Shown: positions 1 to 64,000 of the stretch, piece after piece
How the letters are laid out: every line of letters starts with the position of its first letter
Position numbering within the stretch: position 1 is the first letter of the stretch
Translations under genes and position numbers: made by a program
Assembly: GCA_026023565.1 (NCBI GenBank)
Contig: JAPETS010000026.1
Location: 186,001-250,000 of the forward strand
DNA length: 64,000 nucleotides
Direction: 5' to 3'
DNA from: Cirrosporium novae-zelandiae
Taxonomy: Eukaryota
Notes under the pieces: model-generated
Databases searched by the model: none
Told to the model about the DNA's origin: nothing
The model's input: only the letters and a program-made list of their open reading frames with translations

Positions 1-970
1 ACCATATACAAATGCGAGCTTCTTGTGGTGTGAGAATTTGCAATCACAGTACGCCGGATACCGGCACGACAAGAAAAGTGGAACGTTACTGCTGCTTTGA
101 TCGATGATACAGCCAATAACAAAAATGTCTCTTATTTTCCGCAGTCTCAGCTGAATGTCTGCGTTTTCCTGCCAAGAGAGTGGCTTGCGGTTTCGTGGTA
201 AGCCGATGAAATTTCCTGCTGGACGGGTGACGTGGATCTGAAATTTTTGAAGGCAGGCAAATGCAGTTGATTGATGGGACAATTATACTCAAATGCAGCT
301 GATGCGATATCTGCCTACATGTGCTAGAGGCGAAGCGCCTCGTCCGTGGGGATTTGGTGGGCCCATTCATGCAGAATGGGTGGATTGCTGCAAATTGCCT
401 GAACCAAGGCAGCTGATCTCTGCACGCACGACGTGTATCCAGTTCTCGGTATCCTCCCCTGCCAACCTCCGCAGCATTTTGGTGTATGAGCTCCATGGCT
501 TTGCTGCTAACGTGCTGGGTTCAATTTGTATCCCTGAACGGCAGGAAACGCTATGAGATTAGGTGAATCCTTCGAAACTCTGTTTAGCAGAGTTAAGGAG
601 GGAATCGAGATCAATCGAAACCTCTCAATATCATTTTAACAGGAATGTAAACCAGTCAATCACCAGGAGACACTCATATAGTAGTAGAACTGCAAGGTTG
701 GGCGGCAAGACGAGGCAGTCGAAGTATCTCGGCCTTCAACAGGCTTAATACCTGCCGCATGCAGATTTTAGCTGAGTTTGCGTGGCCACTTGGGCTAAAC
801 GATCAGGAGAAGGGTTCATGCAGTACAGTTATGAGCCAGTGTGCAAGACGCCATTCGGTGAATAGTGCCACTCTCTGATGTCTATAAAAGTCTCTCGTCG
901 CTCCAAATTCATACCACAGCAGACCTTACTTTTCTATGCAAATTAGTGTGATTATCATCAGTTATACACC

Positions 971-2647
971 ATGGATTCCATCATCATGTACCAACCTCCA
1001 GTCTCTACGGCAGTTCCCAGGGCAGTTCGTACTATCAACGAGCTAAGCCCATTTCAGTTGGGCTTGTCCCAATTATCTTCAGCCGTAGCACAGCACCAAG
1101 AGAGAGTCGAAACGAATCAGTACTAGAAGAATATGGAAAGTGGTGATAGCTTGGCTCCTCTAGGCGCACAAAACCAGTTCGCGGTATTTAGTGAAAGAGA
1201 AATTTCCGGTGTGTTAGAATCTGTCTATGTCAGGGTGACTTTGTCTAACAAACATAGAAACACCAACCATCGATACTATCAGCCAGGTGCCCAATTATAA
1301 TAGTGACGAAACTATCGTTTTTCCATCTTTCAACGAGGTCACCTCTCGTGATGATCATCGTCAGCAGTCCAGAGATATTAATGCTGTCGAGCCCAAGCTC
1401 GGATGCGAACTTCCTAACATTAGGGAAACCGTTGCCGAGAAGAAACTGACGAAGTCCACCAATGCTATTCCTGGGTACAGTCAAGGTGAGCTCCCTTTGT
1501 ATAGCAATGTGTCAATGTGAGAATCTTTATCTGATTATGTCCAGATAACCCAGTAATGCTGGATGAGGATCAATCTGAACTTCATGAACCATCCGGTGCT
1601 GACACTGTTTCTTGTGACACCAATCTTACGGATGTGAATCCGAATGAACTCTCTCGGCCTCAGAAGTTAGGCTGCGCAACATCGAACGGTGGTGATTCTA
1701 GCCGGAACACCCCGCTTCAATTTTCTACTGGCGAAACTAGCCGTGATGACAAGATTTCATTCTCAGCCAGTCTGCAGAGCAAGAGCAATTCTCCCTTTTC
1801 TCACAGTTCTTTCGCATGTCTTTCTACCGAAATATCACACGGTGAACATCGTAAAAGTCTGCGCACTGTTGCCGGCTGCGATGATCTGGGTTACTCCGGC
1901 AATCGTTCATTGTTCGATGTTTCTACTGAGAGTAATCATAAGGAACCAATTCCAGCTGTGCCACCTAGGAAACAGATAAAGCCATCAACATCCTTTCCGA
2001 TTGATACAGTTTCAAAATATCTCTACAAACATATTTCCAAAGGGCCTAAGCATATTCGTTCTGCAACCGAATCGGACACAGAATCGGACTCGACACACAT
2101 TATATCAAGTCAAAGCCGACAGAAGAAAGCGCTTTCATCGTCAACAACTCATTTCATTGACAATATCTTCAATGCATCACACACCAGCTCCTCTTCTGAT
2201 ACCGATGACACGGCATCGATAGCATCAACTTCCGCTACCAAATGAGAGAGTGAACGCAATTTCGGTACTTCTACGGAGAGATGGCCAATTCAGGGTTATC
2301 TCAAGCGCCATAACACCGGGTCTAAGGACTTCTATACAGTAGAACTTCTTCTGGATCTCCCCGAGAATTTTTCTGTATCAGAAAATTTGATGAAACCAAA
2401 TCGGATCGATGCTGATATGGAGGATGTATCCAAAGTGACAATTTCTCCAACTCAACAATCTCTTCAAACAAAGGGAAAATTCACTGAAGAAGAAGATAAA
2501 CAACTAATCAAATTGAGAAGCAAACAAGGTCTATCCTGGAATCAAATCGAGCAATACTTTCCTGGGAGAACTCGTGGATCGCTCACGGGTCATTATTATG
2601 GACAGCTAAACTCAGGTGCTGCTGGAAAGAAGCGTCGGCGCTCATAA
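971..2647 (+). pseudogene. Myb/SANT-domain gene (C-terminal Myb) interrupted by two in-frame stops
   Basis: ATG 971 (MDSIIMYQPP); introns ~1209-1257 and ~1486-1544 join ORFs 1287 and 1556; in-frame TAG at 1124 and TGA at 2243, after which the frame continues (RWPIQGYLKRH) into FTEEEDKQLIKLRSKQGLSWNQIEQYFPGRTRGSL (Myb). Confidence 0.75.
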
Positions 2648-2859
2648 GAGAGCTATCTTGTTACCCTACCAATATTCCCAGAACGAGTATAAACGGTTTA
2701 GTCCTAAGCCCGTTTTAGATTTTTTATTAGTTACATATAAAGTAGCAACAACCCTTGAAAAGTTTGGATCTGAAGCATCAGTCGTAACTAATTGGATCGA
2801 TGATTTGTTAGTAGTATTTTGATTGTGATATTGTTGTAAATAATATCCTAGGAGGTCCA

Positions 2860-3023
2860 TTTAGTGGTAGGCCGACCGTAGAGAGGCTACATGCGTACCG
2901 CATGTGTACCTTAGGCGCCCAGACTGGGGCTAGGGCTGACTTACTAATATCTTAGTAAGTCTGCACCACAAAAGGGGACACCTATACTTAGTAGTCCCTT
3001 AAGGAAATACAACTACTTGTTAC
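2860..3023. mobile_element. Candidate Starship-like element terminus
   Basis: Clustered inverted repeats (ACATGCG/CGCATGT 2889-2905; GACTTACTAA/TTAGTAAGTC 2938-2961; AAGGGGAC...GTCCCTT ~2972-3000) ending in TTAC at 3020-3023, just downstream of a Myb gene. Confidence 0.4.
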
Positions 3024-3603
3024 GCACCCTTTTCCTTCCCTGACCATTAAGTGGAATTGATATTTCACAACAGATATCATATTACACATTAATCCTTACA
3101 AGCAATAATCCTAGAAGCTATATCCACATATCGTAGATGTTATACAAGTGGAGCTGAGGCCTATTCCCTAGGTGTTTGTTTTCAGTAAAGTCTGCGGATG
3201 TTCGTGTTCGGCCAAGCCCCGCTTAGTCCAGCCAGTACAACTAAAAAGTCCATGTAGGAAAATAATCAAAGGTACCTACATCTTGTGTACAACTAGTACA
3301 CGGTAACTATTGTAGCTATATGCATACTGCATTGTGAAGTTGAAAACAAATGCGCGTGGTTGCCTAAAATAATTATGCTAGCTACTATGTACATTTAAGG
3401 AACAAAAAAGTCAATCTAATTGGGCTACAAAGCACATGACGTCAGATGTAGCACAAAGGATTCTTATAAGACGGGCTGCAGAATGTTCCGACATATTTAA
3501 TCCTTATCATATTCTGCTTCTCTGATTTCATTCTGATGCTTCCCTCATAAATACTCACGACCCATCATTTTATTGGCTATCTAACTCAATCATCTTCAGC
3601 ATC

Positions 3604-5448
3604 ATGGACACGGATCAAATCAAACCTTCAGCCGAAGACAAAAACAATATGATCTCAAAAAGTTGGTTCATCTGGAACTCGTTGGTTGAGAATGCCTCTT
3701 CGCGGATATCTTTCCCTAAACAAATTCCCCTCTCGCAATCGATACTTCAAAACGTCCCCGATTTCAGAAGCACTAAGCTCCTATCTAGCCTTTCTCCCGG
3801 GCATACAAACCTGGTGGCATCTGGTCGATCGGTGTGGCGGATTGGAAGTAACTGTGAGCTAGTTCATAAAATAATCGATCATAGCATTATCACAGCCATC
3901 TCAAAAACAGTCTCCTGTACAACAAAAGACAGCGGTGGCTTTGAATCTTGGATTGGCATTGAAGGGAAAGAATCCACAGACAGAAATTATCTTGCAATAT
4001 TGATATCTGCCTGGGCGTATATCATTTCCGCCCATTGGGCTGAGTCACAGGAAGGCCACCTCCAATACACTGACAAAAGAGGTTCAGTGTCTCCAATTAT
4101 TTTAGATCCAAATTATATTATTGATATTGGCAATGCGGATGAGGCCGAAACAAAATGGTGGACTGCTGTGGCAGCACAGAACGGGTGGAAAGCTACAATT
4201 TCTTCAAATTTTGAAGGAGTGAATGGTACTTTTGTGTCCCCATGGTCGATTGATATTGATTTTGAACCTACGCTCACCGTCTGCTCAACCTCAATCCCAA
4301 GTCCCGTCGAATCTTCATGTGCTACAGCATCTGAGGCATATAGTCACCTTGTTCGTTTTTGTAAGCTTCATGGAATTTTCGATCAAGCTCTTATAGCACT
4401 GTCGGCTACGTTAACGTTTCCAACTCATTCTTTCAAAAACTTTCCAGCAAAGCTTCCAACGCCAAAACATACTCGAATTCCCTCAAACAAATATGATAGC
4501 ACCACAGACACTGATTTTAGAGCCCTGGAAAAGATTTACAGAGCTATCGGCTGTTACATGACTATTAGCGCTTTGGGGATTGTTCCTCTCCTTTGTAGTA
4601 TGTTTTTTGAAGAAACAGTTCCCTGCAACTTGAGCGGCGAATGGTTAGAAACGGCTTTCCAGGCTTTGCGGCCAATTCAACACCACAACCTACATTTAGC
4701 AATTGTGGGATCTCTTCGTCGGCCTTCTCTTGGATTCTGGTGGACGGGAGCTTGTTTGACTGGACTTGCCGAAATGATTCTACGGTCAGATCTTGAACAA
4801 ATATACATGCCCATCGATCTTGTATGTGGGTGGTGGACTGGAAATCCTCAATCATTTATCTGTTGTCACCATACTACCACTGCCTCAACATCTGAAAAAT
4901 GGATTTTCCGTTGGAAAGAAGCGCTCCTTCTTTATATCTCTGGTGAGCGCCAACTACCTTTATGTCCATGGAGACCCCCTGGAAAATCTCTTGTACGAGA
5001 TACAGAGCTCAGTGTTCAAGGTCACGCATACTGTATCGATCATTTTCTACGGATGGAGAGTTGGATATGGTTCGGTGCAGATGGGAACACTCATATTGAT
5101 TACGGCTACTCAATAAACCCAGAAAAAAATTCGGACAAACAAATATCCTACAAAGCAAACTCATCTTCAAAATTACCTGACCAAATAGAGATTTCCAATA
5201 AAGCTTCGCGACAATATACACTTTGGATATTTGAATGGCTAGCAGGATCTACCGACCGCTCTATATCTCCAAGAGATACCCAACTCTATCAAGATATAAG
5301 AGATTGGGCGGCTGATATATATCCTGATGACTGCGGCGACTCAGATGAGGAAATTCAAATAGATGTGGAAGACCAGACGAGCGGACCATCACAGGAACAA
5401 AGTCAAGCTATCCAAAGGTGGCTCATGTCCGAAGAACTCAAATTTTGA
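3604..5448 (+). CDS. Conserved fungal hypothetical protein, 614 aa, Trp/Cys-rich
   Basis: Intronless ORF; motifs LAILISAWAYIISAHWAE, SPWS, VPCNL, PWRPPG, HAYCIDH recall a widespread uncharacterised Pezizomycotina family. Confidence 0.8.
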   Translation: MDTDQIKPSAEDKNNMISKSWFIWNSLVENASSRISFPKQIPLSQSILQNVPDFRSTKLLSSLSPGHTNLVASGRSVWRIGSNCELVHKIIDHSIITAISKTVSCTTKDSGGFESWIGIEGKESTDRNYLAILISAWAYIISAHWAESQEGHLQYTDKRGSVSPIILDPNYIIDIGNADEAETKWWTAVAAQNGWKATISSNFEGVNGTFVSPWSIDIDFEPTLTVCSTSIPSPVESSCATASEAYSHLVRFCKLHGIFDQALIALSATLTFPTHSFKNFPAKLPTPKHTRIPSNKYDSTTDTDFRALEKIYRAIGCYMTISALGIVPLLCSMFFEETVPCNLSGEWLETAFQALRPIQHHNLHLAIVGSLRRPSLGFWWTGACLTGLAEMILRSDLEQIYMPIDLVCGWWTGNPQSFICCHHTTTASTSEKWIFRWKEALLLYISGERQLPLCPWRPPGKSLVRDTELSVQGHAYCIDHFLRMESWIWFGADGNTHIDYGYSINPEKNSDKQISYKANSSSKLPDQIEISNKASRQYTLWIFEWLAGSTDRSISPRDTQLYQDIRDWAADIYPDDCGDSDEEIQIDVEDQTSGPSQEQSQAIQRWLMSEELKF

Positions 5449-5716
5449 TATCATCTCCCTGACTGATATCCCGATATTCACTCCAGCCGGATCCAGCTTT
5501 GCCATCCCCGCCTCTAACTCGAGCAGCTTCTCTAGGATGGTCTGAGCATTTCTTGCAGATGACTCGACCGGTTGGGCTTTCCCATTGGTGACCAAGCGAT
5601 TGACATGCTTTCCACTGTCTCATACAGCCGTGGGCTGGGCACCGTTCATACGCATGCTCACCGTTTTGATGTCCACACTTGCGGCATGACCCTTTTCTTC
5701 CAGAGGAGGTTGTCAT
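5438..5716 (-). CDS. Small Cys/His-rich, putative Zn-binding protein (92 aa)
   Basis: ATG-initiated ORF with CxxCGH, C-x4-C and CxxC motifs; convergent, overlapping the previous gene by 11 bp. Confidence 0.55.
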   Translation of the reverse strand: MTTSSGRKGSCRKCGHQNGEHAYERCPAHGCMRQWKACQSLGHQWESPTGRVICKKCSDHPREAARVRGGDGKAGSGWSEYRDISQGDDIKI

Positions 5717-7448
5717 AGTGTAACGGTTGTTTTTAACCGAAAATCGGATTGATTTCTATATAATTCTTTATAAATCCCATTAGTATTCTTAGAAGTACTG
5801 ATATGGTGCTATCACTTTGATGGTCTTAAATACTCACATTTGCTTTGGTGTACTCTGTTGAAAAATAAGGGCAATTTGTTCTTGAAGTTTACTTAGAGAC
5901 AAAATTGGAGTAGTCAAGGCTGGGCCCGAATACGAAGCTTTTTTTGATATTTCCGGATTATTGAAACCTATATACATACAATATTGAGGGACATGTCTTC
6001 TTACCGAACGAATAGACAGAGAGAAAGTGGGCGTCTGTAATTCGGGTCAAAATTGCAGAAGCCAGCCTACCCATGATTCTAATCAGAGATCGCAACAAAA
6101 CAATTGGTGATGATATTTCATAAGGTTAGTAGATCATGCAAATGCGTGCTACAGTAGCTGATATCCCATTTATTTTCCAATGAACGAAGGAAGTGGAATC
6201 GTACCTGATAAGATTAGTGGAGGGTAAATAATCCGGTTAGAGCAATCCTTTTTGGTTCTATGTTGCGCTCGGCTAGCGACTTAGTTCCCAAGGTATAGCT
6301 CTAAAGCAACACTCCTTATCTTTCTGTTCTTTAATGCATCCATTTAAGTTATGCAGCAATGAACTTCCTTTATCTCTTCCAATAAGCTTAGACCACATAA
6401 CTCGACACCTTGCCAGTTTCAAAAATAATTTGTTTTCAACCAAGGATCGCATCAAAATGTTGTATCTTGTTAACATACCGTTAGCATTTTCGATACCAAT
6501 GGTCACGTCCAACCCTTTCTCCTTCCAGTTCAGATGCCTAATCCTCCCAATTAAGCTTATCAGCGTAACAATCTCGTACTATCCTATGTAGCTGGGGGGT
6601 GGGGTGGTGCAATGGTTAAAGGAAGCACTATGCTTGACACACCTAGCCTTCCCCGGATCTCGCGCCTCCCGTCCGTCACTCCTTTACCCGACAACCATAA
6701 CAATCGTAAACAGGCCGAAAAAGATAGTAACCCCGGATATTTGTACTTAGAAGCAATCACATATCGATCAGGTAAAATTCCTTGTTAATTAGTTGGATTT
6801 AATTAATACAATTATATCCCCTGGTTAAATGTTAAATAAAGACCCGAGGCCGCAAGTCAAAGGAGTGGTAGCTAGGCCAATGTCTGTCATAGCCAAGAAG
6901 GCACCATATAAACAATAAACTTGAATTCACGCACATATTTTGTGTAGCCGCCTTGTACACTTATTCTCAAAGAGTTGTTTCTTGCAATAATAGATTATTA
7001 TCAATCACTAAAAATAAATAATGTGAAGTGATTTCGATTATAACCAATTAAGGACTTCCCCGATGACAATATTCATGAGGCCCGGTTGAATGGCTGTTAT
7101 GGTGGGACTAATGTTCTTCATAGAAGGGCATTGTTTGACTCTATACATAATCCATTGGTTTTATTTTATTGGTCCAGCATTTTTTCTTGAGAGATAGATA
7201 CAGAATAGTAGGAGCTTTTTACCCTTGGGTCAAATTGTTAAGTGGACCATGGGATAAGTAAATTATAGGAGCCCCGAATTTTCTAGGAATTGTAGAAGCC
7301 AGCAAATGTATTTGCAAAATTGCCACAGCCCTTAACGAAACAAGCTAAACTCAAATCATATATTTTTAATAAATGAAACCATCTATCTTATAATATACTG
7401 CAACTTGGCCAACTAGAAACGAAACAAAGTTAAGAAAAACATAAAGCC

Positions 7449-8423
7449 CTAAGGTATTGCAAGAATGCCCCTGTATGCAGATTCTTCAAAGTACGATGAT
7501 CCATCCAGCATATTCTCCATCTCTATCACGACCTGGACAGGGTTGCCTTTCAAATCATTTATCGTAAACCGAAGCTGCTCACGATCATCCCAATCCTTCC
7601 ATGTCACATTCATTACTCGACCGTAGACTTTTTCCTCACCAGGGTCGGGATAGAATATCATAATCTTATTATCCAGATAAGAGCAAAGAAGGTCACACCA
7701 CAGAATCCGATGGTGCAAGATAGCTGACGGGAAAAAGGACCCTCTTGGATCAGTAATGGCGCACTTGCATGCATCATGGCATTTGCGGACTGCAACCAAC
7801 ATCTGATGTTTGAGTTCGGTCCATGATTTGTTACCCGCTCTGAACTCTTGTAAATAGCCCACAATACATTCCGCCGTATAATAGCCGCTGTACCCTTGTT
7901 GTGTCATATCGGAAGGCCCAATCAATTGTGAAGACATGTTTCTATTAAGATAAACAAATGCTTTCATGGTTTTATCATCAAAAAAAGCAGCCGACCGGTT
8001 CGGACTGAGTTTGTTTATTGATAGAAAGCCTATATCACACGGTTCCTTGGAATCACAATAGTCTCGAGCCAAGGCAGATGGTACTATACTTTTGAAAAAT
8101 TGGGCTGGGTCAGGGGCTAGTATCGGTGCAGACGTTACGGTCAAGTCCGTTATTGAAGGACGCGGACATAAATTTTTTGACCAAGGGTCAAAACTATTGA
8201 TTGGATTATATTGTTAGCAGACGATTGTAAAGCTAGAATATGCACTAACATTTCTATATTCCATCCGAGGCTGTTTGGATTTCCATCAGTAGATATCTCT
8301 TCAGGACTATACAGTAATGTCAGTTTTATGATCGTGGTTCCAAAATCAGAAAACATACAGTACTTGCTGTTTCAAATCTTTAAAACGCTCTTGATTGTAT
8401 ACCAAATTCATCGGTACCGACAT
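7449..8423 (-). CDS. Hypothetical protein, 3 exons
   Basis: ATG 8423 (MSVPMNLVYNQ); two GT-AG introns with branch sites splice in frame into ORF 7449-8144. Confidence 0.7.
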
Positions 8424-9518
8424 AGTCGACTGATTTGAGCCGGTCTGAACTGTGTTGTGTTCTAAGCTCGGGTTATTAAATACTTCTATTATGTCTTGTA
8501 TCCATAAGAATAGTTAATAATAGAGCATGAGTTCAATGCCCTTCAGGATTATTCAACCCACGACTCGAAAATTGATCACATCGCAAATCCTATGGCTAGA
8601 TGTGGTAAATAAGTATTCCACCCGGCGTCATGAAGCACTAAAAAGATAGTGTTATATGATTCTATAGGCAAGAACGAATATTAGCTTAGTGTTTAGTTAG
8701 TGATGTGTCAAGGATCTATAGAAAGAAAAGCACAGCGAGAGGTTAGATTTGAAAGGTATCTATTTTCTCGTCTGATGTTTAGGTTTCAGCATATGTCGTC
8801 AAACGGTTTGATCTAATGTGAATTGTGGACAAGAGAAAGAAGGTTCCTCGACGGAGTAGCCGGTATCACCATTATAATAAGGCCCTTGGTTAATTGTTTC
8901 GGACTACTCTGAAAATGGCTAGAACATGTGTGGTTTTCAGCAAGGACTGTATGATGTTCCGGGAAGTTCCGTACCAAGATTAGATAGTATAATTAGCATA
9001 TTTTTCATAGAGAAAATTCTAAATCTATACACAAAATAACACATGCAGAGAATTGAAATGACGTGCAGTCATCGGACATTTAGGAATCTTGATTCCGTTT
9101 TTCTTCCCCGCCAGATTTTTGTCTCGACTCTGCCGATAATAGTCCCAGATAGCAATGTTGTGTAGACCCCTACCGACAAAATCAAGAGAAATCAGTAATG
9201 AGCTATATTCTTTTCCCAGCAAAGTAAGTATCATTCGAAAAATTGGTGCCTTATTATGAAGTGAGACTATCCGTATTTTGATTGTAAGTTTTCATTTGCT
9301 TAAAATTATGGATCAGCCTCCTTGGAACAAAGGGTTTGCTATCACGTGCTCAGTCAACCCCACCATGATTACAACCAAATTGCACCCACTTCAACCACTC
9401 TTCGTTTATCAAAATATCGCATGAACAAAGTATCCAAGCTACTGATTAGGGCATCCACTGGCAACAAGCTGCAATACCTGCCTACGATATCAAATAATAG
9501 AATCAAGCACTGACTGGA

Positions 9519-10071
9519 ATGGAAGAATCGCCGAAAATATCCACGGTCAAGCAAGTCGTGACAGCAGAAAATGCCAGCGCTGCTGCAGCCGAATTACGGA
9601 AATATCTACCGGGAATGAATTTGAATACAGATCAAAGCGCTATGGCGCTCTTTCCAGATTACTTACCACGGCCCAATACTGAGCTTGTTGTCGAACAAAT
9701 ATTCCAGGTACATATACTATCCGCTATAATTTTGAAAAACTACTAACACTTTGTAGGAAAGTTCAAACCAAGGCTGGATGAAAGAATTTTTCGGAGAATC
9801 TTTCAGAATAAGCAACATTAAGCGTTTCCAGCGAATAATTTACACACGAAGGCCTCAGAACGACAATGTCGAAGTAAAATCAACCCAGAATGAGTTCTCC
9901 CGCTGGATGTTGGTCGCTCTCACACCAATGAATGAAGAAAACGGCATGCCAATACTCCAAAGCATATCTCGATTGAGCCCTGGGGAAGCGGTTGGATTAA
10001 GTGGTGGGAAATCTTTGAAATACCGTTCTGCGAGCACTGGAGGAGGAATTGGGCTAATGTTAGTGTTTTGA
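9519..10071 (+). CDS. Small degenerate PhyH/2OG-dioxygenase-fold-like protein, 2 exons
   Basis: Intron ~9708-9756 joins ORFs 9519 and 9778; LVALTPMNEENG and LSPGEAV resemble PhyH-family motifs; no HxD. Confidence 0.55.
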
Positions 10072-10100
10072 AACTAAAGGAGGATAACCTAATTAGCTAT

Positions 10101-11895
10101 TTAGCTTATTTGGGAAGTATCATTTGAGATGTAGGCATTGAAATGACCCTGATCAATATTGGGTTGGTCAATCACTTGGTTGTCAAAATAGCCATAGTAT
10201 GCAGCCTGTCCCATGTTGGGTTGGTTGTTCACTTGGTTGTCGAAATAGCCACAATACACAGCCTGTCCTATGTTGGGTTGGTTGTTCACTTGGTTGTCAA
10301 AGCAGCCATAGTATCCAGTTTCTGTGTTATGGTGTTCATCACTCGGTAAATTTCCGTGATCTATGAACGCTTGGGTTCCAGAATTCCTATAGCCCATAGA
10401 CTGTGTGCTGAGATTGCTACCCATCAAGCTCTGATTTTCATAAGTTGTTGGGGCTGGAACTCCAAAATTTGGCCAGTTCGGAGACTCGGTGTTTAGATTA
10501 CCATTTGTTGCACCCTGAGGCCTATTACAGTCTGTCATGCTTGTAGGCTCAAAACTGATTTGAGACCTATTTTCTGTAAATACTGCACTCTGAACTGTTG
10601 GATTTTGCATCCGATAAAGCGTCAAGGCGGCCTGTTCAGCAGGTATTGTTTCAGTTGCACTGCCTGATGTACGGGGTTGGACATCTGACCTAATCGCAGA
10701 TGTACTGGCGTGCTCGGTACTGAAAATTCTGGAACTTGTGGGATTCCGATTGACTGAGTCCGTTAGAACTGTGGACCCGTTATTAGGAGTTGGGTGTTGA
10801 GTTGAGTGATCATCCACGGGTATAGGTTGAAGCCGAGGAGGAGGTTGAGGGGAAGGTTGAAGCTGAAGAGGAGGTTGAGGGGAAGGTTGAAGCTGAAAAG
10901 GAGGTTGAGGGGAAGGTTGAAGAACAGCCCTTCTGTTGCGCCTTACTTCACCCTTTCTCCTGTTTCTAGAAATCTTTTGATATTGCCTTTTTGGCTTGTT
11001 TACCGATAGACTCGGCGTCGTGAATGTGACTGTTGGTATGCTCAATGCTACTTCGCTTCGCAAGCTATCTATCAACCGGTTTGCTAGGCTATTGAGATCA
11101 TCCTGATTAATAGCTTCCGATAAGCCATGTTCTTGGAATTGTTTTACTATCCGTTGTCGCTCTTCGAGTTTGATATACTTGTAGCTAAATGGATTAGAAA
11201 AACGCGCGAATTTGCAATTATGTCACTTACCCCCAGTTAGATACTTCTGGTAGAAGAAATAGTGTCCCATTGCCACCTGCCAATTCTGCCCATTCGTGAT
11301 ATGTCCTGCCTAAGGCGTATCTGTTCTCAAACTCCTTTCTGAAATCAACCTCACCACCTGCTTCAGAGCCAAACTCTTCATGTACTCTCTTATTCCATTG
11401 ATTGTTATAACCAGTATCCCTTGCTTGCAAATAAAAGCTCGTTAGATAAAATCTCTTGCGGATGTACCTAACCGTGGCCTCGCTCTTCTCCATTCCATCC
11501 AAACAACGAAGGATACGGAGAAGATAGCACAATCTAGTTTCGCCAGTCGATGAAGAGTCTGGAGGTTCCAATATTGATCCTGCACCAAAAAATGTGTGTA
11601 GATTATTTTTCAAATCTTTGATTAAGTTGGTCAAAGTTTCGTTAGGATTGTTGAATTGAGTTTCCTCTAATATTTTTCGTGCGGTTACACATCTCTCGCT
11701 TTTAGATTGTGTAAGAGATTTCTTGAACTGAGAAAGGATTTTTGGAGCAATGTCTTGTTTCGCAGATGGGTATTCGTCCACAATAGATTCGAGGAGACCG
11801 TGCAAGTGAAGTAGCCATTGAGTTGCAGTTGCATCATTCGTCAAGTACTGGCGCGCATCGAGGCGTAAAGTCGTGTTCAGATCAATTGAATTCAT
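10101..11895 (-). CDS. Hypothetical protein with helical N-domain, basic NLS-like patch and repetitive low-complexity tail
   Basis: Intron ~11230-11184 (GTAAGT..CTAAT..TAG) joins ORFs 11227-11928 and 10101-11075. Confidence 0.75.
10155..10315 (-). repeat. 60-bp coding tandem repeat x~3 (GYFDNQVNNQPNIGQA)
   Basis: Seen directly in DNA and translation. Confidence 0.85.
10823..10925 (-). repeat. 30-bp coding tandem repeat x3 (LQPSPQPPxQ)
   Basis: Seen directly in DNA and translation. Confidence 0.85.
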
Positions 11896-12745
11896 CGTCG
11901 CCACAAAGAACTGAGTTAAGAGATTCAAGATATCTGAGAGGGAAGAGTTCGAAGTGTCGTTCTATCTACGCACCGCTAGCTTAATATGGATTTTTCTTAT
12001 TGCGCACGCAACAAGAAAAGGCCACATTGGGATTAAGGATACGGAAGCCTCTATCCGCTTCCGCTTCCACTCCATTGTACGCGAGTCACACTCCACAATA
12101 TTCATGTCAACCAACAGGGAACGATAAAGTGAGGCTAAGCGTTATCATTTACGCCGATACAATTATGTTATGAAGTCAGGTTAAAGTATTCATCGTATTG
12201 AAGCAATCGACAAATATACATCCTATTGTTACTACAAGGTCATCAAAGATCCAGTTCCTACACTAATTTGAGTGAACTGCCTGTTCTCGAGCTTAGCGAC
12301 CTCTATACGAAAATAACGAGAACTCAGATCTTCATCACAAACTTGTTTGTATACAGTTCCGACACAATAGATGCATCCTAATGTGTTAGTAGTGTGATTC
12401 AAACAGTATCTTACGTCCTACCATTCATATTTTAAAAAGAGGACAGGCGAGATAAGTTAATAATTATACACTAATAGATTATTCCGAGCATGCCAATACC
12501 TTGGAGAAGTTCATTTCGAACAATACTCTACCCGGGGATCTTTGTTAATGTTCAAGACCAACTAGAGTCTAGTTGAGATTTTAAGTTAACAATGGATTAT
12601 TGCGTTGATTGCAATTATATATATCTAAACCTTGAACAGCAAGGCTGTCATTCATTGTGTTGCCCGGTTTCTATGCATTGCCTACCCCTTTCTGCCCGGT
12701 TTCCCAATATACCTTCATTCTTCGGCTGAAAACCTTTGAGGCGCC

Positions 12746-13765
12746 ATGCCTTCCTTGAGTCCTTCTTTTCTAGCACCCTCTTTGGCTACCTTTCTATGCA
12801 TAATCCTTCTACTAGTGGGTACCATGTTGTCGCCACCTGGCCAAACGCCATCGAATTATCACCGGATGATTCGATACGTATTATCTATGTCCCTTTTCTT
12901 TCTCTCTATTGCACTACTTGTGCTCAACATAATGCGGCCTAGCAAAATTAGCCATGGTAAGAGAGACCTTTTCTCCGCAGTTATGATAATTCTCTGATTG
13001 AGTAGACAATGAAGTCATCCAGCGCCTATATTTTCCATTGCTTCTCTTTTACGTACCACTACTTCTATCTTATGAGCTCGAGCGGTTATGGGAAGGTTTT
13101 GGCCGATCTCATACCTGGTGGATTTTTGTCCCTCTATGTCTTTTGATACTTTTTGAAGTAGTCTGGATTATCCCCAGGTACAGCCATTCCAAATCCCCCT
13201 GTTAAAATGATATCTAATTTGTGTAATAGTGTGGTTACCACCATTTCGCGAAATACTACTCTGACCATGATGATCATTACTTATTATAGCTCATGCCTTA
13301 TTTTATGTATTGGATATTACCTGCTCGTTTCGCAGTTTGTCTCCAGGCCTTCTGGACCTCTTGCTACTACGACAGGTCATAATTTCCGTTTTTTGCTTGG
13401 CAGCATCTGCCTGTGTTTTCTAATTAATTGCCCATCATTATTGTTCTTGGGACTTGGCTGGAAGAATGAAACCAAAGGAGGGCTCATGCAGTCTTTTTCG
13501 GTAAGTTGGAATCCGGATTTTTGAAACTAGAACACTGATAGCTGGGTAATAGATTATACAAATGTGTGCTAGCTTATACGCCACTCGTTTTCCAATTATT
13601 GGATTGTGTGCAAAGGTGAAACTAGTATATGCTAGAACGAGGATGAAAGCAAACAATACCAGCGCGAAAAGGAAGTCAGATGATGGTTTGGAACTTTCAT
13701 GTGTTGGAATTTCTAGAAGTGATGATGAAGCCAGCCTTGTTGCAGATGAATTGGTACTGGCGTGA
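12746..13765 (+). CDS. Orphan 7-transmembrane (GPCR-like) protein, 4 exons
   Basis: Introns ~12957-13004, ~13178-13229 and ~13501-13551 give one frame with seven hydrophobic segments and a polar C-tail. Confidence 0.65.
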
Positions 13766-14336
13766 TCTGCGAAATAATTAAGCTAGCTAGTATGTAGTAT
13801 TACCACAGCATTCTACTCCAATAGCAAGCTCATCGAGATACCCAATACAGATTCCACGGCATATTAAGAGCCGGCCTTCTCCATTATTAGTATGAACCAG
13901 AAAGCCGCACTCATCCCCAACCATTGAATCATGAGTGCATCTGTGTTTATCCAGGCGATATGAATGGATATCTCTTTCCATAGACCACTCGTTCCTTAGT
14001 TCCCGGGGAGACTTTTCACTAGTTATTCTCACGTACCATCTATTTTTTCACATGAACTTCCAGCTCTCCCCTACGCTTGATCAGGATGCCAGGATCTTAG
14101 AACGTGTTGCACCAGAGTGGCCAGAGCTGTAAAATTTGCGGAGGAATGAAGGCGCAGACATCTATATTTGCTTATACACTTAATTAATATCTTTCCCGTC
14201 TAAATTCCCTACTTTGTTTTTAATTTCTGACCTCATTCATTAGGAAGACATAGTTCAAGTTTGATGGAGAGCTCTAACATCATATACTTTCTATACATTT
14301 TTTTTACTAGTATTCTCTTCCATCATCAGATACATT

Positions 14337-14627
14337 TCACCTCTCAATTTTCCCAGCAAGACAAGCCACGCAACGTTCATGGCCACATCTAGTGCATGTT
14401 GCTGATGGTCCTCTGAAACAGCAATCATCTTCTCCTTCTGCGCAGCAATAACCTCTTCTCACTAGTCGTGGCTTTTGAACTACCCAATTTGACTTTGCCT
14501 TCATCCTCTTTTTTGCTTCTTCAATTCGATTTTCAATATCTGTCGTCAAATCCTCATTACTAGGTCGTTTGCCTAACATTGGTTTTGCTGGTGGTACTAG
14601 ATTTGAGATTCCTTGTTGGCTATTCAT
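14337..14627 (-). CDS. Small protein with C-terminal zinc-ribbon-like Cys cluster
   Basis: CC-x6-CC...CTRCGHERCVAC. Confidence 0.55.
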   Translation of the reverse strand: MNSQQGISNLVPPAKPMLGKRPSNEDLTTDIENRIEEAKKRMKAKSNWVVQKPRLVRRGYCCAEGEDDCCFRGPSATCTRCGHERCVACLAGKIER

Positions 14628-15859
14628 TCTTATGCATCAGACCAATCAGAACTTGTTTTTTATTTAATTCGTCTAGGATCTTACCTTGCCATTGATGTTC
14701 CTGCCGCTTTTCGACAAATCCAATCGTATCCTTTCTTTGGAATGCCTGCTTGCATTAGAGCTGTACGAAAATCAAGAGATAAATATACATTGATGATTAG
14801 GAGGAGCTACAATAGTAGAGGGTTTAGCTAGCTGACCTGATAAAGCAGAACGTAAGGAAAGTAATGAAACAGCAAGACCTGATAGGGGAATTTTAGTCTT
14901 ATGACAGTGTTTCCTCGTAGAAAGCGAGAACATGCAGTCTTTTTTATGCTTGAAGGGAGACTATTGGATCTAAATGCGTTTTTGTGAGGTATGAAAGAAT
15001 GTAAAGCTTCCTGGAACGAACCCCAGAGAAAAGTTGATCAAGCTCGTGAAAACAACAAAAGGCTTGAAGCCTACGATGAAGCCATTAACTCCTAACTTAG
15101 AATATCCGAAAAAAGCAGAACTTGCCGTTGAGTTATTCTGCTTCGGATCTGCTTTCGAATGATATCTATAGATGGATCGAGGGTCTAGGCTACAGATGAT
15201 GCGGTTAGGATAACTTCTAGGTCTAAGGATGGTGTTTTAGTTTGCTGATTGTACTAAAAACTTTGTCAACATGTAGCGATGCCCTCTTGCCATACTTTAC
15301 TATTTTGTAATATTCAGCTTCAGAGACCAATTCTTATCTCAATCTCCGTGCAATTACCGAGCTTGTTTTCTATTTACATCTTTAGATGACACATTTCCTA
15401 CAGTACCTTCTCCTTTTGATGTCTGTGATCGCTAGTCAGTCCATGGTCTGGCACTCATCTCTCCGGCAATGCAAAAATCAGATCGTTTTTCTACATTTGC
15501 GGGAAAATTATTGACTCCAAGCGTGGTAAGAATCCTAGCTCAACGCTCAATTCTAAAAAGCCTTGACAACCCAACGGTTCCAGTAGAGCTAAGGTTGTTG
15601 TCTCTCTATCCCTGTCCTTTTGACATCTGAAAGCCCTGGTTCGAAGACGTATTTGGGACATCTATCCATCGAGATCCACTTGTATTCGGAATGCTAGGAA
15701 TATATTACTACACCCAAGCATTAATATTCAAAACAACTCTCCCCTGAATTATTTCGTATTTATTGAATATAAGCCAGCTGGATTCTCCATGATAGGAGAG
15801 ATCAAATTCTCGGCCGAAGGCTTTCTACACAGGTCAGCTCTCAGTATACTCTGGGAAAG

Positions 15860-16754
15860 ATGGATTTCTCTGAAGCAGTTGCCAGTACTCCCACCATTCA
15901 TCTTAACTTGAATCCTACCAATGTCAATGATCCAGTCATTCGTGATATGCCGCAGAAATTCTACATTGAGTTATTTGACGGAAAGAAAGACTCGTATGAT
16001 ACATTAGATTCCATTCTTCAACTTTACTGCTATGTACTTATTGTTTTATAGTGTTGCATCGCACGCAGGTAAATGGCTTAAGATTAAAGAAAATCGCTTG
16101 GAGACTTTAGAAGGCCTTCAATTAAATGAAATGTTTTGCAAACCTGTGGTGGTAGGGAGTATTCTTATAGACTTACGTGCAGGAGGAGAATCACTGGGTC
16201 TTATTCACCCGTAAGACTCCTTTCCATTATAATTGACATATTTTTTATAGAATGATAGGAAATATCTTGGACTTCCAGATAGTAGAGGCAACATATTCTT
16301 GTAAGAATTCAATTCTAGCAAATTTCCTTTCGGATACAACTGATTCAACAGATATATTCTACGAATAGCAGGATACCAGAAGGTAGCAGGATATCAAAAT
16401 CCCACTATTTGGAACTTGCAGAACCCTCGAGCTGTTATTACGAAAACACAGCCGAACTTACAGCAGTTTTGTGCCTTTCTCGAGAGGGAATGCCCTGGGC
16501 CAATAAGACAAGATGAATGGGTCATGAACAGGCTCCAGGATAGTCTCGTTTTGAAAAACATTCCCCCAGACATCGTGGACATCGTCGCCCGGCAAGTCCT
16601 TCAAATTGTGAACGAAGACAACAAAGAGTTTCGTTCCATCAGGTCGAACTACCCAGAACAGCGAAGATATTGGACGGAAGAGGATGGAAAATACACCATG
16701 GTTCAAACTAAAATTGACGAGCTGAACGCCTACTTTTCAGGACAAGCGCTTTAA
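15860..16754 (+). CDS. Hypothetical multi-exon protein
   Basis: Chain of short same-strand ORFs separated by intron-like segments, ending in ORF 16416-16754; start and exact splicing uncertain. Confidence 0.45.
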
Positions 16755-17327
16755 GCAGTAAAAACAATCGACTTCAAAGGATGCTATTGCTGATTTGTTG
16801 TAAATTAATGGTAGATAGATCCAAACTGGTTTAGAGGGTAGTAGTCTGAAAATGACCTGGCATTTGGCTCCTTTGTTCATACATGGTCTTCTGTGATTTC
16901 CTCATCAGATATGCTATTTATGATTTTTCATAATAATGCAAGAACCATTGTTCAATATAACTGTATACACTTGTAGGATACCAAACCATAACCACAGAAA
17001 AGGAATGGCTGAGCCTGAAGAATGTTTAAGGAGCTGTATGGAGCCTGTGTCTAGACTGCTGCACGTTCTATAGTATTTCGTTTTCATTTGATTTTCTTGG
17101 CATATTCTAGTTACTACAGTCCCTTATCTCCTAGACGGAATCGATAGAGTATAAGCTAGAATAATTATAAGTCTTGCATACTTAAAGTGACAGCCTGTGA
17201 GAAGAAGACAAATGAGCTTGACACAGAAAACCAGGCTGAATAGACCTTGGTGCGTTAGATGTATATATAAATCAAGCTGATACTCTCGTGCTAATAACCT
17301 ACATTAGTGATCAAATCTTTTTACAAA

Positions 17328-17753
17328 ATGTCTGCAACCATATTTGCTATCCCTCAAGACCAAATATCCTTGGCTCGTTCGACCACAGAGCACCTTAGCG
17401 GTTCATTCAAACCTCCACCTCTCGCAGAAAATGAAAGGGCTTATGTGACCGCATTTGCAAGTTTGTATACTCTTCAATGCGAGGAGTCCGCGACGTTATC
17501 CTCTCGGTTTGAAAGCGGAATTCGATATGACTACCCCAATCCGAAAGTCGAGTATTTACTCGGTTACAGTCGCCCCCCTTTGGATGCGGAATTATTAATA
17601 TCGGAGACTGCTGCTGGGGTGTCTCCCCCAAAATGCCAACAGGCTATTGTTGGTGACACCAAAAGTTTTAGAGTTGTGATCAAGATCGAAAAAATAGTGA
17701 CGAGAAGGTTTATGCCGGGGGGAGAGGGGGTAGAGAAAGCCACCTGGGAATAA
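17328..17753 (+). CDS. Hypothetical protein (~141 aa)
   Basis: ATG in ACAAAATG context downstream of a TATATAAA box. Confidence 0.5.
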   Translation: MSATIFAIPQDQISLARSTTEHLSGSFKPPPLAENERAYVTAFASLYTLQCEESATLSSRFESGIRYDYPNPKVEYLLGYSRPPLDAELLISETAAGVSPPKCQQAIVGDTKSFRVVIKIEKIVTRRFMPGGEGVEKATWE

Positions 17754-19331
17754 GAGTTTTTGGGATGGGGGTTTTATGGTGGAAGTTCCGCCAAAGTAGA
17801 ATAATGATGGCCAGCCAAAATTAACAGCCTGGAAGAAACGGGGGGGTTAGCCGCCGCCGAATTTATCAGAATCCCCTAATAACTAGCGGATGGTTGATAT
17901 GGACTTTGTCAAAGTGTGCTCAAAAGTTCAGTGGTGAAGGTATGAAAAGGTTTCAATGAGCTTTTACAGCCAGGCAGGAATCAAATACAAATTAGATTAA
18001 AAAATAATCCAAAGAAACAGTATATTGGAGAATACAGAAAGATACGCCTTCGTACAAAAACACGTAGGATCATTCATCCGTTAGACCTTATATATATGAT
18101 TGTCAAAACTCGAAATTATTTGTAACATTCATACCAACTTAGTAACAGGAGCCAGTATAATCATTAACAATTCACCAAGTAAGGCAAAACAATGATGGCC
18201 ATCCCAAATTAATGGCCCAGAGGGAGAAATGTAAGGTTTTGCTGACGCTGGGTTGACCAGGTAGGATCCACTTAAAAAATAGCGTGTAGTCGGACCGTTG
18301 ACATTAATAGCAGTATTTGAGTGGATTGTTAGCCGAAATCTCCAAACTTATTTGGCCAAGTATTCTAACCACAGTAAACCATATCCCATCGTCACTATTC
18401 TTGAATTATTCACCTCTACTGACTTTTCTTGATTATTTGTCCAACGGAAGATTGTCAAATAATCTTTTTAGCAGAGGTATACAAGGGCCAATAGTTGTGG
18501 TTATATTATAAAATACTTTTTTGAAAAACTCGACTAATAATAATAATAGGTCGTTTATTTCCGGGCTTAGCGACAGAAGCCGAGCCGGTACGGATTTTGT
18601 TATAAAACTGATTATAGCAAACTTGATTGACTGCTCTGGAAATAGGACATCTATATAAGATCGAGTCTGCTTTGAGCCTGACTTATATGAAACCTCATTC
18701 CGTAGCTAGGATAAATTATCGCTGATCATACTCAGAGCTCTATATAATCTGGTGATAAATATTCTAGAATACAGCCTTTTATTGGTTATTGATTCTTTAA
18801 CAATATCTGATTTGATCGCGGAAATCCAATGTTCAATCTGCTGCAAAATTAAGAAAGCCAATATTTAGACCACGAAACGCTATTTGATACAAATAATATA
18901 CGACCTAAAGTAAATAAGGTGTACTATATCCGGAAAATCCTCCGAGGCCCTGCAACTAATGTGCAAAGAAACGAACTGAAATAAATTCCTAAAATATATC
19001 AAAAACTATTACTACTTAGCTCCTGCCTGAACCAAAAAAAGAGAAACAAGACGGAAAAATTAAAAAATTGAGGCTCTGATACCTTCATTTCTGGCAAACA
19101 CTCTATCAAGGCAACAAAACGACTGAACTAATTACAAACGCCTTGCCTGCAATTATTTACACCAAAGCCTTATACCTAGAAATTTGAATAATTTTATCTG
19201 CAAATCTAAAAAAACAAGTCCTACCTATTTTTTAAAATATATCATATATTGTTCTTGTATTTTTTATATAGGAATTGAGACTTATAAATATTCTTTGATA
19301 TTTATATTTGAAAGCAGGACGAATTAGTTAT

Positions 19332-21465
19332 ATGGCTGTGCTCCCTAAATTCACAGATATTCTTACTCCGATACCTTTCTACCTTCACATACTAATAAAT
19401 TAAAAATTAGAATTAGTTCAAACAGTTCAAAATAACGAGCAGTGATTCCAAGTATCGAGTTGACTCTCTATCTTGAAATAATTTCTAAATTATGCCGAAT
19501 AGCTCCTAATTCGATATCACTATCAATCTCAGGGAGTAATACAGACGTAGCCGTAAAAGGACTGAACAATTTTAAGACTTCTCCAAATAAAACGATACCG
19601 GAATTAAAAACACCGCTAAAAAGGAAATTGCAGCTTGACTATTCCCCCTTTCGCCGTCCACAGGGCTCAGTCGATTTCATATTTAAGTATCTAAAAATTG
19701 GTCAAAATCACTCTTCGACCTCAAATCAAAATATACCTGATCTCCTTCTTCAACCTGAAACTCGGCCTATTTCCTAAAAGGAGTTGATCAATAAAATTAA
19801 AAATATATCGCTTATTCTTTTAATTATAGTTTACGTATCTATCTAATCATATAAAAAAGTATATATACAGAACTAAATATAATCGAAAAACGATGTATTA
19901 ATATCGATAACGCGCAAACCATAGCTTTTCAGGTAAATAAACCTGGGCTTAACAACGAACAATAGCATATATTAATAATTCTTCATCGTACGCTCCTTGA
20001 TGAATATCACGATTTTTTTTTAGTATCCCAATATCCTTTTGCTGGTCCTGCTTTGCGCAAATTGGCAGCGCAATATAATATGCCAACCAAAATATAGTAT
20101 CGTGGAATATATCCGTTTCTAGAGGTTTTACGCCACAGATTACCCAAATCCTTAGACCATATACTGTCTTTTATTTATTTGGCCTATTCGATAATAGCAT
20201 TTTTATATGAAACGGTCCCTATTTATAAAGATACTTGGATTGAATATCTTGGAGATTTGGGACGTTATCGTATAACTATTGAGGATAATAATATTCATAA
20301 CAAAGAAATATGGACTAAAGTTTCACGTTTTTGGTATTCGAAAACCGCTAATAAGAACCCGAACGTTAACCGTTTTTACTATTATCTTGCTATTCTTGCA
20401 CGGCCTATCGTTTTACAGCAGTTTTATTTCTATACTCGATCTTTAATTTGCGTCTAACTATTCCAAGATACCAGAAAAAGCATCCTTATTTTCCTGAATC
20501 CAATATTGGAAGCCAACGAGCCAGCATATTATAGACTGCAACCTATTAAAACCATTTTTATTCGAATTCACGCCATTATATTTATATAAAAATCCGATAA
20601 CGCTTATACGGAAAATATTTCCCAATTTCCACAACTGTTTGACGATTATATCAATAAAGTTAGCGTTAAATTCAAAAAACAAGGTCCTTAGATCGCTGAT
20701 GCAAACCACGCCGTATTTTTCGAGTACGGGCTTTCTAATACTATATTCACACGAGCTTATAATAAATCTTTTGGCCATCAAACCGAATCAATTATTGAAA
20801 TCAAATCCCAACCAGATTCTATTCAACGATCCCTTGGAACAATTCAACGCGCTTCCAGACTAAATTTTAATATTTTTTCTCGTATTCTATTATATATAGG
20901 CGATAAAAACATCTATAATTATTTATATATCATTTTTATATTCTTTTACAGTCTTACTTCGGTTGAAAAAATTATAAAATTGATTGAAATAGATATTCCT
21001 TGGAATACTTTTGTATTTTACTTGAATACGTTGATGACTCCGGGAAAAAAATTTCTCGCCCGTACCCAGAAACCCGGCTTCCTTTTTCCGCAAAATGAAT
21101 TAGAGAGACTATTGCCTGAAAATTATATTATCCGAGACCAGATATAGGCACAATAGTATTTCCCAGGCGACTAGTTCGAAAAGAATGGAAAACCCAAAAT
21201 TGACGAAGAAGAACGTTCTTTTAATCTTCCTTCTATAACAGAACCTCGCCTGGAACGGATCCTATACCTAGCTTTCCGAATTGCCTCTTTCAAGAAATGG
21301 TTGATATACGATAATATTTTGAAACAGTTCTCGGCATATCATCTATTATCCGCCCAAGATACGCACGATTCTGATTCTTAATCCCAGTTTAGCGCCACCG
21401 TGGAAGGGGAAGATAATACCATTATGATAGGGACTGACGAACCTCAACAAGAAGCAGAAGTGTGA
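19332..21465 (+). pseudogene. RIP-inactivated Est1/SMG6-like DNA/RNA-binding domain gene
   Basis: LLQPETRPIS*, LNNEQ*, LHRTLLDEYHDFF, LYETVP..DTWIEYLGDLGRYR, YYYLAILARP; many stops; 5' end uncertain. Confidence 0.8.
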
Positions 21466-21999
21466 AGGCAGCGCTTAATACAGGCAGTGTGGTAGACTAG
21501 TGAGGCAAAGGAATATATAACTAATAGGTACAATGTGCTATTCGCATGCTAGACGCAAGTAATGATGATAGCTTTCGAAGTGCTCCTTCTGTAGATACAA
21601 AAGTCGAACGCTGCCTTGATGAATCAAGCAGCGTTCTCCTACATAAAGGTTTGGCCACGCGCCAAGCCTCGCCTATGCGCCTACGAAGCGCATATGCTTG
21701 GCACGCCGTTACAAGAAGGATCTATCACTCTTTCCCCTATAATTGATACCGGACATACAACCGCTCATATTAAATCAAGCCAGATAAGCATTGAAAAAGA
21801 ACCTCCTCGATCCCGAGATAACGATGGGAACGTGCCAATTATTACTCCGCTTACCATGTCCCGTTTGTATTCTTTCCCTTTTAACCGAGATAATAATTCG
21901 ACGGCAGTCCCACAACCATCCTCACTGGAAACAAGGTGTGATTCGAAGACAATCTCAGAATCCCCCCAAAAATAAGATCTTATCCTAATTTTATTAGCT

Positions 22000-24580
22000 T
22001 TTCAATATAGCGTCAAATCTGCAAGCATCCTTCTCCCCAAAGGGTGGAAACCTTGCTTAGAGTCATGTTGGACATTCTATCTCTCGGTTTTTTCAGGAGT
22101 TCGGCTTCGTACTAAAACTATAGGCGAAAGATACAAGAAACGAAGTATTATATTATCTATCGCTGATATTTAATCGGTATTACTACTTTTAATTAGATAA
22201 GATCGATGGAAATTTGTATTATTATTAAAGCTTCTATATATCATTATTGGAAGGCCGGGGACTGTAACACCCGAGCTCCGCAAATAATGTTCGATGAACC
22301 TCGGCAGGAATAAATCAATCGACTTTCCGTTAAACCAATAAATTAGGCTCTAGCTCCCGAGTAACGGGTAACAACGGCCGCAGATCGGATAATCCGTTCC
22401 GCGGGCAATTACCCGAATCTCGAGCAAATCAGAAACCATATTTAACCGAGATTTTCATTAATTCGCAAACCCTTTTTTAAGCTTCTTATACTTCTAGTTC
22501 CGTTTGGCTATCCGTTATATATTTTCTCAGTACTCTATTTCCTTACAGAGGCCTAGCAATCCTAGTATTATTACTATGATTTCCATCTCACTATCTTTCA
22601 GTCCTTAATTTTATATACAGTGGTACTGATCCCTGATATTGCTGTTTAATACAACAGAATATCGTGGTTATATTTCTTCTCTCTCGCTAACATATATTCT
22701 GTAGTATATAAGGAGTGAGCCTATTTTGCTATATAATAGTCTTTATCAATTTTATATATAATACAGCTTTAACTCTTTTATAAAATTGCTTCGATACGAA
22801 ATAATTGAGCAGCAATAATAGAAACTATAAACTCAATAATTTTCAATATAACTCTCCAACCGATGAACTCTGCTCCGCGTAGAATGATTGTTTGGGATTT
22901 TAATCCAAGTATATTTTATTTCTCTAACATTTCTACGCCAATTTCCCTGTCCGTTTATCCAATCCCGTATTCAGAAACTGATTTTTTCGTGAATACTGCG
23001 AATATAATAGCCCAGAATAATACTGTTATAGCAGAATATCAATCAATTAAAGAATCAATGATATTTATATCCCCAAACATCATTGGCGGAATTTTATAAA
23101 TATTCGAGACTAAGGACGCAGTAATTTATATTTCTCGACATCTACTATTGAAATACGAAAACCAATCTCCTATTTATTTAATTCCGCCGTAATAGAAGAC
23201 CTATTGGGCCTTTTATATCGACGGAATTTCGATCTATAGGGAAACTCAATTCAATACCGAGGTCGACATATTAATAAAAGTTATTTAATCTAAAATAAAG
23301 TCTGGGAGATCGGCTCCGCAACAAACTATAATAGTTCCACAAACCGATATTCCTTTCAATCCGATTATTCAGGACACTCAAAACTTTACCACCTTCACTC
23401 GATTTCAGAACGATAGAAGGCAAATAAAATATTACTATATATTCTTTAACTGTAATAGAAATTTTTCTCAAAAAACGAAACTGGAGATTCATATACGGGC
23501 GTATATTAGAGAAAGGCCGTATATATATTAACCAAATTTCAGATATTCTAGATCTGGATAGAATAGATTAACTATTCTTTTCCAGTTTTGTAGGGAGCCT
23601 TTTTGCGGACAACGGTTCTCCTAATCCGGAAATTTGAAAGTAAAGACTCTTTGACAGCTCCAAAAATAAAAATACTGCCACTAATCTATATATAATAGAC
23701 ACACGAAAAACGCTATACCGGTGAACGCTCTTATTTCTGTAGAATTTATAGAAAACGGTTTATTTAACGAGGTAATATTCGCGCCTATCATATCATACAC
23801 GAATAGCACAAACCTTTTATATACAAACTCGATAATTGCGGGAAATATTTCATTTAATTAGGCAATCTTAAAGTCATGGCTATCCTATCGAATTATATCC
23901 AGTTTCAAAAACTGACATCCATTGTAATTTTATCAGAACAGATTTTATATGACCATTCTTCAACGTCTCACTTCTAAATTTAAATCTATTAAACCAGGCG
24001 ATAGTCTCTCTGCCCAAAACAAAGAATTCTGGGAATATTTCGTTATATTTTACAAAAACAGCAACAAAGGTATCAAGGGCCGGGGGAAAAAATTGAACCG
24101 TGGAATTAATTAGATTAGATACAATATTAATAAAACTAAATATAATTTTCAACTGCTAGGCAAAATATTCTGCTTACAATACTATTTTACAGATTTGACA
24201 CTTCTTTAAGTGGGAGAGAAGAAGTCTGGAAGCAGAAATTCAAAAGGGAGTCGCGCGACTTTTTAGAAATCTTAGAAAACAGAAACCCTAGGAAAGTAGA
24301 AATCCCAGGATAATAGAAACCCCAAAGCAACAAAAACCTTAAGGCAGAAGAAGTCCTAGGGGGAACACGGAATTAGAAAACCCTTATTACAAATCGCATT
24401 CCTTGGAATACAGAAGAAGGGTGGGGTCAAAGAACCCCTACACCAAAGTGCTGCTCTTGGAGTACAGAAGAAAGGTAGGGCCACAAAGCCCTTGCTCCCA
24501 AATACTGTTCTTGGAGTATAGAAGAAAGGTGGGGTTAATATAAGCGCCGTTCTTGGAATATAGACGAAGGGTAGGGTCAT
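22000..24580 (-). pseudogene. RIP-inactivated gene of unknown family
   Basis: Long minus-strand frame segments punctuated by TAA/TGA/TAG compatible with C>T changes; includes ORF fragments 23271-23492 and 23880-24152. Confidence 0.5.
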
Positions 24581-24582
24581 TA
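24400..24582. repeat. Degenerate tandem repeat, 4 units (spacing 54, 54, 42 bp), core CTTGGARTAYAGAMGAARGGTRGGG
   Basis: Cores begin at 24402, 24456, 24510 and 24552. Confidence 0.8.
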
Positions 24583-25150
24583 TCTTAAAACGCTATATTT
24601 GGAGGCTAGGGGAAAAGGTCGGGTTATAGGAAAAGAGAATCCCTAAAAGAATAGAAAGCAAAACTGAGATTAGAAAATATTACGTGATTTGAAGGTGGGC
24701 GAAGCGCCTATAAAAAATTCTGCTCCAACCAGAGCGAGCGTATAGTAAATATTAAATAAAATAACATTATAAATAAAATATTACCGTAAATATAAAAGTT
24801 AGCCCAATAAAAATCTAAAAATAGTAAATCTTATTCTAAAACGCCGGCGTTTAAGTTGAATATAATATAGTTATTAGGCGGGACTTCAGTTGTAATACCT
24901 CCATTGAATAGTGGCCACCAGCTTTCAAAGTATTGGGTGATAATAGACCCCTATTCTGCTATTGCTTATGTAATACAAAATAGAATAAAATTATATTTTG
25001 ATTAAAACGGCACTTATGTAATTAATGAATGATCCACCACCAAAAATACGCCGTACTACTCTAAAACGGAAACCACTTAAGTACTTGCTACTAACCTCTG
25101 CATTATCGGCATATATGCCTGATCCTAAACTCTTTTACCACTCTTAGCTT

Positions 25151-27676
25151 ATGGCTGAGCTCTCTGTCAGTAATCTCGAGGCGATCAAAATTCTTCCGGT
25201 CAAAAACGGGTTTGCTCCTTTCTGTACTATATCGAAATTGAAATATTTTAACTCTTATGCCAGCCTTGAGGAGGCCATCGATCAAGTCTTACGCGACAAA
25301 TCCAGCTCAAATACGTAACAACTTCTCGGATTGACGATACAACTAATGAATTGTAGATGGGAAAAATTTAATACTCGATTTTGTATTAGTATTTCAAAAT
25401 CTTCCAGAAACCCGACCTTTAATTGGTGACTTTTCCAGACTTATCATCTAAATTATTTCGAACACGATTGATATCAATATTTTTGTTACTTTCCTGAAAT
25501 CTATCTTCATCGAAACTGAAGATACGGAAATATAGGCGGCTTTTATTTATCTTATTATCCAGATAAGGCCGGCTCCACAGCCAAAAACCCTTCCACTATC
25601 TCTTCTATTCTTCGTATCCTCCGTTCAGCAAACATTATAGTCCTTCAATACAAGCTAATTTACGAATATATCCGAATTTAGAGAATATATTAATTTTATA
25701 TTCAAATCGGAGATGAAAGATAATTTAATAATCGATCATCCGTATTTTTTTGATATATATTTCGGTGGTGTGACTCAGCTGAAGGAAATATCTCAAATAA
25801 TATTTGAAATATACAAGAATATAGAGCCTCCGTTATATACGGAAAATACCGGTTGGTTAGATTGGCCAAAAGGCTGTGCAGAAATAGAAATATTATACTG
25901 GTTCCAGAAATAGATCGATCAGTTTATTCTATTTGCAAAAAACCATAGTTTCCAATCTCTAAATTGCCGACGATATTTTATTATACCAAATAAACCAATA
26001 CATAGATCGGTCAGTAAACGAAAGCTAAATATAAATATCAGATATAATTTAAAAAATAGAGATCAAAATTGGCAAGAAAAGCCCGGAAATAATAAAAATG
26101 AGTTGAATACAAATTGGTCCAAGATTCTTGTATCTGGAAAACTGAAATCTAATCCCTAAAAAAACAATTATAATAGCACCTGGTTAGATCTTACTCGATA
26201 TATTCGAAAAATATTTAAAATATAGGATATACGCCGATTTACTCTTAGCTTTACTTTTTACGGATTATTACTGCGACTCTGGGAATTCGATCGACTAAAA
26301 AAAATCGTATCTTTATCGTTCGATATCCAGAAAAACGGTTTCAAATTAATATCTGTTATATTAGGTTATCTGTGGATGGATAATAAAGAACTGGGATTTG
26401 ATTTGAGTGTTTCCTGAGAAAACGACGCCAAATATCTAGAAATTTCAAAGAACAATCAAATAGAGCGGTTATATTTAGAAATATTGATAATACGTTATTC
26501 TGCGGTAGTCGGTCGAGCAACGATCTATTGGAAAGCTTATCTCAGTAAAAATAAAATATAGATTCTGGCAGTCAAGGATTCTTGGCAATACGAGGAACGA
26601 CCGGAGGAGGGTCTGTTATTGAAGAAAGTAACTGAACTCGGAGTAATTAATATAGTACGATATTATTGTTATGAAACTGTGTACGTAGAAGGTGCTATTG
26701 ACGATATCCGCCATAATATACGAAAAAAGTTAAAAGAAGAAGATAGGAGGAGTATATTCCGACAGCGACGGACGATCAAATCCGAAACTATTATAGGATC
26801 TATCACGCCTGGAAATTCAATGATAGAGAGATTCAAAGGCAACAACAGCAGCAGAAACAGGAATATCACCCGAAAACGGTTATTAAGCTCGCTCCAAACA
26901 TCTATACCACCGCCCCTAAAACGTTCATATTCAATCTCTCCGGTCAAATAAGACCAAGCCCGATTACAACAAAATCGTGTCTATCGTCGTATAGTGATGC
27001 GTGATATTGGGAAGAGTATCTATTTAGCCAGCTCTCGAGTGGTGACACTTAAAGGACTACTGGGAGCAATTAGAGGTAAGTACATAAAAAATATTTCATA
27101 GCTTCACTGATGGGTTTAGGACATGAATCACTGTTGGATATCCATATTCTTCATCGCGATATATCGGCTGGCAATATTATACTGAATAAGGCAGAGGATG
27201 ACGGGTTTTTGATTGATCTTGATTTTGCCGTTAAGATCGATCACAAAAAAATATCTGGAGCACCTAATAAAACCGGCACAAAGATCTTTATAACGATAGG
27301 CGTTTTTGACGGTAAACAGTATAGCTTCCTATATAATCTGGAATCATTTTTCTGGATCTTATTCTGGATGTGTATCCACTGCACCGGCCCGGATGGATAG
27401 AATAGGAAAACACGATTCGAAAACTGGAATTATAAACCGGTCGATGAGCTTGTAAGAGAGAAAGCTGGTCTAGCAACGCGCGTAAGGCAATTCGTATTAG
27501 TAATGGATGAATATATTACAGATTACTGCCAGTCTTTGGTTCTATGGTTTAATAAGCTATATGATGTTGTTTTTCCCAACCATCAGATACGTGCGAGTGA
27601 AGATCGAAATTTATATTCTGCGATAAAAATTGTCCTTCAGCAGGCTCTAGATAACCCAGAGGTTCAGGCTCAATAA
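25151..27676 (+). pseudogene. RIP-inactivated FunK1 (fungal-type) protein kinase
   Basis: GWLDWPKG, ILVSGKLKSNP, LRLWEFDRL, VKDSWQYEERPEEG, LHRDISAGNII, GFLIDLDFA, TGTKIF; multiple premature stops. Confidence 0.9.
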
Positions 27677-28399
27677 GTTACGTGAGCCCGATCAGATATG
27701 ATTATACAGTGACTACTATAATCTAAGATCTTTAATTAATTTGATTAAACTTATTGTTCGATTTCTGACACCGGAGCCCAGCCAATTTAATATATTCGGG
27801 ATTTAATTTTAACTATATAATCGTAGTGGAATGGGTCTTTGATAAAGAAATGATGACGAAGATTAGTAGACTTAGCTTTCTAGAGGTTCTTTGTAAATTT
27901 CACACGTCTTTTTTATCACCTGCCCTCTTGCTGGATTATAATTTTAGGTGTTAGCGAATACTGTTTTCCTATTCATCTTGCCTATCCTGCTCTACTCTAT
28001 AGCTCTCTCAAAGCCTATCGATACCTCGAAGGTCTCAGCGACTGAAGACGAGTTGACGCATTGAATATTATAATTTTGAGGGACATTTTGCATACCATAG
28101 GGAACAGAACGCCCATGGCGAACCACATCCCCGGTGGGATGCGCTACCGCGTGGTGATTATCGCCCATGTGGGAGGCAAATCCCATGAAGGTTGTTATTT
28201 CTTATGGGATTAGGTGTCCTGTGGGATCTGTAGCCCATGGGGAATCAAAATCCCATGAGGGACCCCATAAATTATAGGACGGGGTCCTAATTGTGATGTC
28301 CCATTGAATAATACCCACTAGCTGATGATGACAGTATTTTACTAGTATCGTTCCATTTCTATTGAGATTTAGATACTAGGGTTCAGTTCATTCATAAGC

Positions 28400-29630
28400 C
28401 TTCATTGCAAACTCCTTAATGCGTACTATGATTTTTTTATGATTTATCAACGTGCTTATGCAAGCCCCTATTTGCCAAAATTGCCCGAAAGATATTTCAT
28501 GGCAGGGAGAGTATGGGCCTATGGCCTATATTCACCTATCAAAAGTCTATCCAAGTTATCTGGAGCTTTCGAGCATATAATGGGTTTCATTCATTTCGTT
28601 TATCCGATGATGCAACTGTTTTATGAAACTGTGCCCATTTTTGAATGCAGATGGATGAAAATGATAGGAGACCTTGGGCGTTACGGTATGGCCGCTAACC
28701 CTGAGGTTTGGGCTGAAACTTCACGCTATTGGTATTTGAAGGTTATTGACAAAAATTATCATATTGGACTTCTTTATCATCATTTAGCTACTATTAAGTC
28801 TACCCCTCTACAACAATTTATCTCTATACCCGATCTTTGACTTTTTGAATAATATTCCGGAAAGCGACGATGGATTGGCAAGAATGTTTATCCAAATGCA
28901 CAATACCATACTCCGAAATTTATCCACCGACGTGCAAAGTATGATTAAACTTCCAGAACTACTCGACTATCACATCAGCAGTGCGCCGATGAAGTTTAAA
29001 GAAGAAGGCCCTTGGATTGCGGTTGCCAATCATGCAGCATTGTTCGAGTACGGAGCACCCCACTCGATATTTGCACGTGGATATAAAAGTCGGTTTTCCG
29101 ATGAAGCTCTTGAGATTACTGAAACCGACCCCCAGTTAACTCGAGAATCCCTTGAAACAATTCGACATGTATCTAAATTGACATTCGGCCTTTTTTTGCG
29201 TATTCTGCGGCGTTCAAAGGATATGCACATCCATAATTATTTGCATGTTACTTTGGTTTTTTTATCCAGCCTTGCGTCTGTTGATGAAGCTATGAAACTC
29301 GTTGAATCAGACATTCCTTGGAAAGCTCTTGCAGAATACCTGAACATGTTAGCGGGGTCGAAGGGCGATACTCTCCTTTATGATCAAAGCAGGCCCTTAC
29401 CTGAGGATTACGTCATTCGTGGCCAGATATGGTCTGTGAAGAATTACCCTAATGACTGGTTTGAGACAAATGAAAGGCCTAAACTCGACGAAGAACGTTC
29501 TCTCGATCTTCCGCCAATGAAGGTATCCCGCATCGCAAGAATCTTAACTTTATCTTTTGATCTTGCTTCGTTCGGGAAATGGCTGATCTATGATAAGGAT
29601 TCTAACCGATTTTCAACACCATATGTTTAA
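28400..29630 (+). pseudogene. Second Est1/SMG6-like paralogue, apparently 5'-truncated and frameshifted, not RIPped
   Basis: FYETVPIFECRWMKMIGDLGRY, LYHHLA, RPLPEDYVIRGQIW, DEERSLDLP; frame break near 28820-28845 with no GT-AG intron. Confidence 0.7.
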
Positions 29631-29920
29631 GAGAATTCCCTTGCTATTATAGCAGAGACTGAAAGGCCTAAACTAATATCAAAACAGCAAGTGCACCGCT
29701 CTATTAGTAGGGAGAGCTGAATTTTTTTCTAAGACTATGGAAAAAGGGTCAAAGCTTTTGCATAATTATTATTAGCGCCGTCCTTGGCCAATCTTCATTT
29801 ACTGTCCACAGTATTCAATGAAGATAAGGTGCATGTTCGACACCTTAGGAGATGAGTCTTCTATATGCCATAACTAGATTAAAATCAAGCAATTGCTGGG
29901 CTGCTATTCAAGCTTTCCTT

Positions 29921-30479
29921 TCAAGCCCTTTCCCGTCCATCCACACGGACAATCACTGGAGAGACATCTAAAGTAGGAGGTAAAACAACTTTAGACCTTC
30001 TCAAATTCCTTGTAGCTTCATCTGATCTTATTTTCTCGATATTTAAATGAGGGAGCCTAGCACGTTTTCCCGACCGGCATTCCTCCTTTTCTTCCGTCTC
30101 ATTCATCGGCGCGGTCAATTTCAACAGCTCAGTGGTGTTTTGGGTAGGCGAGGATAATGTCTCGAAATCTTTCGGTCCGAACCGTGTTGGGACTGGATAA
30201 ACCTTGTTCTGTGTTTAACGGTTAACGTGAGTTGGATCAGCATATATTTCATTGGGAACATACGAGGCCGTCATCCGGTGGAGGCCATTGAGGGCAGTCA
30301 GAGGAATTGTATACGTAGTATCTCTCATTCCTATGAATAACAAGGTAGACTTCAGCTTCACACATGAGTTTCATCTCATGGGCTTTCTTAAGTAAGTTGA
30401 TCTTTCTCCTTCGGAATCTTTCACGGCCCCGTTTTTCGCTAAGGTGTTCAGGCAGTTTGGCTGGCTTAATGCTGAACAT
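29921..30479 (-). CDS. MADS-box (SRF-like) domain protein, 2 exons
   Basis: RERFRRRKINLLKKAHEMKLMCEAEVYLVI...YVYNS...WPP; intron ~30262-30210 leads into ORF 29921. Confidence 0.8.
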
Positions 30480-30801
30480 GTTGTAAAATGGATGTGATAT
30501 GATATTCAAGTTCCATGGGCTATTGCCTTCTTAAAAGTTTATGGCTACTTTCTGGTGTCGGTTGGCGCCTCTGTTATGCGCCGACAATCTTTATACTCAC
30601 CACCCCGTCTACACTCACACCCACTGTTTATGCGCCAGGTAGCGCTTGATTTATTATCGGTAACTCATCGCTGCAACTAAAAATAAATTATATTTTTCAT
30701 TATACTTGGAGCTGAAAGCACTCCCTGGTCTAGGGGGTAACTACCTGAGTATTTATACGTTACTTTGCCTATATTTCCTAGCTTACTTAGATACTGCAAC
30801 G

Positions 30802-32525
30802 ATGGAGCCAACTCAAATTTATGGCATCGTTGTCGGGGCAATTTTGTTAAATCTTTTCGCATTTACTATGGCCAGGCGGGTCCTGCGCTTTCTTAATTCT
30901 CATTTTTACTACCGACTCCTTCATCATATTATATATCCAGTCATTTTCCGGCGCCACAAATTTGTAGCTCCTATGACTCGATTTCGGATCTTCTTACTAT
31001 TACTATATTGGTTTGGGACTCTTGCATGCAATATTACTGGTGTCCGATCTCGACGTGAAGCTGCTACACGTGCTGGAACAATATCCGTGATACACTTGGT
31101 CCCTTTGTTATTTAGCCATCGTCTCAGTTTTGCGGCTGACCTTATTGGGCTTTCCATTCGTACTTATGCCGATGTACATTGCACATGGGGCATCATGGCC
31201 TTTGTTCAAGCCTTAGCACATGTCATTATTATGCTTCAAGATACGGCCTTCAGTCTTAAAAGCCCGACCGGCTTATATGGTTTCATTGTAAGTTTTCCCA
31301 CCTCATATACACACAGCTAATACTGCCACCAGGCTGCACTGACTCTAGCTGTCATTTTGATCCTGTCTTTGCCACCAATACGGAATCGCTTCCATGAATT
31401 TTTCATGATAAGCCATGTGACATTTATTGTACTGTTGATCTATTCTATATGGCGCCATTTTTCTACCAACAAAGCCTTTGCATTATTGTATATTTTTATT
31501 GCATGCGCTCTATTTTCTTTTACCACTAGCCTTCAAGTAGCCCGTTTTATATTTCGAAATTTAGTCCCTGGAAAGCCGTCAACTACGGCCATGATCGAAT
31601 CAAAGGGAGACGCTCTCAGGGTGACTCTACAGCTTCCGCGACCATGGAGAGTTCGAGCTGGCCAGCATATTTACCTTTGGGTACCTGGGGTTGATGGTAT
31701 ATGGTCGATTTTCCAAAGTCATCCATTCTCAATTGCTTGGTGGAGGGAAGACTTTACCGGCAATGCATTTTCTGTGGCCCTTCTTATCAAACCAAAGTCT
31801 GGTCTTACTAGTAAATTCCTCGAGCATATTGGGACTAAAACAACAGCTTGGATTGACGGCCCTTACGGAAAGCCTCCTAGCTGGGGGAAATATGGTTGTG
31901 TAGTTTTGTTCGCAACCGGTATCGGTATTGCTGCGCAAATGCCATACATCAAAGAGCTTCTATTGTCCTATCACCGTGGTCATGTTCATACTCGGCATGT
32001 TATACTCATTTGGGAGCTGGAAGCTGAGTGTACGATATTCCTAGTAGGTGGTATTGACAACTGGTTAACTTCGAAGTAGGTCAGCAAGATTGGGTCGCTG
32101 AATGGATGGACGATTTCCTTCAGAGTGATAAATCCTCACAAATTTTAAAAATATCACTTTATATCGCTAAAGGGTTCAACAATCCTCAAAGTGCGTATGG
32201 GGGAGCAGTGAGATATGGTTCCAAAGAACGACTCGCTAAATTATATGGCATCGCCGATCTGAAATTGGTTCTGAGGAATCAGCTAGCAGAGCATCACGGT
32301 CGGACACTTGTAATTGGTAATATATCTCCTTCAAAATCTATGGTATAGATCTCTAATAATCATACAGTCTCTGCGGAGAATTTACGACGTGATAAAATGA
32401 GAGAGGAGATAAACAAGCTTAAACACGATCAAATCGAGCTTTTGGAATTGGATTTTCAGCCTAATGAACAAGGAATATCGCGGGCTTCGAAGAAAGGAAT
32501 TGTTCAGCATGAAGGAGTAATTTGA
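30802..32525 (+). CDS. Ferric reductase / NADPH-oxidase-like transmembrane flavocytochrome (FRE), 4 exons
   Basis: TM helices with paired His; FAD motif QSHPFSI, DGPYG, NADPH motif ATGIGIAAQ, terminal ELDFQP; introns ~31288, ~32029, ~32318. Confidence 0.9.
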
Positions 32526-32542
32526 TAGAATTCCAGTGGAAG

Positions 32543-32592
32543 AGAGGTCCCCTGTAAGAGCAGGTCGCTTTCTGAGGCAGGTCCTCCTTACT
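32543..32592 (+). promoter_or_regulatory. 17-bp-periodic AGGTC(C) motif array 1
   Basis: AGGTC at 32545, 32562 and 32579; TATAAAT at 32611. Confidence 0.6.
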
Positions 32593-32694
32593 AGATTACA
32601 CTAGCCTACCTATAAATTCTAGAGCGTAGCATTCACGATGACCATATCACATCAATTTTCTGCAGGAACAGAATCTATTTGTGTCTAAACTTCT

Positions 32695-33551
32695 ATGATG
32701 AATTATTGGAATTGTTTTTATTTCTTGTGGGCTTTTTGTAGCTCCATAAGGCTGGCATCTTCACACTCCTGGATAGAGGACCTTGTCCAAACGCACGAAA
32801 TAAACGAGAGTACCTTGGTGGGCCACATCGGATATTCCCGCGGTTACGGTAGACACCATATGTGCATTTTCTTTCTTTCTCTTGTTAACCTTACTCCTTT
32901 TTAGTGCCACGAACTATTCTTCAAGGCGACGCAAGAGTTCCTAATCCTAAATTCAGCGATGCTGCTATGACTTATTTGCTTCCCCCAAATGAACGTCTAA
33001 GTAATTTCATCCTTAGTACTGATCCAATCTGCATGACTAGTCAACAAAACTTCAACGAAACGGCAAACAGCCCAACCTTGCGTGCACAAGCCGGGTCGTT
33101 CATCGTCCTACGTTATCAAGAAAACGGCCACGTTACCCTTCCATCGCTTGGGAAACCGCCACGAGCCGGTCGAACCTTTGTATATGGAACAACACAGGCA
33201 GAGTCGTCTTTTACCTTGAAGGAAATACATAAAGTCTGGAGAAGAGGTTCTAGTGATTCTCAGAAAGGAGTTTTGCTATCCGAGCAGGAATTTGATGATG
33301 GGAGATGCTTTCAAGTAAACGAATCAGAAGAATCGAAAAAGCGCCAGAAAGTAGCGGGTTATCCTATCGATCCTATCCAAGGTTCTGATCTTTGGTGTCG
33401 GAATGTGATTAAGCTACCGGAAAATTTAAAGGAAGAAGATGTTTATACCCTTTATTGGGTTTGGGATTGGCCTACGGTGCCTGGTACAGCAGGAGCTCCA
33501 GAGGGGAAGGTGGAGATTTATACTACTTGTATTGATATTCTGATTATCTGA
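32695..33551 (+). CDS. Secreted protein with predicted mature N-terminal His (DUF7492-like, LPMO-like)
   Basis: Signal peptide then HSWIEDL; GYSRGY, LRYQENGHVTLP, FDDGRCFQ, YTLYWVWDWPT, EIYTTCIDI; intron ~32849-32904. Confidence 0.8.
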
Positions 33552-33593
33552 AACTAAACTTGTATAGGCTAATGTCATGAAATCTAATGTATA

Positions 33594-34010
33594 TTAAATC
33601 ATGATTGGTATTTCCGCTGTTTCCGCATCCAGATCAATACCCCAATACTCCGAGAACCGCTTTTCAGATGCTGCCACTTTTTCGGACATATCTTGTAAAG
33701 CATACTGAAGAATTTCAAAAGCTCTCGTCGTTTTTTCATGTAATTGTAAAAGAGCTGCTCTAACTTCTTGATGGTACACAATCTCTTGACGTAGAGATCC
33801 AACTTCGCGAACTAGTTCCTCCAGCCTTGAATTGGGAGTACCAGTAGGAGTATCCTTTGCCTTTTGCAATGCGCGAGGTGACATTTGAAGGGTAGAAGTG
33901 GTTCCCCCATGAGTTGCAATAAGGTGGTCGAGGCTTGTAACCTCTACAGGGTTTCCACGTTGTGGTCTAGGAGGGTAGCGTCTTTTATCTTGATACTCCA
34001 CAGTAGACAT
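33594..34010 (-). CDS. Small coiled-coil hypothetical protein
   Basis: 138-aa ORF with heptad region RLEELVREVGSLRQEI. Confidence 0.7.
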   Translation of the reverse strand: MSTVEYQDKRRYPPRPQRGNPVEVTSLDHLIATHGGTTSTLQMSPRALQKAKDTPTGTPNSRLEELVREVGSLRQEIVYHQEVRAALLQLHEKTTRAFEILQYALQDMSEKVAASEKRFSEYWGIDLDAETAEIPIMI

Positions 34011-34199
34011 TGAGTTTAATACTGTAATTATGAGTAGACGAAAATATATTAATATATCTCATATCAGAATGCTCACCGAAATTTATTAATAATTTTATAG
34101 TTTTAAGTAATCTTTTAAGTCTTTTGGTTCGTAACTGTTAGGTGAATAATGATGTTCGAGGCGGAGGTATAGAGGTAAATTAAAGGCTTTAGTAATTAC

Positions 34200-34250
34200 T
34201 GTCCTAGGTGGATGTCCTCCGTAAAGAGAGGTCCTGCTTTTAGGAGACCC
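34200..34250 (+). promoter_or_regulatory. 17-bp-periodic GTCCT motif array 2, in a divergent promoter
   Basis: GTCCT at 34214 and 34231 (also at 34201). Confidence 0.55.
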
Positions 34251-34323
34251 TGGCACTTTAAATAGCAGCACGAAAGCACTCTGTTAGTATAACTAAACAC
34301 CGAGATTAATTTTTAGAATAATT

Positions 34324-35392
34324 ATGGACCAAACTCGAAGACTGACAACATTTCCTCGAACGCAAGATTATGTTGCTCCGTCGGCAGCTCCATTATCCCT
34401 AGAATCTGCCACCCCTAAACCTCTTCATAAGCGCCCACGTGATTCTCCTCATTTTCATCTACCTATCAAGCAACCATTCCCCCAACACCTACATTACCAA
34501 ACTCCTTGGCACCATTTCCAACCATTTCTAAAGTACAATCATAAAGGACCTGCTATTATGGTTTATCAAAGTAACGACGCAATGGCTGTGAAATCTATGA
34601 AAATAACAAGGGGGTGGCAAGAGAGTGCTTTCAAAACAGTTCAACGCCCATCGCATCCGAACCTTGTTCCCCTTGAATGCGCATATCTGGATAAAGATAC
34701 GGTATACTTTGTCTATGATCACATGGACATCTCTCTCGCTCAACTTCAAGCTTCGCCAAAAGGAAAGCTCGAGTCATTTGAGATTGCAATTATCTGTAGA
34801 GAAGCAAGATATTTTCACCCCAGATTTAAAAACATTAAAGGCTAATCGATCCATAGGTCCTAGCTGGTATCAACTACATTCATACTGAGTTGAAAATCCA
34901 GCACGGAGCGATTGTTGCCGATAATGTTCTCTTGAATCGAGATGGAAATATCAAAATAGGTAGGATGGGTTATCACTAGCGGAACACTGCTCACGTTGAA
35001 TATAGCGAACATAGGTGAAAGTATGCTTAATGGCAAAAGCGTCGATGATCGAAGAAAAGATCACCGAGCCCTCGGTTTGATCATGGTGCAACTTATGGAA
35101 CCTCGAACACATATTACTGACCCCACTACACTCAAATTACAGCATCCGGAGAGATGGGATTCGCAAATACGCGATTTCCTAATGCAAACAGAGCTAGCTA
35201 CTTCCAGATCCCTTGCTGAGGTTAGTCTTTTTATCTTGAATTGGGACTTAACTAACACTAACTTAGCATGAATTTCTTGAAAGAGGGAAGGCATCCCAGT
35301 GGTTTAGACAACATGTGTATATCACTGAATCGACAATGTTTAGAGACTGGGAATTACTTGATTCGGATATAAAGGATATTCAGTTTGAATAG
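34324..35392 (+). CDS. Protein-kinase-fold pseudokinase, 4 exons
   Basis: MAVK, SHPNLVPL, ICRE/VLAGINYIH, HGAIVADNVLL, KIANIG; first intron is GC-AG (~34804-34856). Confidence 0.8.
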
Positions 35393-35866
35393 AGTACTTT
35401 GTTTTTTTTTCCATGTTGACAATACTATATATTTCCCAAAATATCCCGTGAGTATTTTTTATTCATTTCTCTTGTCCAAACCTCGGTAGCATCTTCAATT
35501 CCAAGAATGTCCATCGGCTTAACTGCGACGCTACCCGTAGCGGCTCGTAATCCGAAAACAAGATGCTGCGTAATAAGAGAAAGGACAAAGGCTATGCCTT
35601 CTAACTATATGCAAAAAAATCTCCCCGAGGGGTGTCATGCTCCGTGAAAAATTAAAAATCGAAGATTCTCACCTGCCCCTCAACTATTAATTTTAGCAGC
35701 CCCTAAGCGTGCGATAGGAGTTAAGCGCTGGATGACAAGTCCAGAGTGATGACATGACCTTGTCTACGCGGCGGTTGGGCATAGCCCTGGGCATTAAAGA
35801 ACCACCTTTCCCTTCCTTCACCTACTACTCTCTAGTCATTTCTTTCATTGCTACAAATTCATCAAT

Positions 35867-37642
35867 ATGGTCTCTCCATCATTACTTACTATTCCCCTAG
35901 AGGTGATGGATAGCATCACAATATATGTCGGTTCAAATTTATTCTTTGTATACTGTTAATATATACTAACTTCGTGTACTATAGCTCCCACATCGTGACC
36001 TTTTTCGCCTGAATCTTTCCTGTAAGGTCCTCCATTACATAACCCAGCCTCGACTACTCGCCACTGCATATGTCGACATTCCTGGACCCTGGCTTGATTT
36101 ACAAGGCAAGAAACGATACCTGCGCACTATAAAACACCTCGAAAGGAACTTGCTATCGGTCAGAACCATGGTTGTACGGGGCAATTCATCTTCTCGATTT
36201 TATGGGTCGCGAAGAACTGAAGAATGGGAAGAAGCGCATCTAGACACGTTCTGTGATACTCTCAAAATACTACCAAACTTAAAGTCCTTCAAGTGAGTTA
36301 TATATTGCTAGATATTGGAGCTCGTTCATAGGTTTCTAGGTTTTGTTTTTTTGAAAATGCAATAACAATGGACTGGCTTTGCGAGGTGTGGGCTACGTTA
36401 TCCAAGTCAAAGAGACTTACTTTTATGGAGACCAATTTCCCCCGTGAAATCGAGAACACCCCATTCGGATTTCCCAAGCTTCGCTCTCTGAAACTTTTCG
36501 TTGGTCTTCGGTCACATGGATCGTTGCCTCTTATGCCAGAGCTCGCACAGCTAGAAGTAGAGTTTCATAGGGACTATACTTTGGACAGGATCAGTCACCA
36601 GCTTCGCGGATTCATCAACTTCAGTCAAATGCCAAAGCTTTTGAGTCTCTATTTAGGAAATATCTGGTTCTTCTCTCAGATTCTGGATACGAGGCCTTCT
36701 AATACGCTCAAAGAACTTATCTTCAAAGGTTGCAGGAACATCTCTACAACCTCGGTCCGTAAATTTTCTTCAGTTCTAAGAAATCTTGTCGTAGTAGCTT
36801 GCTCCTTGGAGCCAACTCGATCGGAAATGGTTCATCTTCCTTATCTTCAGACTTTGGAATTACTTGATTCTCAAGAAGGCGGTGATGACTGTTTGCTGAA
36901 ATATTTGAACTGTCCTCAACTTATTGACCTCAACTTAAAATGCAGATTTGATCAACGGGAAATTGAGTTCGCGACCTCATTATTCATTGAGAGGTGCAAA
37001 CAGTTGAAGGCTTTATTTCTCGCCCTTCACCATGAGTCTTCGAAATCTTACGCCATGTCCGCCGATCTATTCCTTAGCCTCCTGGGACTAGATGATCTCC
37101 ACTATCTCGCTTTTTTGAACGAACATATGATAAGTTGGCGCATGCTAGCTCGGTTGATGGAGGGACGACAAAATTTGGTCGGACTAAGTTTAAGCATAAG
37201 CCTAAACACCTCTGATCCTTCCAGTCAGTGCGTTAACGTAAGTTGTTGTGTATGTGCCTATGGGGATCTGTGAAACTAATAGATTTGCCTTTAGTTACAA
37301 AATATGAAATTGATGTATAGTCCGTATCTTCGAAACCTGTGGCTAAGGACTAGCGAAGTGGGTGTAGAGGGAGAAATTGCGGAACTTCTAATTTGTGACT
37401 GGATAAATGCTAGTAATAGCAGTCAAATACCACCAGCTTTACAGCAGATTATTGTTGAGGGGCAGGTATATAGCATTGAGCAGTTCAAGGCAGGCAACAC
37501 GTTGACACTCGGTCTCAACTGGCTAGTCCAGTTACCTCCAAGCACTATCTTCTGGTGGATGAGGTGTATTGTTCATGAAGATCTTACAGAGCGTTTACCA
37601 CTTGGTTGGGAAATAGAAGGGAGGCCGTCTTGGGAGTTGTAA
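35867..37642 (+). CDS. F-box protein with LRR-like repeats
   Basis: LLTIPLEVMDSITIYLPHRDLFRLNLSCK followed by LxxLxL repeats; three introns. Confidence 0.75.
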
Positions 37643-38043
37643 TTCCAAATTACTGTTTCTGTTACGCTTGTATTGGCAAGGAGGAAATCCGGCTGGTGGT
37701 CCACAATCATATATTATAAGCAAGAATGGTAAAATGTTTTAGTATAGTCCTTCGTCATAGTTGTATATACGCCGTGATAATTATGAAGACCATTTTTATA
37801 TAACTGTTATCATAAAAATTACTTCAATACTTCAATAATTCTATTCAACCCAATCTAGTCTAGCAGACATACTATGACAAAACCACTTCATTATTAGGCG
37901 TAGAAGATCGAAAGTTCAACGTGATTTTACAACGATTCAACGAAGGAGTGGGATGAACAATCGCAGCTTCGCAGATCAATTTGGTTTTATCCTAAATCTA
38001 TTTGGTAAACTAGATACATAGAGTTACAAGGAAAATAACAAAA

Positions 38044-39001
38044 TCAAATCGCAAAAAATATAAAAGCCATTAAAACCTCCCCCAGCAAAATATTTAGAGA
38101 TGGTATCATTTGAATAACCGTATCAGAAGTGGATGTAATGGTTGCAGTAGAAATAGTTGCTGTAGGTGGAGAAGGGACCGTAGGCTTTCTCCAAGCCCCA
38201 GTTGAAGTTGCAGTTGAGCTTCTACTCAGCATTGAAGAACCTGTGCCGGTTGTAAAGTGTGGTCCTGAAGAAGCAATAAGTGCAGAACTACCAGTCGTAT
38301 ATATTAAGGTCCGGGTTGATGCAATAGTACTACCATTGTATCCAATTGTACAAGAAATATCCGGAACCGTGACTCTAGGTGTCTGAGCATCAGCATTGGT
38401 AATAAAACGACTCATTCCGTCCCCTGGGTTAATAGCAAAGATCATGCCAGCATGACAATGCGAGATAGGAATTTGTTGGTGACAGAAAAACCATCGAGGC
38501 TTTGTGGACTGGACGGAAAAAAAAGCGAACATGCCCGTCTCATTTCGAGGATCGAAAAACACGAACCCAGTATCGAAGCCGTCTTTGAGTGGAGTGCATG
38601 GGTGGTCAATTGTTGACTGAGTCAAACTATGGTTGCCAGATAAAAAGTGGAAAACAATAGTATCGTTTATTTCGGCGCGAATATAATTAGGCTCGAACTG
38701 AAGGTGGCCGCCTGCAGCTACTTCAATAGTGTGGATCGCTGTTGTTGCTGTTGTTGCTGTTGTAGAAGCTGTAGAAGCTGTGGAAGCTGTGGAAGTTGTG
38801 GGGGTTGTGGGGGCTGAGTGACCAATGATAATATCGAGCCCTCCGCTTATGAACACAGATACGTCTTTTATTGATGTTATTGCCGTGGTGACTGCCGAGG
38901 GCCTACTTAATAGTAAATAAATTTTCTATCATATTTTCTTAAACTTACTTCGCAAAAGCTAGGACGAAAGGAATACCGAGAGCGTACAGGAGAGCCAGCA
39001 T
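38044..39001 (-). CDS. Secreted, probably GPI-anchored cupredoxin with Ser/Thr-rich stalk
   Basis: Exon 1 signal peptide MLALLYALGIPFVLA, intron ~38948-38903; NHSLTQS and WFFC-x7-HCHAGM type-1 Cu ligands; hydrophobic C-terminus. Confidence 0.85.
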
Positions 39002-39159
39002 CCTGTTCTGAATTGTTAAGTTGTTGGTGGGTGCACTCAAGGTTGAAATCGGAGAAGCGCAGCTTTTGAACTGCGGTTTGATTTACGATGGCAAGCAATG
39101 CTTTGTAGTAGGCGCGCGAATGAAACCTTGGAAACAGGATTATATTTTTAGGGTCTTTA

Positions 39160-39230
39160 AACAGGGGTCCTGTCTAAATGGAGGTCCTGCTTAAGAAGAG
39201 GTCCTGTTTAGGAAGAGGTCCTCTTGGAAG
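39160..39230 (+). promoter_or_regulatory. 17-bp-periodic GGTCCT motif array 3 (4 units), in a divergent promoter
   Basis: GTCC at 39167, 39184, 39201 and 39218; TATATAA at ~39262. Confidence 0.7.
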
Positions 39231-39325
39231 CCTTTTGTAGAGTTGAAGTTCATAAATTTACTATATAATGATTATCTAGTACGTCATAAAAAATTCAAAC
39301 ACTGTACAGTTTAACCTCACTGGAT

Positions 39326-42300
39326 ATGGGAAAATACGATCAATGGCAAAGGCCTCAGTTGCAGGCTGAACTCAGAAGCCGTCACATGCCTGCAACAGGT
39401 GCGACTGCTACTCTTGTTAAACGTCTTAGCGAAGCGGACATAACAGACAAATATGCATCAGAAAGATATAGCAAACTCAAAAAAACGGAATTACAGGATG
39501 AACTCAAAAATCGTGGATTAATTGTAACCGGCAATAAGCCAATTCTAATTCAACGTCTTATTGATTCAGATGAGAAAGAAGAATTAGTCGACGAGGATGA
39601 GCCGAACTATCCTAGTCCTCCACTGCCACAGCAACCTCCGCCTCCTCCACTTCCACAGCAACCTCCTCCACTTCCACAGCAACCTCCTCCACTTCCACAG
39701 CAACTTCCATTTCCACAACAACCTCCTCCACTTCCACAGCAACTTCCACTTCCACAGCAACCTCTTCCACCTCCACAACAACCTCCTCCACTTCCACAGC
39801 AACTTCCACTTCCACAGCAACCTCTTCCACTTCCACAGCAACTTCCATTTCCACAGCAACCTCTTCCACCTCCACAACAACCCCCCCCACTTCCACAGCA
39901 ACTTCCACCTCCACAACAACCTCCTCTTCCACAGCGTGTTCCGCAGCCACAACCTCCGCGACAATCTCCTCAAAAATACCCTATTCCACAACTTTCACAA
40001 ACGGATTTTCTTTCACAGACAAGTATACCAAATATCAAATATACAGTTGAACAAGAACTACAGAAAAATGGATTTTCACAATCAATACCGATTGTTGAAA
40101 TGGACATTGATCAACTCGGGCCGACTGGAACGAAACGAAAGCCCGAATCTGAAGAATCTGAAAAATCTAGTAAAGCACATAAATTACTTAAACTCTCAGG
40201 TAAAACACCATCGCGGCAGCATCAAATAGAAATTCAACAAGCCGCCGCCCAACAAGCCGCCGCCCAACAAGCTGCCGCCCAGCAAGCCGCTTCTGAACAA
40301 GCTGCCGCCCAACAAGCTGCTGCCCAACAAGCCGCCGCCCAACAAGCCGCCGCCCAACAAGCTGCTGCCCAGCAAGCCGCTTCAGAACAAGCCGCTTCAG
40401 AACAAGCCGCTTCAGAACAAGCCGCCGCCCAACCAAAGACACCGTCAACAAATAATAAAATATTCAAAGACCTATCAGCACGATGTAATGAATATATGGC
40501 AAAATATGGAAAGACTAGGCTTGAGTTTAGTGGTTATTTACTTCAAAGTATTCTTAACTCTGAAGAAATTAAAAAAATACTTAAAAAAGTGGACCTGCAA
40601 GGAAACAGTACTGACGAGGATGTTCGTGGATGCCAATTTTTTATTCTCGGAAAAGAGAATTTTGACCTTCTTACATCAACGTTTGAAGATGTTGCAATAG
40701 ATGATAATCGATTTCCAAACATAGATATAGCTGCACTAGATTCGGCCAAAAATATGTACCGTTATATACATCCAGATAAATTCAATGCGAATGAAGTCTT
40801 TTTAAAAGAAAAAGCGAATGAAGCTACAAAAAGTGAGTGGTATCCTCGAAGAGAATTAATATTTACTAACGTGTTATAGTTCTTCATAAAGTTAGGGATA
40901 TCTTATTTAAACATGTTACGGATCATTACGCATTAGATGGGATCTTAATTCCAGAAGCTGATCCTATTCCAAAATACCCCGCTTATCTTCAAAACCTACC
41001 ACCGCAAGGCACACAAATGACGTTATACCAAACAAACTATCAAACACTTACAGATGAAATGCATGCCATGTTTAGAGATCCCTACAACAATACTGTTACA
41101 CAAAACCTTCACCAGAAAATCGAAATTATAAATAGTACAATCTACCACACGAATAAAGAGCTAAAGATTCAAGAAATCTTCGGGTTAATTGATGAATCTA
41201 AAATAGTGCAAGCGTTTAGAGTCAACCAGCGGACTCACATGGAAGACAAGAAGCTCTGTTTTGATGATATCGATATAGAGGCAGCGGCTAACGACATTCG
41301 TGATCTTTGTCTTCAAAAAGACTATCCACTGACCTGGATCCCTGCTAAGGATCTAAATGCTCCTATACTTTCTTTGAAAGATGAGTTTTTGCAACATCCC
41401 CATTCAAATTTACCGTCAAAGCAAACCCTATATAATCAGTCTTCTGCGATGACCTCTGGAACTTTTTGGGCTTATCCTTATAAATCCAAACATCAAGAAG
41501 GATATTTACAACCTATCTTACAGTCATATGAGCAGAACGTGGAATATCGGAAGGGTTTTACTATTGACGGTTTCCCAATACTTGCTTATCGTAAGATAGG
41601 CAGGTTAGGATTTCAATTTCTTGTAAAGTTTAGTGAAAGGTATTTTGCATTGTTGCCTGAACGAGAATGTGGAGGGATTTGGGTTCGAGATCTCAATGTT
41701 CCAATGGACGAAAATGGCAACGTCAACGAAAGTGAAGCTGTGGAAAAGATTGGGAAATATGCGGATGAAGCTTCCAAGCGTGCCGCAGAAATTCGTGCTT
41801 CTAAACCCAGACTGATTGGTATTGCACAGGCACCTCGTTCTATGCCGCCCAGGTATTCCGTAAGATATGGCGACCTACCATCAAGAATGAATGAACCAGT
41901 GGTTGCTATATGTCTTTCATGGAGTGGAAATCAGTGGTGGCTATACAAAACTTGTTTAAACGCCATTTTAGGTGAAGGAGTTGTCAGCGCTTATATTAGA
42001 AGTTGCACCATCCCAACTAAAGCGCTCCCATCTTCAGCGCCTCAAGGGTTGATACAATATCCATCGCAAGGCTTGGAGGCTATTCCTCGATATAACTTAC
42101 GGGCACTTCCAGAACCAAATCCTGTTCAGGACCGGCAACGTGTTTTACTGTCGTTTCCGACTTCCGAGCCACAACAACAAACGAATAGTTATTACGGACC
42201 TTTTAATTCAACCGCATCGTTCAACCAGCAGTCTCAGTACGGTTCGCCTCCAGTACCTCTGGCACCTCCAGTATCCACCCAACAGCCTCAATATGATTCG

Positions 42301-42504
42301 CCTCCAGCGCCTCCAGTGCCCACCCAATACAGCTCATCTCCAGCACCTCCAGTATCCACCCGACAGCCTCAATACAGTTCGCCTTCAGCGCCTCCAGTGC
42401 CTTCAGTACCTTTAGTATCCACCCAACAGCCTCAATACGGTTCGCCTCCACTATCCAACCAACAACCTCAACACGGTTTAGCCACTGGCTCTACTACCCT
42501 TTAG
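39326..42504 (+). CDS. Large protein: 2 SAP domains, Pro/Gln and QQAAA repeats, J-domain-like HPDK region, unknown domain, Pro-rich tail
   Basis: LQAELRSRHMPATG..LVKRL and ELQDELKNRGLIVTGNKPILIQRL; intron ~40833-40879 joins ORFs 39326 and 41017 in frame. Confidence 0.85.
39620..39930 (+). repeat. Coding minisatellite (LPQQPPP / LPQQLP units)
   Basis: CTTCCACAGCAAC-based units. Confidence 0.9.
40235..40432 (+). repeat. 15-bp coding tandem repeat (QQAAA/EQAAS) x~13
   Basis: CAACAAGCCGCCGCC units. Confidence 0.9.
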
Positions 42505-42812
42505 CAGAATGTTGCATTGACACCCTCAACGTCTGTATGCATATCTATTATCCGGTACATCTCCGAAGATCGTTTCTGATATATTCTTAGAATCATACTC
42601 TACCAACTCTAAGGATAGCAGTTCCCTAATATAAGAAAAAAGGTAATCTAAAATTACAGCGGGTACTGTTTTTTGGACGCATATTTTAATTATATTAAAA
42701 ACATCTCAACCTCCTATTTCTATTCTCTTTAAATTTGCCCTAGAAATATATTAACCTTTCAAGGTAAATAAAATAGATTGTAGGGTGATGAAACTAAATC
42801 CTACTAACCTGA

Positions 42813-45361
42813 CTAATCTTCCTCACTGTTGTCAACAGCTTTTAAGATGGGCGTGCGGAACTGTTTGGTCCAAAGATCCTGATATTTACCATTTTTTTGT
42901 CGGAGAAGAGCGTCATGGTTCCCTTGCTCTATGATTCGCCCGTCTTCGATGACTAGAATGGTGTCTGCGTTCATTGTTGTCGACAAACGATGAGCAACGA
43001 CAAACATAGTTCGTCCCTGTTTTTTCCATTCGTCTAGAACCTCTTGAAGGTAAAATTCAATACTTGCGTCGACTGCGCTGGTGGCTTCATCAAGAATGAT
43101 GATATTGGGGTTCTTTAGAATAATTCTAGCAATTTCAATCCTTTGCTTTTCTCCACCAGATAATTTTGAACCGTCTTCACCGATGTCCATATCATAGCCA
43201 TGCTCAAATGTAAGAATTTTTTCATGGATTTTAGCAGCTTTACAAGCCTCATGAACTTCTTCATCAGTGGCATCAGAGCGTACATACTTTAAATTTTGCA
43301 TAACTGTCCTGCAGTTCAGCTTTACATCTTGTGGTACAACTCCTATCGCGTGGCGAAGACTTTCGATAGTAAAGTTCCTAATGTCTTGGCCGTTGATCTT
43401 AATGCACCCATGATCAACGTCGTAAAAACGGAAAAGGAGTTTAAGGATCGTGGACTTGCCCCCTCCTGTCTCTCCCACGAGTGCTACCTTTTTGCCAGCT
43501 GAAACAGAAAAACTTATGCCTTTAATACTTTGCTTCACCTCAGGAGCTTCTCCTGGATATGAGAAACCAACATCTTCCATTATGACTTCAGCGCCACTTT
43601 GAAGGATTAAAGGCTTTGCATCTGGCCTATCAACGATAGTTGGCTTCATGTGCATGAGAAGTACCAGGCGTTCACTCTCAATTAGCGATCTCAAAGTATT
43701 CCTGTATGTACCAGAAATGCTGGAAAGTCGGTGTTGAAATTGGTTCCAATATTGCAGTAGAGTAATGAATTTTCCGACAGGGAGTTGGCTGAAGACAATT
43801 TGATTGCTTGCCAAAATGCAAGCGAGCATTAGTCCATTCGATGTAATAAATTGTTGAATCCCACGGGCAAAACTATGAAATAACTGCTGCTCGAGTTCAG
43901 ATCGTTGAGAGCTTTCAATTGCGTCCCGGTACTGCTTTTTTTCATTTGCAATTTGGTTGTGATAAGCAGCAGACTTCCAGCGCGAAATAGATGAAGACAT
44001 AATATCAAATTGGACATCCGTGGTGTTAAGAACATGCCGTTGCATATGTTCCAAGATAATACTACATTTGGCATGACACCAAAGGTAAAATATTGCAATT
44101 GTCGCCATGACCACAGTCATATAAGCTCCAAACTGCGAAGAAAGATACACGACAGCAATTAGTAAGTCGACAAAAATAGGGAGCAAACTGAAAATCAAAA
44201 TATTAAACAGCCTCATAACGGAATTCCCATGCTCGACAGCCTTAATGATACGCGAAGAAGACTTCGAATCATGGAAATCGCAGGAAAGATCCATTATATG
44301 GCCATGGATAGCCATGCTTAAGGTGCGAGATTGATATTGTTCAATCGGAGCCCAAAGGAGTCTTCCTAGAGCCGGAATTATAGACTGGTTGGCAAATAGG
44401 GAATAAATGTATAGGATTATTTCGGACCAAGGAATATTTTCTATTAAAAGTTAATTTAGATAAGTGAATAACCAATAAAATCACTTTCTACATACTTGTG
44501 TTATCCTCAGCTCTAGAAGCGAGCGTATCTGCGAGCGCACTAACTTGTTGCGGTATGAAGAAATTTAGTGCACGCTCAGCCAACAAACAAGTACCTAAAC
44601 CAACAAAATTAAAAATGAGATACTTGCGCCTCGAGGGCCAGATATAAGGCAGTAATATCTATAATGATTAGAAATATTCTGGACTTCCTGGCTTTGAAAT
44701 TAACGCTTACCAGGTATTGCCATACGTCCACCCGAGTCATATTACCGAGTTGGTTAGAAAAAAAGTCGCATTCGCTTGTAGGAGTCCGCAATGAGAAGGC
44801 AAGAAAGAGGACGAGTAGAAGAAGCCGAAGAGTAGTTGTGACATGGACCAAAGCAAGAAGACGCTCCTGAATAGGAGAATAAGACCAAAAGTAAACCGTT
44901 ATTGTGACTTCCAAAACCCCTGATAATAACCACGAGCCCACAAATGGATACCAAAAAAAATATTGTGTCTCTATAGATATAACCAACAGAGATGTCCACA
45001 TTAGTGCAGACGAAAGAGTATAGACCTGATCTAATGTTAGCACGAGCGATCATATCCAAAAACATATTTTACCATTGAACTTTCAGTATATGCCTGCCTC
45101 CAAACCATGGTTGTTGCATCTATCACCTGTGCCGATTAGTATTAGAAATTCTAGGCAGGAATATCATGAACGCACAAAACTTGCTACCACTAAACCTTGC
45201 ATCAACAGCAACACCGTTCGATCACTTTTTGATAACCTTCGGCGTGATCTACTTTGCGGTACCAAGTAGCTAGCGAGGAAAGCGAAAGCGAAAACCACAA
45301 ACGTGAAAAGCGGGCCTTGATATTGTAGAGTAACCACGATAGTGGTAAATGAATCTGTCAT
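42813..45361 (-). CDS. HMT1: HMT1/ATM1-like half-size ABC transporter with N-terminal TM extension
   Basis: LLPYIWP, LWAPIEQY, HIMDLSCDFHD, Walker A GETGGGKST, LSGGEKQRI, ILDEATSAVD, AHRLST; several introns in the 5' part. Confidence 0.9.
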
Positions 45362-46970
45362 GTTCGTATTTATCAGATTGAACGAAAATAAATGATAACT
45401 AAGGTTTTGATGTTGAATTTGAGCACCGTTAGGGAGTATTTCATGTATAATAAATTGAAGTGGTAAGGAGGAATCTGTAGGCTATAGAATAGGAGCATTC
45501 ACTTCCTCGGTGTTCTTATAGCAGTAGCAATGGCCTAGTAATAGGTACCGTAAGATCAAAAATCCTAGCTAAATTATAGACTGTTTATAGCGGCAAGGCT
45601 GGACGTCCAACCTGCAAACTTAATGGAAAAGGCATATCGGGCAATGCGTCGGGACGATTGTTATCCTATCAATACGGAAGACGGATTGGGGTCGGGGGCG
45701 AGATAGGAAGCTAGAGAAGACCACGTTCAAATCAACGTGTAACAAAGCAGGCAGAAATTAACAAGGCTTGCCAGGGTCGTGGTCGGGAACATTGTAAAAA
45801 TGGTAGCCACATAGTAATATTTGAAATTAGGAGGTTTTCATAACCGTTTACTAGGTCCATGACCACCTGTACAAGCGAGGTAGCGAAATCTAAATACCCG
45901 AACACTGACACTAAGCTTTTCTTTTTCATTGTATGAATAAATATGTGAAGTTGATCTGAACTCCAGTCATGGACGCCTTTACCTTCCAAGGATCTTGAAT
46001 CCAGTGAAGGAAATGGACTAGACCAAATAAACGATCAACCAAACAGAGCTTTTCATAAACTGACTAGACTATGACTTTCCAAGGTCTCTTTAGTCCATAG
46101 TGATATGAATTATAAGGTAAGGAGGATTTCTGTGGGGATTTCTGTGGTGTTGAGGCTTGAGAGGCATAAAGGATAGCGGAGCTCGGGGTTTTCAAATTTT
46201 GAGTTTAACTTAAAGCTAAAAAGGTATAAGCTATTTAGCCCCTTAGCTTTTCTCCCTCGAATACCTGTCCACTATGCTCTTAAATACCTCGCACTAAATG
46301 CCTAGCTAGCTAGAATGCTGTGGTGGAGCAGAGAGAGAGAAAGAAAGGGCCAAGGACAAAAGAAGCTGTGAACGAAGTGAGAAGAGCTAGACTATGTGTT
46401 ATGGTTGTTCGTCAAAACATTTCCGTGCCCCCGACCGCTAGCTAAAGTTTCCTTCTTGTAGACTTCATCCAATGTGGTATCCAATGTCTGCCGGAACCTA
46501 TAGAATTCTTGAAATAGGCCAAAAGGTTAGATGATCAATATCTACTATCATTATCACGACAATTTGTTGTTGTTTTTTTCTTTATAAGCCTTCTTTCCAA
46601 AATAGCTACTAGATTGAATGCTTAGCAATAATCCTAGGTGTCCTCAACTTCAAGTAGTAGGCTATTATGTCCTTGCTTATCATTACTCACCATATGCAAT
46701 TTGGCAAGCGCGCGTTTACAAATCCTCACATATGATCTTCTCTAGAATTTTTATCCAGAGCAATCACTCTTACCCTATGAGTATTCATTTTATTATATCC
46801 CTTATCGTTATGCCTCACCTGAACCTACTCCCAAGCCCCATGCAGTCTCATTTTGCACCCCACGCACACCACACACTCCCATTTTTATATGTTAGTGGAG
46901 AAGTTATATAAAGAATGCCATCTCTGTCATTTGGATAGTTTCCTTTGGCCACACACTCAAGCTAGTGAAG

Positions 46971-48283
46971 ATGACTCTTATCCTTGACCTTCCTATCGAA
47001 TTACTTATTTCGATATTCTGTCTGCTTGCAGATTTCGACGATGTTAGATATTTAGCAGAATGTTGCCATCAGTTCCATGATATTATTCATAGTCGGCGTA
47101 ACTTGCTTTACATAGCGAAAACCATTCTTGTAGGTAATGCGCTACACTAATCTATCCAAATATTAACGACTTCTACGTACAGCGAAACTCCTCCGTTTAC
47201 GAACGAGACGTTCAACTATGTCAAATTATGAACGTCAATCGTTGCTTTGCCTCCAAGTACAGCGGTGTACCTTATCGACGTCCAGACGAATATACAGACC
47301 CGGAGATACTTCAAACCCTTTTACAAAAGAGATCCAACCGTGTCCTTGAACCAACAGATGAGCAAGTTTTCATAATTTTTAATCGCTGGCACAAGTTACG
47401 TGTATTGCAAAATCTTTACACAGACCCTTTGATTGAAAGTCACTTTTCGAAATGTATTTCTCCACCTTTTGGTGGTCGACTTCGGGATTTATTTGTCGAT
47501 AGCCCTTTGAATCTTCTTCAGCACATGCATACGAAGACCATCTTCCAAAAAAATCAAAAATACCGCTTCTACAAAGCCACAGTAGGTTGTTGGTTCATAA
47601 TGGAAGTTTGTTGGTTTTTCTGCAGGACTGTCTATCATACAGATGATGAATATATGCAACAAGAGGACCTACTTTTTGAATGGACAATGGAAGATTATTC
47701 AATCTCGGAAAGCTTTGACAGGTTGGAAGTTTACGATTTTTTATATAATTTTATACTGCGGCACGTTTTTCCGGATACCGAAATGACACTCCCTTGGCTG
47801 CTCTATGATAATGACGAAGTCTATCTCCGCAATGGTGAACTGAACAAAAAACGGTTGGCTAAATTTTTACAAAAAGCTCCCGACTTTCTTTCCCCTGGAG
47901 ATATTATCGACTTACTAGGGGTACATACCTCTCCTTCATTCAACAAAGCAGCTTACATAGCAAGCCGAGGGGCGTTTGATATTTTAGGGCCTACGATTAA
48001 AAGCCCTCGCATCCATTACAAAAGTGTCTGTGCCCGCAATATAAATCTTCTTGCTTGGGAAGGATTTTGGGATTTTCACAATATTATATATGAACAGCGC
48101 ATGGTGGAATACACATTTGGTGACATTGATTACGCTTGGAGAAAGTTGAGGCATCAATGGCGACAGTTGGTTCGAAGGTCTGCTTTTCACTGGGATAATG
48201 ATTCTACGGCAGAATTTTGCCTTAACTTTTTGAAGCAATCAATAGAAGACCAAAGGAAGCGAGGAGCAAGCAGACAAATATAG
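46971..48283 (+). CDS. F-box protein with unknown C-terminal domain
   Basis: ILDLPIELLISIFCLLADFDDVRYLAECCHQF; intron ~47130-47181. Confidence 0.75.
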
Positions 48284-48422
48284 TAAAGTATCCTAATAAC
48301 AATATAGAGTATTGATTCAATCATTATAAGCTAGAACACCGAAATAATGGGCCAACCAGTCCATCCTAACAACTGCCGACTGTAGTCAACCTTTCCATAT
48401 CTCTGAGGGTTCCTTCAAGATC

Positions 48423-49055
48423 TTAGGACGGCCGAAAATATGCGCTGCATTGATTACGACACAACCATGTCTCTCCTCCATCCAAAATCAGCCAAAGCAG
48501 AGCCATGGCATGATAAGGTGCTGGGTCATTACTGACTGGGAATTTGATTTGCATTGGAGAATGTTCACACGTAGTTCTGAATGTGAGTTTTTGGTGGTTC
48601 ACACCTGCTTCGTGGCTCACATATTTGAAGGTGTCGGAAATGTTCCATCCGTCCTGAAAGAAACAAAGCTCATATTTCCAATTTCGTGTCTCTATTCCTG
48701 GCCATGCAGCTGTTTTTGCCCTTACTGATATTGTGGGTTCAATCTTATTTCTCTGGAAGTCTCTGCTTGCCGGCCAGGACCATGAACCATCTATATGATG
48801 TTTTCGACGATGCTGGGAGCATGGACATGTCGTGAATTCAGGGTTCTCGATATTCGGTGGTGGGAAAAGTACTCGGAGTTTGTCGATAGGATCGTTTTGA
48901 ATGATCTCCTTTTCCATAATCGAACCGCAATCGAACGTGAAACTGGCTGTGATGATTGTTTGGTTCGATCCTTTGTCTATCAACTCGAGATTGGTCCCAT
49001 TGCTCCAATCCCCCAAAATCTTTTCCTGGAAAAAAACTTTTGGCCGTGCCATCAC
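48423..49055 (-). CDS. Hypothetical protein (start uncertain)
   Basis: 210-aa ORF; 5' exon unresolved. Confidence 0.45.
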   Translation of the reverse strand: MMARPKVFFQEKILGDWSNGTNLELIDKGSNQTIITASFTFDCGSIMEKEIIQNDPIDKLRVLFPPPNIENPEFTTCPCSQHRRKHHIDGSWSWPASRDFQRNKIEPTISVRAKTAAWPGIETRNWKYELCFFQDGWNISDTFKYVSHEAGVNHQKLTFRTTCEHSPMQIKFPVSNDPAPYHAMALLWLILDGGETWLCRNQCSAYFRPS

Positions 49056-49710
49056 CGTTCAGAGTATTTAATATTCACCGTTGTCACCAATGTTGTGCAG
49101 TGAGAAGTGGAGAGATAATTTCATTATGTAGTTGAAATTGGTATTGCTGGGAATCGCTCATGCTGTTAATACCTTGATGAACTGTATAAGTAATTTTAAG
49201 AAGGTTAAGCCAGACGGCAGAGATGCAGGCCCACGCACGTTTCCAACCGTCTCCAGTAACGTTGGCCTGAAGCATGGGTGTCTATGTATTATGCATGATG
49301 CATGAAGCCATTGCACACATAAGAGGAATTTAATGAATATGATATACAAACCGCGTTAGCAGCAAAAGATAAAGCCAAAGAAACTCCAACTTCCTTTATC
49401 GGTTACCCTCTTTCTTTTAGTTCCATAATTGATTTAGTATCCATTCTTCGGTGGTGTTATCAAGAATCTATTGATTTACAACGCATTATTCGACAAATAA
49501 AAAATGAAGCTGCAGCAAGGTAACTTACACCTACAAAAGTTCAATGGATATTTTTTTAAGTGCTGTAGTGAATTTACTACTTTAGGCCGACTTACGCACA
49601 AAATTCTTTCCATTATACTTATAGAAAGGAGTAAACCAGATGTTGAATATAGAAGAAGCCGAGTTCATTGAGAAGCCACATCAAGTAGTTTCCAGGTATA
49701 GGCCTACTAA

Positions 49711-50511
49711 TCATAGTTTGAGAAAGTTATAGTTTGAGATATTCTCCAGTGCCGTTCCAACAGCCAACATATGAAAAAATATCCAAAAAATCTTGTCGTC
49801 AAGCTTATTACGATTGCTCTCGATGAAATATTGCACAGGTATCTTGCCTTGGGTGTCAGCGATATTGCGATTGGGTTCATCGGCGCAAGCTAAGCTGATA
49901 AATGTGAAAGCATTATACTGAGCTGCGATATGCAAAGGCGTCTGTCCATTAATATCTGTTTCTTGGAGCAATTTCTTCCGATAGTCAAGATCCAGCGTAT
50001 AATAGACGTGGGGGAAATAGATAGATTGTTTGAGCATCGTCGGATCATTAGGAGTCGGTTTCATTCTAGCCAGATAATGAAACATGTTCCGCTCTCCCCT
50101 TCCAGGTCCCTTGCTATGTCCTTGACCTAGAGTCCTTAACACGGCTGGGTAGTCCTTGAGTTGACATGCTTGTAGAAGAGGGTTGCTGATAATAGGATCG
50201 TTTGGACTGACTAGGTTGTCTTTGCTTTGACATGCTTGAAGTAAAGGATCGTAAAAGATCAAGTTCAGCGGGGGCACCTTTGGTATATCTATAAACAGTG
50301 TAGGCGATAACTCCCTCGCATGCTTGCCCAAAATGAAGTAACAAGGATCACCATCTCTTAGTTCAGGTTGAATATAAAAAGCGCATATAGCCTGAGGTCC
50401 TCCGGAAGATTGGACTTTTAAAATATCGCTTTGTTCCCCCCCAAGCTGTATCTGTATATCGGACTTATGATTATCCGAGTCAGAAGAAGATAAAGGGTTT
50501 GTGGAATCCAT
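49711..50511 (-). CDS. Ankyrin-repeat protein
   Basis: DINGQTPLHIAAQYN, NIADTQGKIPVQY; internal duplication PLLQACQxKD. Confidence 0.7.
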   Translation of the reverse strand: MDSTNPLSSSDSDNHKSDIQIQLGGEQSDILKVQSSGGPQAICAFYIQPELRDGDPCYFILGKHARELSPTLFIDIPKVPPLNLIFYDPLLQACQSKDNLVSPNDPIISNPLLQACQLKDYPAVLRTLGQGHSKGPGRGERNMFHYLARMKPTPNDPTMLKQSIYFPHVYYTLDLDYRKKLLQETDINGQTPLHIAAQYNAFTFISLACADEPNRNIADTQGKIPVQYFIESNRNKLDDKIFWIFFHMLAVGTALENISNYNFLKL

Positions 50512-51249
50512 GGCTCGAAAGAAGAGGAGGTTAATTAGATATCGGCCCTAAGTTCATTTGAAGAAAATTAATGACTTGCTGTGACCCTAGGGTAGTGAAG
50601 AGTGATAAATTAAAGAATGTTGGACTGACTCTTTTTCTTTTTCCGTTTCAACTATGATCACTTGGACTTATTTTATAAAAAGTATGCAATTAGGGAGGTA
50701 ATAAATAGGCTAATAGTAAAAGGATTGTTGATCCAGAAACCTATGTTAGTTTCCTATTTGAAAAGAAATGTATTGCCAGAGAAATAATACAAAATTCCAA
50801 GTTAGCCTGTGGTATGTCCCATGGGCCCCTTGGATATATGGAAGAGAATGAAATCAAATAGGTAGATTCTCCGAGAAGTGGTCTCGAGAAAAGATCTTGA
50901 GGTTAACATGAAAACCAGGTTGGGTTCGATTCCCAAGTGATTGGTCACTCTGGTATCAGTGTTCTTCTAACAGATAATGCTCACTAGCTTTTGAAGGAAG
51001 CGGTAAAAAGGAACGTATCACAAAAGTGTATCGTATACGTGTAACTCATGCATACATTATCAATCCTATACTACTATATACATGCAGAGTTGCATCACTA
51101 GTCTCAATTAAACAAACTTTGAGGAGACTCTTGATTCGAATTTGAAAAGCCTCTCCGCACGTTAGTGCATACTGGAATTCTGTTTTAAGTGGGCCCAGAT
51201 TCTATCTGGGAGACTTGTGGTTGTCAGCCAAGATGTACACTTCAAGGGA

Positions 51250-51735
51250 CTAGGGCTGAATTCTCAAACCTTTCTTAACATTATCCCACGTAAACCGATT
51301 GATGTTTTCATATAGATACACCTGGATTCGACGGCCCATCTCTACTTCGTCAACACCTTCTTGCTCCCTATATTCTCGGATACGACCGTTTTTGGTCACG
51401 ATCAAATCCTTCAGCTCCGGAACCTTACTGGTTCGAAGGATGCCGCGTTCAGAGTAGGAGGTCATATCCAGCTGAGACATGTAAACGAGAATATCGCCCT
51501 AAAATTGATTAGCGTTTCTTTCGTATTGTAACACTTGAACTTTTACCAGTATCTCCTCAAATAATAGTCGACCATGATTTAGATCGGCATCAACGTAAGC
51601 AGATTTATTTGCCCCCACGCTTTGAAACAATGCTATCAGCTGCGTCCGCTCTTTGGATCGTTTAAAATCAGATAGATGCTTGTTCCATAGCACAGGCTTG
51701 AAATCCAATGTCAATTTTTGCTCCTCTGTCGCCAT
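51250..51735 (-). CDS. Small hypothetical protein, 2 exons
   Basis: Intron ~51546-51499 (GTAAAA..GCTAAT..TAG) joins the two ORFs in frame. Confidence 0.65.
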
Positions 51736-53420
51736 TACCTAGAGAGTTTGATGAAATTGCAGAATTGGCGATAAGACTACGGCTACGGGAATTTCTAATC
51801 TTCCCCGCAACTACCCATGGTTGTAACACTGCTCATTGGCTAACTCAATTAATCCGCACTGACTTTATTTCAACTTCATTTGTTATTTTGATATATATTA
51901 TACAATACCATCAGAATTTTACCCCAAAATTATTATTTTGTGATAGAATCGTGAAACTACAATTAGATGAAATTGGGGGTGGGGGATTTGACTGTGCATT
52001 TTTGGAGGTGTGTTGGGAAATACAAGGTTTCAGAGGAATCCGACATATCCGAGAAATTCCTGGCTAGGGTGTATCCTTTCAATTCACAACAAGGAGCCAT
52101 TAGCAAGGTAGGCGCATATTTCACCCTTTTCTGGTCACTACCATGCAGGATTGGCTATGTCAAAACATCAAGCCTCCTGGAAAGAAAAATGGGTGTGCAA
52201 TTAAATTTTCCAAGCTTGTGAATGAACACGCAACCAATAATAATATAAAAAGAATGCAAGGTTAGGCTTCTTATTTACACTGTAGTTATCTAAACTGGAA
52301 TCTGTTCCGATCCAGTTGCCCTCCCAAGGTCTAAAAAACTAGATTTTATCCCTACACATGCGTCGGTATCCTTCTAGGCATGTTGAGGAGCAGCCAGCCA
52401 AGAGAGGAAGCGCCTAGCTCCTATCATGAGTTACAGAAAGAATTTTTGGTACCCTAGAAATTGGTTGACCAATTTAAACCATAGCAGTTTTTTCTGTGCT
52501 CTAATCTAGGCAAAGCTGTGTTCCCCCTCTTCGATCTTCTGTATTCGATCTTCTTTACTTTTATCATCGTTTTGATTCAAGATACATACATATTTCTTTA
52601 TCTCACAGTTTTCGCAGAAAATTATTTATCAATTCAAAGGTCAGAGGTATAAACTAGTGATCAACTCAACTATGAAGTAAATCAGGAGTTCAAGAATCAA
52701 AACCTTCATTCCAGTTCTACTGAACGCCATCGCCATTCCCCCGAAATTTCCTCTACGTGGATTCAAGGGTATCCTGAGAACATTTCCTCTCGACTTCAAC
52801 GGAACTACTCTGGAAAGCTTTCTGAAATTAAAGAGTCTTTTGTTGATTATGAAGCATGGGATAGGCCAGTTGGAAAAGCTGCTTGACCAAGGAGTTTTGT
52901 TTTGGGCCGTGATCAATATCTGAGTTGGAAGATTACCGTTAATCAAACGTTACTGACTTTTGGGGGTTAGAAGGATTGCTCCTCGTACATTTCAGACTAT
53001 TGATATCGATCTTGCTTTTTTGAAAAGAGAGGAAATTCTCATGCAAGGAAGCACACCTTGCTTTCGAAAAACCAAAACCCTTATACGTAGGTAGTCCAGA
53101 ACCTCAGCTAATGACATTGTTTTCTAGGTCTTGGATTATTACGTTACTGACAATTGATAGCGGTTACAGCGCCAAGCCGATTATCTGGACAGGCGTGAAA
53201 GCTACTCTAGCCAATTTTTTATTATTCCTTTCTCCCTATAGTGTTTTCGATTAACGAAGAGCTTACAATTGATAAAAGTAAGCTAAATATTATACTTTCG
53301 CAAATAATAGATCTACATCGATGCTGATTGAATCAACCAATAGCGCAGAAGTCCATGTCCATCACCACCACAGATTTAACCCAAGGCTTTCCCACTCTCC
53401 AAATATCTCTCCGGGCAATT

Positions 53421-53834
53421 TCAACCTCTACTGTCTTCCTGAAGTGGGTACTGCTGATATATTTCTCGGATATCATTTTCGTTTTGATGCTGGTTATATT
53501 TGTGAGCAGCTAATGCATATCCCATCGTCAAATGGCATACCTCAGCTATGATCCTTTGAGCTTCCTCCGTATAGCTCACAAGTTGTTCCACTTCCATCCG
53601 ACCGAGCCCTCTACTTTGCACCCAGTTGTCTACCGCTTCAATGTTCCAGTGATTATGATGCCCAATCTCTGGAAATCCTTCTCGAAGACGTCTTAAACGG
53701 TCGCGAAGTCCGACAATCGTCCGACTTTGCCCACACTTTTGGTTGATGAGATGGGCACAAGTCTCGTGGTATACACCCCTTGATATCCAAAATATAAGTA
53801 CAATCAACTCTGCATCGGACCAATCTTTAGCCAT
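53421..53834 (-). CDS. Small Myb/SANT-like protein
   Basis: DWSDAELIVLIFWISRG..CAHLINQKCGQSRTIVGLRDRL. Confidence 0.6.
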   Translation of the reverse strand: MAKDWSDAELIVLIFWISRGVYHETCAHLINQKCGQSRTIVGLRDRLRRLREGFPEIGHHNHWNIEAVDNWVQSRGLGRMEVEQLVSYTEEAQRIIAEVCHLTMGYALAAHKYNQHQNENDIREIYQQYPLQEDSRG

Positions 53835-53968
53835 ATTGGTGACGGTCGAAAAGAAGATCATACCCAAAAATTCAAATGGAGAAACGAAATAATATATTGG
53901 GAGAATTCTAATTTATACTATTTAGACCAAAGGATGTTATACCCTGCCTGAGATTACTTCGCCGCTCT

Positions 53969-54515
53969 CTAGCTGTCATCCGTTTCTTCTACCTTCCTCT
54001 GCCCAGAGACCTGAAGAGCGGCAGATCTCGGTTCTTCAAGGGCCGAAATAAGATCCAATATCCAGGTTCTCAAAGTCTCACCGACATAAATTCTCAGAGC
54101 CTCTAATTTCCTAACCTAATTAGTTTTATTTTAAGATCATGTGGACGTTGATCTCACTTCGCCTGGGCTTCAAGTCTATTCGTTTATTAATTCCCTTATC
54201 AATTTGCGATGAGGGGAGACATTACTCTTGTTGGAGTTGTTCAACTCGTAAGTGGAGTTCTTCCATTTCAGTAATGCTAATTTGAGTTTCATTCTTTATG
54301 CAGACATGCGGCGCAGTTTGCTCGGCTAAGGTAGAAGTATGTGAAGAGGTATTTTCTGGACCAACCAGTGGTTCAGGCAACCAGAAATCTGAATCAAGTT
54401 CTAGTGCAGGCAATTTGGAGAAGTCAAAGCAAGAGAAGTCCTCGCTTGCATGGAGGTGTGGACTAGCGGGTTCTTGAAAAAAACTGTCCCAGAACTGCTG
54501 CTCGCTTTGTGACAT
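53969..54515 (-). CDS. Protein with acidic/aromatic N-terminus and coiled coil, multi-exon
   Basis: FWDSFF/DFW-rich N-terminus, MEELHLRVEQLQQE, downstream intron-like segments. Confidence 0.5.
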
Positions 54516-55109
54516 GGTGAAGGATTCTAGGAACAGAGAAGGCTGGTTTTATGGTTTTTGTTGTAGGCAGCTCCATCTTTTATATTCTTTGAAGCCTTAT
54601 ACCTTGGTCCATGCAGCGCTTCTTCAACCATTATTCCAGAGAGCTCGCAGAGATTTCTATTATTCACCACTCGGTTCAAATATTGTGATCACCCATCATT
54701 CAAAAATATTATCTTAGTTACTCGCTTTGATTTGTTGTAACGGGCTGACCATCCTTTGCCGCCTTTACGACGAAGCGCTACCTTTAGTGGCAGTTGGCGT
54801 GCACGTCCTCATTTCCCCGGAACGAGTTTTGACCCGCTATGATAGGATTACTTGGCCCGGAGTACAAGCTTCCCCAAAACCCTTGAACCTGGGTGAACTT
54901 CGATTAACTTTTCCCAAAACAGATGAACTAGCTTGCGCTAAGAAGCACATTTCACACCCGCACACAATAGTAGATATTGGTAGTCGCTAATTGGTCTGTG
55001 GTATCACTCACTATAAGCGCAAGCGCGAAAAATAAAACCTCAGTAAAGTATATTAGCATCTGATCGCAACCTGATCATTTAATTCTACAATTCTTTATCG
55101 CAATTATTG

Positions 55110-55706
55110 ATGATGGGCTCTCGTACTAACCCAGGGGGGAAAAGGCTTTGGACTGACGTCGAACATCAACGACTTGTACAAATTATTGAGAGGAACCCCA
55201 GAGCCTCTCGTGGCAAGCTAGTGGAGCTTTTTAATAAGGGGCTTCAGCCTGATCAACGGCGCAGCTACGATGGTGTTTCGCAAAGGGCTAAGGTCATTCT
55301 CAATCCGAACTCAGCAAAGAAACCCAAAGCAAAGCGCAAAATAGCTACGCAGAGCCACACAAAAAGGCAGATCGCACCGTTACCTCCTATCAACAAGACC
55401 ACCATTTCTACTACGACCCAGTCCATGGCATCCGTAAATCTCCTCTCCCACACCCAGCTAGGATTTGGTCAAGGAGCGCACCCTCCAATACCATCGGTAA
55501 GTGATTACGGCATTATATGCATGTGTTCATACTTACACTTTTTCCAGGATCATCAAATCTCGATACCTGGCTTTACTTCAAACACAGTACCGGTGACCGG
55601 AGATAATCTAGAAATGCCTTATGTTCCGCAGATGTCTGCATCACTCTACCCACCTTATTATTTGATGCTTTACCCTTCTCAGATTCCTGTTCAGGAGAAA
55701 CGTTAA
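55110..55706 (+). CDS. Myb/SANT-like HTH protein
   Basis: KRLWTDVEHQRLVQII..LVELFN..RSYDGVSQR followed by a basic patch. Confidence 0.6.
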   Translation: MMGSRTNPGGKRLWTDVEHQRLVQIIERNPRASRGKLVELFNKGLQPDQRRSYDGVSQRAKVILNPNSAKKPKAKRKIATQSHTKRQIAPLPPINKTTISTTTQSMASVNLLSHTQLGFGQGAHPPIPSVSDYGIICMCSYLHFFQDHQISIPGFTSNTVPVTGDNLEMPYVPQMSASLYPPYYLMLYPSQIPVQEKR

Positions 55707-56284
55707 TTTGTATTGATTATTGGCTGGCTATTTGAGATTTTCATGTTTTTGTTTATAGAAATTCATATTCATAGATGTTCCAATTTAATCATATTCAACC
55801 ACGGATTCCCTTTTTTTACTTTCATACTCCACTTATCACTTCCACTCGCCACCACCATTACTTTCACTCACCACCACCATTACCTTCACTTGCCACCACG
55901 CACAGTCGTCACCACCTTCAATCCTGACCTCTTTGTCTTTGCTCACCTCCTTCTATCGCTTTCTATTCATTAGGCCCACCAACTGTCTGCACGATCTCCA
56001 CACATGGGAATCATATAGCCGCTCTTTCACTCCAAGCATTTCAATTTTCGTCACTCATATCCCATTCTTAGAATTTGGCAAACTCCACTTGTAGTTCTGG
56101 GGATGCTTCCATGCGCGCGGTTTAATCATGAATGAGTAGAAAATGAATATTAAAAGGTTAATATCACTACCCTTAGATTATTGTCTTTACACAACAAGTT
56201 TTTTAGACCAAACCAAACTTACTCATAATATTCAATCCAAATTCTCTTGCCAAACCACCACATTCGTCCATTTTGCCTATCCCC

Positions 56285-57121
56285 ATGGCTACACAGGTTA
56301 CTCTCGCCCTAGCTAATAAGGAAAATACACTAATAGAATTATAGATAGTATCAACACGATCTACTAGTCAGGCATGCGAGAGATGTCAAGGTCGATCTCA
56401 CTGGGAGTTTCTGAAAGATTTTTTCCGCCGGGAGGAGACGGCGTGGAATTGTGCCCGTACATACGAACAGATGCTACAGCAAGCTGTAGCAAATGCCCAG
56501 AACGACAAAATTGCTATAATAAATTTGAACAGTCATCTACAACAGTTACAGAATCTCCTTAACGAAGCCCGTGAGGCACAAGCCCGCTGTGGGAAAGAAC
56601 TACAAGCCGAACGTATGGAGCGAATCGCTTTGCAGGAACTTTATACAGCGGAAAAAGAAAATCATTCTGAATCTTGCGAGGAACTCTTGCGAGTTCGTCG
56701 AACACTAGAGCATGTCGACGAACTTGTCGATATGATGAGGCTCGAAGAAGACTCTAACCTGCAACTGGACGATCGATCTCGAACTGTTACAGAGATTGTG
56801 TTAGGAATCAAAGCAAAGGAGGATCAGTTCGATAGGATGGAAAAGGCGTTCAGGGCGGAAATGAAGCAAAAGCTAGATGAGAAGGCCAAGATTCTCTATG
56901 ATAAAGATCGCCAAATCTATGAACTGCAGAAGATGCTACAAGAGGAGCGCTGGGACCGTCACAAAGAAACCATAAAGACAATGGTAGGCAGCGCAACTCG
57001 CGGTGGAAGAAGACGTCAGCCTCGTCGTGGGAGAAACAGGACAAGGAGAGAATCTAGCGAGTCTAAGCAATCTGATGATCAGAGTGGGCCTAGAGCTGAA
57101 GAGCACCCGGCCTTCTCTTAA
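56285..57121 (+). CDS. Coiled-coil protein with Arg-rich tail
   Basis: ORF 56471-57121 with probable short 5' exon at ATG 56285. Confidence 0.6.
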
Positions 57122-57463
57122 GCCAAGATTGCCATTGAGTTGAAGGTAACCGATAACAAAGTTGTATTGGCCTGGTGCCAAAGAACTTTCCAATTTCTAT
57201 TTTTCAGAGTCGCTTAATGATAGTATGAAGTCTAGGGTCTCTAAATTGCATATCTAGAAAAGATGGAAGGCATAGAAGTTACTTGAACTATCTCTTTCCT
57301 GTACTGTCCTTAATGATTCACTGGTTATATTTCGAGTAGAATAAGCTGAAATCAGAGAGTGACGGCCTTAACATAAAACTACCATATAAGACGTATTCAA
57401 GCCGTTTCATTATCGCTAACAGGCACGTAAAAAACAATCTGTGTTGTCCCGACACTGCTGCTA

Positions 57464-58504
57464 CTAAACCCTTGTTCGTTCAGCATCTCGGATGGCCTCG
57501 ATTGTGCAATCATCAATCCCATCATCCCTGAGGGTCTCTAACCAATTTGGCGTGCTGGTTTTGTTTGATATTTGAGATTGAAAGGCCGGGGGTGGCAAAG
57601 CTGGGAGAGAAGGGAGGCTCTCAGCTGAAGATATATATATAGAAAAGCTACGTGGAGGGGAGTAGGAGGAGCGGTTTTGGGATGCTTGTCTATTTGTTGT
57701 ACTGGCCATCGGGTGACCTTCTAAATCTTCATTGTCGGAGGGGCTATTGCGCAATGAACCGCCGCCGGGAGGGTGAAAAGTAAGAGTAACTAATAACTGG
57801 CGTACGGCAATAGTAGCCTTGACCCCTAGTCAATACGAAGCAACCTAAAATTGGGATACAAGACTCACGGCAAGCATCAGGAATGATATCAATTTGACTT
57901 CATAGAATACTACTGCAATGATCATCATAATCACGACAAGTATTGCTAGCGAAATATATAACCAAGTACGCTGAGCGGTTTTCCAGTCATTAGCACTCAT
58001 TAATCCAACATCCAAGGCGGATGCTGCCAACGAAAGTAAGAAGGTGATTGTTTTGAATTGTAGTCTTTCGTTTTCATAGCTCCAAGTATATAGCCCAGCA
58101 AGAACTATCTTAATAGCAAGCAAAACCATTTTCAAGGATGTGAGTATTCTTGAACGGCTGAAAATTCTCAAGACCATATACTTATTGATCCATCAGCACA
58201 CAGTCAAAAATGGCCCCGGTATTCTTACCTCAAAAGCAGATAGCAGTATGCTAAGCACGAGGAAGAAAATATAAAGCCCAAAGGTCATGTCCCTTGATAC
58301 TAATATCGTAGTCAAAACTGCAACGATGGTCTGGAATGTAAACCCCAGAGCAACGGTCCCCAAGCACGTTTTGAATAAAGTATATGCCCAGAGCAGAAAT
58401 AAATTCCAAATAATTATGAGCATGAAACTGTTGGCAATCAACATAACGAAGAATATGTTGCGTCGTCCTAAAGGAGTTGGCGGGCTATTGTAACGGAAAC
58501 CCAT
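57464..58504 (-). CDS. Orphan 7-transmembrane (GPCR-like) protein, possible 1-bp frameshift at exon 3
   Basis: ORFs 58193-58504, 57845-58177 and 57464-57754 are separated by introns; seven hydrophobic segments and a Ser/Pro-rich tail. Confidence 0.6.
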
Positions 58505-58614
58505 CGTTATTTAACCAAAAAATATTGTCTCTTTCAAGTATTTGTGACCTGAGAGAGCGGGTTAGTCAATAACGTCTAAGATTTCTAATACATTCGCCTT
58601 GGTGCTGCATATCT

Positions 58615-58817
58615 GGACCCCCGTTGAGATACATTTTTGGACCCCTTTGATGCCTTCGTATTAATTGGGGACCCCATTGAGGACCCCATTGAGGACCCCA
58701 ACGGAGTCTCCGATCCTAGTTGTGGACCCAATGAGGTTCCATAAGCTCAGGCCTCCAATGGGGTCCTCAATGGGGTCCTCAATGGGGTCCTCAATGGGGT
58801 CCTCAATGGGGTCCTCA
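58615..58817. repeat. Opposed arrays of a 12-bp repeat (GGACCCCATTGA x~3 plus degenerate copies; TCAATGGGGTCC x5)
   Basis: Seen directly at 58669-58700 and 58755-58817. Confidence 0.9.
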
Positions 58818-59398
58818 TTCTCCCGTCTTCGATGAAGGAGGGCTAGGGGTCAGGGATCTCTTGATAAATGCACACCCCATCAATATAGACTAGAGTAGAA
58901 TAGATTAAGTTAGATAAAAGCGGAAGTGAGTTAGAGGCTTTCGTACACTTGGTGAGTTATTTTTCACGCCGACGTAATTATTTCCTCCCCATCTGTGCCA
59001 CGCTTTGCTGTCAGCTGAATTATATGTAAATCAGATCTTCAACCCTCCACACCTAATTCCGAGATCCCTGATATTGTTGCCAAACTGGTTTTCCACTTAG
59101 ATCCTTGAACCTTTATCTCCAACGATCCCTTTTTCTTTCGATATCTGAGACGGCTAGCCCGAAGATATGATTGTGTCTCTTATTCATAATAGGGTAGATA
59201 TTATCACGTTGAGTCAAAGGAAGATACACCCATGTAGAGAGAACACTACCTCGAAAAGCTAAAAATGATCCTTCTGATTAGTATATTACTAGGATATATC
59301 AAGATCATGTTTGCTTTATTCTGTTTTCCATTTTCTTTATCTTCTATCACTTTTTTACCTTTAGTCTTTTTTGTTACACTATCATCAATTGTTTGGAA

Positions 59399-60253
59399 AT
59401 GGATCACAATCATCAACAACAGATGATATTACCATATGATAATTCATTTGAATACTCAGTTCTGCCTACATGCATTCCTCAAACAATGTGTCAATTTCCT
59501 GCATACCTTCCTCAAACAATGTGTCAATTTCCTGTATACCTTCCTCAAACAGCATGTCAATGGCCTTGGCAGGTGAATCCTACGACTACGTATTCACCAC
59601 CAACATTGCCAGCAACTACTACAACCGATTTTTTGCCGGCAACTACTACAGCTGGTTCTTTGCCAGCAACTACTACAGCCGGTTTTTTGCCAGCAACTAC
59701 TACAACCTGTTCTTTGCCAACTGAAACTAAAAGAAGAAAGAGGATGACGGTTGAAGTCCAAAATAAAATACTTCAATATCATGAAAATAACCCGAAAGCC
59801 AAACAAACCGAGATTGGAGGTAAGTTTAACTACAATTTTTTTATTTTCAAGCTAAGAATTTTACAGCCATATTCGGATATGAGAGAAGGTAATTGGATAG
59901 CCCAATATTTTACTATTCTGCAACTGATAAATTGTTATTCCAGTACGATTTCAAGACTCTTAAGGAAACGTTCTAAGGGCAAATTCCCTAAAATCTTGAC
60001 GAAATGTTCTCTATCGTCTAGAATAGAAAAAGAACTTTGGAATTGGGCACATAAGCAACAACAGAAAGGCTTTTCTGTCACCGATGATGCCCTACAGAAG
60101 AAAGCACAGTTCTTCCTATCTTCTATCGACCCAGACCCAGACCCAGAGTCTCATCGGGAAATTAACGGCTACACCTGGTTTGAAAACAATCTCTACACTA
60201 GACTAAGCGACAAAAGCTCCCCCCATTCCTGTAATTATAGACGAAAACAGTGA
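59399..60253 (+). CDS. CENP-B/Tc5-type double-HTH protein without a DDE domain
   Basis: RKRMTVEVQNKILQYHENNPKAKQTEIG..STISRLLRK..IEKELWNW..VTDDALQKKAQFF; two short introns; N-terminal 33-bp and 27-bp coding repeats. Confidence 0.7.
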   Translation: MDHNHQQQMILPYDNSFEYSVLPTCIPQTMCQFPAYLPQTMCQFPVYLPQTACQWPWQVNPTTTYSPPTLPATTTTDFLPATTTAGSLPATTTAGFLPATTTTCSLPTETKRRKRMTVEVQNKILQYHENNPKAKQTEIGGKFNYNFFIFKLRILQPYSDMREGNWIAQYFTILQLINCYSSTISRLLRKRSKGKFPKILTKCSLSSRIEKELWNWAHKQQQKGFSVTDDALQKKAQFFLSSIDPDPDPESHREINGYTWFENNLYTRLSDKSSPHSCNYRRKQ

Positions 60254-61182
60254 TAGCCAATCCAATCAATTCGGTTTCCTCCGACCATCTCCGAAATATC
60301 GTCGCCCGAAAAATTAGAACCCAAAGCAGGTCAGCATCCAAATCTAGATGAAGAGGAAAATCAAGGAGGAACGGGGGAGCTTTGATCAGTCAAGTCCACC
60401 AACTTTGGAGAGCATAAGGATCCAAAAAGTTGTCAATCTCTTTTGTAAAGTATTCTTGGTGGATGGTGCAAGGAGATTGCGAGCCAACTTCCTCGGTGAC
60501 GGAATTACCGTTCAAATATCTCGTAGTGGAATGTTTGCAACTATAATGTGGATGGTTCTGGGATCGCAAAATTATTGCTTTTATAATACTAAGTCTTTTG
60601 ACATTCTATCCTCGCTTAAACACTATTATGATGTTATTATCAACTTTACCATTAGGTCTTCCTAACGTTGCTAGCCTTATGTATTGATGCCCTTTTTCGC
60701 TGAGGGCTTGGAAAAACTATGTAGTTTTGACTTTCACCAACTAGTCCTCCGCCCTGAGAAATACATATCGAAAAAAATGAAGAATACTGAGGCATACGCC
60801 GTAGACGGAAGAACAAAAAGGATTTGTACCTAAACTACTGAGCAGTTTGAGAGAGTGTGAGATTGGGACACGAACGTAGTAGAAGCCAGAGCTAGCGAGA
60901 AAAACATACCCTAAGGGAGCAGTCAAGGTACGTTCAACTTCATCTTTAATCTAAGCGTCCTTATCGATTCTAGGTATAAGTGATGGCTCTAGTGCAATAG
61001 GCCATGTACAGAAAGTTTCAGTGTTAAGCTACCAATATCTAAATTAGTAACTTCCCTAATAATAAAACCCACCGTTCCATAGAGATGGTAACTCTTCACT
61101 ATATTCATGTCAACTTATAAAGTTATAAGATATAGGAGAGTGAAGTTAATATAATGTAGATTTTTCTTGTAGCACACGTAAT

Positions 61183-61571
61183 AAGACCAGACCGATTAGA
61201 CCAAGGGGGTCGGTCTATGAAAATCCGAGGCCCGGTCTCGTCACGTGATACAATTATACAATATAAGCTGTACAGAGCGCGGACAAATTTTTACACCTAG
61301 ATTTACAACCCCTCATCTTGTCTCCACGTGATATCACGCGGAGATAAGATAGTTACTAATCGATACGAAATAAAATACCGAGCTCCGATACTCTTAAATT
61401 TCCCCAACAAATCTCTACATCACACTCAACACCACAAAAATATGCCCCCCACTTTATAATTCGCATTTATATAGACCAGATAGACCTTGGAAAATCAAGG
61501 TCTGGTCGGTCTAAGGTCTATAGACCGTCTATAGTAGACCGTCTATTTGGTCCAGTCTATTGCCAACCCTG
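61183..61571. mobile_element. Possible one-ended DNA-transposon (hAT-like) relic with TAGACC/GGTCTA subterminal repeats
   Basis: Many AGACC/GGTCT copies in both orientations, ending in ..GTCTATTGCCAACCCTG (reverse complement CAGGGTTGGCAATAGAC). Confidence 0.4.
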
Positions 61572-62160
61572 TAGACTGTAGACAAGACAACGGTTCGAGC
61601 CCTTCCACCCCTCGTAGATATTTTGAACTCCTTAACCCGGTTTTCTGTAACCACTGGGGAAATGGGTGCCTCGGGCTGTGTCTGTGTTTAGGAAATTCTA
61701 GGGTTTCCTCCTTTTTATGCCCTGATTATTAGGCTATTGGTAGTCAATCACGTGCCGCTAGATGTGTGCCTGAGGCATGGATACGACTACGCTAATTCCA
61801 ACCCCCAACAGAAGCCTATGAAAACCACAACAGACGCGTTGGCATACCTACTACACATGTACAGCAAACTATTATTAAGATAGCCATATAAATTATCATA
61901 CTATCCAAAATGGAAAAATGGAGAATCAAATTCCATATTGTTTACGCTTGGCAGAGGACGTATGTATAATTTCAGAGATGACCAGTTAACGATAAAGCTC
62001 TGTATCAGATGATAGCCGAGTGGGACGGCTCGTAGTATAGTACAGATGGCGTTTCTTAAATGAGAAATCTCGACTTGAAGTTTCGTTTGTTATTCCTTCT
62101 TGCTACCAACTGCCCAACCCCAGCAATAATTGACAACTTCCTGGAGAATTACAACAGAAT

Positions 62161-63072
62161 ATGAAGCCTAACCCTGCTCGGTCTATATTATCACGAAATA
62201 CAACTTGCATAAACCACCAAACCGGCCAAAAAAGGTCTCATGCCCAACAATTAAACCATGAGGATAAGAACAATCAAAAGAAAAAGCGTCATGCTTCGGA
62301 AACAAACCAGAATTTAGTTAGAAGGATTGAGGACCTAGAAAAGCGCAATCGTTCCCTACAAGATATTATAGATATCCTTCATGGCCGAGTCTCGTTGTTG
62401 GAGACTGGATTGAAGCCACAATCCTACATCGCAAGCTTTACACGGTCGGATCATCTTCATGACCGAGTCTCGTTATTGGAGACTGAGTTCAAACCATACA
62501 AATGTCAATCCTGCACCGCAAGCTTTACACGGTCGGACCATCTTCACAGGCATATTGTTACTTTCAAAGACGATAGACATATTGCTCTTAATAATCTTTT
62601 CAAAAAGAATTACTGCGAAAAATGCAATCGGGGTTTTAGAAGATCGTGTGATTTTATTCGCCATCTAAACAACCATAAAAAAAACCCCGGTTTTGGTTCT
62701 GATTGTGATTCGAAGCAAACCGAAAGTAAGAGCCTAATATTTTTTCTATTCTCTCGATCATAATTCTAAAGCGCAATAGGATTTTCGTCAACAAATCCTT
62801 CGGAGACAGAACATACACTATCGAATTGCCTTATCAATACAAGCCACACTCACGATGAATCAACTGGTGAACACCTCTGGCCCACAGGCCAGTTTTCATT
62901 AAATACGGCCTCTTATTGTCCTCCGGCATATCCAGCGCCCGAAACTTTTTTGTTGAATGAGGGTTTGGATAACAATATATCATGGGCAGATGAATTTTTT
63001 CGGACGGGACCATATCCCCATGGCATCCCAAGTGTATATGGGGAAAACTTTGATCGAGAGCTCAAAGATTAA
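62161..63072 (+). CDS. Coiled-coil plus C2H2 zinc-finger protein, 2 exons
   Basis: YKCQSCTASFTRSDHLHRH and YCEKCNRGFRRSCDFIRHLNNH; intron ~62726-62779; stop at 63070-63072. Confidence 0.8.
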
Positions 63073-63175
63073 TGCTCTTCAATGGTTGGAGATTTGTTTG
63101 TACAGATGCTATTATATTTGTGTTCCCTAGCCTCAGAATTACGCAACCCCTAAACTCTTTAATCATGATGCCCCA

Positions 63176-63937
63176 TCATTGAGGTTTCTCCTTGGGCCGT
63201 TTCCAGATCACCAGGTCTTTACTGCGGAAGCAATCTTCTCCAGCAACGTGCAGTATCATTTCAGCCATCGTAGACCTCATCCATGCGTCTTCTGAGAACC
63301 CTAACCATAAATAAGATACAACGATCGCATATCCTTCGTCAGGCGGTCCTACCTCACGATGGGGTGGTGTAATATTAAGCCAGGTACAGTGAATAAATCT
63401 AATACGGTCAGTACGTGCAAAATACTATTGAAGTATAGAATATAGTACATATCACCAGCGTTTGCTCTCATTGTTATCGTATCTCCGGTATCTTTCTTCC
63501 TACCACATTTATCAATCTCAAAGACTGCATCTTCTTGGAGGTGTACACAGTTAATCGCTACAACACCAGGGACCGCGGCCATCTCTTTCCATCTTTTATC
63601 GCGTCCGAGCTTTCCAGGTTGCTGTCCAAATTTGTACAGCATATAATGGACAATAGCAAAATCTTCATCGGGTTGTGCGGAAAAAAGGATTGCTTTGACA
63701 CTCTGGGACTTGTTAATATAGATCCATAGAGGCAATAGAACAACATACTGAATGTAAAATAATATCTCTTGCATGACTTTTGAAAAATGATACATCATGG
63801 GGCGAAATGCGGCTGGTCGCATTCTTGAGTAAAAGGCATCCATCTTTTTCTAAAGCCTGCACCACGTTTTCTAGATTCGTCTGAAGAGAAAGTTTGTCCC
63901 CGTTGGTTTTAATCACTTCGATCTGTGGTATATCCAT
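63176..63937 (-). CDS. Degenerate PhyH-like dioxygenase-fold protein, 3 exons
   Basis: NVVQALEKDGCLLLKN, AGDIFIH; expected HxD position reads GRD. Confidence 0.6.
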
Positions 63938-64000
63938 CTGGTTGTTGCTCTGATGACATTTTTTTGGTGAAAGCGTGAGACATATTTGGTGGGGCATCTT

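Follow-up and report, generated by a model that had tools for sequence, protein, structure and literature searches.

The auxiliary genes described for Starship transposons are DUF3723, FRE, PLP and NLR (Gluck-Thaler et al. 2022, PMC9156397; PMC11162782). The main text of PMC9156397 yields no match for monooxygenase, MADS or kinase; its supplement includes SRF genes and two unannotated groups, mp102_11362 and mp102_11342. The Starship HEPHAESTUS reportedly transfers without known auxiliary genes. The literature names the function of these genes, together with the way in which Starships pass from one fungus to another, as a major open question.

We analysed a stretch of 64 kb (the window) in which eight genes lie side by side, and we are confident that the left five of them constitute a recurrent Starship-linked set. 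Like the published auxiliary genes, the set adjoins captains, PLP, DUF3723 and NLRs, with varying order and copy number; it differs in adding a MADS gene, a coiled-coil/pseudokinase pair and a protein with the fold of lytic polysaccharide monooxygenases (LPMOs). The most fitting reading is that it extends the auxiliary genes of Starships and has been overlooked so far. The term DUF7492, the family of the LPMO-fold protein, gave no match in the open literature searched, and the titles and abstracts listed there report no Starship-LPMO link.

Eight genes beside a decayed block

Once spliced, all eight genes give ORFs free of stops; their introns are canonical, one being GC-AG. The genes are separated by spacers of 42-472 bp, three of them lying within divergent pairs (322, 313 and 324 bp). 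The initial annotation had described eight intact, tightly packed genes next to a block of dead ones, and both halves of this description proved correct. In the block at 18-28 kb, ORFs of at least 150 aa cover 5% of the sequence vs 56-71% within the eight-gene region, and GC content is 35% vs 42%. The block contains fungal-kinase fragments as well as a second copy, interrupted by 6 stops, of the gene at 28.4-29.6 kb. The 138-aa coiled-coil gene is the eighth gene, unnamed in the title of the initial annotation. As for promoters, we rejected RGGTCCY as a shared module signal, because its excess in the window (28 observed vs 19 expected) stems from tandem copies and module loci show no enrichment.

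Table 1. Positions of the eight genes and the adjoining decayed block in the window
Feature	Position	Strand	Basis and status
MADS/SRF-type transcription factor, 167 aa, 1 intron	29921..30479	-	PF00319; recurrent set
Ferric reductase (FRE) metalloreductase, 525 aa, 3 introns	30802..32525	+	PF01794 + PF08022; recurrent set
Tail-less secreted DUF7492, predicted LPMO fold, 266 aa	32695..33551	+	PF24320 (E 4e-73); anchors recurrent set
Predicted coiled-coil protein, 138 aa	33594..34010	-	Gene model, divergent from pseudokinase; recurrent set
Pseudokinase, 307 aa, 3 introns, first GC-AG	34324..35394	+	HGA/NIG motifs; recurrent set
F-box/LRR-like gene, 537 aa	35867..37642	+	Gene model; neighbour outside recurrent set
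Cupredoxin-like secreted protein, 303 aa	38044..39001	-	Putative ligands; neighbour outside recurrent set
SAP-domain protein with P/Q repeats and HPD J-like segment (SAP-J), 1043 aa	39326..42504	+	PF02037
Decayed AT-richer block with dead gene copies	18001..28000	.	ORF coverage, GC, stops; context

Recurrence of the genes and their Starship neighbours

For comparison we used the best 80 of 126 metagenome DUF7492 matches, mostly from one series of contig accessions. Among these best 80 of 126 loci, the MADS, FRE, DUF7492, coiled-coil and pseudokinase genes recur together in shuffled order. MADS homologues are present at 15 of the 80 (4/7 module clusters), FRE homologues at 11 (3/7), coiled-coil homologues, with E down to 1e-33, at 8 (5/7) and pseudokinase homologues at 13 (4/7). 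Further, genes of the recurrent set flank DUF7492 in 7/9 short-tailed clusters and in 0/21 tailed ones from the same best 80 of 126; with loci of at least 9 kb the figures are 6/6 and 0/18 (Fisher p ~1e-5, the clusters being related to each other). Even the arrangement of the window returns in places: L036 repeats MADS(-)FRE(+)DUF(+), L019 and L021 repeat DUF(+)CC(-)PK(+), and L076 carries all five genes.

The cupredoxin-like, F-box and SAP-J genes were found, at threshold, in 0 of the best 80 of 126 loci, 25 of which are short-tailed. They are thus variable neighbours of the five-gene set, and SAP-J is probably loose cargo. The co-location with homologues elsewhere that the initial annotation expected therefore holds for five genes and was not seen at these loci for the other three, and its self-contained eight-gene module, in which electrons would pass from FRE over the cupredoxin to the LPMO, is not borne out. 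The intactness and tight packing of all eight genes, the four putative ligands retained by the cupredoxin-like protein, and one short motif occurring in three spacers, including that between cupredoxin and SAP-J, would speak for such a module. Against it stand the 0 of 80 loci and the motif itself, for which module loci show no enrichment; we regard that model as extremely improbable.

The proposed link to Starships, in contrast, gained support. Short-tailed DUF7492 copies adjoin Starship captains, patatins or NLRs: in L005, L007, L044 and L051 a captain (PF11917) is no farther than 4 kb from DUF7492, L066 has a patatin near it, and L019, L020 and L062 have NLRs of the NACHT or NB-ARC type near it. 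One homologue, P0276 (Delphinella locus tag 389871), is a row of the published Starship-like region delstr1|h37, which also holds a captain, PLP, DUF3723, MADS and FRE. The relatives of FRE include gene models fused to an exon of the patatin locus. In the published tables the label FRE appears 321 times vs 109 for the group holding P0276; six other locus tags are absent from the supplement of PMC9156397, so that only one member of mp102_11362 is verified as DUF7492. A Starship is recognised by a DUF3435 captain at its 5' end, by direct repeats on both flanks and by an empty site in a sister genome. Of the Starship auxiliary genes (FRE, DUF3723, PLP, NLR) the window itself shows FRE. It also has a Myb gene at 2.2-2.6 kb; should this gene mark the far edge of an element, a captain on the minus strand would be expected past base 64,000 (by inference from PMC12256816). 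No captain (DUF3435) was detected in the 64 kb, no DUF3723 match among 50 scanned window ORFs, and no PLP or NLR match among these ORFs or by tblastn with the PLP and NLR ORFs of the other loci.

Such co-carriage need not mean coupling. The five genes might be long-term residents of Starships, each maintained for a benefit of its own and joined solely by shared elements. Their order varies and some sets are partial; no shared promoter motif was found; and domains of the MADS, kinase, F-box and DnaJ types are reported as general Starship-like cargo. In two fully flanked clusters (L005/L007; L019) FRE was not found within 10 kb of DUF7492, which means that even the FRE-LPMO pairing is loose. On the other hand, head-to-head pairs are kept across DUF7492 copies of merely 38-64% identity, and the L036 clade, itself short-tailed, falls within the tailed DUF7492 copies, yet has MADS-FRE alongside, a sign that recruitment into this setting may have happened a second time. 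We consider independent residence somewhat unlikely and tentatively prefer a functionally connected set.

The five genes are under purifying selection: dN/dS is 0-0.32 for all of them in intact pairs, and 0.16-0.18 for group-E DUF7492, measured on the core exon. Two module copies, L044 and L076, are broken, and DUF7492 has a dN/dS of about 1 in L044 and L078.

The encoded proteins

The initial assignment of DUF7492 as a His1 LPMO-like protein gained support from structure prediction. A hydrophobic leader is followed by His24, which signal-peptide cleavage would expose as mature His1, and further by His127 and Glu255-x-Tyr257. The N-terminal His motif is found in 37/38 tail-less and 187/196 tailed full-length homologues; H122 and Y251 (numbering of P0002) are kept in all 139 aligned sequences, and position 249 is E or Q in every one of these. 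The fold was modelled, from an alignment, on P0002, a paralogue 58% identical to the window protein (pLDDT 93.7). All 18 structural matches of this model at Z of at least 8 are LPMOs or fusolin, with moderate Z values (the best being 10.1, rmsd 3.6, 159 aligned residues). On this model, DUF7492 is predicted to have an LPMO beta-sandwich fold with conserved putative copper-site residues.

With the LPMO superfamily (AA9, AA10, AA11, AA13, AA15; AA16, X325) DUF7492 thus shares the fold starting from His1, the second His and E/Q-x-Y, but it differs in sequence: identity to all LPMO chains is 9-18%, no solved AA family was matched, a profile search of PDB sequences gave no match at E up to 10, and PF24320 is its only Pfam match. 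It looks like an unclassified LPMO-superfamily family of ascomycetes, with 739 representatives at 50% identity. A putative "LPMO16" group including An07g08250 has been described (PMC6950343), and genes of the set may be catalogued under such other labels, for example LPMO16 or CRG/ENOG503P5Q6. The core DUF7492 copy bears a Ser/Thr-rich tail, the window copy does not.

The initial annotation left FRE undecided between ferric reductase and NOX. The ferric reductase part stands, with PF01794 and PF08022, the intact haem histidines His126/140/190/204 and the HPFSI, GPYG and GIGIA motifs; these four haem histidines and the FAD- and NADPH-binding motifs are what the window protein shares with fungal FRE metalloreductases and NOX enzymes (PMC3591440). 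The NOX part is disfavoured. His-119, given there as a signature residue of NOX, as is Thr-178, is absent in 20/20 sequences, and the TM5 His span is 14 residues, compared with 13 in NOX2; for both reasons the protein is FRE-like.

A reductase of this type also fits a metal-acquisition kit, in which FRE would prepare Cu(II)/Fe(III) for uptake by reducing them, while DUF7492 would chaperone copper through a His brace and, like X325/Bim1, have no catalytic activity. Iron acquisition is proposed for Starship FREs in PMC9156397, and X325 is among the fold matches of P0002 (Z 7.8). However, the P0002 model scores higher against AA9/10/11/15 enzymes than against X325, the Glu/Gln-x-Tyr motif, fixed in the alignment, is seen in catalytic LPMOs (PMC5320794), and the ORFs scanned in module loci included no permease for copper or iron. 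The kit is, in our opinion, distinctly unlikely.

The predicted coiled-coil protein could be assigned to no known family. In its divergent partner, HGA replaces HRD and NIG replaces DFG, so judged by these motifs the predicted kinase-like protein lacks both the HRD Asp and the DFG Asp of active kinases. The DFG Asp is replaced in 13/13 homologues; L019 and L021 retain HGD.

Such a pseudokinase could act as a decoy or adaptor. DUF7492 would then be a surface signal like Neurospora CWR-1, read by NLRs of the element, with fusion or incompatibility altered as a result. CWR-1 sets a precedent, since it likewise has a PMO domain and may act in cell contact, and NLR or HET genes are close to several loci. 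CWR-1 differs in being a PMO active on chitin and in being encoded, next to a linked partner, at a fixed place in the chromosome (PMC9550227). No recurring CWR-2-like membrane partner was found, and dN/dS values of 0.11-0.30 indicate purifying, not diversifying selection. We hold such a recognition module to be highly unlikely. The analogy to Neurospora fusion drawn initially is also weakened by the report, in the abstract on CWR-1, that recognition by CWR-1 does not depend mainly on catalysis.

Outside the set, cupredoxin, GPI, F-box and J-domain are putative labels based on sequence motifs, for which searches of Pfam, NCBIfam and PDB sequences gave no confirmation. The cupredoxin-like protein has His109/Cys158/His166/Met171 as putative ligands, an S/T-rich linker and a hydrophobic, GPI-like C-terminus, and matched neither Pfam nor a PDB sequence. 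The F-box/LRR-like gene gave no Pfam match above cut-off; introns split both the F-box and the J motif, and exons taken singly had no profile match. SAP-J has HPD and shares it, along with one 18-residue motif, with a DnaJ gene of L019 (weak, phmmer E 0.11). The cupredoxin step of the supposed electron relay is unsupported by the recurrence data. The supplement of PMC9156397 has no match for cupredoxin terms, a weak result because Pfam misses the window cupredoxin as well.

A possible role at the cell surface

We suggest that the five genes (29,921-35,394) travel, loosely ordered, with Starship transposons or their derelicts, as a set built of two divergent pairs (MADS/FRE and coiled-coil/pseudokinase) and the tail-less DUF7492. 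By analogy with its enzyme family, FRE would move NADPH electrons through the membrane onto Cu(II)/Fe(III). The secreted His-brace protein would bind copper and, once reduced, oxidise or loosen wall polysaccharide, again by family analogy; since it has no Ser/Thr-rich tail like that of the core copy, it would be free to diffuse instead of being tethered. More speculatively, MADS and the pseudokinase/coiled-coil pair might regulate the set, and it might be the element that benefits, for instance where hyphae meet. Both the coupling of FRE to the LPMO and any part in transfer are our inference.

As a whole explanation, we put a Starship-travelling five-gene set with such a surface redox or wall role at a probability of about 0.45. 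If the Starship link is granted, a coupled surface-redox function has even odds. The boldest version is unlikely, namely that Starships carry a surface kit of their own, with an unclassified LPMO-fold enzyme that was recruited from a fungal core gene through tail loss on two or more occasions, is reduced by FRE, is controlled by MADS and the pseudokinase/coiled-coil pair, and loosens walls at hyphal contact to aid movement of the element between fungi.

Taken together, a secreted LPMO-fold subfamily tied to Starships presents a concrete target for deletion and biochemistry. The tail-less DUF7492 and the coiled-coil/pseudokinase pair offer new markers for captain-less derelicts, and the recurrence of the five genes is a testable lead on what Starships carry for their own spread.

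The eight genes and their surroundings

The window is of fungal origin, one protein matching Cirrosporium novae-zelandiae M1834_004244 at 100% identity. All eight genes of its cluster, encoding MADS, ferric reductase (FRE), DUF7492, coiled-coil, pseudokinase, F-box/LRR-like, cupredoxin-like and SAP-J proteins, splice to intact ORFs. They lie 42-472 bp apart, and three pairs are arranged head to head. The initial annotation's observation of intact, tightly packed genes including divergent pairs is thus confirmed, as is the block of dead genes beside them (18-28 kb of the window is decayed). Its interpretation, an eight-gene surface redox module, is partly supported. Pfam confirmed MADS, FRE, DUF7492 and SAP and gave weak kinase matches for the pseudokinase. 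The assignments as cupredoxin, GPI, F-box and J-domain are tentative motif readings that profile searches failed to confirm.

Further features are collected in the table. The RGGTCCY motif shows no enrichment in related loci. The nine loci carrying a relative of the ABC half-transporter belong to one cluster, and the presence of this gene near DUF7492 in both settings is possibly a coincidence. Kinase fragments, ankyrin, Tc5 HTH and C2H2 genes are typical accessory-region content.

Features of the window and of metagenome loci (L numbers) around DUF7492 relatives
Sequence	Position (strand)	Feature	Remarks
Window	2246-2647 (+)	Myb-domain ORF	in-frame stop immediately upstream (2243-2245)
Window	28373-29630 (+)	gene adjoining MADS	no Pfam match; no match in the 80 DUF7492 loci
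Window	19972-21336	dead copy of 28373-29630 gene	37-39% identity, 6 stops
Window	32080-33551	public gene model P0001	fuses FRE residues 396-482 with DUF7492 exon 2
Window	28255-28290, 32540-32585, 34225-34240, 39160-39225, 58660-58820	RGGTCCY clusters in spacers	four copies with 17-bp period in cupredoxin/SAP-J spacer; inverted 12-bp tandem copies at 58.7 kb
Window	26562-27400, 49711-50547, 59282-60253, 62134-62763	PF17667 fungal-kinase fragments, ankyrin gene, Tc5 HTH gene, C2H2 gene	
Window	42813-44450 (-)	ABC half-transporter gene	close relative (E about 1e-125) ~7 kb from tailed DUF7492 in L065, L067-L072, L074, L075
L036		MADS(-)FRE(+)DUF(+)	order as in window
L019, L021		DUF(+)CC(-)PK(+)	order as in window (CC, coiled-coil; PK, pseudokinase)
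L076		all five module genes	decayed
L005/L007/L044, L043 group		module genes	orders other than window's
L019	571-2328	DnaJ-domain gene	8 kb off module; HPD and 18-residue motif in common with SAP-J
L005, L019, L076	8712-9197, 8602-9090, 15653-16651	related ankyrin gene near module	three clusters
L045	6561-9080	840-aa ORF	no Pfam match; directly upstream of DUF7492 (L043 group)

The DUF7492, FRE and kinase proteins

The window DUF7492 has a leader, His24, His127 and Glu255-x-Tyr257. Every one of 139 aligned sequences keeps the second His and the Tyr, and each has Glu or Gln at position 249 (P0002 numbering). A second tail-less DUF7492 of Cirrosporium novae-zelandiae (P0002, other contig, 58% identical) was modelled with pLDDT 93.7. 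All 18 PDB representatives matching this model at Z of at least 8 are LPMOs or fusolin, their alignments nearly all beginning at its residue 21 (His), with 12-18% identity; Foldseek and Atlas results are concordant. The LPMO-like call is thereby upheld. A profile search of PDB sequences gave zero matches, so DUF7492, a putative enzyme, appears to belong to the LPMO superfamily but to none of its solved families. Its signal peptide and His1 are hidden by the fused model P0001, and several tail-less database proteins start at internal Met, so that annotation masks the His brace.

DUF7492 occurs in two forms, tailed (with a Ser/Thr-rich extension) and tail-less, as in the window. On a tree of 56 chosen rows (26 short, 30 tailed), built by a quick method and with many weak branches, the tail label changes 3 times, against 18.7 when shuffled, and one short-tailed clade, including L036, is nested among tailed copies.

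The window FRE retains its FAD and NADPH motifs as well as four haem histidines. His-119, the NOX signature according to PMC3591440, is missing from it and from 19/19 homologues; the NOX-like reading is thus disfavoured, and judging from sequence the protein more probably reduces metal than produces ROS. In the kinase both catalytic Asp residues are missing, and 13/13 homologues have another residue in place of the DFG Asp.

Recurrence of five genes in other loci

A single metagenome scan kept the best 80 of 126 DUF7492 relatives, with flanks up to 10 kb. Among these 80 loci MADS was matched in 15, pseudokinase in 13, FRE in 11 and coiled-coil in 8; cupredoxin, F-box and SAP-J were matched in none. 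Co-location in other genomes therefore holds for MADS, FRE, DUF7492, coiled-coil and pseudokinase (the module genes) but not for the other three, and the presumed relay from FRE through cupredoxin to the LPMO-like protein has no comparative support.

The loci form 30 clusters at 80% identity. Module genes adjoin 7/9 short-tailed and 0/21 tailed clusters, the tail class being taken from trees for L036, cut by a contig end, and for L064, which has a frameshift; the p-value of this comparison overstates independence, since clusters are related and most loci belong to one accession series. The two short-tailed exceptions lie on contigs 2.6 and 4.6 kb long, and among clusters with a locus of at least 9 kb the counts are 6/6 and 0/18. 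Coiled-coil is present in 5/7 module clusters, MADS and pseudokinase in 4/7 each, FRE in 3/7. Intact pairs of each module gene have dN/dS of 0-0.32; for DUF7492 it is 0.43 in L062 and about 1 in L044 (5 stops) and L078. A Sir2 gene lies near the module in two clusters; neither it nor the recurrent ankyrin gene has a match in the window.

Relation to Starships and a possible role

A domain scan of 146 of 274 ORFs, in 14 loci, found captains in L005, L007 and L044; a further captain lies in L051. L066 has a patatin, and L019, L020 and L062 have NLRs of the NACHT or NB-ARC type. Short-tailed DUF7492 occurs in Macrophomina phaseolina (three records, one clustering with tailed copies), Delphinella strobiligena and Bathelium mastoideum. 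The PMC9156397 supplement lists Delphinella tag 389871 in the Starship-like region delstr1|h37, together with captain, PLP, DUF3723, MADS and FRE. Its group, mp102_11362, has 109 occurrences there; the cross-species table accounts for 34, named Starships included. The group may be mixed, DUF7492 identity being established for this tag only. Upstream of DUF7492, delstr1|h37 has a gene comparable in size and orientation to the L045 ORF. In the same supplement PF00226 (DnaJ) occurs 17 times. In Voyager, FRE has an SRF gene nearby, and a kinase and a small gene form a divergent pair that, judging by layout only, may be homologous to the pseudokinase/coiled-coil pair. The suspected Starship link thus stands for homologous loci and the delstr1|h37 member, but the window has zero captain, PLP or NLR matches, which leaves its Starship or derelict status unproven. 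PMC12256816 reports MYB/SANT genes from the end of Starships that lies away from the captain; the Myb-domain ORF could mark such a far edge.

LPMOs require reduced copper. FREs reduce Cu(II)/Fe(III) (PMC3591440). In the most economical reading, a mobile element would provide a surface reductase (FRE) and a diffusible copper enzyme (DUF7492) directed at wall polysaccharide, and both MADS and the pseudokinase/coiled-coil pair would be regulators. The main rival is that the five genes are carried together without functional coupling. Several observations count against the FRE/DUF7492 mechanism: two clusters with good flanks have no FRE within 10 kb, the published tables contain three times as many FRE labels as entries of the group that includes DUF7492, and HEPHAESTUS is reported to transfer without known auxiliary genes and Gaeumannomyces Starships to be without FRE. 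The recurrent set itself is best read as an extension of the genes that accompany Starships, with an unclassified LPMO-fold protein at its centre.

Follow-up and report, generated by a model that had tools for sequence, protein, structure and literature searches.

An internal 20-bp dyad in the promoters of the captain and several core genes of a Starship in Cirrosporium novae-zelandiae

Starships are described as elements with a DUF3435 captain and auxiliary DUF3723, FRE, PLP and NLR genes, and with direct and terminal inverted repeats at their ends (PMC11162782, available sections). Captain expression is called unresolved in the available part of one study, which also finds stronger co-expression among ship genes than between them and other genes of the genome (10.1101/2024.06.28.601215); it is raised by circularisation according to the accessible portion of another (10.64898/2026.09.21.753150). 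The literature searched, covering the main text of Starship papers, yielded no described Starship promoter motif or regulon. Elsewhere, TerR of the terrein cluster is a zinc-cluster protein that is encoded in the cluster and reads CGG direct repeats; its site is bipartite with fixed spacing, is found in all but a minority of the promoters and has multiple copies in divergent ones (PMC4360782, in the part available). Many ZR sites of ZafA/Zap1 end in AGGTCCYY, and their CARGGT core is essential (PMC6070888, likewise in part).

The window analysed here is a 64,000-nucleotide stretch of the Cirrosporium novae-zelandiae genome that contains three arrays of 17-bp repeats. Bacterial integrative elements have master regulators that act through AcaCD and SetCD boxes, and the KplE1 integrase is autoregulated. 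In the ship described here, as in those systems, a single element-borne site appears to join the recombinase promoter with other element genes; the likeness to bacterial elements carries no claim of homology. The dyad resembles the TerR site, so far as the available text describes it, in being bipartite with fixed spacing and in occurring at most promoters of one cluster while sparing some. It differs in its GTCC/GGWC half-site and in its putative targets, which are a recombinase and mobile-element core genes, and the search for a zinc-cluster gene turned up none. The array units end in AGGTCCYY like the ZR sites, but CARGGT is present in 0/11 units, and both the dyad and the 17-bp phase are foreign to the ZR consensus given in the accessible part of PMC6070888. 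While the repeats in the available Starship descriptions (PMC11162782) lie at the ends, those here are internal promoter dyads.

The Starship and its three 17-bp arrays

The window arrays lie within a Starship, and the captain recombinase gene of this ship is found 15 kb beyond the left edge of the window. The DUF3435 captain is the first gene at the 5′ end (C48:170034-171413; E 3e-40) and is followed by patatin (PLP), DUF3723 and FRE genes, the same gene set as in the available Starship descriptions (PMC11162782), with no NLR among the ORFs scanned in the ship. The captain protein carries a C2H2-type finger at its end. Codon 12 of the gene is an in-frame stop, so its present-day function is doubtful. 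The 5′ end is placed at ~C48:168490 from a 554-bp duplicate (92%; one genome compared), and no matching 3′ end was found in this genome. A divergent MADS (minus) and ferric reductase FRE (plus) pair (30249..32520) belongs to the Starship core and has a promoter without the dyad; FRE relatives are 29–44% identical.

The original prediction reported AGGTC at 32545, 32562 and 32579, GTCCT at 34214 and 34231, and GTCC at 39167, 39184, 39201 and 39218, and all nine unit coordinates are correct, with exact 17-bp spacing. Its shared motif, GGTCCT, is exact in six of the nine units (32580, 34230, 39166, 39183, 39200 and 39217), the remainder reading GGTCCC, GGTCGC and TGTCCT. A TATA-like box follows each array as proposed: TATAAA at 32611, a weak TTTAAATA at 34257, and CATAAA at 39251 or TATATAA at 39262.

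Array 1 (32543..32593, plus; three units forming two chained dyads, 32547-32566 and 32564-32583) is located between the FRE stop and a DUF7492 gene (32695..33551, plus; PF24320, E 4e-73) with its TATAAA box at 32611..32616 (plus). The gene had been labelled LPMO-like, which is plausible given the hydrophobic leader and the His-Ser-Trp that follows it in exon 1, but is unproven; the protein has no match in the PDB and its fold model is uninformative (pLDDT 33).

Array 2 (34210..34243, plus; two units forming one dyad, 34214-34233) is located between divergent genes, a small coiled-coil gene (33594..34010, minus; 217 relatives at E<=0.001) and a spliced kinase-like gene (34324..35370, end approximate, plus) with paralogues in two other ships, C13 and C90. 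We take the latter to be a pseudokinase from the first reading of the sequence and from known kinase motifs; exon 1 has no Pfam match and a word-index protein search with it returned nothing. The same type of search with the coiled-coil protein matched only the query itself. A search of viral contigs found nothing. This gene pair is kept in other Starships, and the nearest TATA-like box of the coiled-coil gene is 113 bp from the array.

Array 3 (39163..39230, plus; four units forming three chained dyads, 39167-39186, 39184-39203 and 39201-39220) separates a secreted cupredoxin-like gene (38044..39001, minus; weak pseudoazurin matches, best E 0.047) with a minus-strand TATAAT at 39139-39144 from a divergent SAP-domain gene (39326..40879, plus; PF02037, E 1.4e-14). 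The latter had been called SAP-J; Pfam reports the SAP domain but not a J-domain.

Seven core pairs at 17 bp compare with a mean of 0.15 and a maximum of 2 in local dinucleotide shuffles (7 reached in 0/300), a comparison that is partly circular because the core pattern was derived from these same units. A weight matrix built from the nine units located no further arrays within the window, and in an autocorrelation scan the signal was drowned by AT-rich DNA.

Dyad geometry and distribution

The invariant feature is a 20-bp dyad, GTCCYNY-N6-RNRGGWC, with a 6-bp spacer, rather than a direct repeat. The original prediction noted that the spacers differ; they are not free, however: the three bases flanking the core on each side obey a mirror rule, with YNY on the left in 12/12 dyads and RNR on the right in 11/12. 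The 17-bp period arises because neighbouring dyads chain on a common GGTCC. The right half-site is GGTC in all seven cargo-array dyads and GGAC in all five captain dyads, the GGAC variant having been admitted to the pattern only after the captain sites were known. The cargo arrays have a single orientation throughout, and the sites at the captain are inverted repeats, irregularly placed but with a constant 12-bp core distance. The geometry common to both is the dyad over a 6-bp spacer and not the head-to-tail sites first proposed; since neighbouring dyads share bases, the cooperativity proposed with them is not implied.

The dyads are concentrated in the ship. GTCC-N12-GGWC occurs at 16 sites in the 86.3-kb ship, where none of 21 other spacers exceeds six sites (range 0–6), and at two sites in 177.7 kb of flanks. 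Genome-wide there are 75 strand hits (control 74), corresponding to 53 sites, of which 11 are in the 86-kb ship region (one a relic duplicate) and 42 are spread over the other 31.3 Mb; outside the ship there is only background, with no two dyads within 10 kb of each other anywhere else in the genome. The window has five dyads where 0.06 are expected. A fourth array, held out from training, is located 14 kb left of the window, is followed by TATAAA and marks a fourth promoter. Upstream of the captain there are four to five dyads within 750 bp (9 strand hits at this locus, 0.03 expected), and the strongest palindromes are all inside the 5′ kilobase of the ship.

The YNY/RNR rule, derived from the arrays, holds for 5/8 ship sites that belong neither to the training arrays nor to the relic copy (chance 1/16 each; p ~5e-5, calculated by hand). 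A matrix built solely from the window arrays scores three held-out ship sites at 19.5, 17.8 and 17.8, whereas the best of the 14 flank hits reaches 15.5, and it gives a weaker 13.8 to a site in the PLP/DUF3723 promoter; a matrix built from the captain sites alone recovers the arrays weakly (7 ship and 5 flank hits). In seven of eight promoters, a TATA-like box lies 18–45 bp from the sites, in both directions. The MADS/FRE promoter and several other ship promoters are without the dyad, as are the last 20 kb up to the presumed 3′ end. A chance coincidence of short words, to which the absence of genome-wide enrichment for looser pair patterns (99 vs control 140; 63 vs 91) might point, is refuted as to the existence of the pattern by the counts in the window and at the captain locus and by the spacer and held-out tests, and is highly improbable.

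Other repeats in the window have different properties. A weak dyad at 28260-28281 scores 11.9, within background, and the region around it (28095..28310, plus) is an array of a different, 17–18-bp-spaced, CCCATGGG-type, upstream of a presumably Est1-like gene that has no Pfam match. Degenerate 17-bp units (24267..24370, plus) precede a decayed FunK1 kinase gene; copies of this region at C14 and C125 have ~16 units with a AGAGGTCC/AAAGTCC core. The core is not fully exclusive to this ship, because AGAGGTC at a 17-bp period also builds slippage minisatellites on C14, on C125 and within the C13 ship.

These minisatellites bear on the rather unlikely reading that a 17-bp unit was expanded by slippage and pasted between promoters of one element, with no common regulator. 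They are true 17-bp minisatellites with the same core in ship-related DNA, varying from 1 to ~16 units among copies, and the uniform orientation and GGTC right halves of the cargo arrays fit such an origin. Promoter pieces do get copied, as illustrated by an exact 17-mer common to the captain and FRE/MADS promoters of the C90 ship (exactly two copies in the genome) and by a core-promoter cassette common to five places. However, the central six bases vary among units with mirror symmetry retained, which is beyond slippage alone; the captain's irregularly placed inverted repeats keep the core distance; and the distance between site and TATA box is narrow in both directions.

The reading that we tentatively prefer, at a little short of even chances, is that the dyads are operators of one dimeric regulator that would co-control the captain and core ship genes. 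One sequence-specific dimer would read two facing GTCCYNY half-sites across the 6-bp spacer, and two or three dyads chained on a common GGTCC would give the 17-bp period of the cargo promoters. Bound 18–45 bp from the TATA boxes, it would switch the captain together with a subset of core genes (a 95-aa ORF, DUF7492, pseudokinase, SAP, cupredoxin-like and probably PLP), by activation or repression. Of the original proposal, an element-internal regulon under one factor, part stands (one motif, near TATA boxes, with 11 of the 53 dyads of the genome in 86 kb), but the motif is absent from orthologous ship promoters. The proposed reach of up to five genes is extended as far as the motif goes, to the captain, to the fourth gene and, through a weak site, to the PLP/DUF3723 promoter, and control of these genes is predicted from the sites. 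We infer protein binding, transcriptional regulation and a ship-borne origin of the protein; the regulator is more likely to be ship-borne than host-encoded because the site is concentrated here and does not occur at the corresponding promoters of other ships.

Candidate binding proteins

MADS, Myb, C2H2 and CENP-B-like proteins had been put forward as binders, and none is singled out. The window encodes candidates in a Myb-domain gene (1556..2647, plus), two short helix-turn-helix/Myb-like ORFs with counterparts in the C13 ship (53421-53861, minus; 55110-55706, plus; HTH_32 in 53421..55706 at E 0.045, below cut-off), and a CENP-B-type HTH gene (59399-60253) and C2H2 gene (62161-62763) in the region 59399..62763 (plus). 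The CArG box of MADS proteins, CC(A/T)6GG, is present in 0/9 window units, and the ship C2H2 fingers, by the recognition code, would read GCG-GGG, which does not fit, the code being too loose to exclude them.

Known host motifs were also compared. Nrg1 and STRE sites have the consensus AGGGTCC or AGGGG, and these are found in 0/11 and 1/11 units, respectively. The CARGGT core of the zinc-response element is likewise absent from the units, and upstream regions of host ZIP-transporter genes contain CARGGT in 5/5 and the array unit in 0/5. CGG or CCG half-sites of Zn2Cys6 proteins occur in 1/11 units and 1/5 captain dyads, and a six-frame regular-expression search of the ship, in which an intron could hide a match, found no Zn2Cys6 domain. 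Fixed-spacing half-site pairs in several promoters of one cluster are found here, as in a Zn2Cys6-type regulon.

It is unlikely that the binder is a pathway-specific factor encoded by the present host or an earlier one, such as a zinc-cluster dimer on everted half-sites, into whose circuit the ship has plugged its genes. Zinc-cluster sites (e.g. Gal4, FacB) share with the dyad a layout in which a spacer of constant length has the conserved bases on its outside, and the lack of such a protein among those found on the ship would fit a host origin; a regulator with few targets would be hidden among the 42 background matches. Against this, there is no site cluster elsewhere in the genome, the host motifs examined fail, and three ships in one host carry different promoter words. 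Starships move between species (10.1101/2025.02.28.640899, in the part available), and ship-specific words could therefore be signatures of donor hosts; ship and host are confounded in the metagenome loci.

Binding by the captain itself, both at its own 5′ region, for autoregulation or for synapsis, and at cargo promoters that it would regulate, is improbable. Tyrosine-recombinase core sites (dif/Xer) have inverted arms around a 6–8-bp spacer, and the dyad has a similar layout with 7–8-bp arms around 6 bp; the best palindromes are in the 5′ kilobase, the captain has its terminal finger, and the sites differ between ships as captains do (25–33% identity). The palindrome cluster is seen at the 5′ end only, the 3′ end not being located. 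But in recombinase cores the conserved bases adjoin the spacer, whereas those of the dyad are the outer ones; a 20-kb stretch leading up to the presumed 3′ end has no dyad (the true end not being located), and the codon-12 stop also argues against this reading.

Promoter words in other Starships

The original prediction named absence from orthologous promoters as evidence against it, and neither the two sister ships nor the 27 metagenome loci have the motif in these: the C13 ship has one dyad, which is coding, the C90 ship none, and single hits in 2/27 metagenome loci are both outside orthologous promoters. Hits with 17-bp periodicity in this genome number four in ships and none outside, which is suggestive at most as two of the four are training arrays, and 15 metagenome loci show no general 17-bp periodicity of ship promoters (1 hit at 17). 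Two candidate words were rejected in the C13 ship, a 10-bp CTCACC array before the captain (one cargo pair; genome-wide 25 vs control 30) and eight N13 hits that are a coding 9-bp repeat.

Promoters of different genes match better when they come from one ship (29 pairs) than when they come from two (144 pairs; p=0.0002), unlike the gene-body (p=0.90/0.065/0.65) and shuffled (p=0.13/0.50/0.99) controls. The excess persists after removal of the C48 ship (p=0.0004) and among the three ships sharing a host (p=0.005), and is not seen in metagenome ships only (p=0.11) or in five held-out promoter classes (43 vs 78 pairs, p=0.42; DUF3723 alone p=0.068), where two start positions are displaced by a single base and some of the start codons used (CC56) are likely to be internal. 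An annotation-blind comparison of the pseudokinase promoter with 9 kb of its own or another locus (10 loci) was null, and is without power because the positive control ranked 5/10; its single rank-1 result is an overlap artefact.

Starships, captains and auxiliary genes are already known; what appears new here is an internal promoter dyad common to the captain and core genes. It is conceivable, if doubtful, that each Starship has a private cis-regulatory code, with its own operator common to captain and core promoters and read by a fast-evolving ship-borne protein (possibly the captain), and that giant eukaryotic transposons may thereby coordinate mobility in the manner of bacterial integrative elements, whatever host they land in. 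Comparison of captain and core promoters within and across ships is runnable on hundreds of catalogued ships. The 20-bp site would be a bait for the regulator of the captain and core genes, and the dyad would mark ‘unknown’ ship genes as part of the mobility programme. If true, a dyad code would account for continued cargo expression once a ship has jumped to another species.

A Starship on contig C48 and the dyad in its promoters

The fungal assembly that contains the window (C48:186001–250000) is 31.4 Mb in size, and contig C48 carries a DUF3435 tyrosine recombinase gene (the captain; C48:170034–171413) followed 3′ by patatin and then DUF3723 genes, with MADS, ferric reductase (FRE), DUF7492, SAP, Myb, C2H2 and CENP-B-type genes in the window. 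On this gene content the element is classed as a Starship giant transposon (cf. PMC11162782). A 554-bp relic (C48:254134–254685), 92% identical to captain-upstream DNA and ending before the captain, suggests that the 5′ end of the ship lies near C48:168490; a 3′ end was looked for and not found, and working limits of C48 168.4–254.7 kb were used. The relic keeps its two dyads with a single change, at a free position. The captain reading frame is interrupted at codon 12 by an in-frame stop, and an internal 100-bp duplication lies upstream (169181–169296 vs 169281–169382, 72%). The cargo includes a half-size ABC transporter gene (PF00664 and PF00005; window 42813–45480). The N-terminal exon of DUF3723 (L045:4820–5233) has a GRHRIA stretch that we take to resemble the ParB/sulfiredoxin motif, and the product could be DNA-associated. 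Directly after this gene, a 51-bp (3×17) repeat (L045:7466–7630; C48:183466–183630) sits in a minus-strand ORF and could encode a 17-residue repeat.

The original prediction described three arrays of a GGTCCT motif, upstream of an LPMO-like gene (here DUF7492) and between the divergent coiled-coil/pseudokinase and cupredoxin/SAP-J genes. All nine motif positions and the exact 17-bp spacing are present in the sequence, and the hexamer is exact in six of the nine units, the remaining three deviating. The window contains seven 17-bp core pairs (300 local shuffles: mean 0.15, maximum 2), and a weight matrix from the nine units finds no additional array anywhere in the window; both results rest on patterns taken from the arrays themselves, and evidential weight is placed on held-out tests. 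TATA-like boxes follow as had been proposed, the nearest core being 18, 21, 21, 23, 26, 28 and 45 bp from a box at seven genes and 113 bp away at the coiled-coil gene, using a box pattern that admitted weak boxes.

Across 264 kb of C48 the window matrix identifies one further strong 17-bp pair (C48:172573), with TATAAA and then an ORF of 95 codons behind it. Five inverted repeats, GTCC-N12-GGAC, lie 140–750 bp 5′ of the captain start codon (C48:168765–169376; L044:2765–3376), with a core distance identical to that of the arrays, which are GTCC-N12-GGTC. The consensus of 12 aligned dyads is S-GTCC-YNY-N6-RNR-GGWC-S (YNY in 12/12, RNR in 11/12). Adjoining array dyads overlap in a GGTCC that serves the first as right half and the second as left half, which gives the 17-bp period; captain half-sites stand back to back or singly at irregular intervals. 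The right half is GGTC in all seven cargo dyads and GGAC in all five captain dyads. Because the inner spacing is kept in both settings, we infer a dimeric protein, which would span the 6-bp spacer between half-sites.

Strength and confinement of the signal

The 86.3-kb ship contains 16 GTCC-N12-GGWC sites, including five training sites and three in the relic duplicate. Any one of 21 other spacer lengths gives 0–6 sites there, and the N12 pattern has two sites in 177.7 kb of flanks. Five of the other eight ship sites obey the YNY/RNR rule (p about 5e-5, by hand); the spacing and this rule came from the arrays, and the GGAC variant was introduced after the captain region was seen. With a symmetrised matrix from the window arrays only, three held-out ship sites outrank all 14 flank matches. 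The patatin-like/DUF3723 promoter site scores 13.8 on the window-array matrix, a level that five flank matches reach. In the opposite direction, a model built from the captain sites does less well, with 7 matches in the ship and 5 in the flanks.

Genome-wide, the full dyad GTCCYNY-N6-RNRGGWC gives 75 strand hits vs 74 for the control. Of its 53 sites, 11 lie in the ship region and 42 elsewhere, so that it is about 100-fold denser in the ship and at background level outside, where the genome-wide scan found no two sites within 10 kb. Contigs C35 and C47 have near-identical matches at the same coordinates and are probably an assembly duplicate.

It is quite probable, judging from the sequence, that the dyads are protein-binding sites. 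The binder may, tentatively and at somewhat below even chances, be a regulator, distinct from the captain, that the ship itself carries. The captain itself is an unlikely binder, as is a factor from the host, present or former. AGGGTCC, AGGGG, CGG/CCG half-sites and the CArG box are known host motifs, and as readings of the units they were rejected (0/11, 1/11, 1/11 and 0/9 units, respectively); a regex scan of the ship in six frames found no zinc-cluster domain. CARGGT, the core essential for ZafA (PMC6070888), is likewise in 0/11 units, and five host ZIP upstream regions contain CARGGT and lack the array unit.

Minisatellites and other repeats

Beyond the ship arrays, AGAGGTC with a 17-bp period also builds minisatellites, which retain the right half-site and not the dyad rule. 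About 16 units stand upstream of the FunK1 kinase copies on C14 and C125; those in the window and on C90 have a single unit. In the C13 ship a 17-bp (51-bp higher-order) minisatellite with this core lies between divergent genes (L067:2340–2570; C13:595.3–595.6 kb), 5′ of an F-box paralogue of window 46971–48283, the window copy having no array. These minisatellites may be sites of the predicted dyad-binding protein or of one akin to it, or an example of array spread free of function; that the dyads themselves spread by copying without function is quite unlikely.

A multi-copy block of Est1-like, C2H2 and FunK1 kinase genes (window 18400–27700; also L095, L096, L097, L079, L065 and L073), decayed and AT-rich in the window, has one to about 16 copies of a 17-bp unit and then 54-bp repeats. 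A core-promoter-like cassette, TGTGATG...ATTGAATAGT, stands 5′ of FunK1, Est1-like and a C90 gene (window 24891 and 28292; C90:47113; C14:1190; C125:3953), two copies having different 17-bp-phased arrays immediately upstream. The C90 ship has two further such arrays with cores GTGCCCTCC and TTGACTTGAG, at L061:3540–3620 (38.5 kb; with a TATA-like box some 50 bp further on) and L060:2020–2070 (47.0 kb). For the C13 ship, the start seems to fall within a putative 5S rRNA-like sequence, identified by eye, and five CTCACC-type units with 10-bp spacing stand 5′ of its captain (L067:9190–9400; C13:602.2–602.4 kb). All three ships and the flanks also contain a MITE-like, non-coding repeat in which GACCAGACC inverted repeats abound (window 61180–61560; C48 173.4–173.8, 250.7–251.4, 113.7 and 261.7 kb; C13:580.8 kb; C90:41.7 kb).

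Other ships and related systems

The C13 and C90 ships of the same genome bear the same core genes and have one (coding) and no GTCC-N12-GGWC sites, respectively. A coiled-coil family search of metagenomes gave 27 loci (250,737 bases; divergent pseudokinase in 16, DUF7492 in 13) with four occurrences of the N12 pattern (other spacers 1–14) and one full dyad in each of two loci, both outside orthologous promoters. Orthologous promoters of both sister ships and these loci, where the original prediction would expect the motif, lack it; given this near-absence, it is no conserved feature of these genes.

Among 21 promoters of six ships (fixed 300-bp windows), those of different genes are more alike within one ship (29 pairs) than between ships (144 pairs; permutation p=0.0002; start codons picked by eye, pairs non-independent), an excess not seen in the same test for gene bodies or shuffles. 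It gives p=0.0004 without the C48 ship, p=0.003 without C90 as well, p=0.005 for the three same-host ships and p=0.11 for the three metagenome ships alone; five promoter classes added later have no within-ship excess (p=0.42; DUF3723 alone p=0.068), and a separate blind test, of low power, was null. An exact 17-mer is shared by the C90 captain and FRE/MADS promoters (L060:8807–8823, C90:53807; L061:2226–2242, C90:37226), its only two genome copies, with a one-mismatch copy 5′ of a decayed C45 captain. Among the matches listed for other ships, two L126 promoters have TAGGGGGCCAA in common, three L117 promoters combine a G-run with (G/T)CCA, and the orthologous promoter of a metagenome ship (L112/L113) has a 17–18-bp GAGCC(T/G)CAC array 250–330 bp 5′ of DUF7492. 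Generalisation to ship-private words in other ships is a lead and not a result.

Bacterial integrative elements have master-regulator boxes, and the C48 dyads, with the recombinase promoter included, resemble these without being a member of that class. They are comparable in working to TerR-type cluster-specific regulons, as described in PMC4360782, again without membership. A literature search covering listings, abstract starts and term matches found no internal Starship promoter motif, including in passages of 10.1101/2025.02.28.640899, 10.1101/2023.11.22.568313, 10.1101/2022.08.04.502770, 10.1101/2025.11.25.690456, PMC11162782, 10.64898/2026.09.21.753150 and 10.1101/2024.06.28.601215. The dyad is known from one ship of one genome, and other ships partly support a similar logic. 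At the level of sequence it is real, well placed and confined to the element, and as a putative operator it would link the captain promoter with the core cargo promoters.
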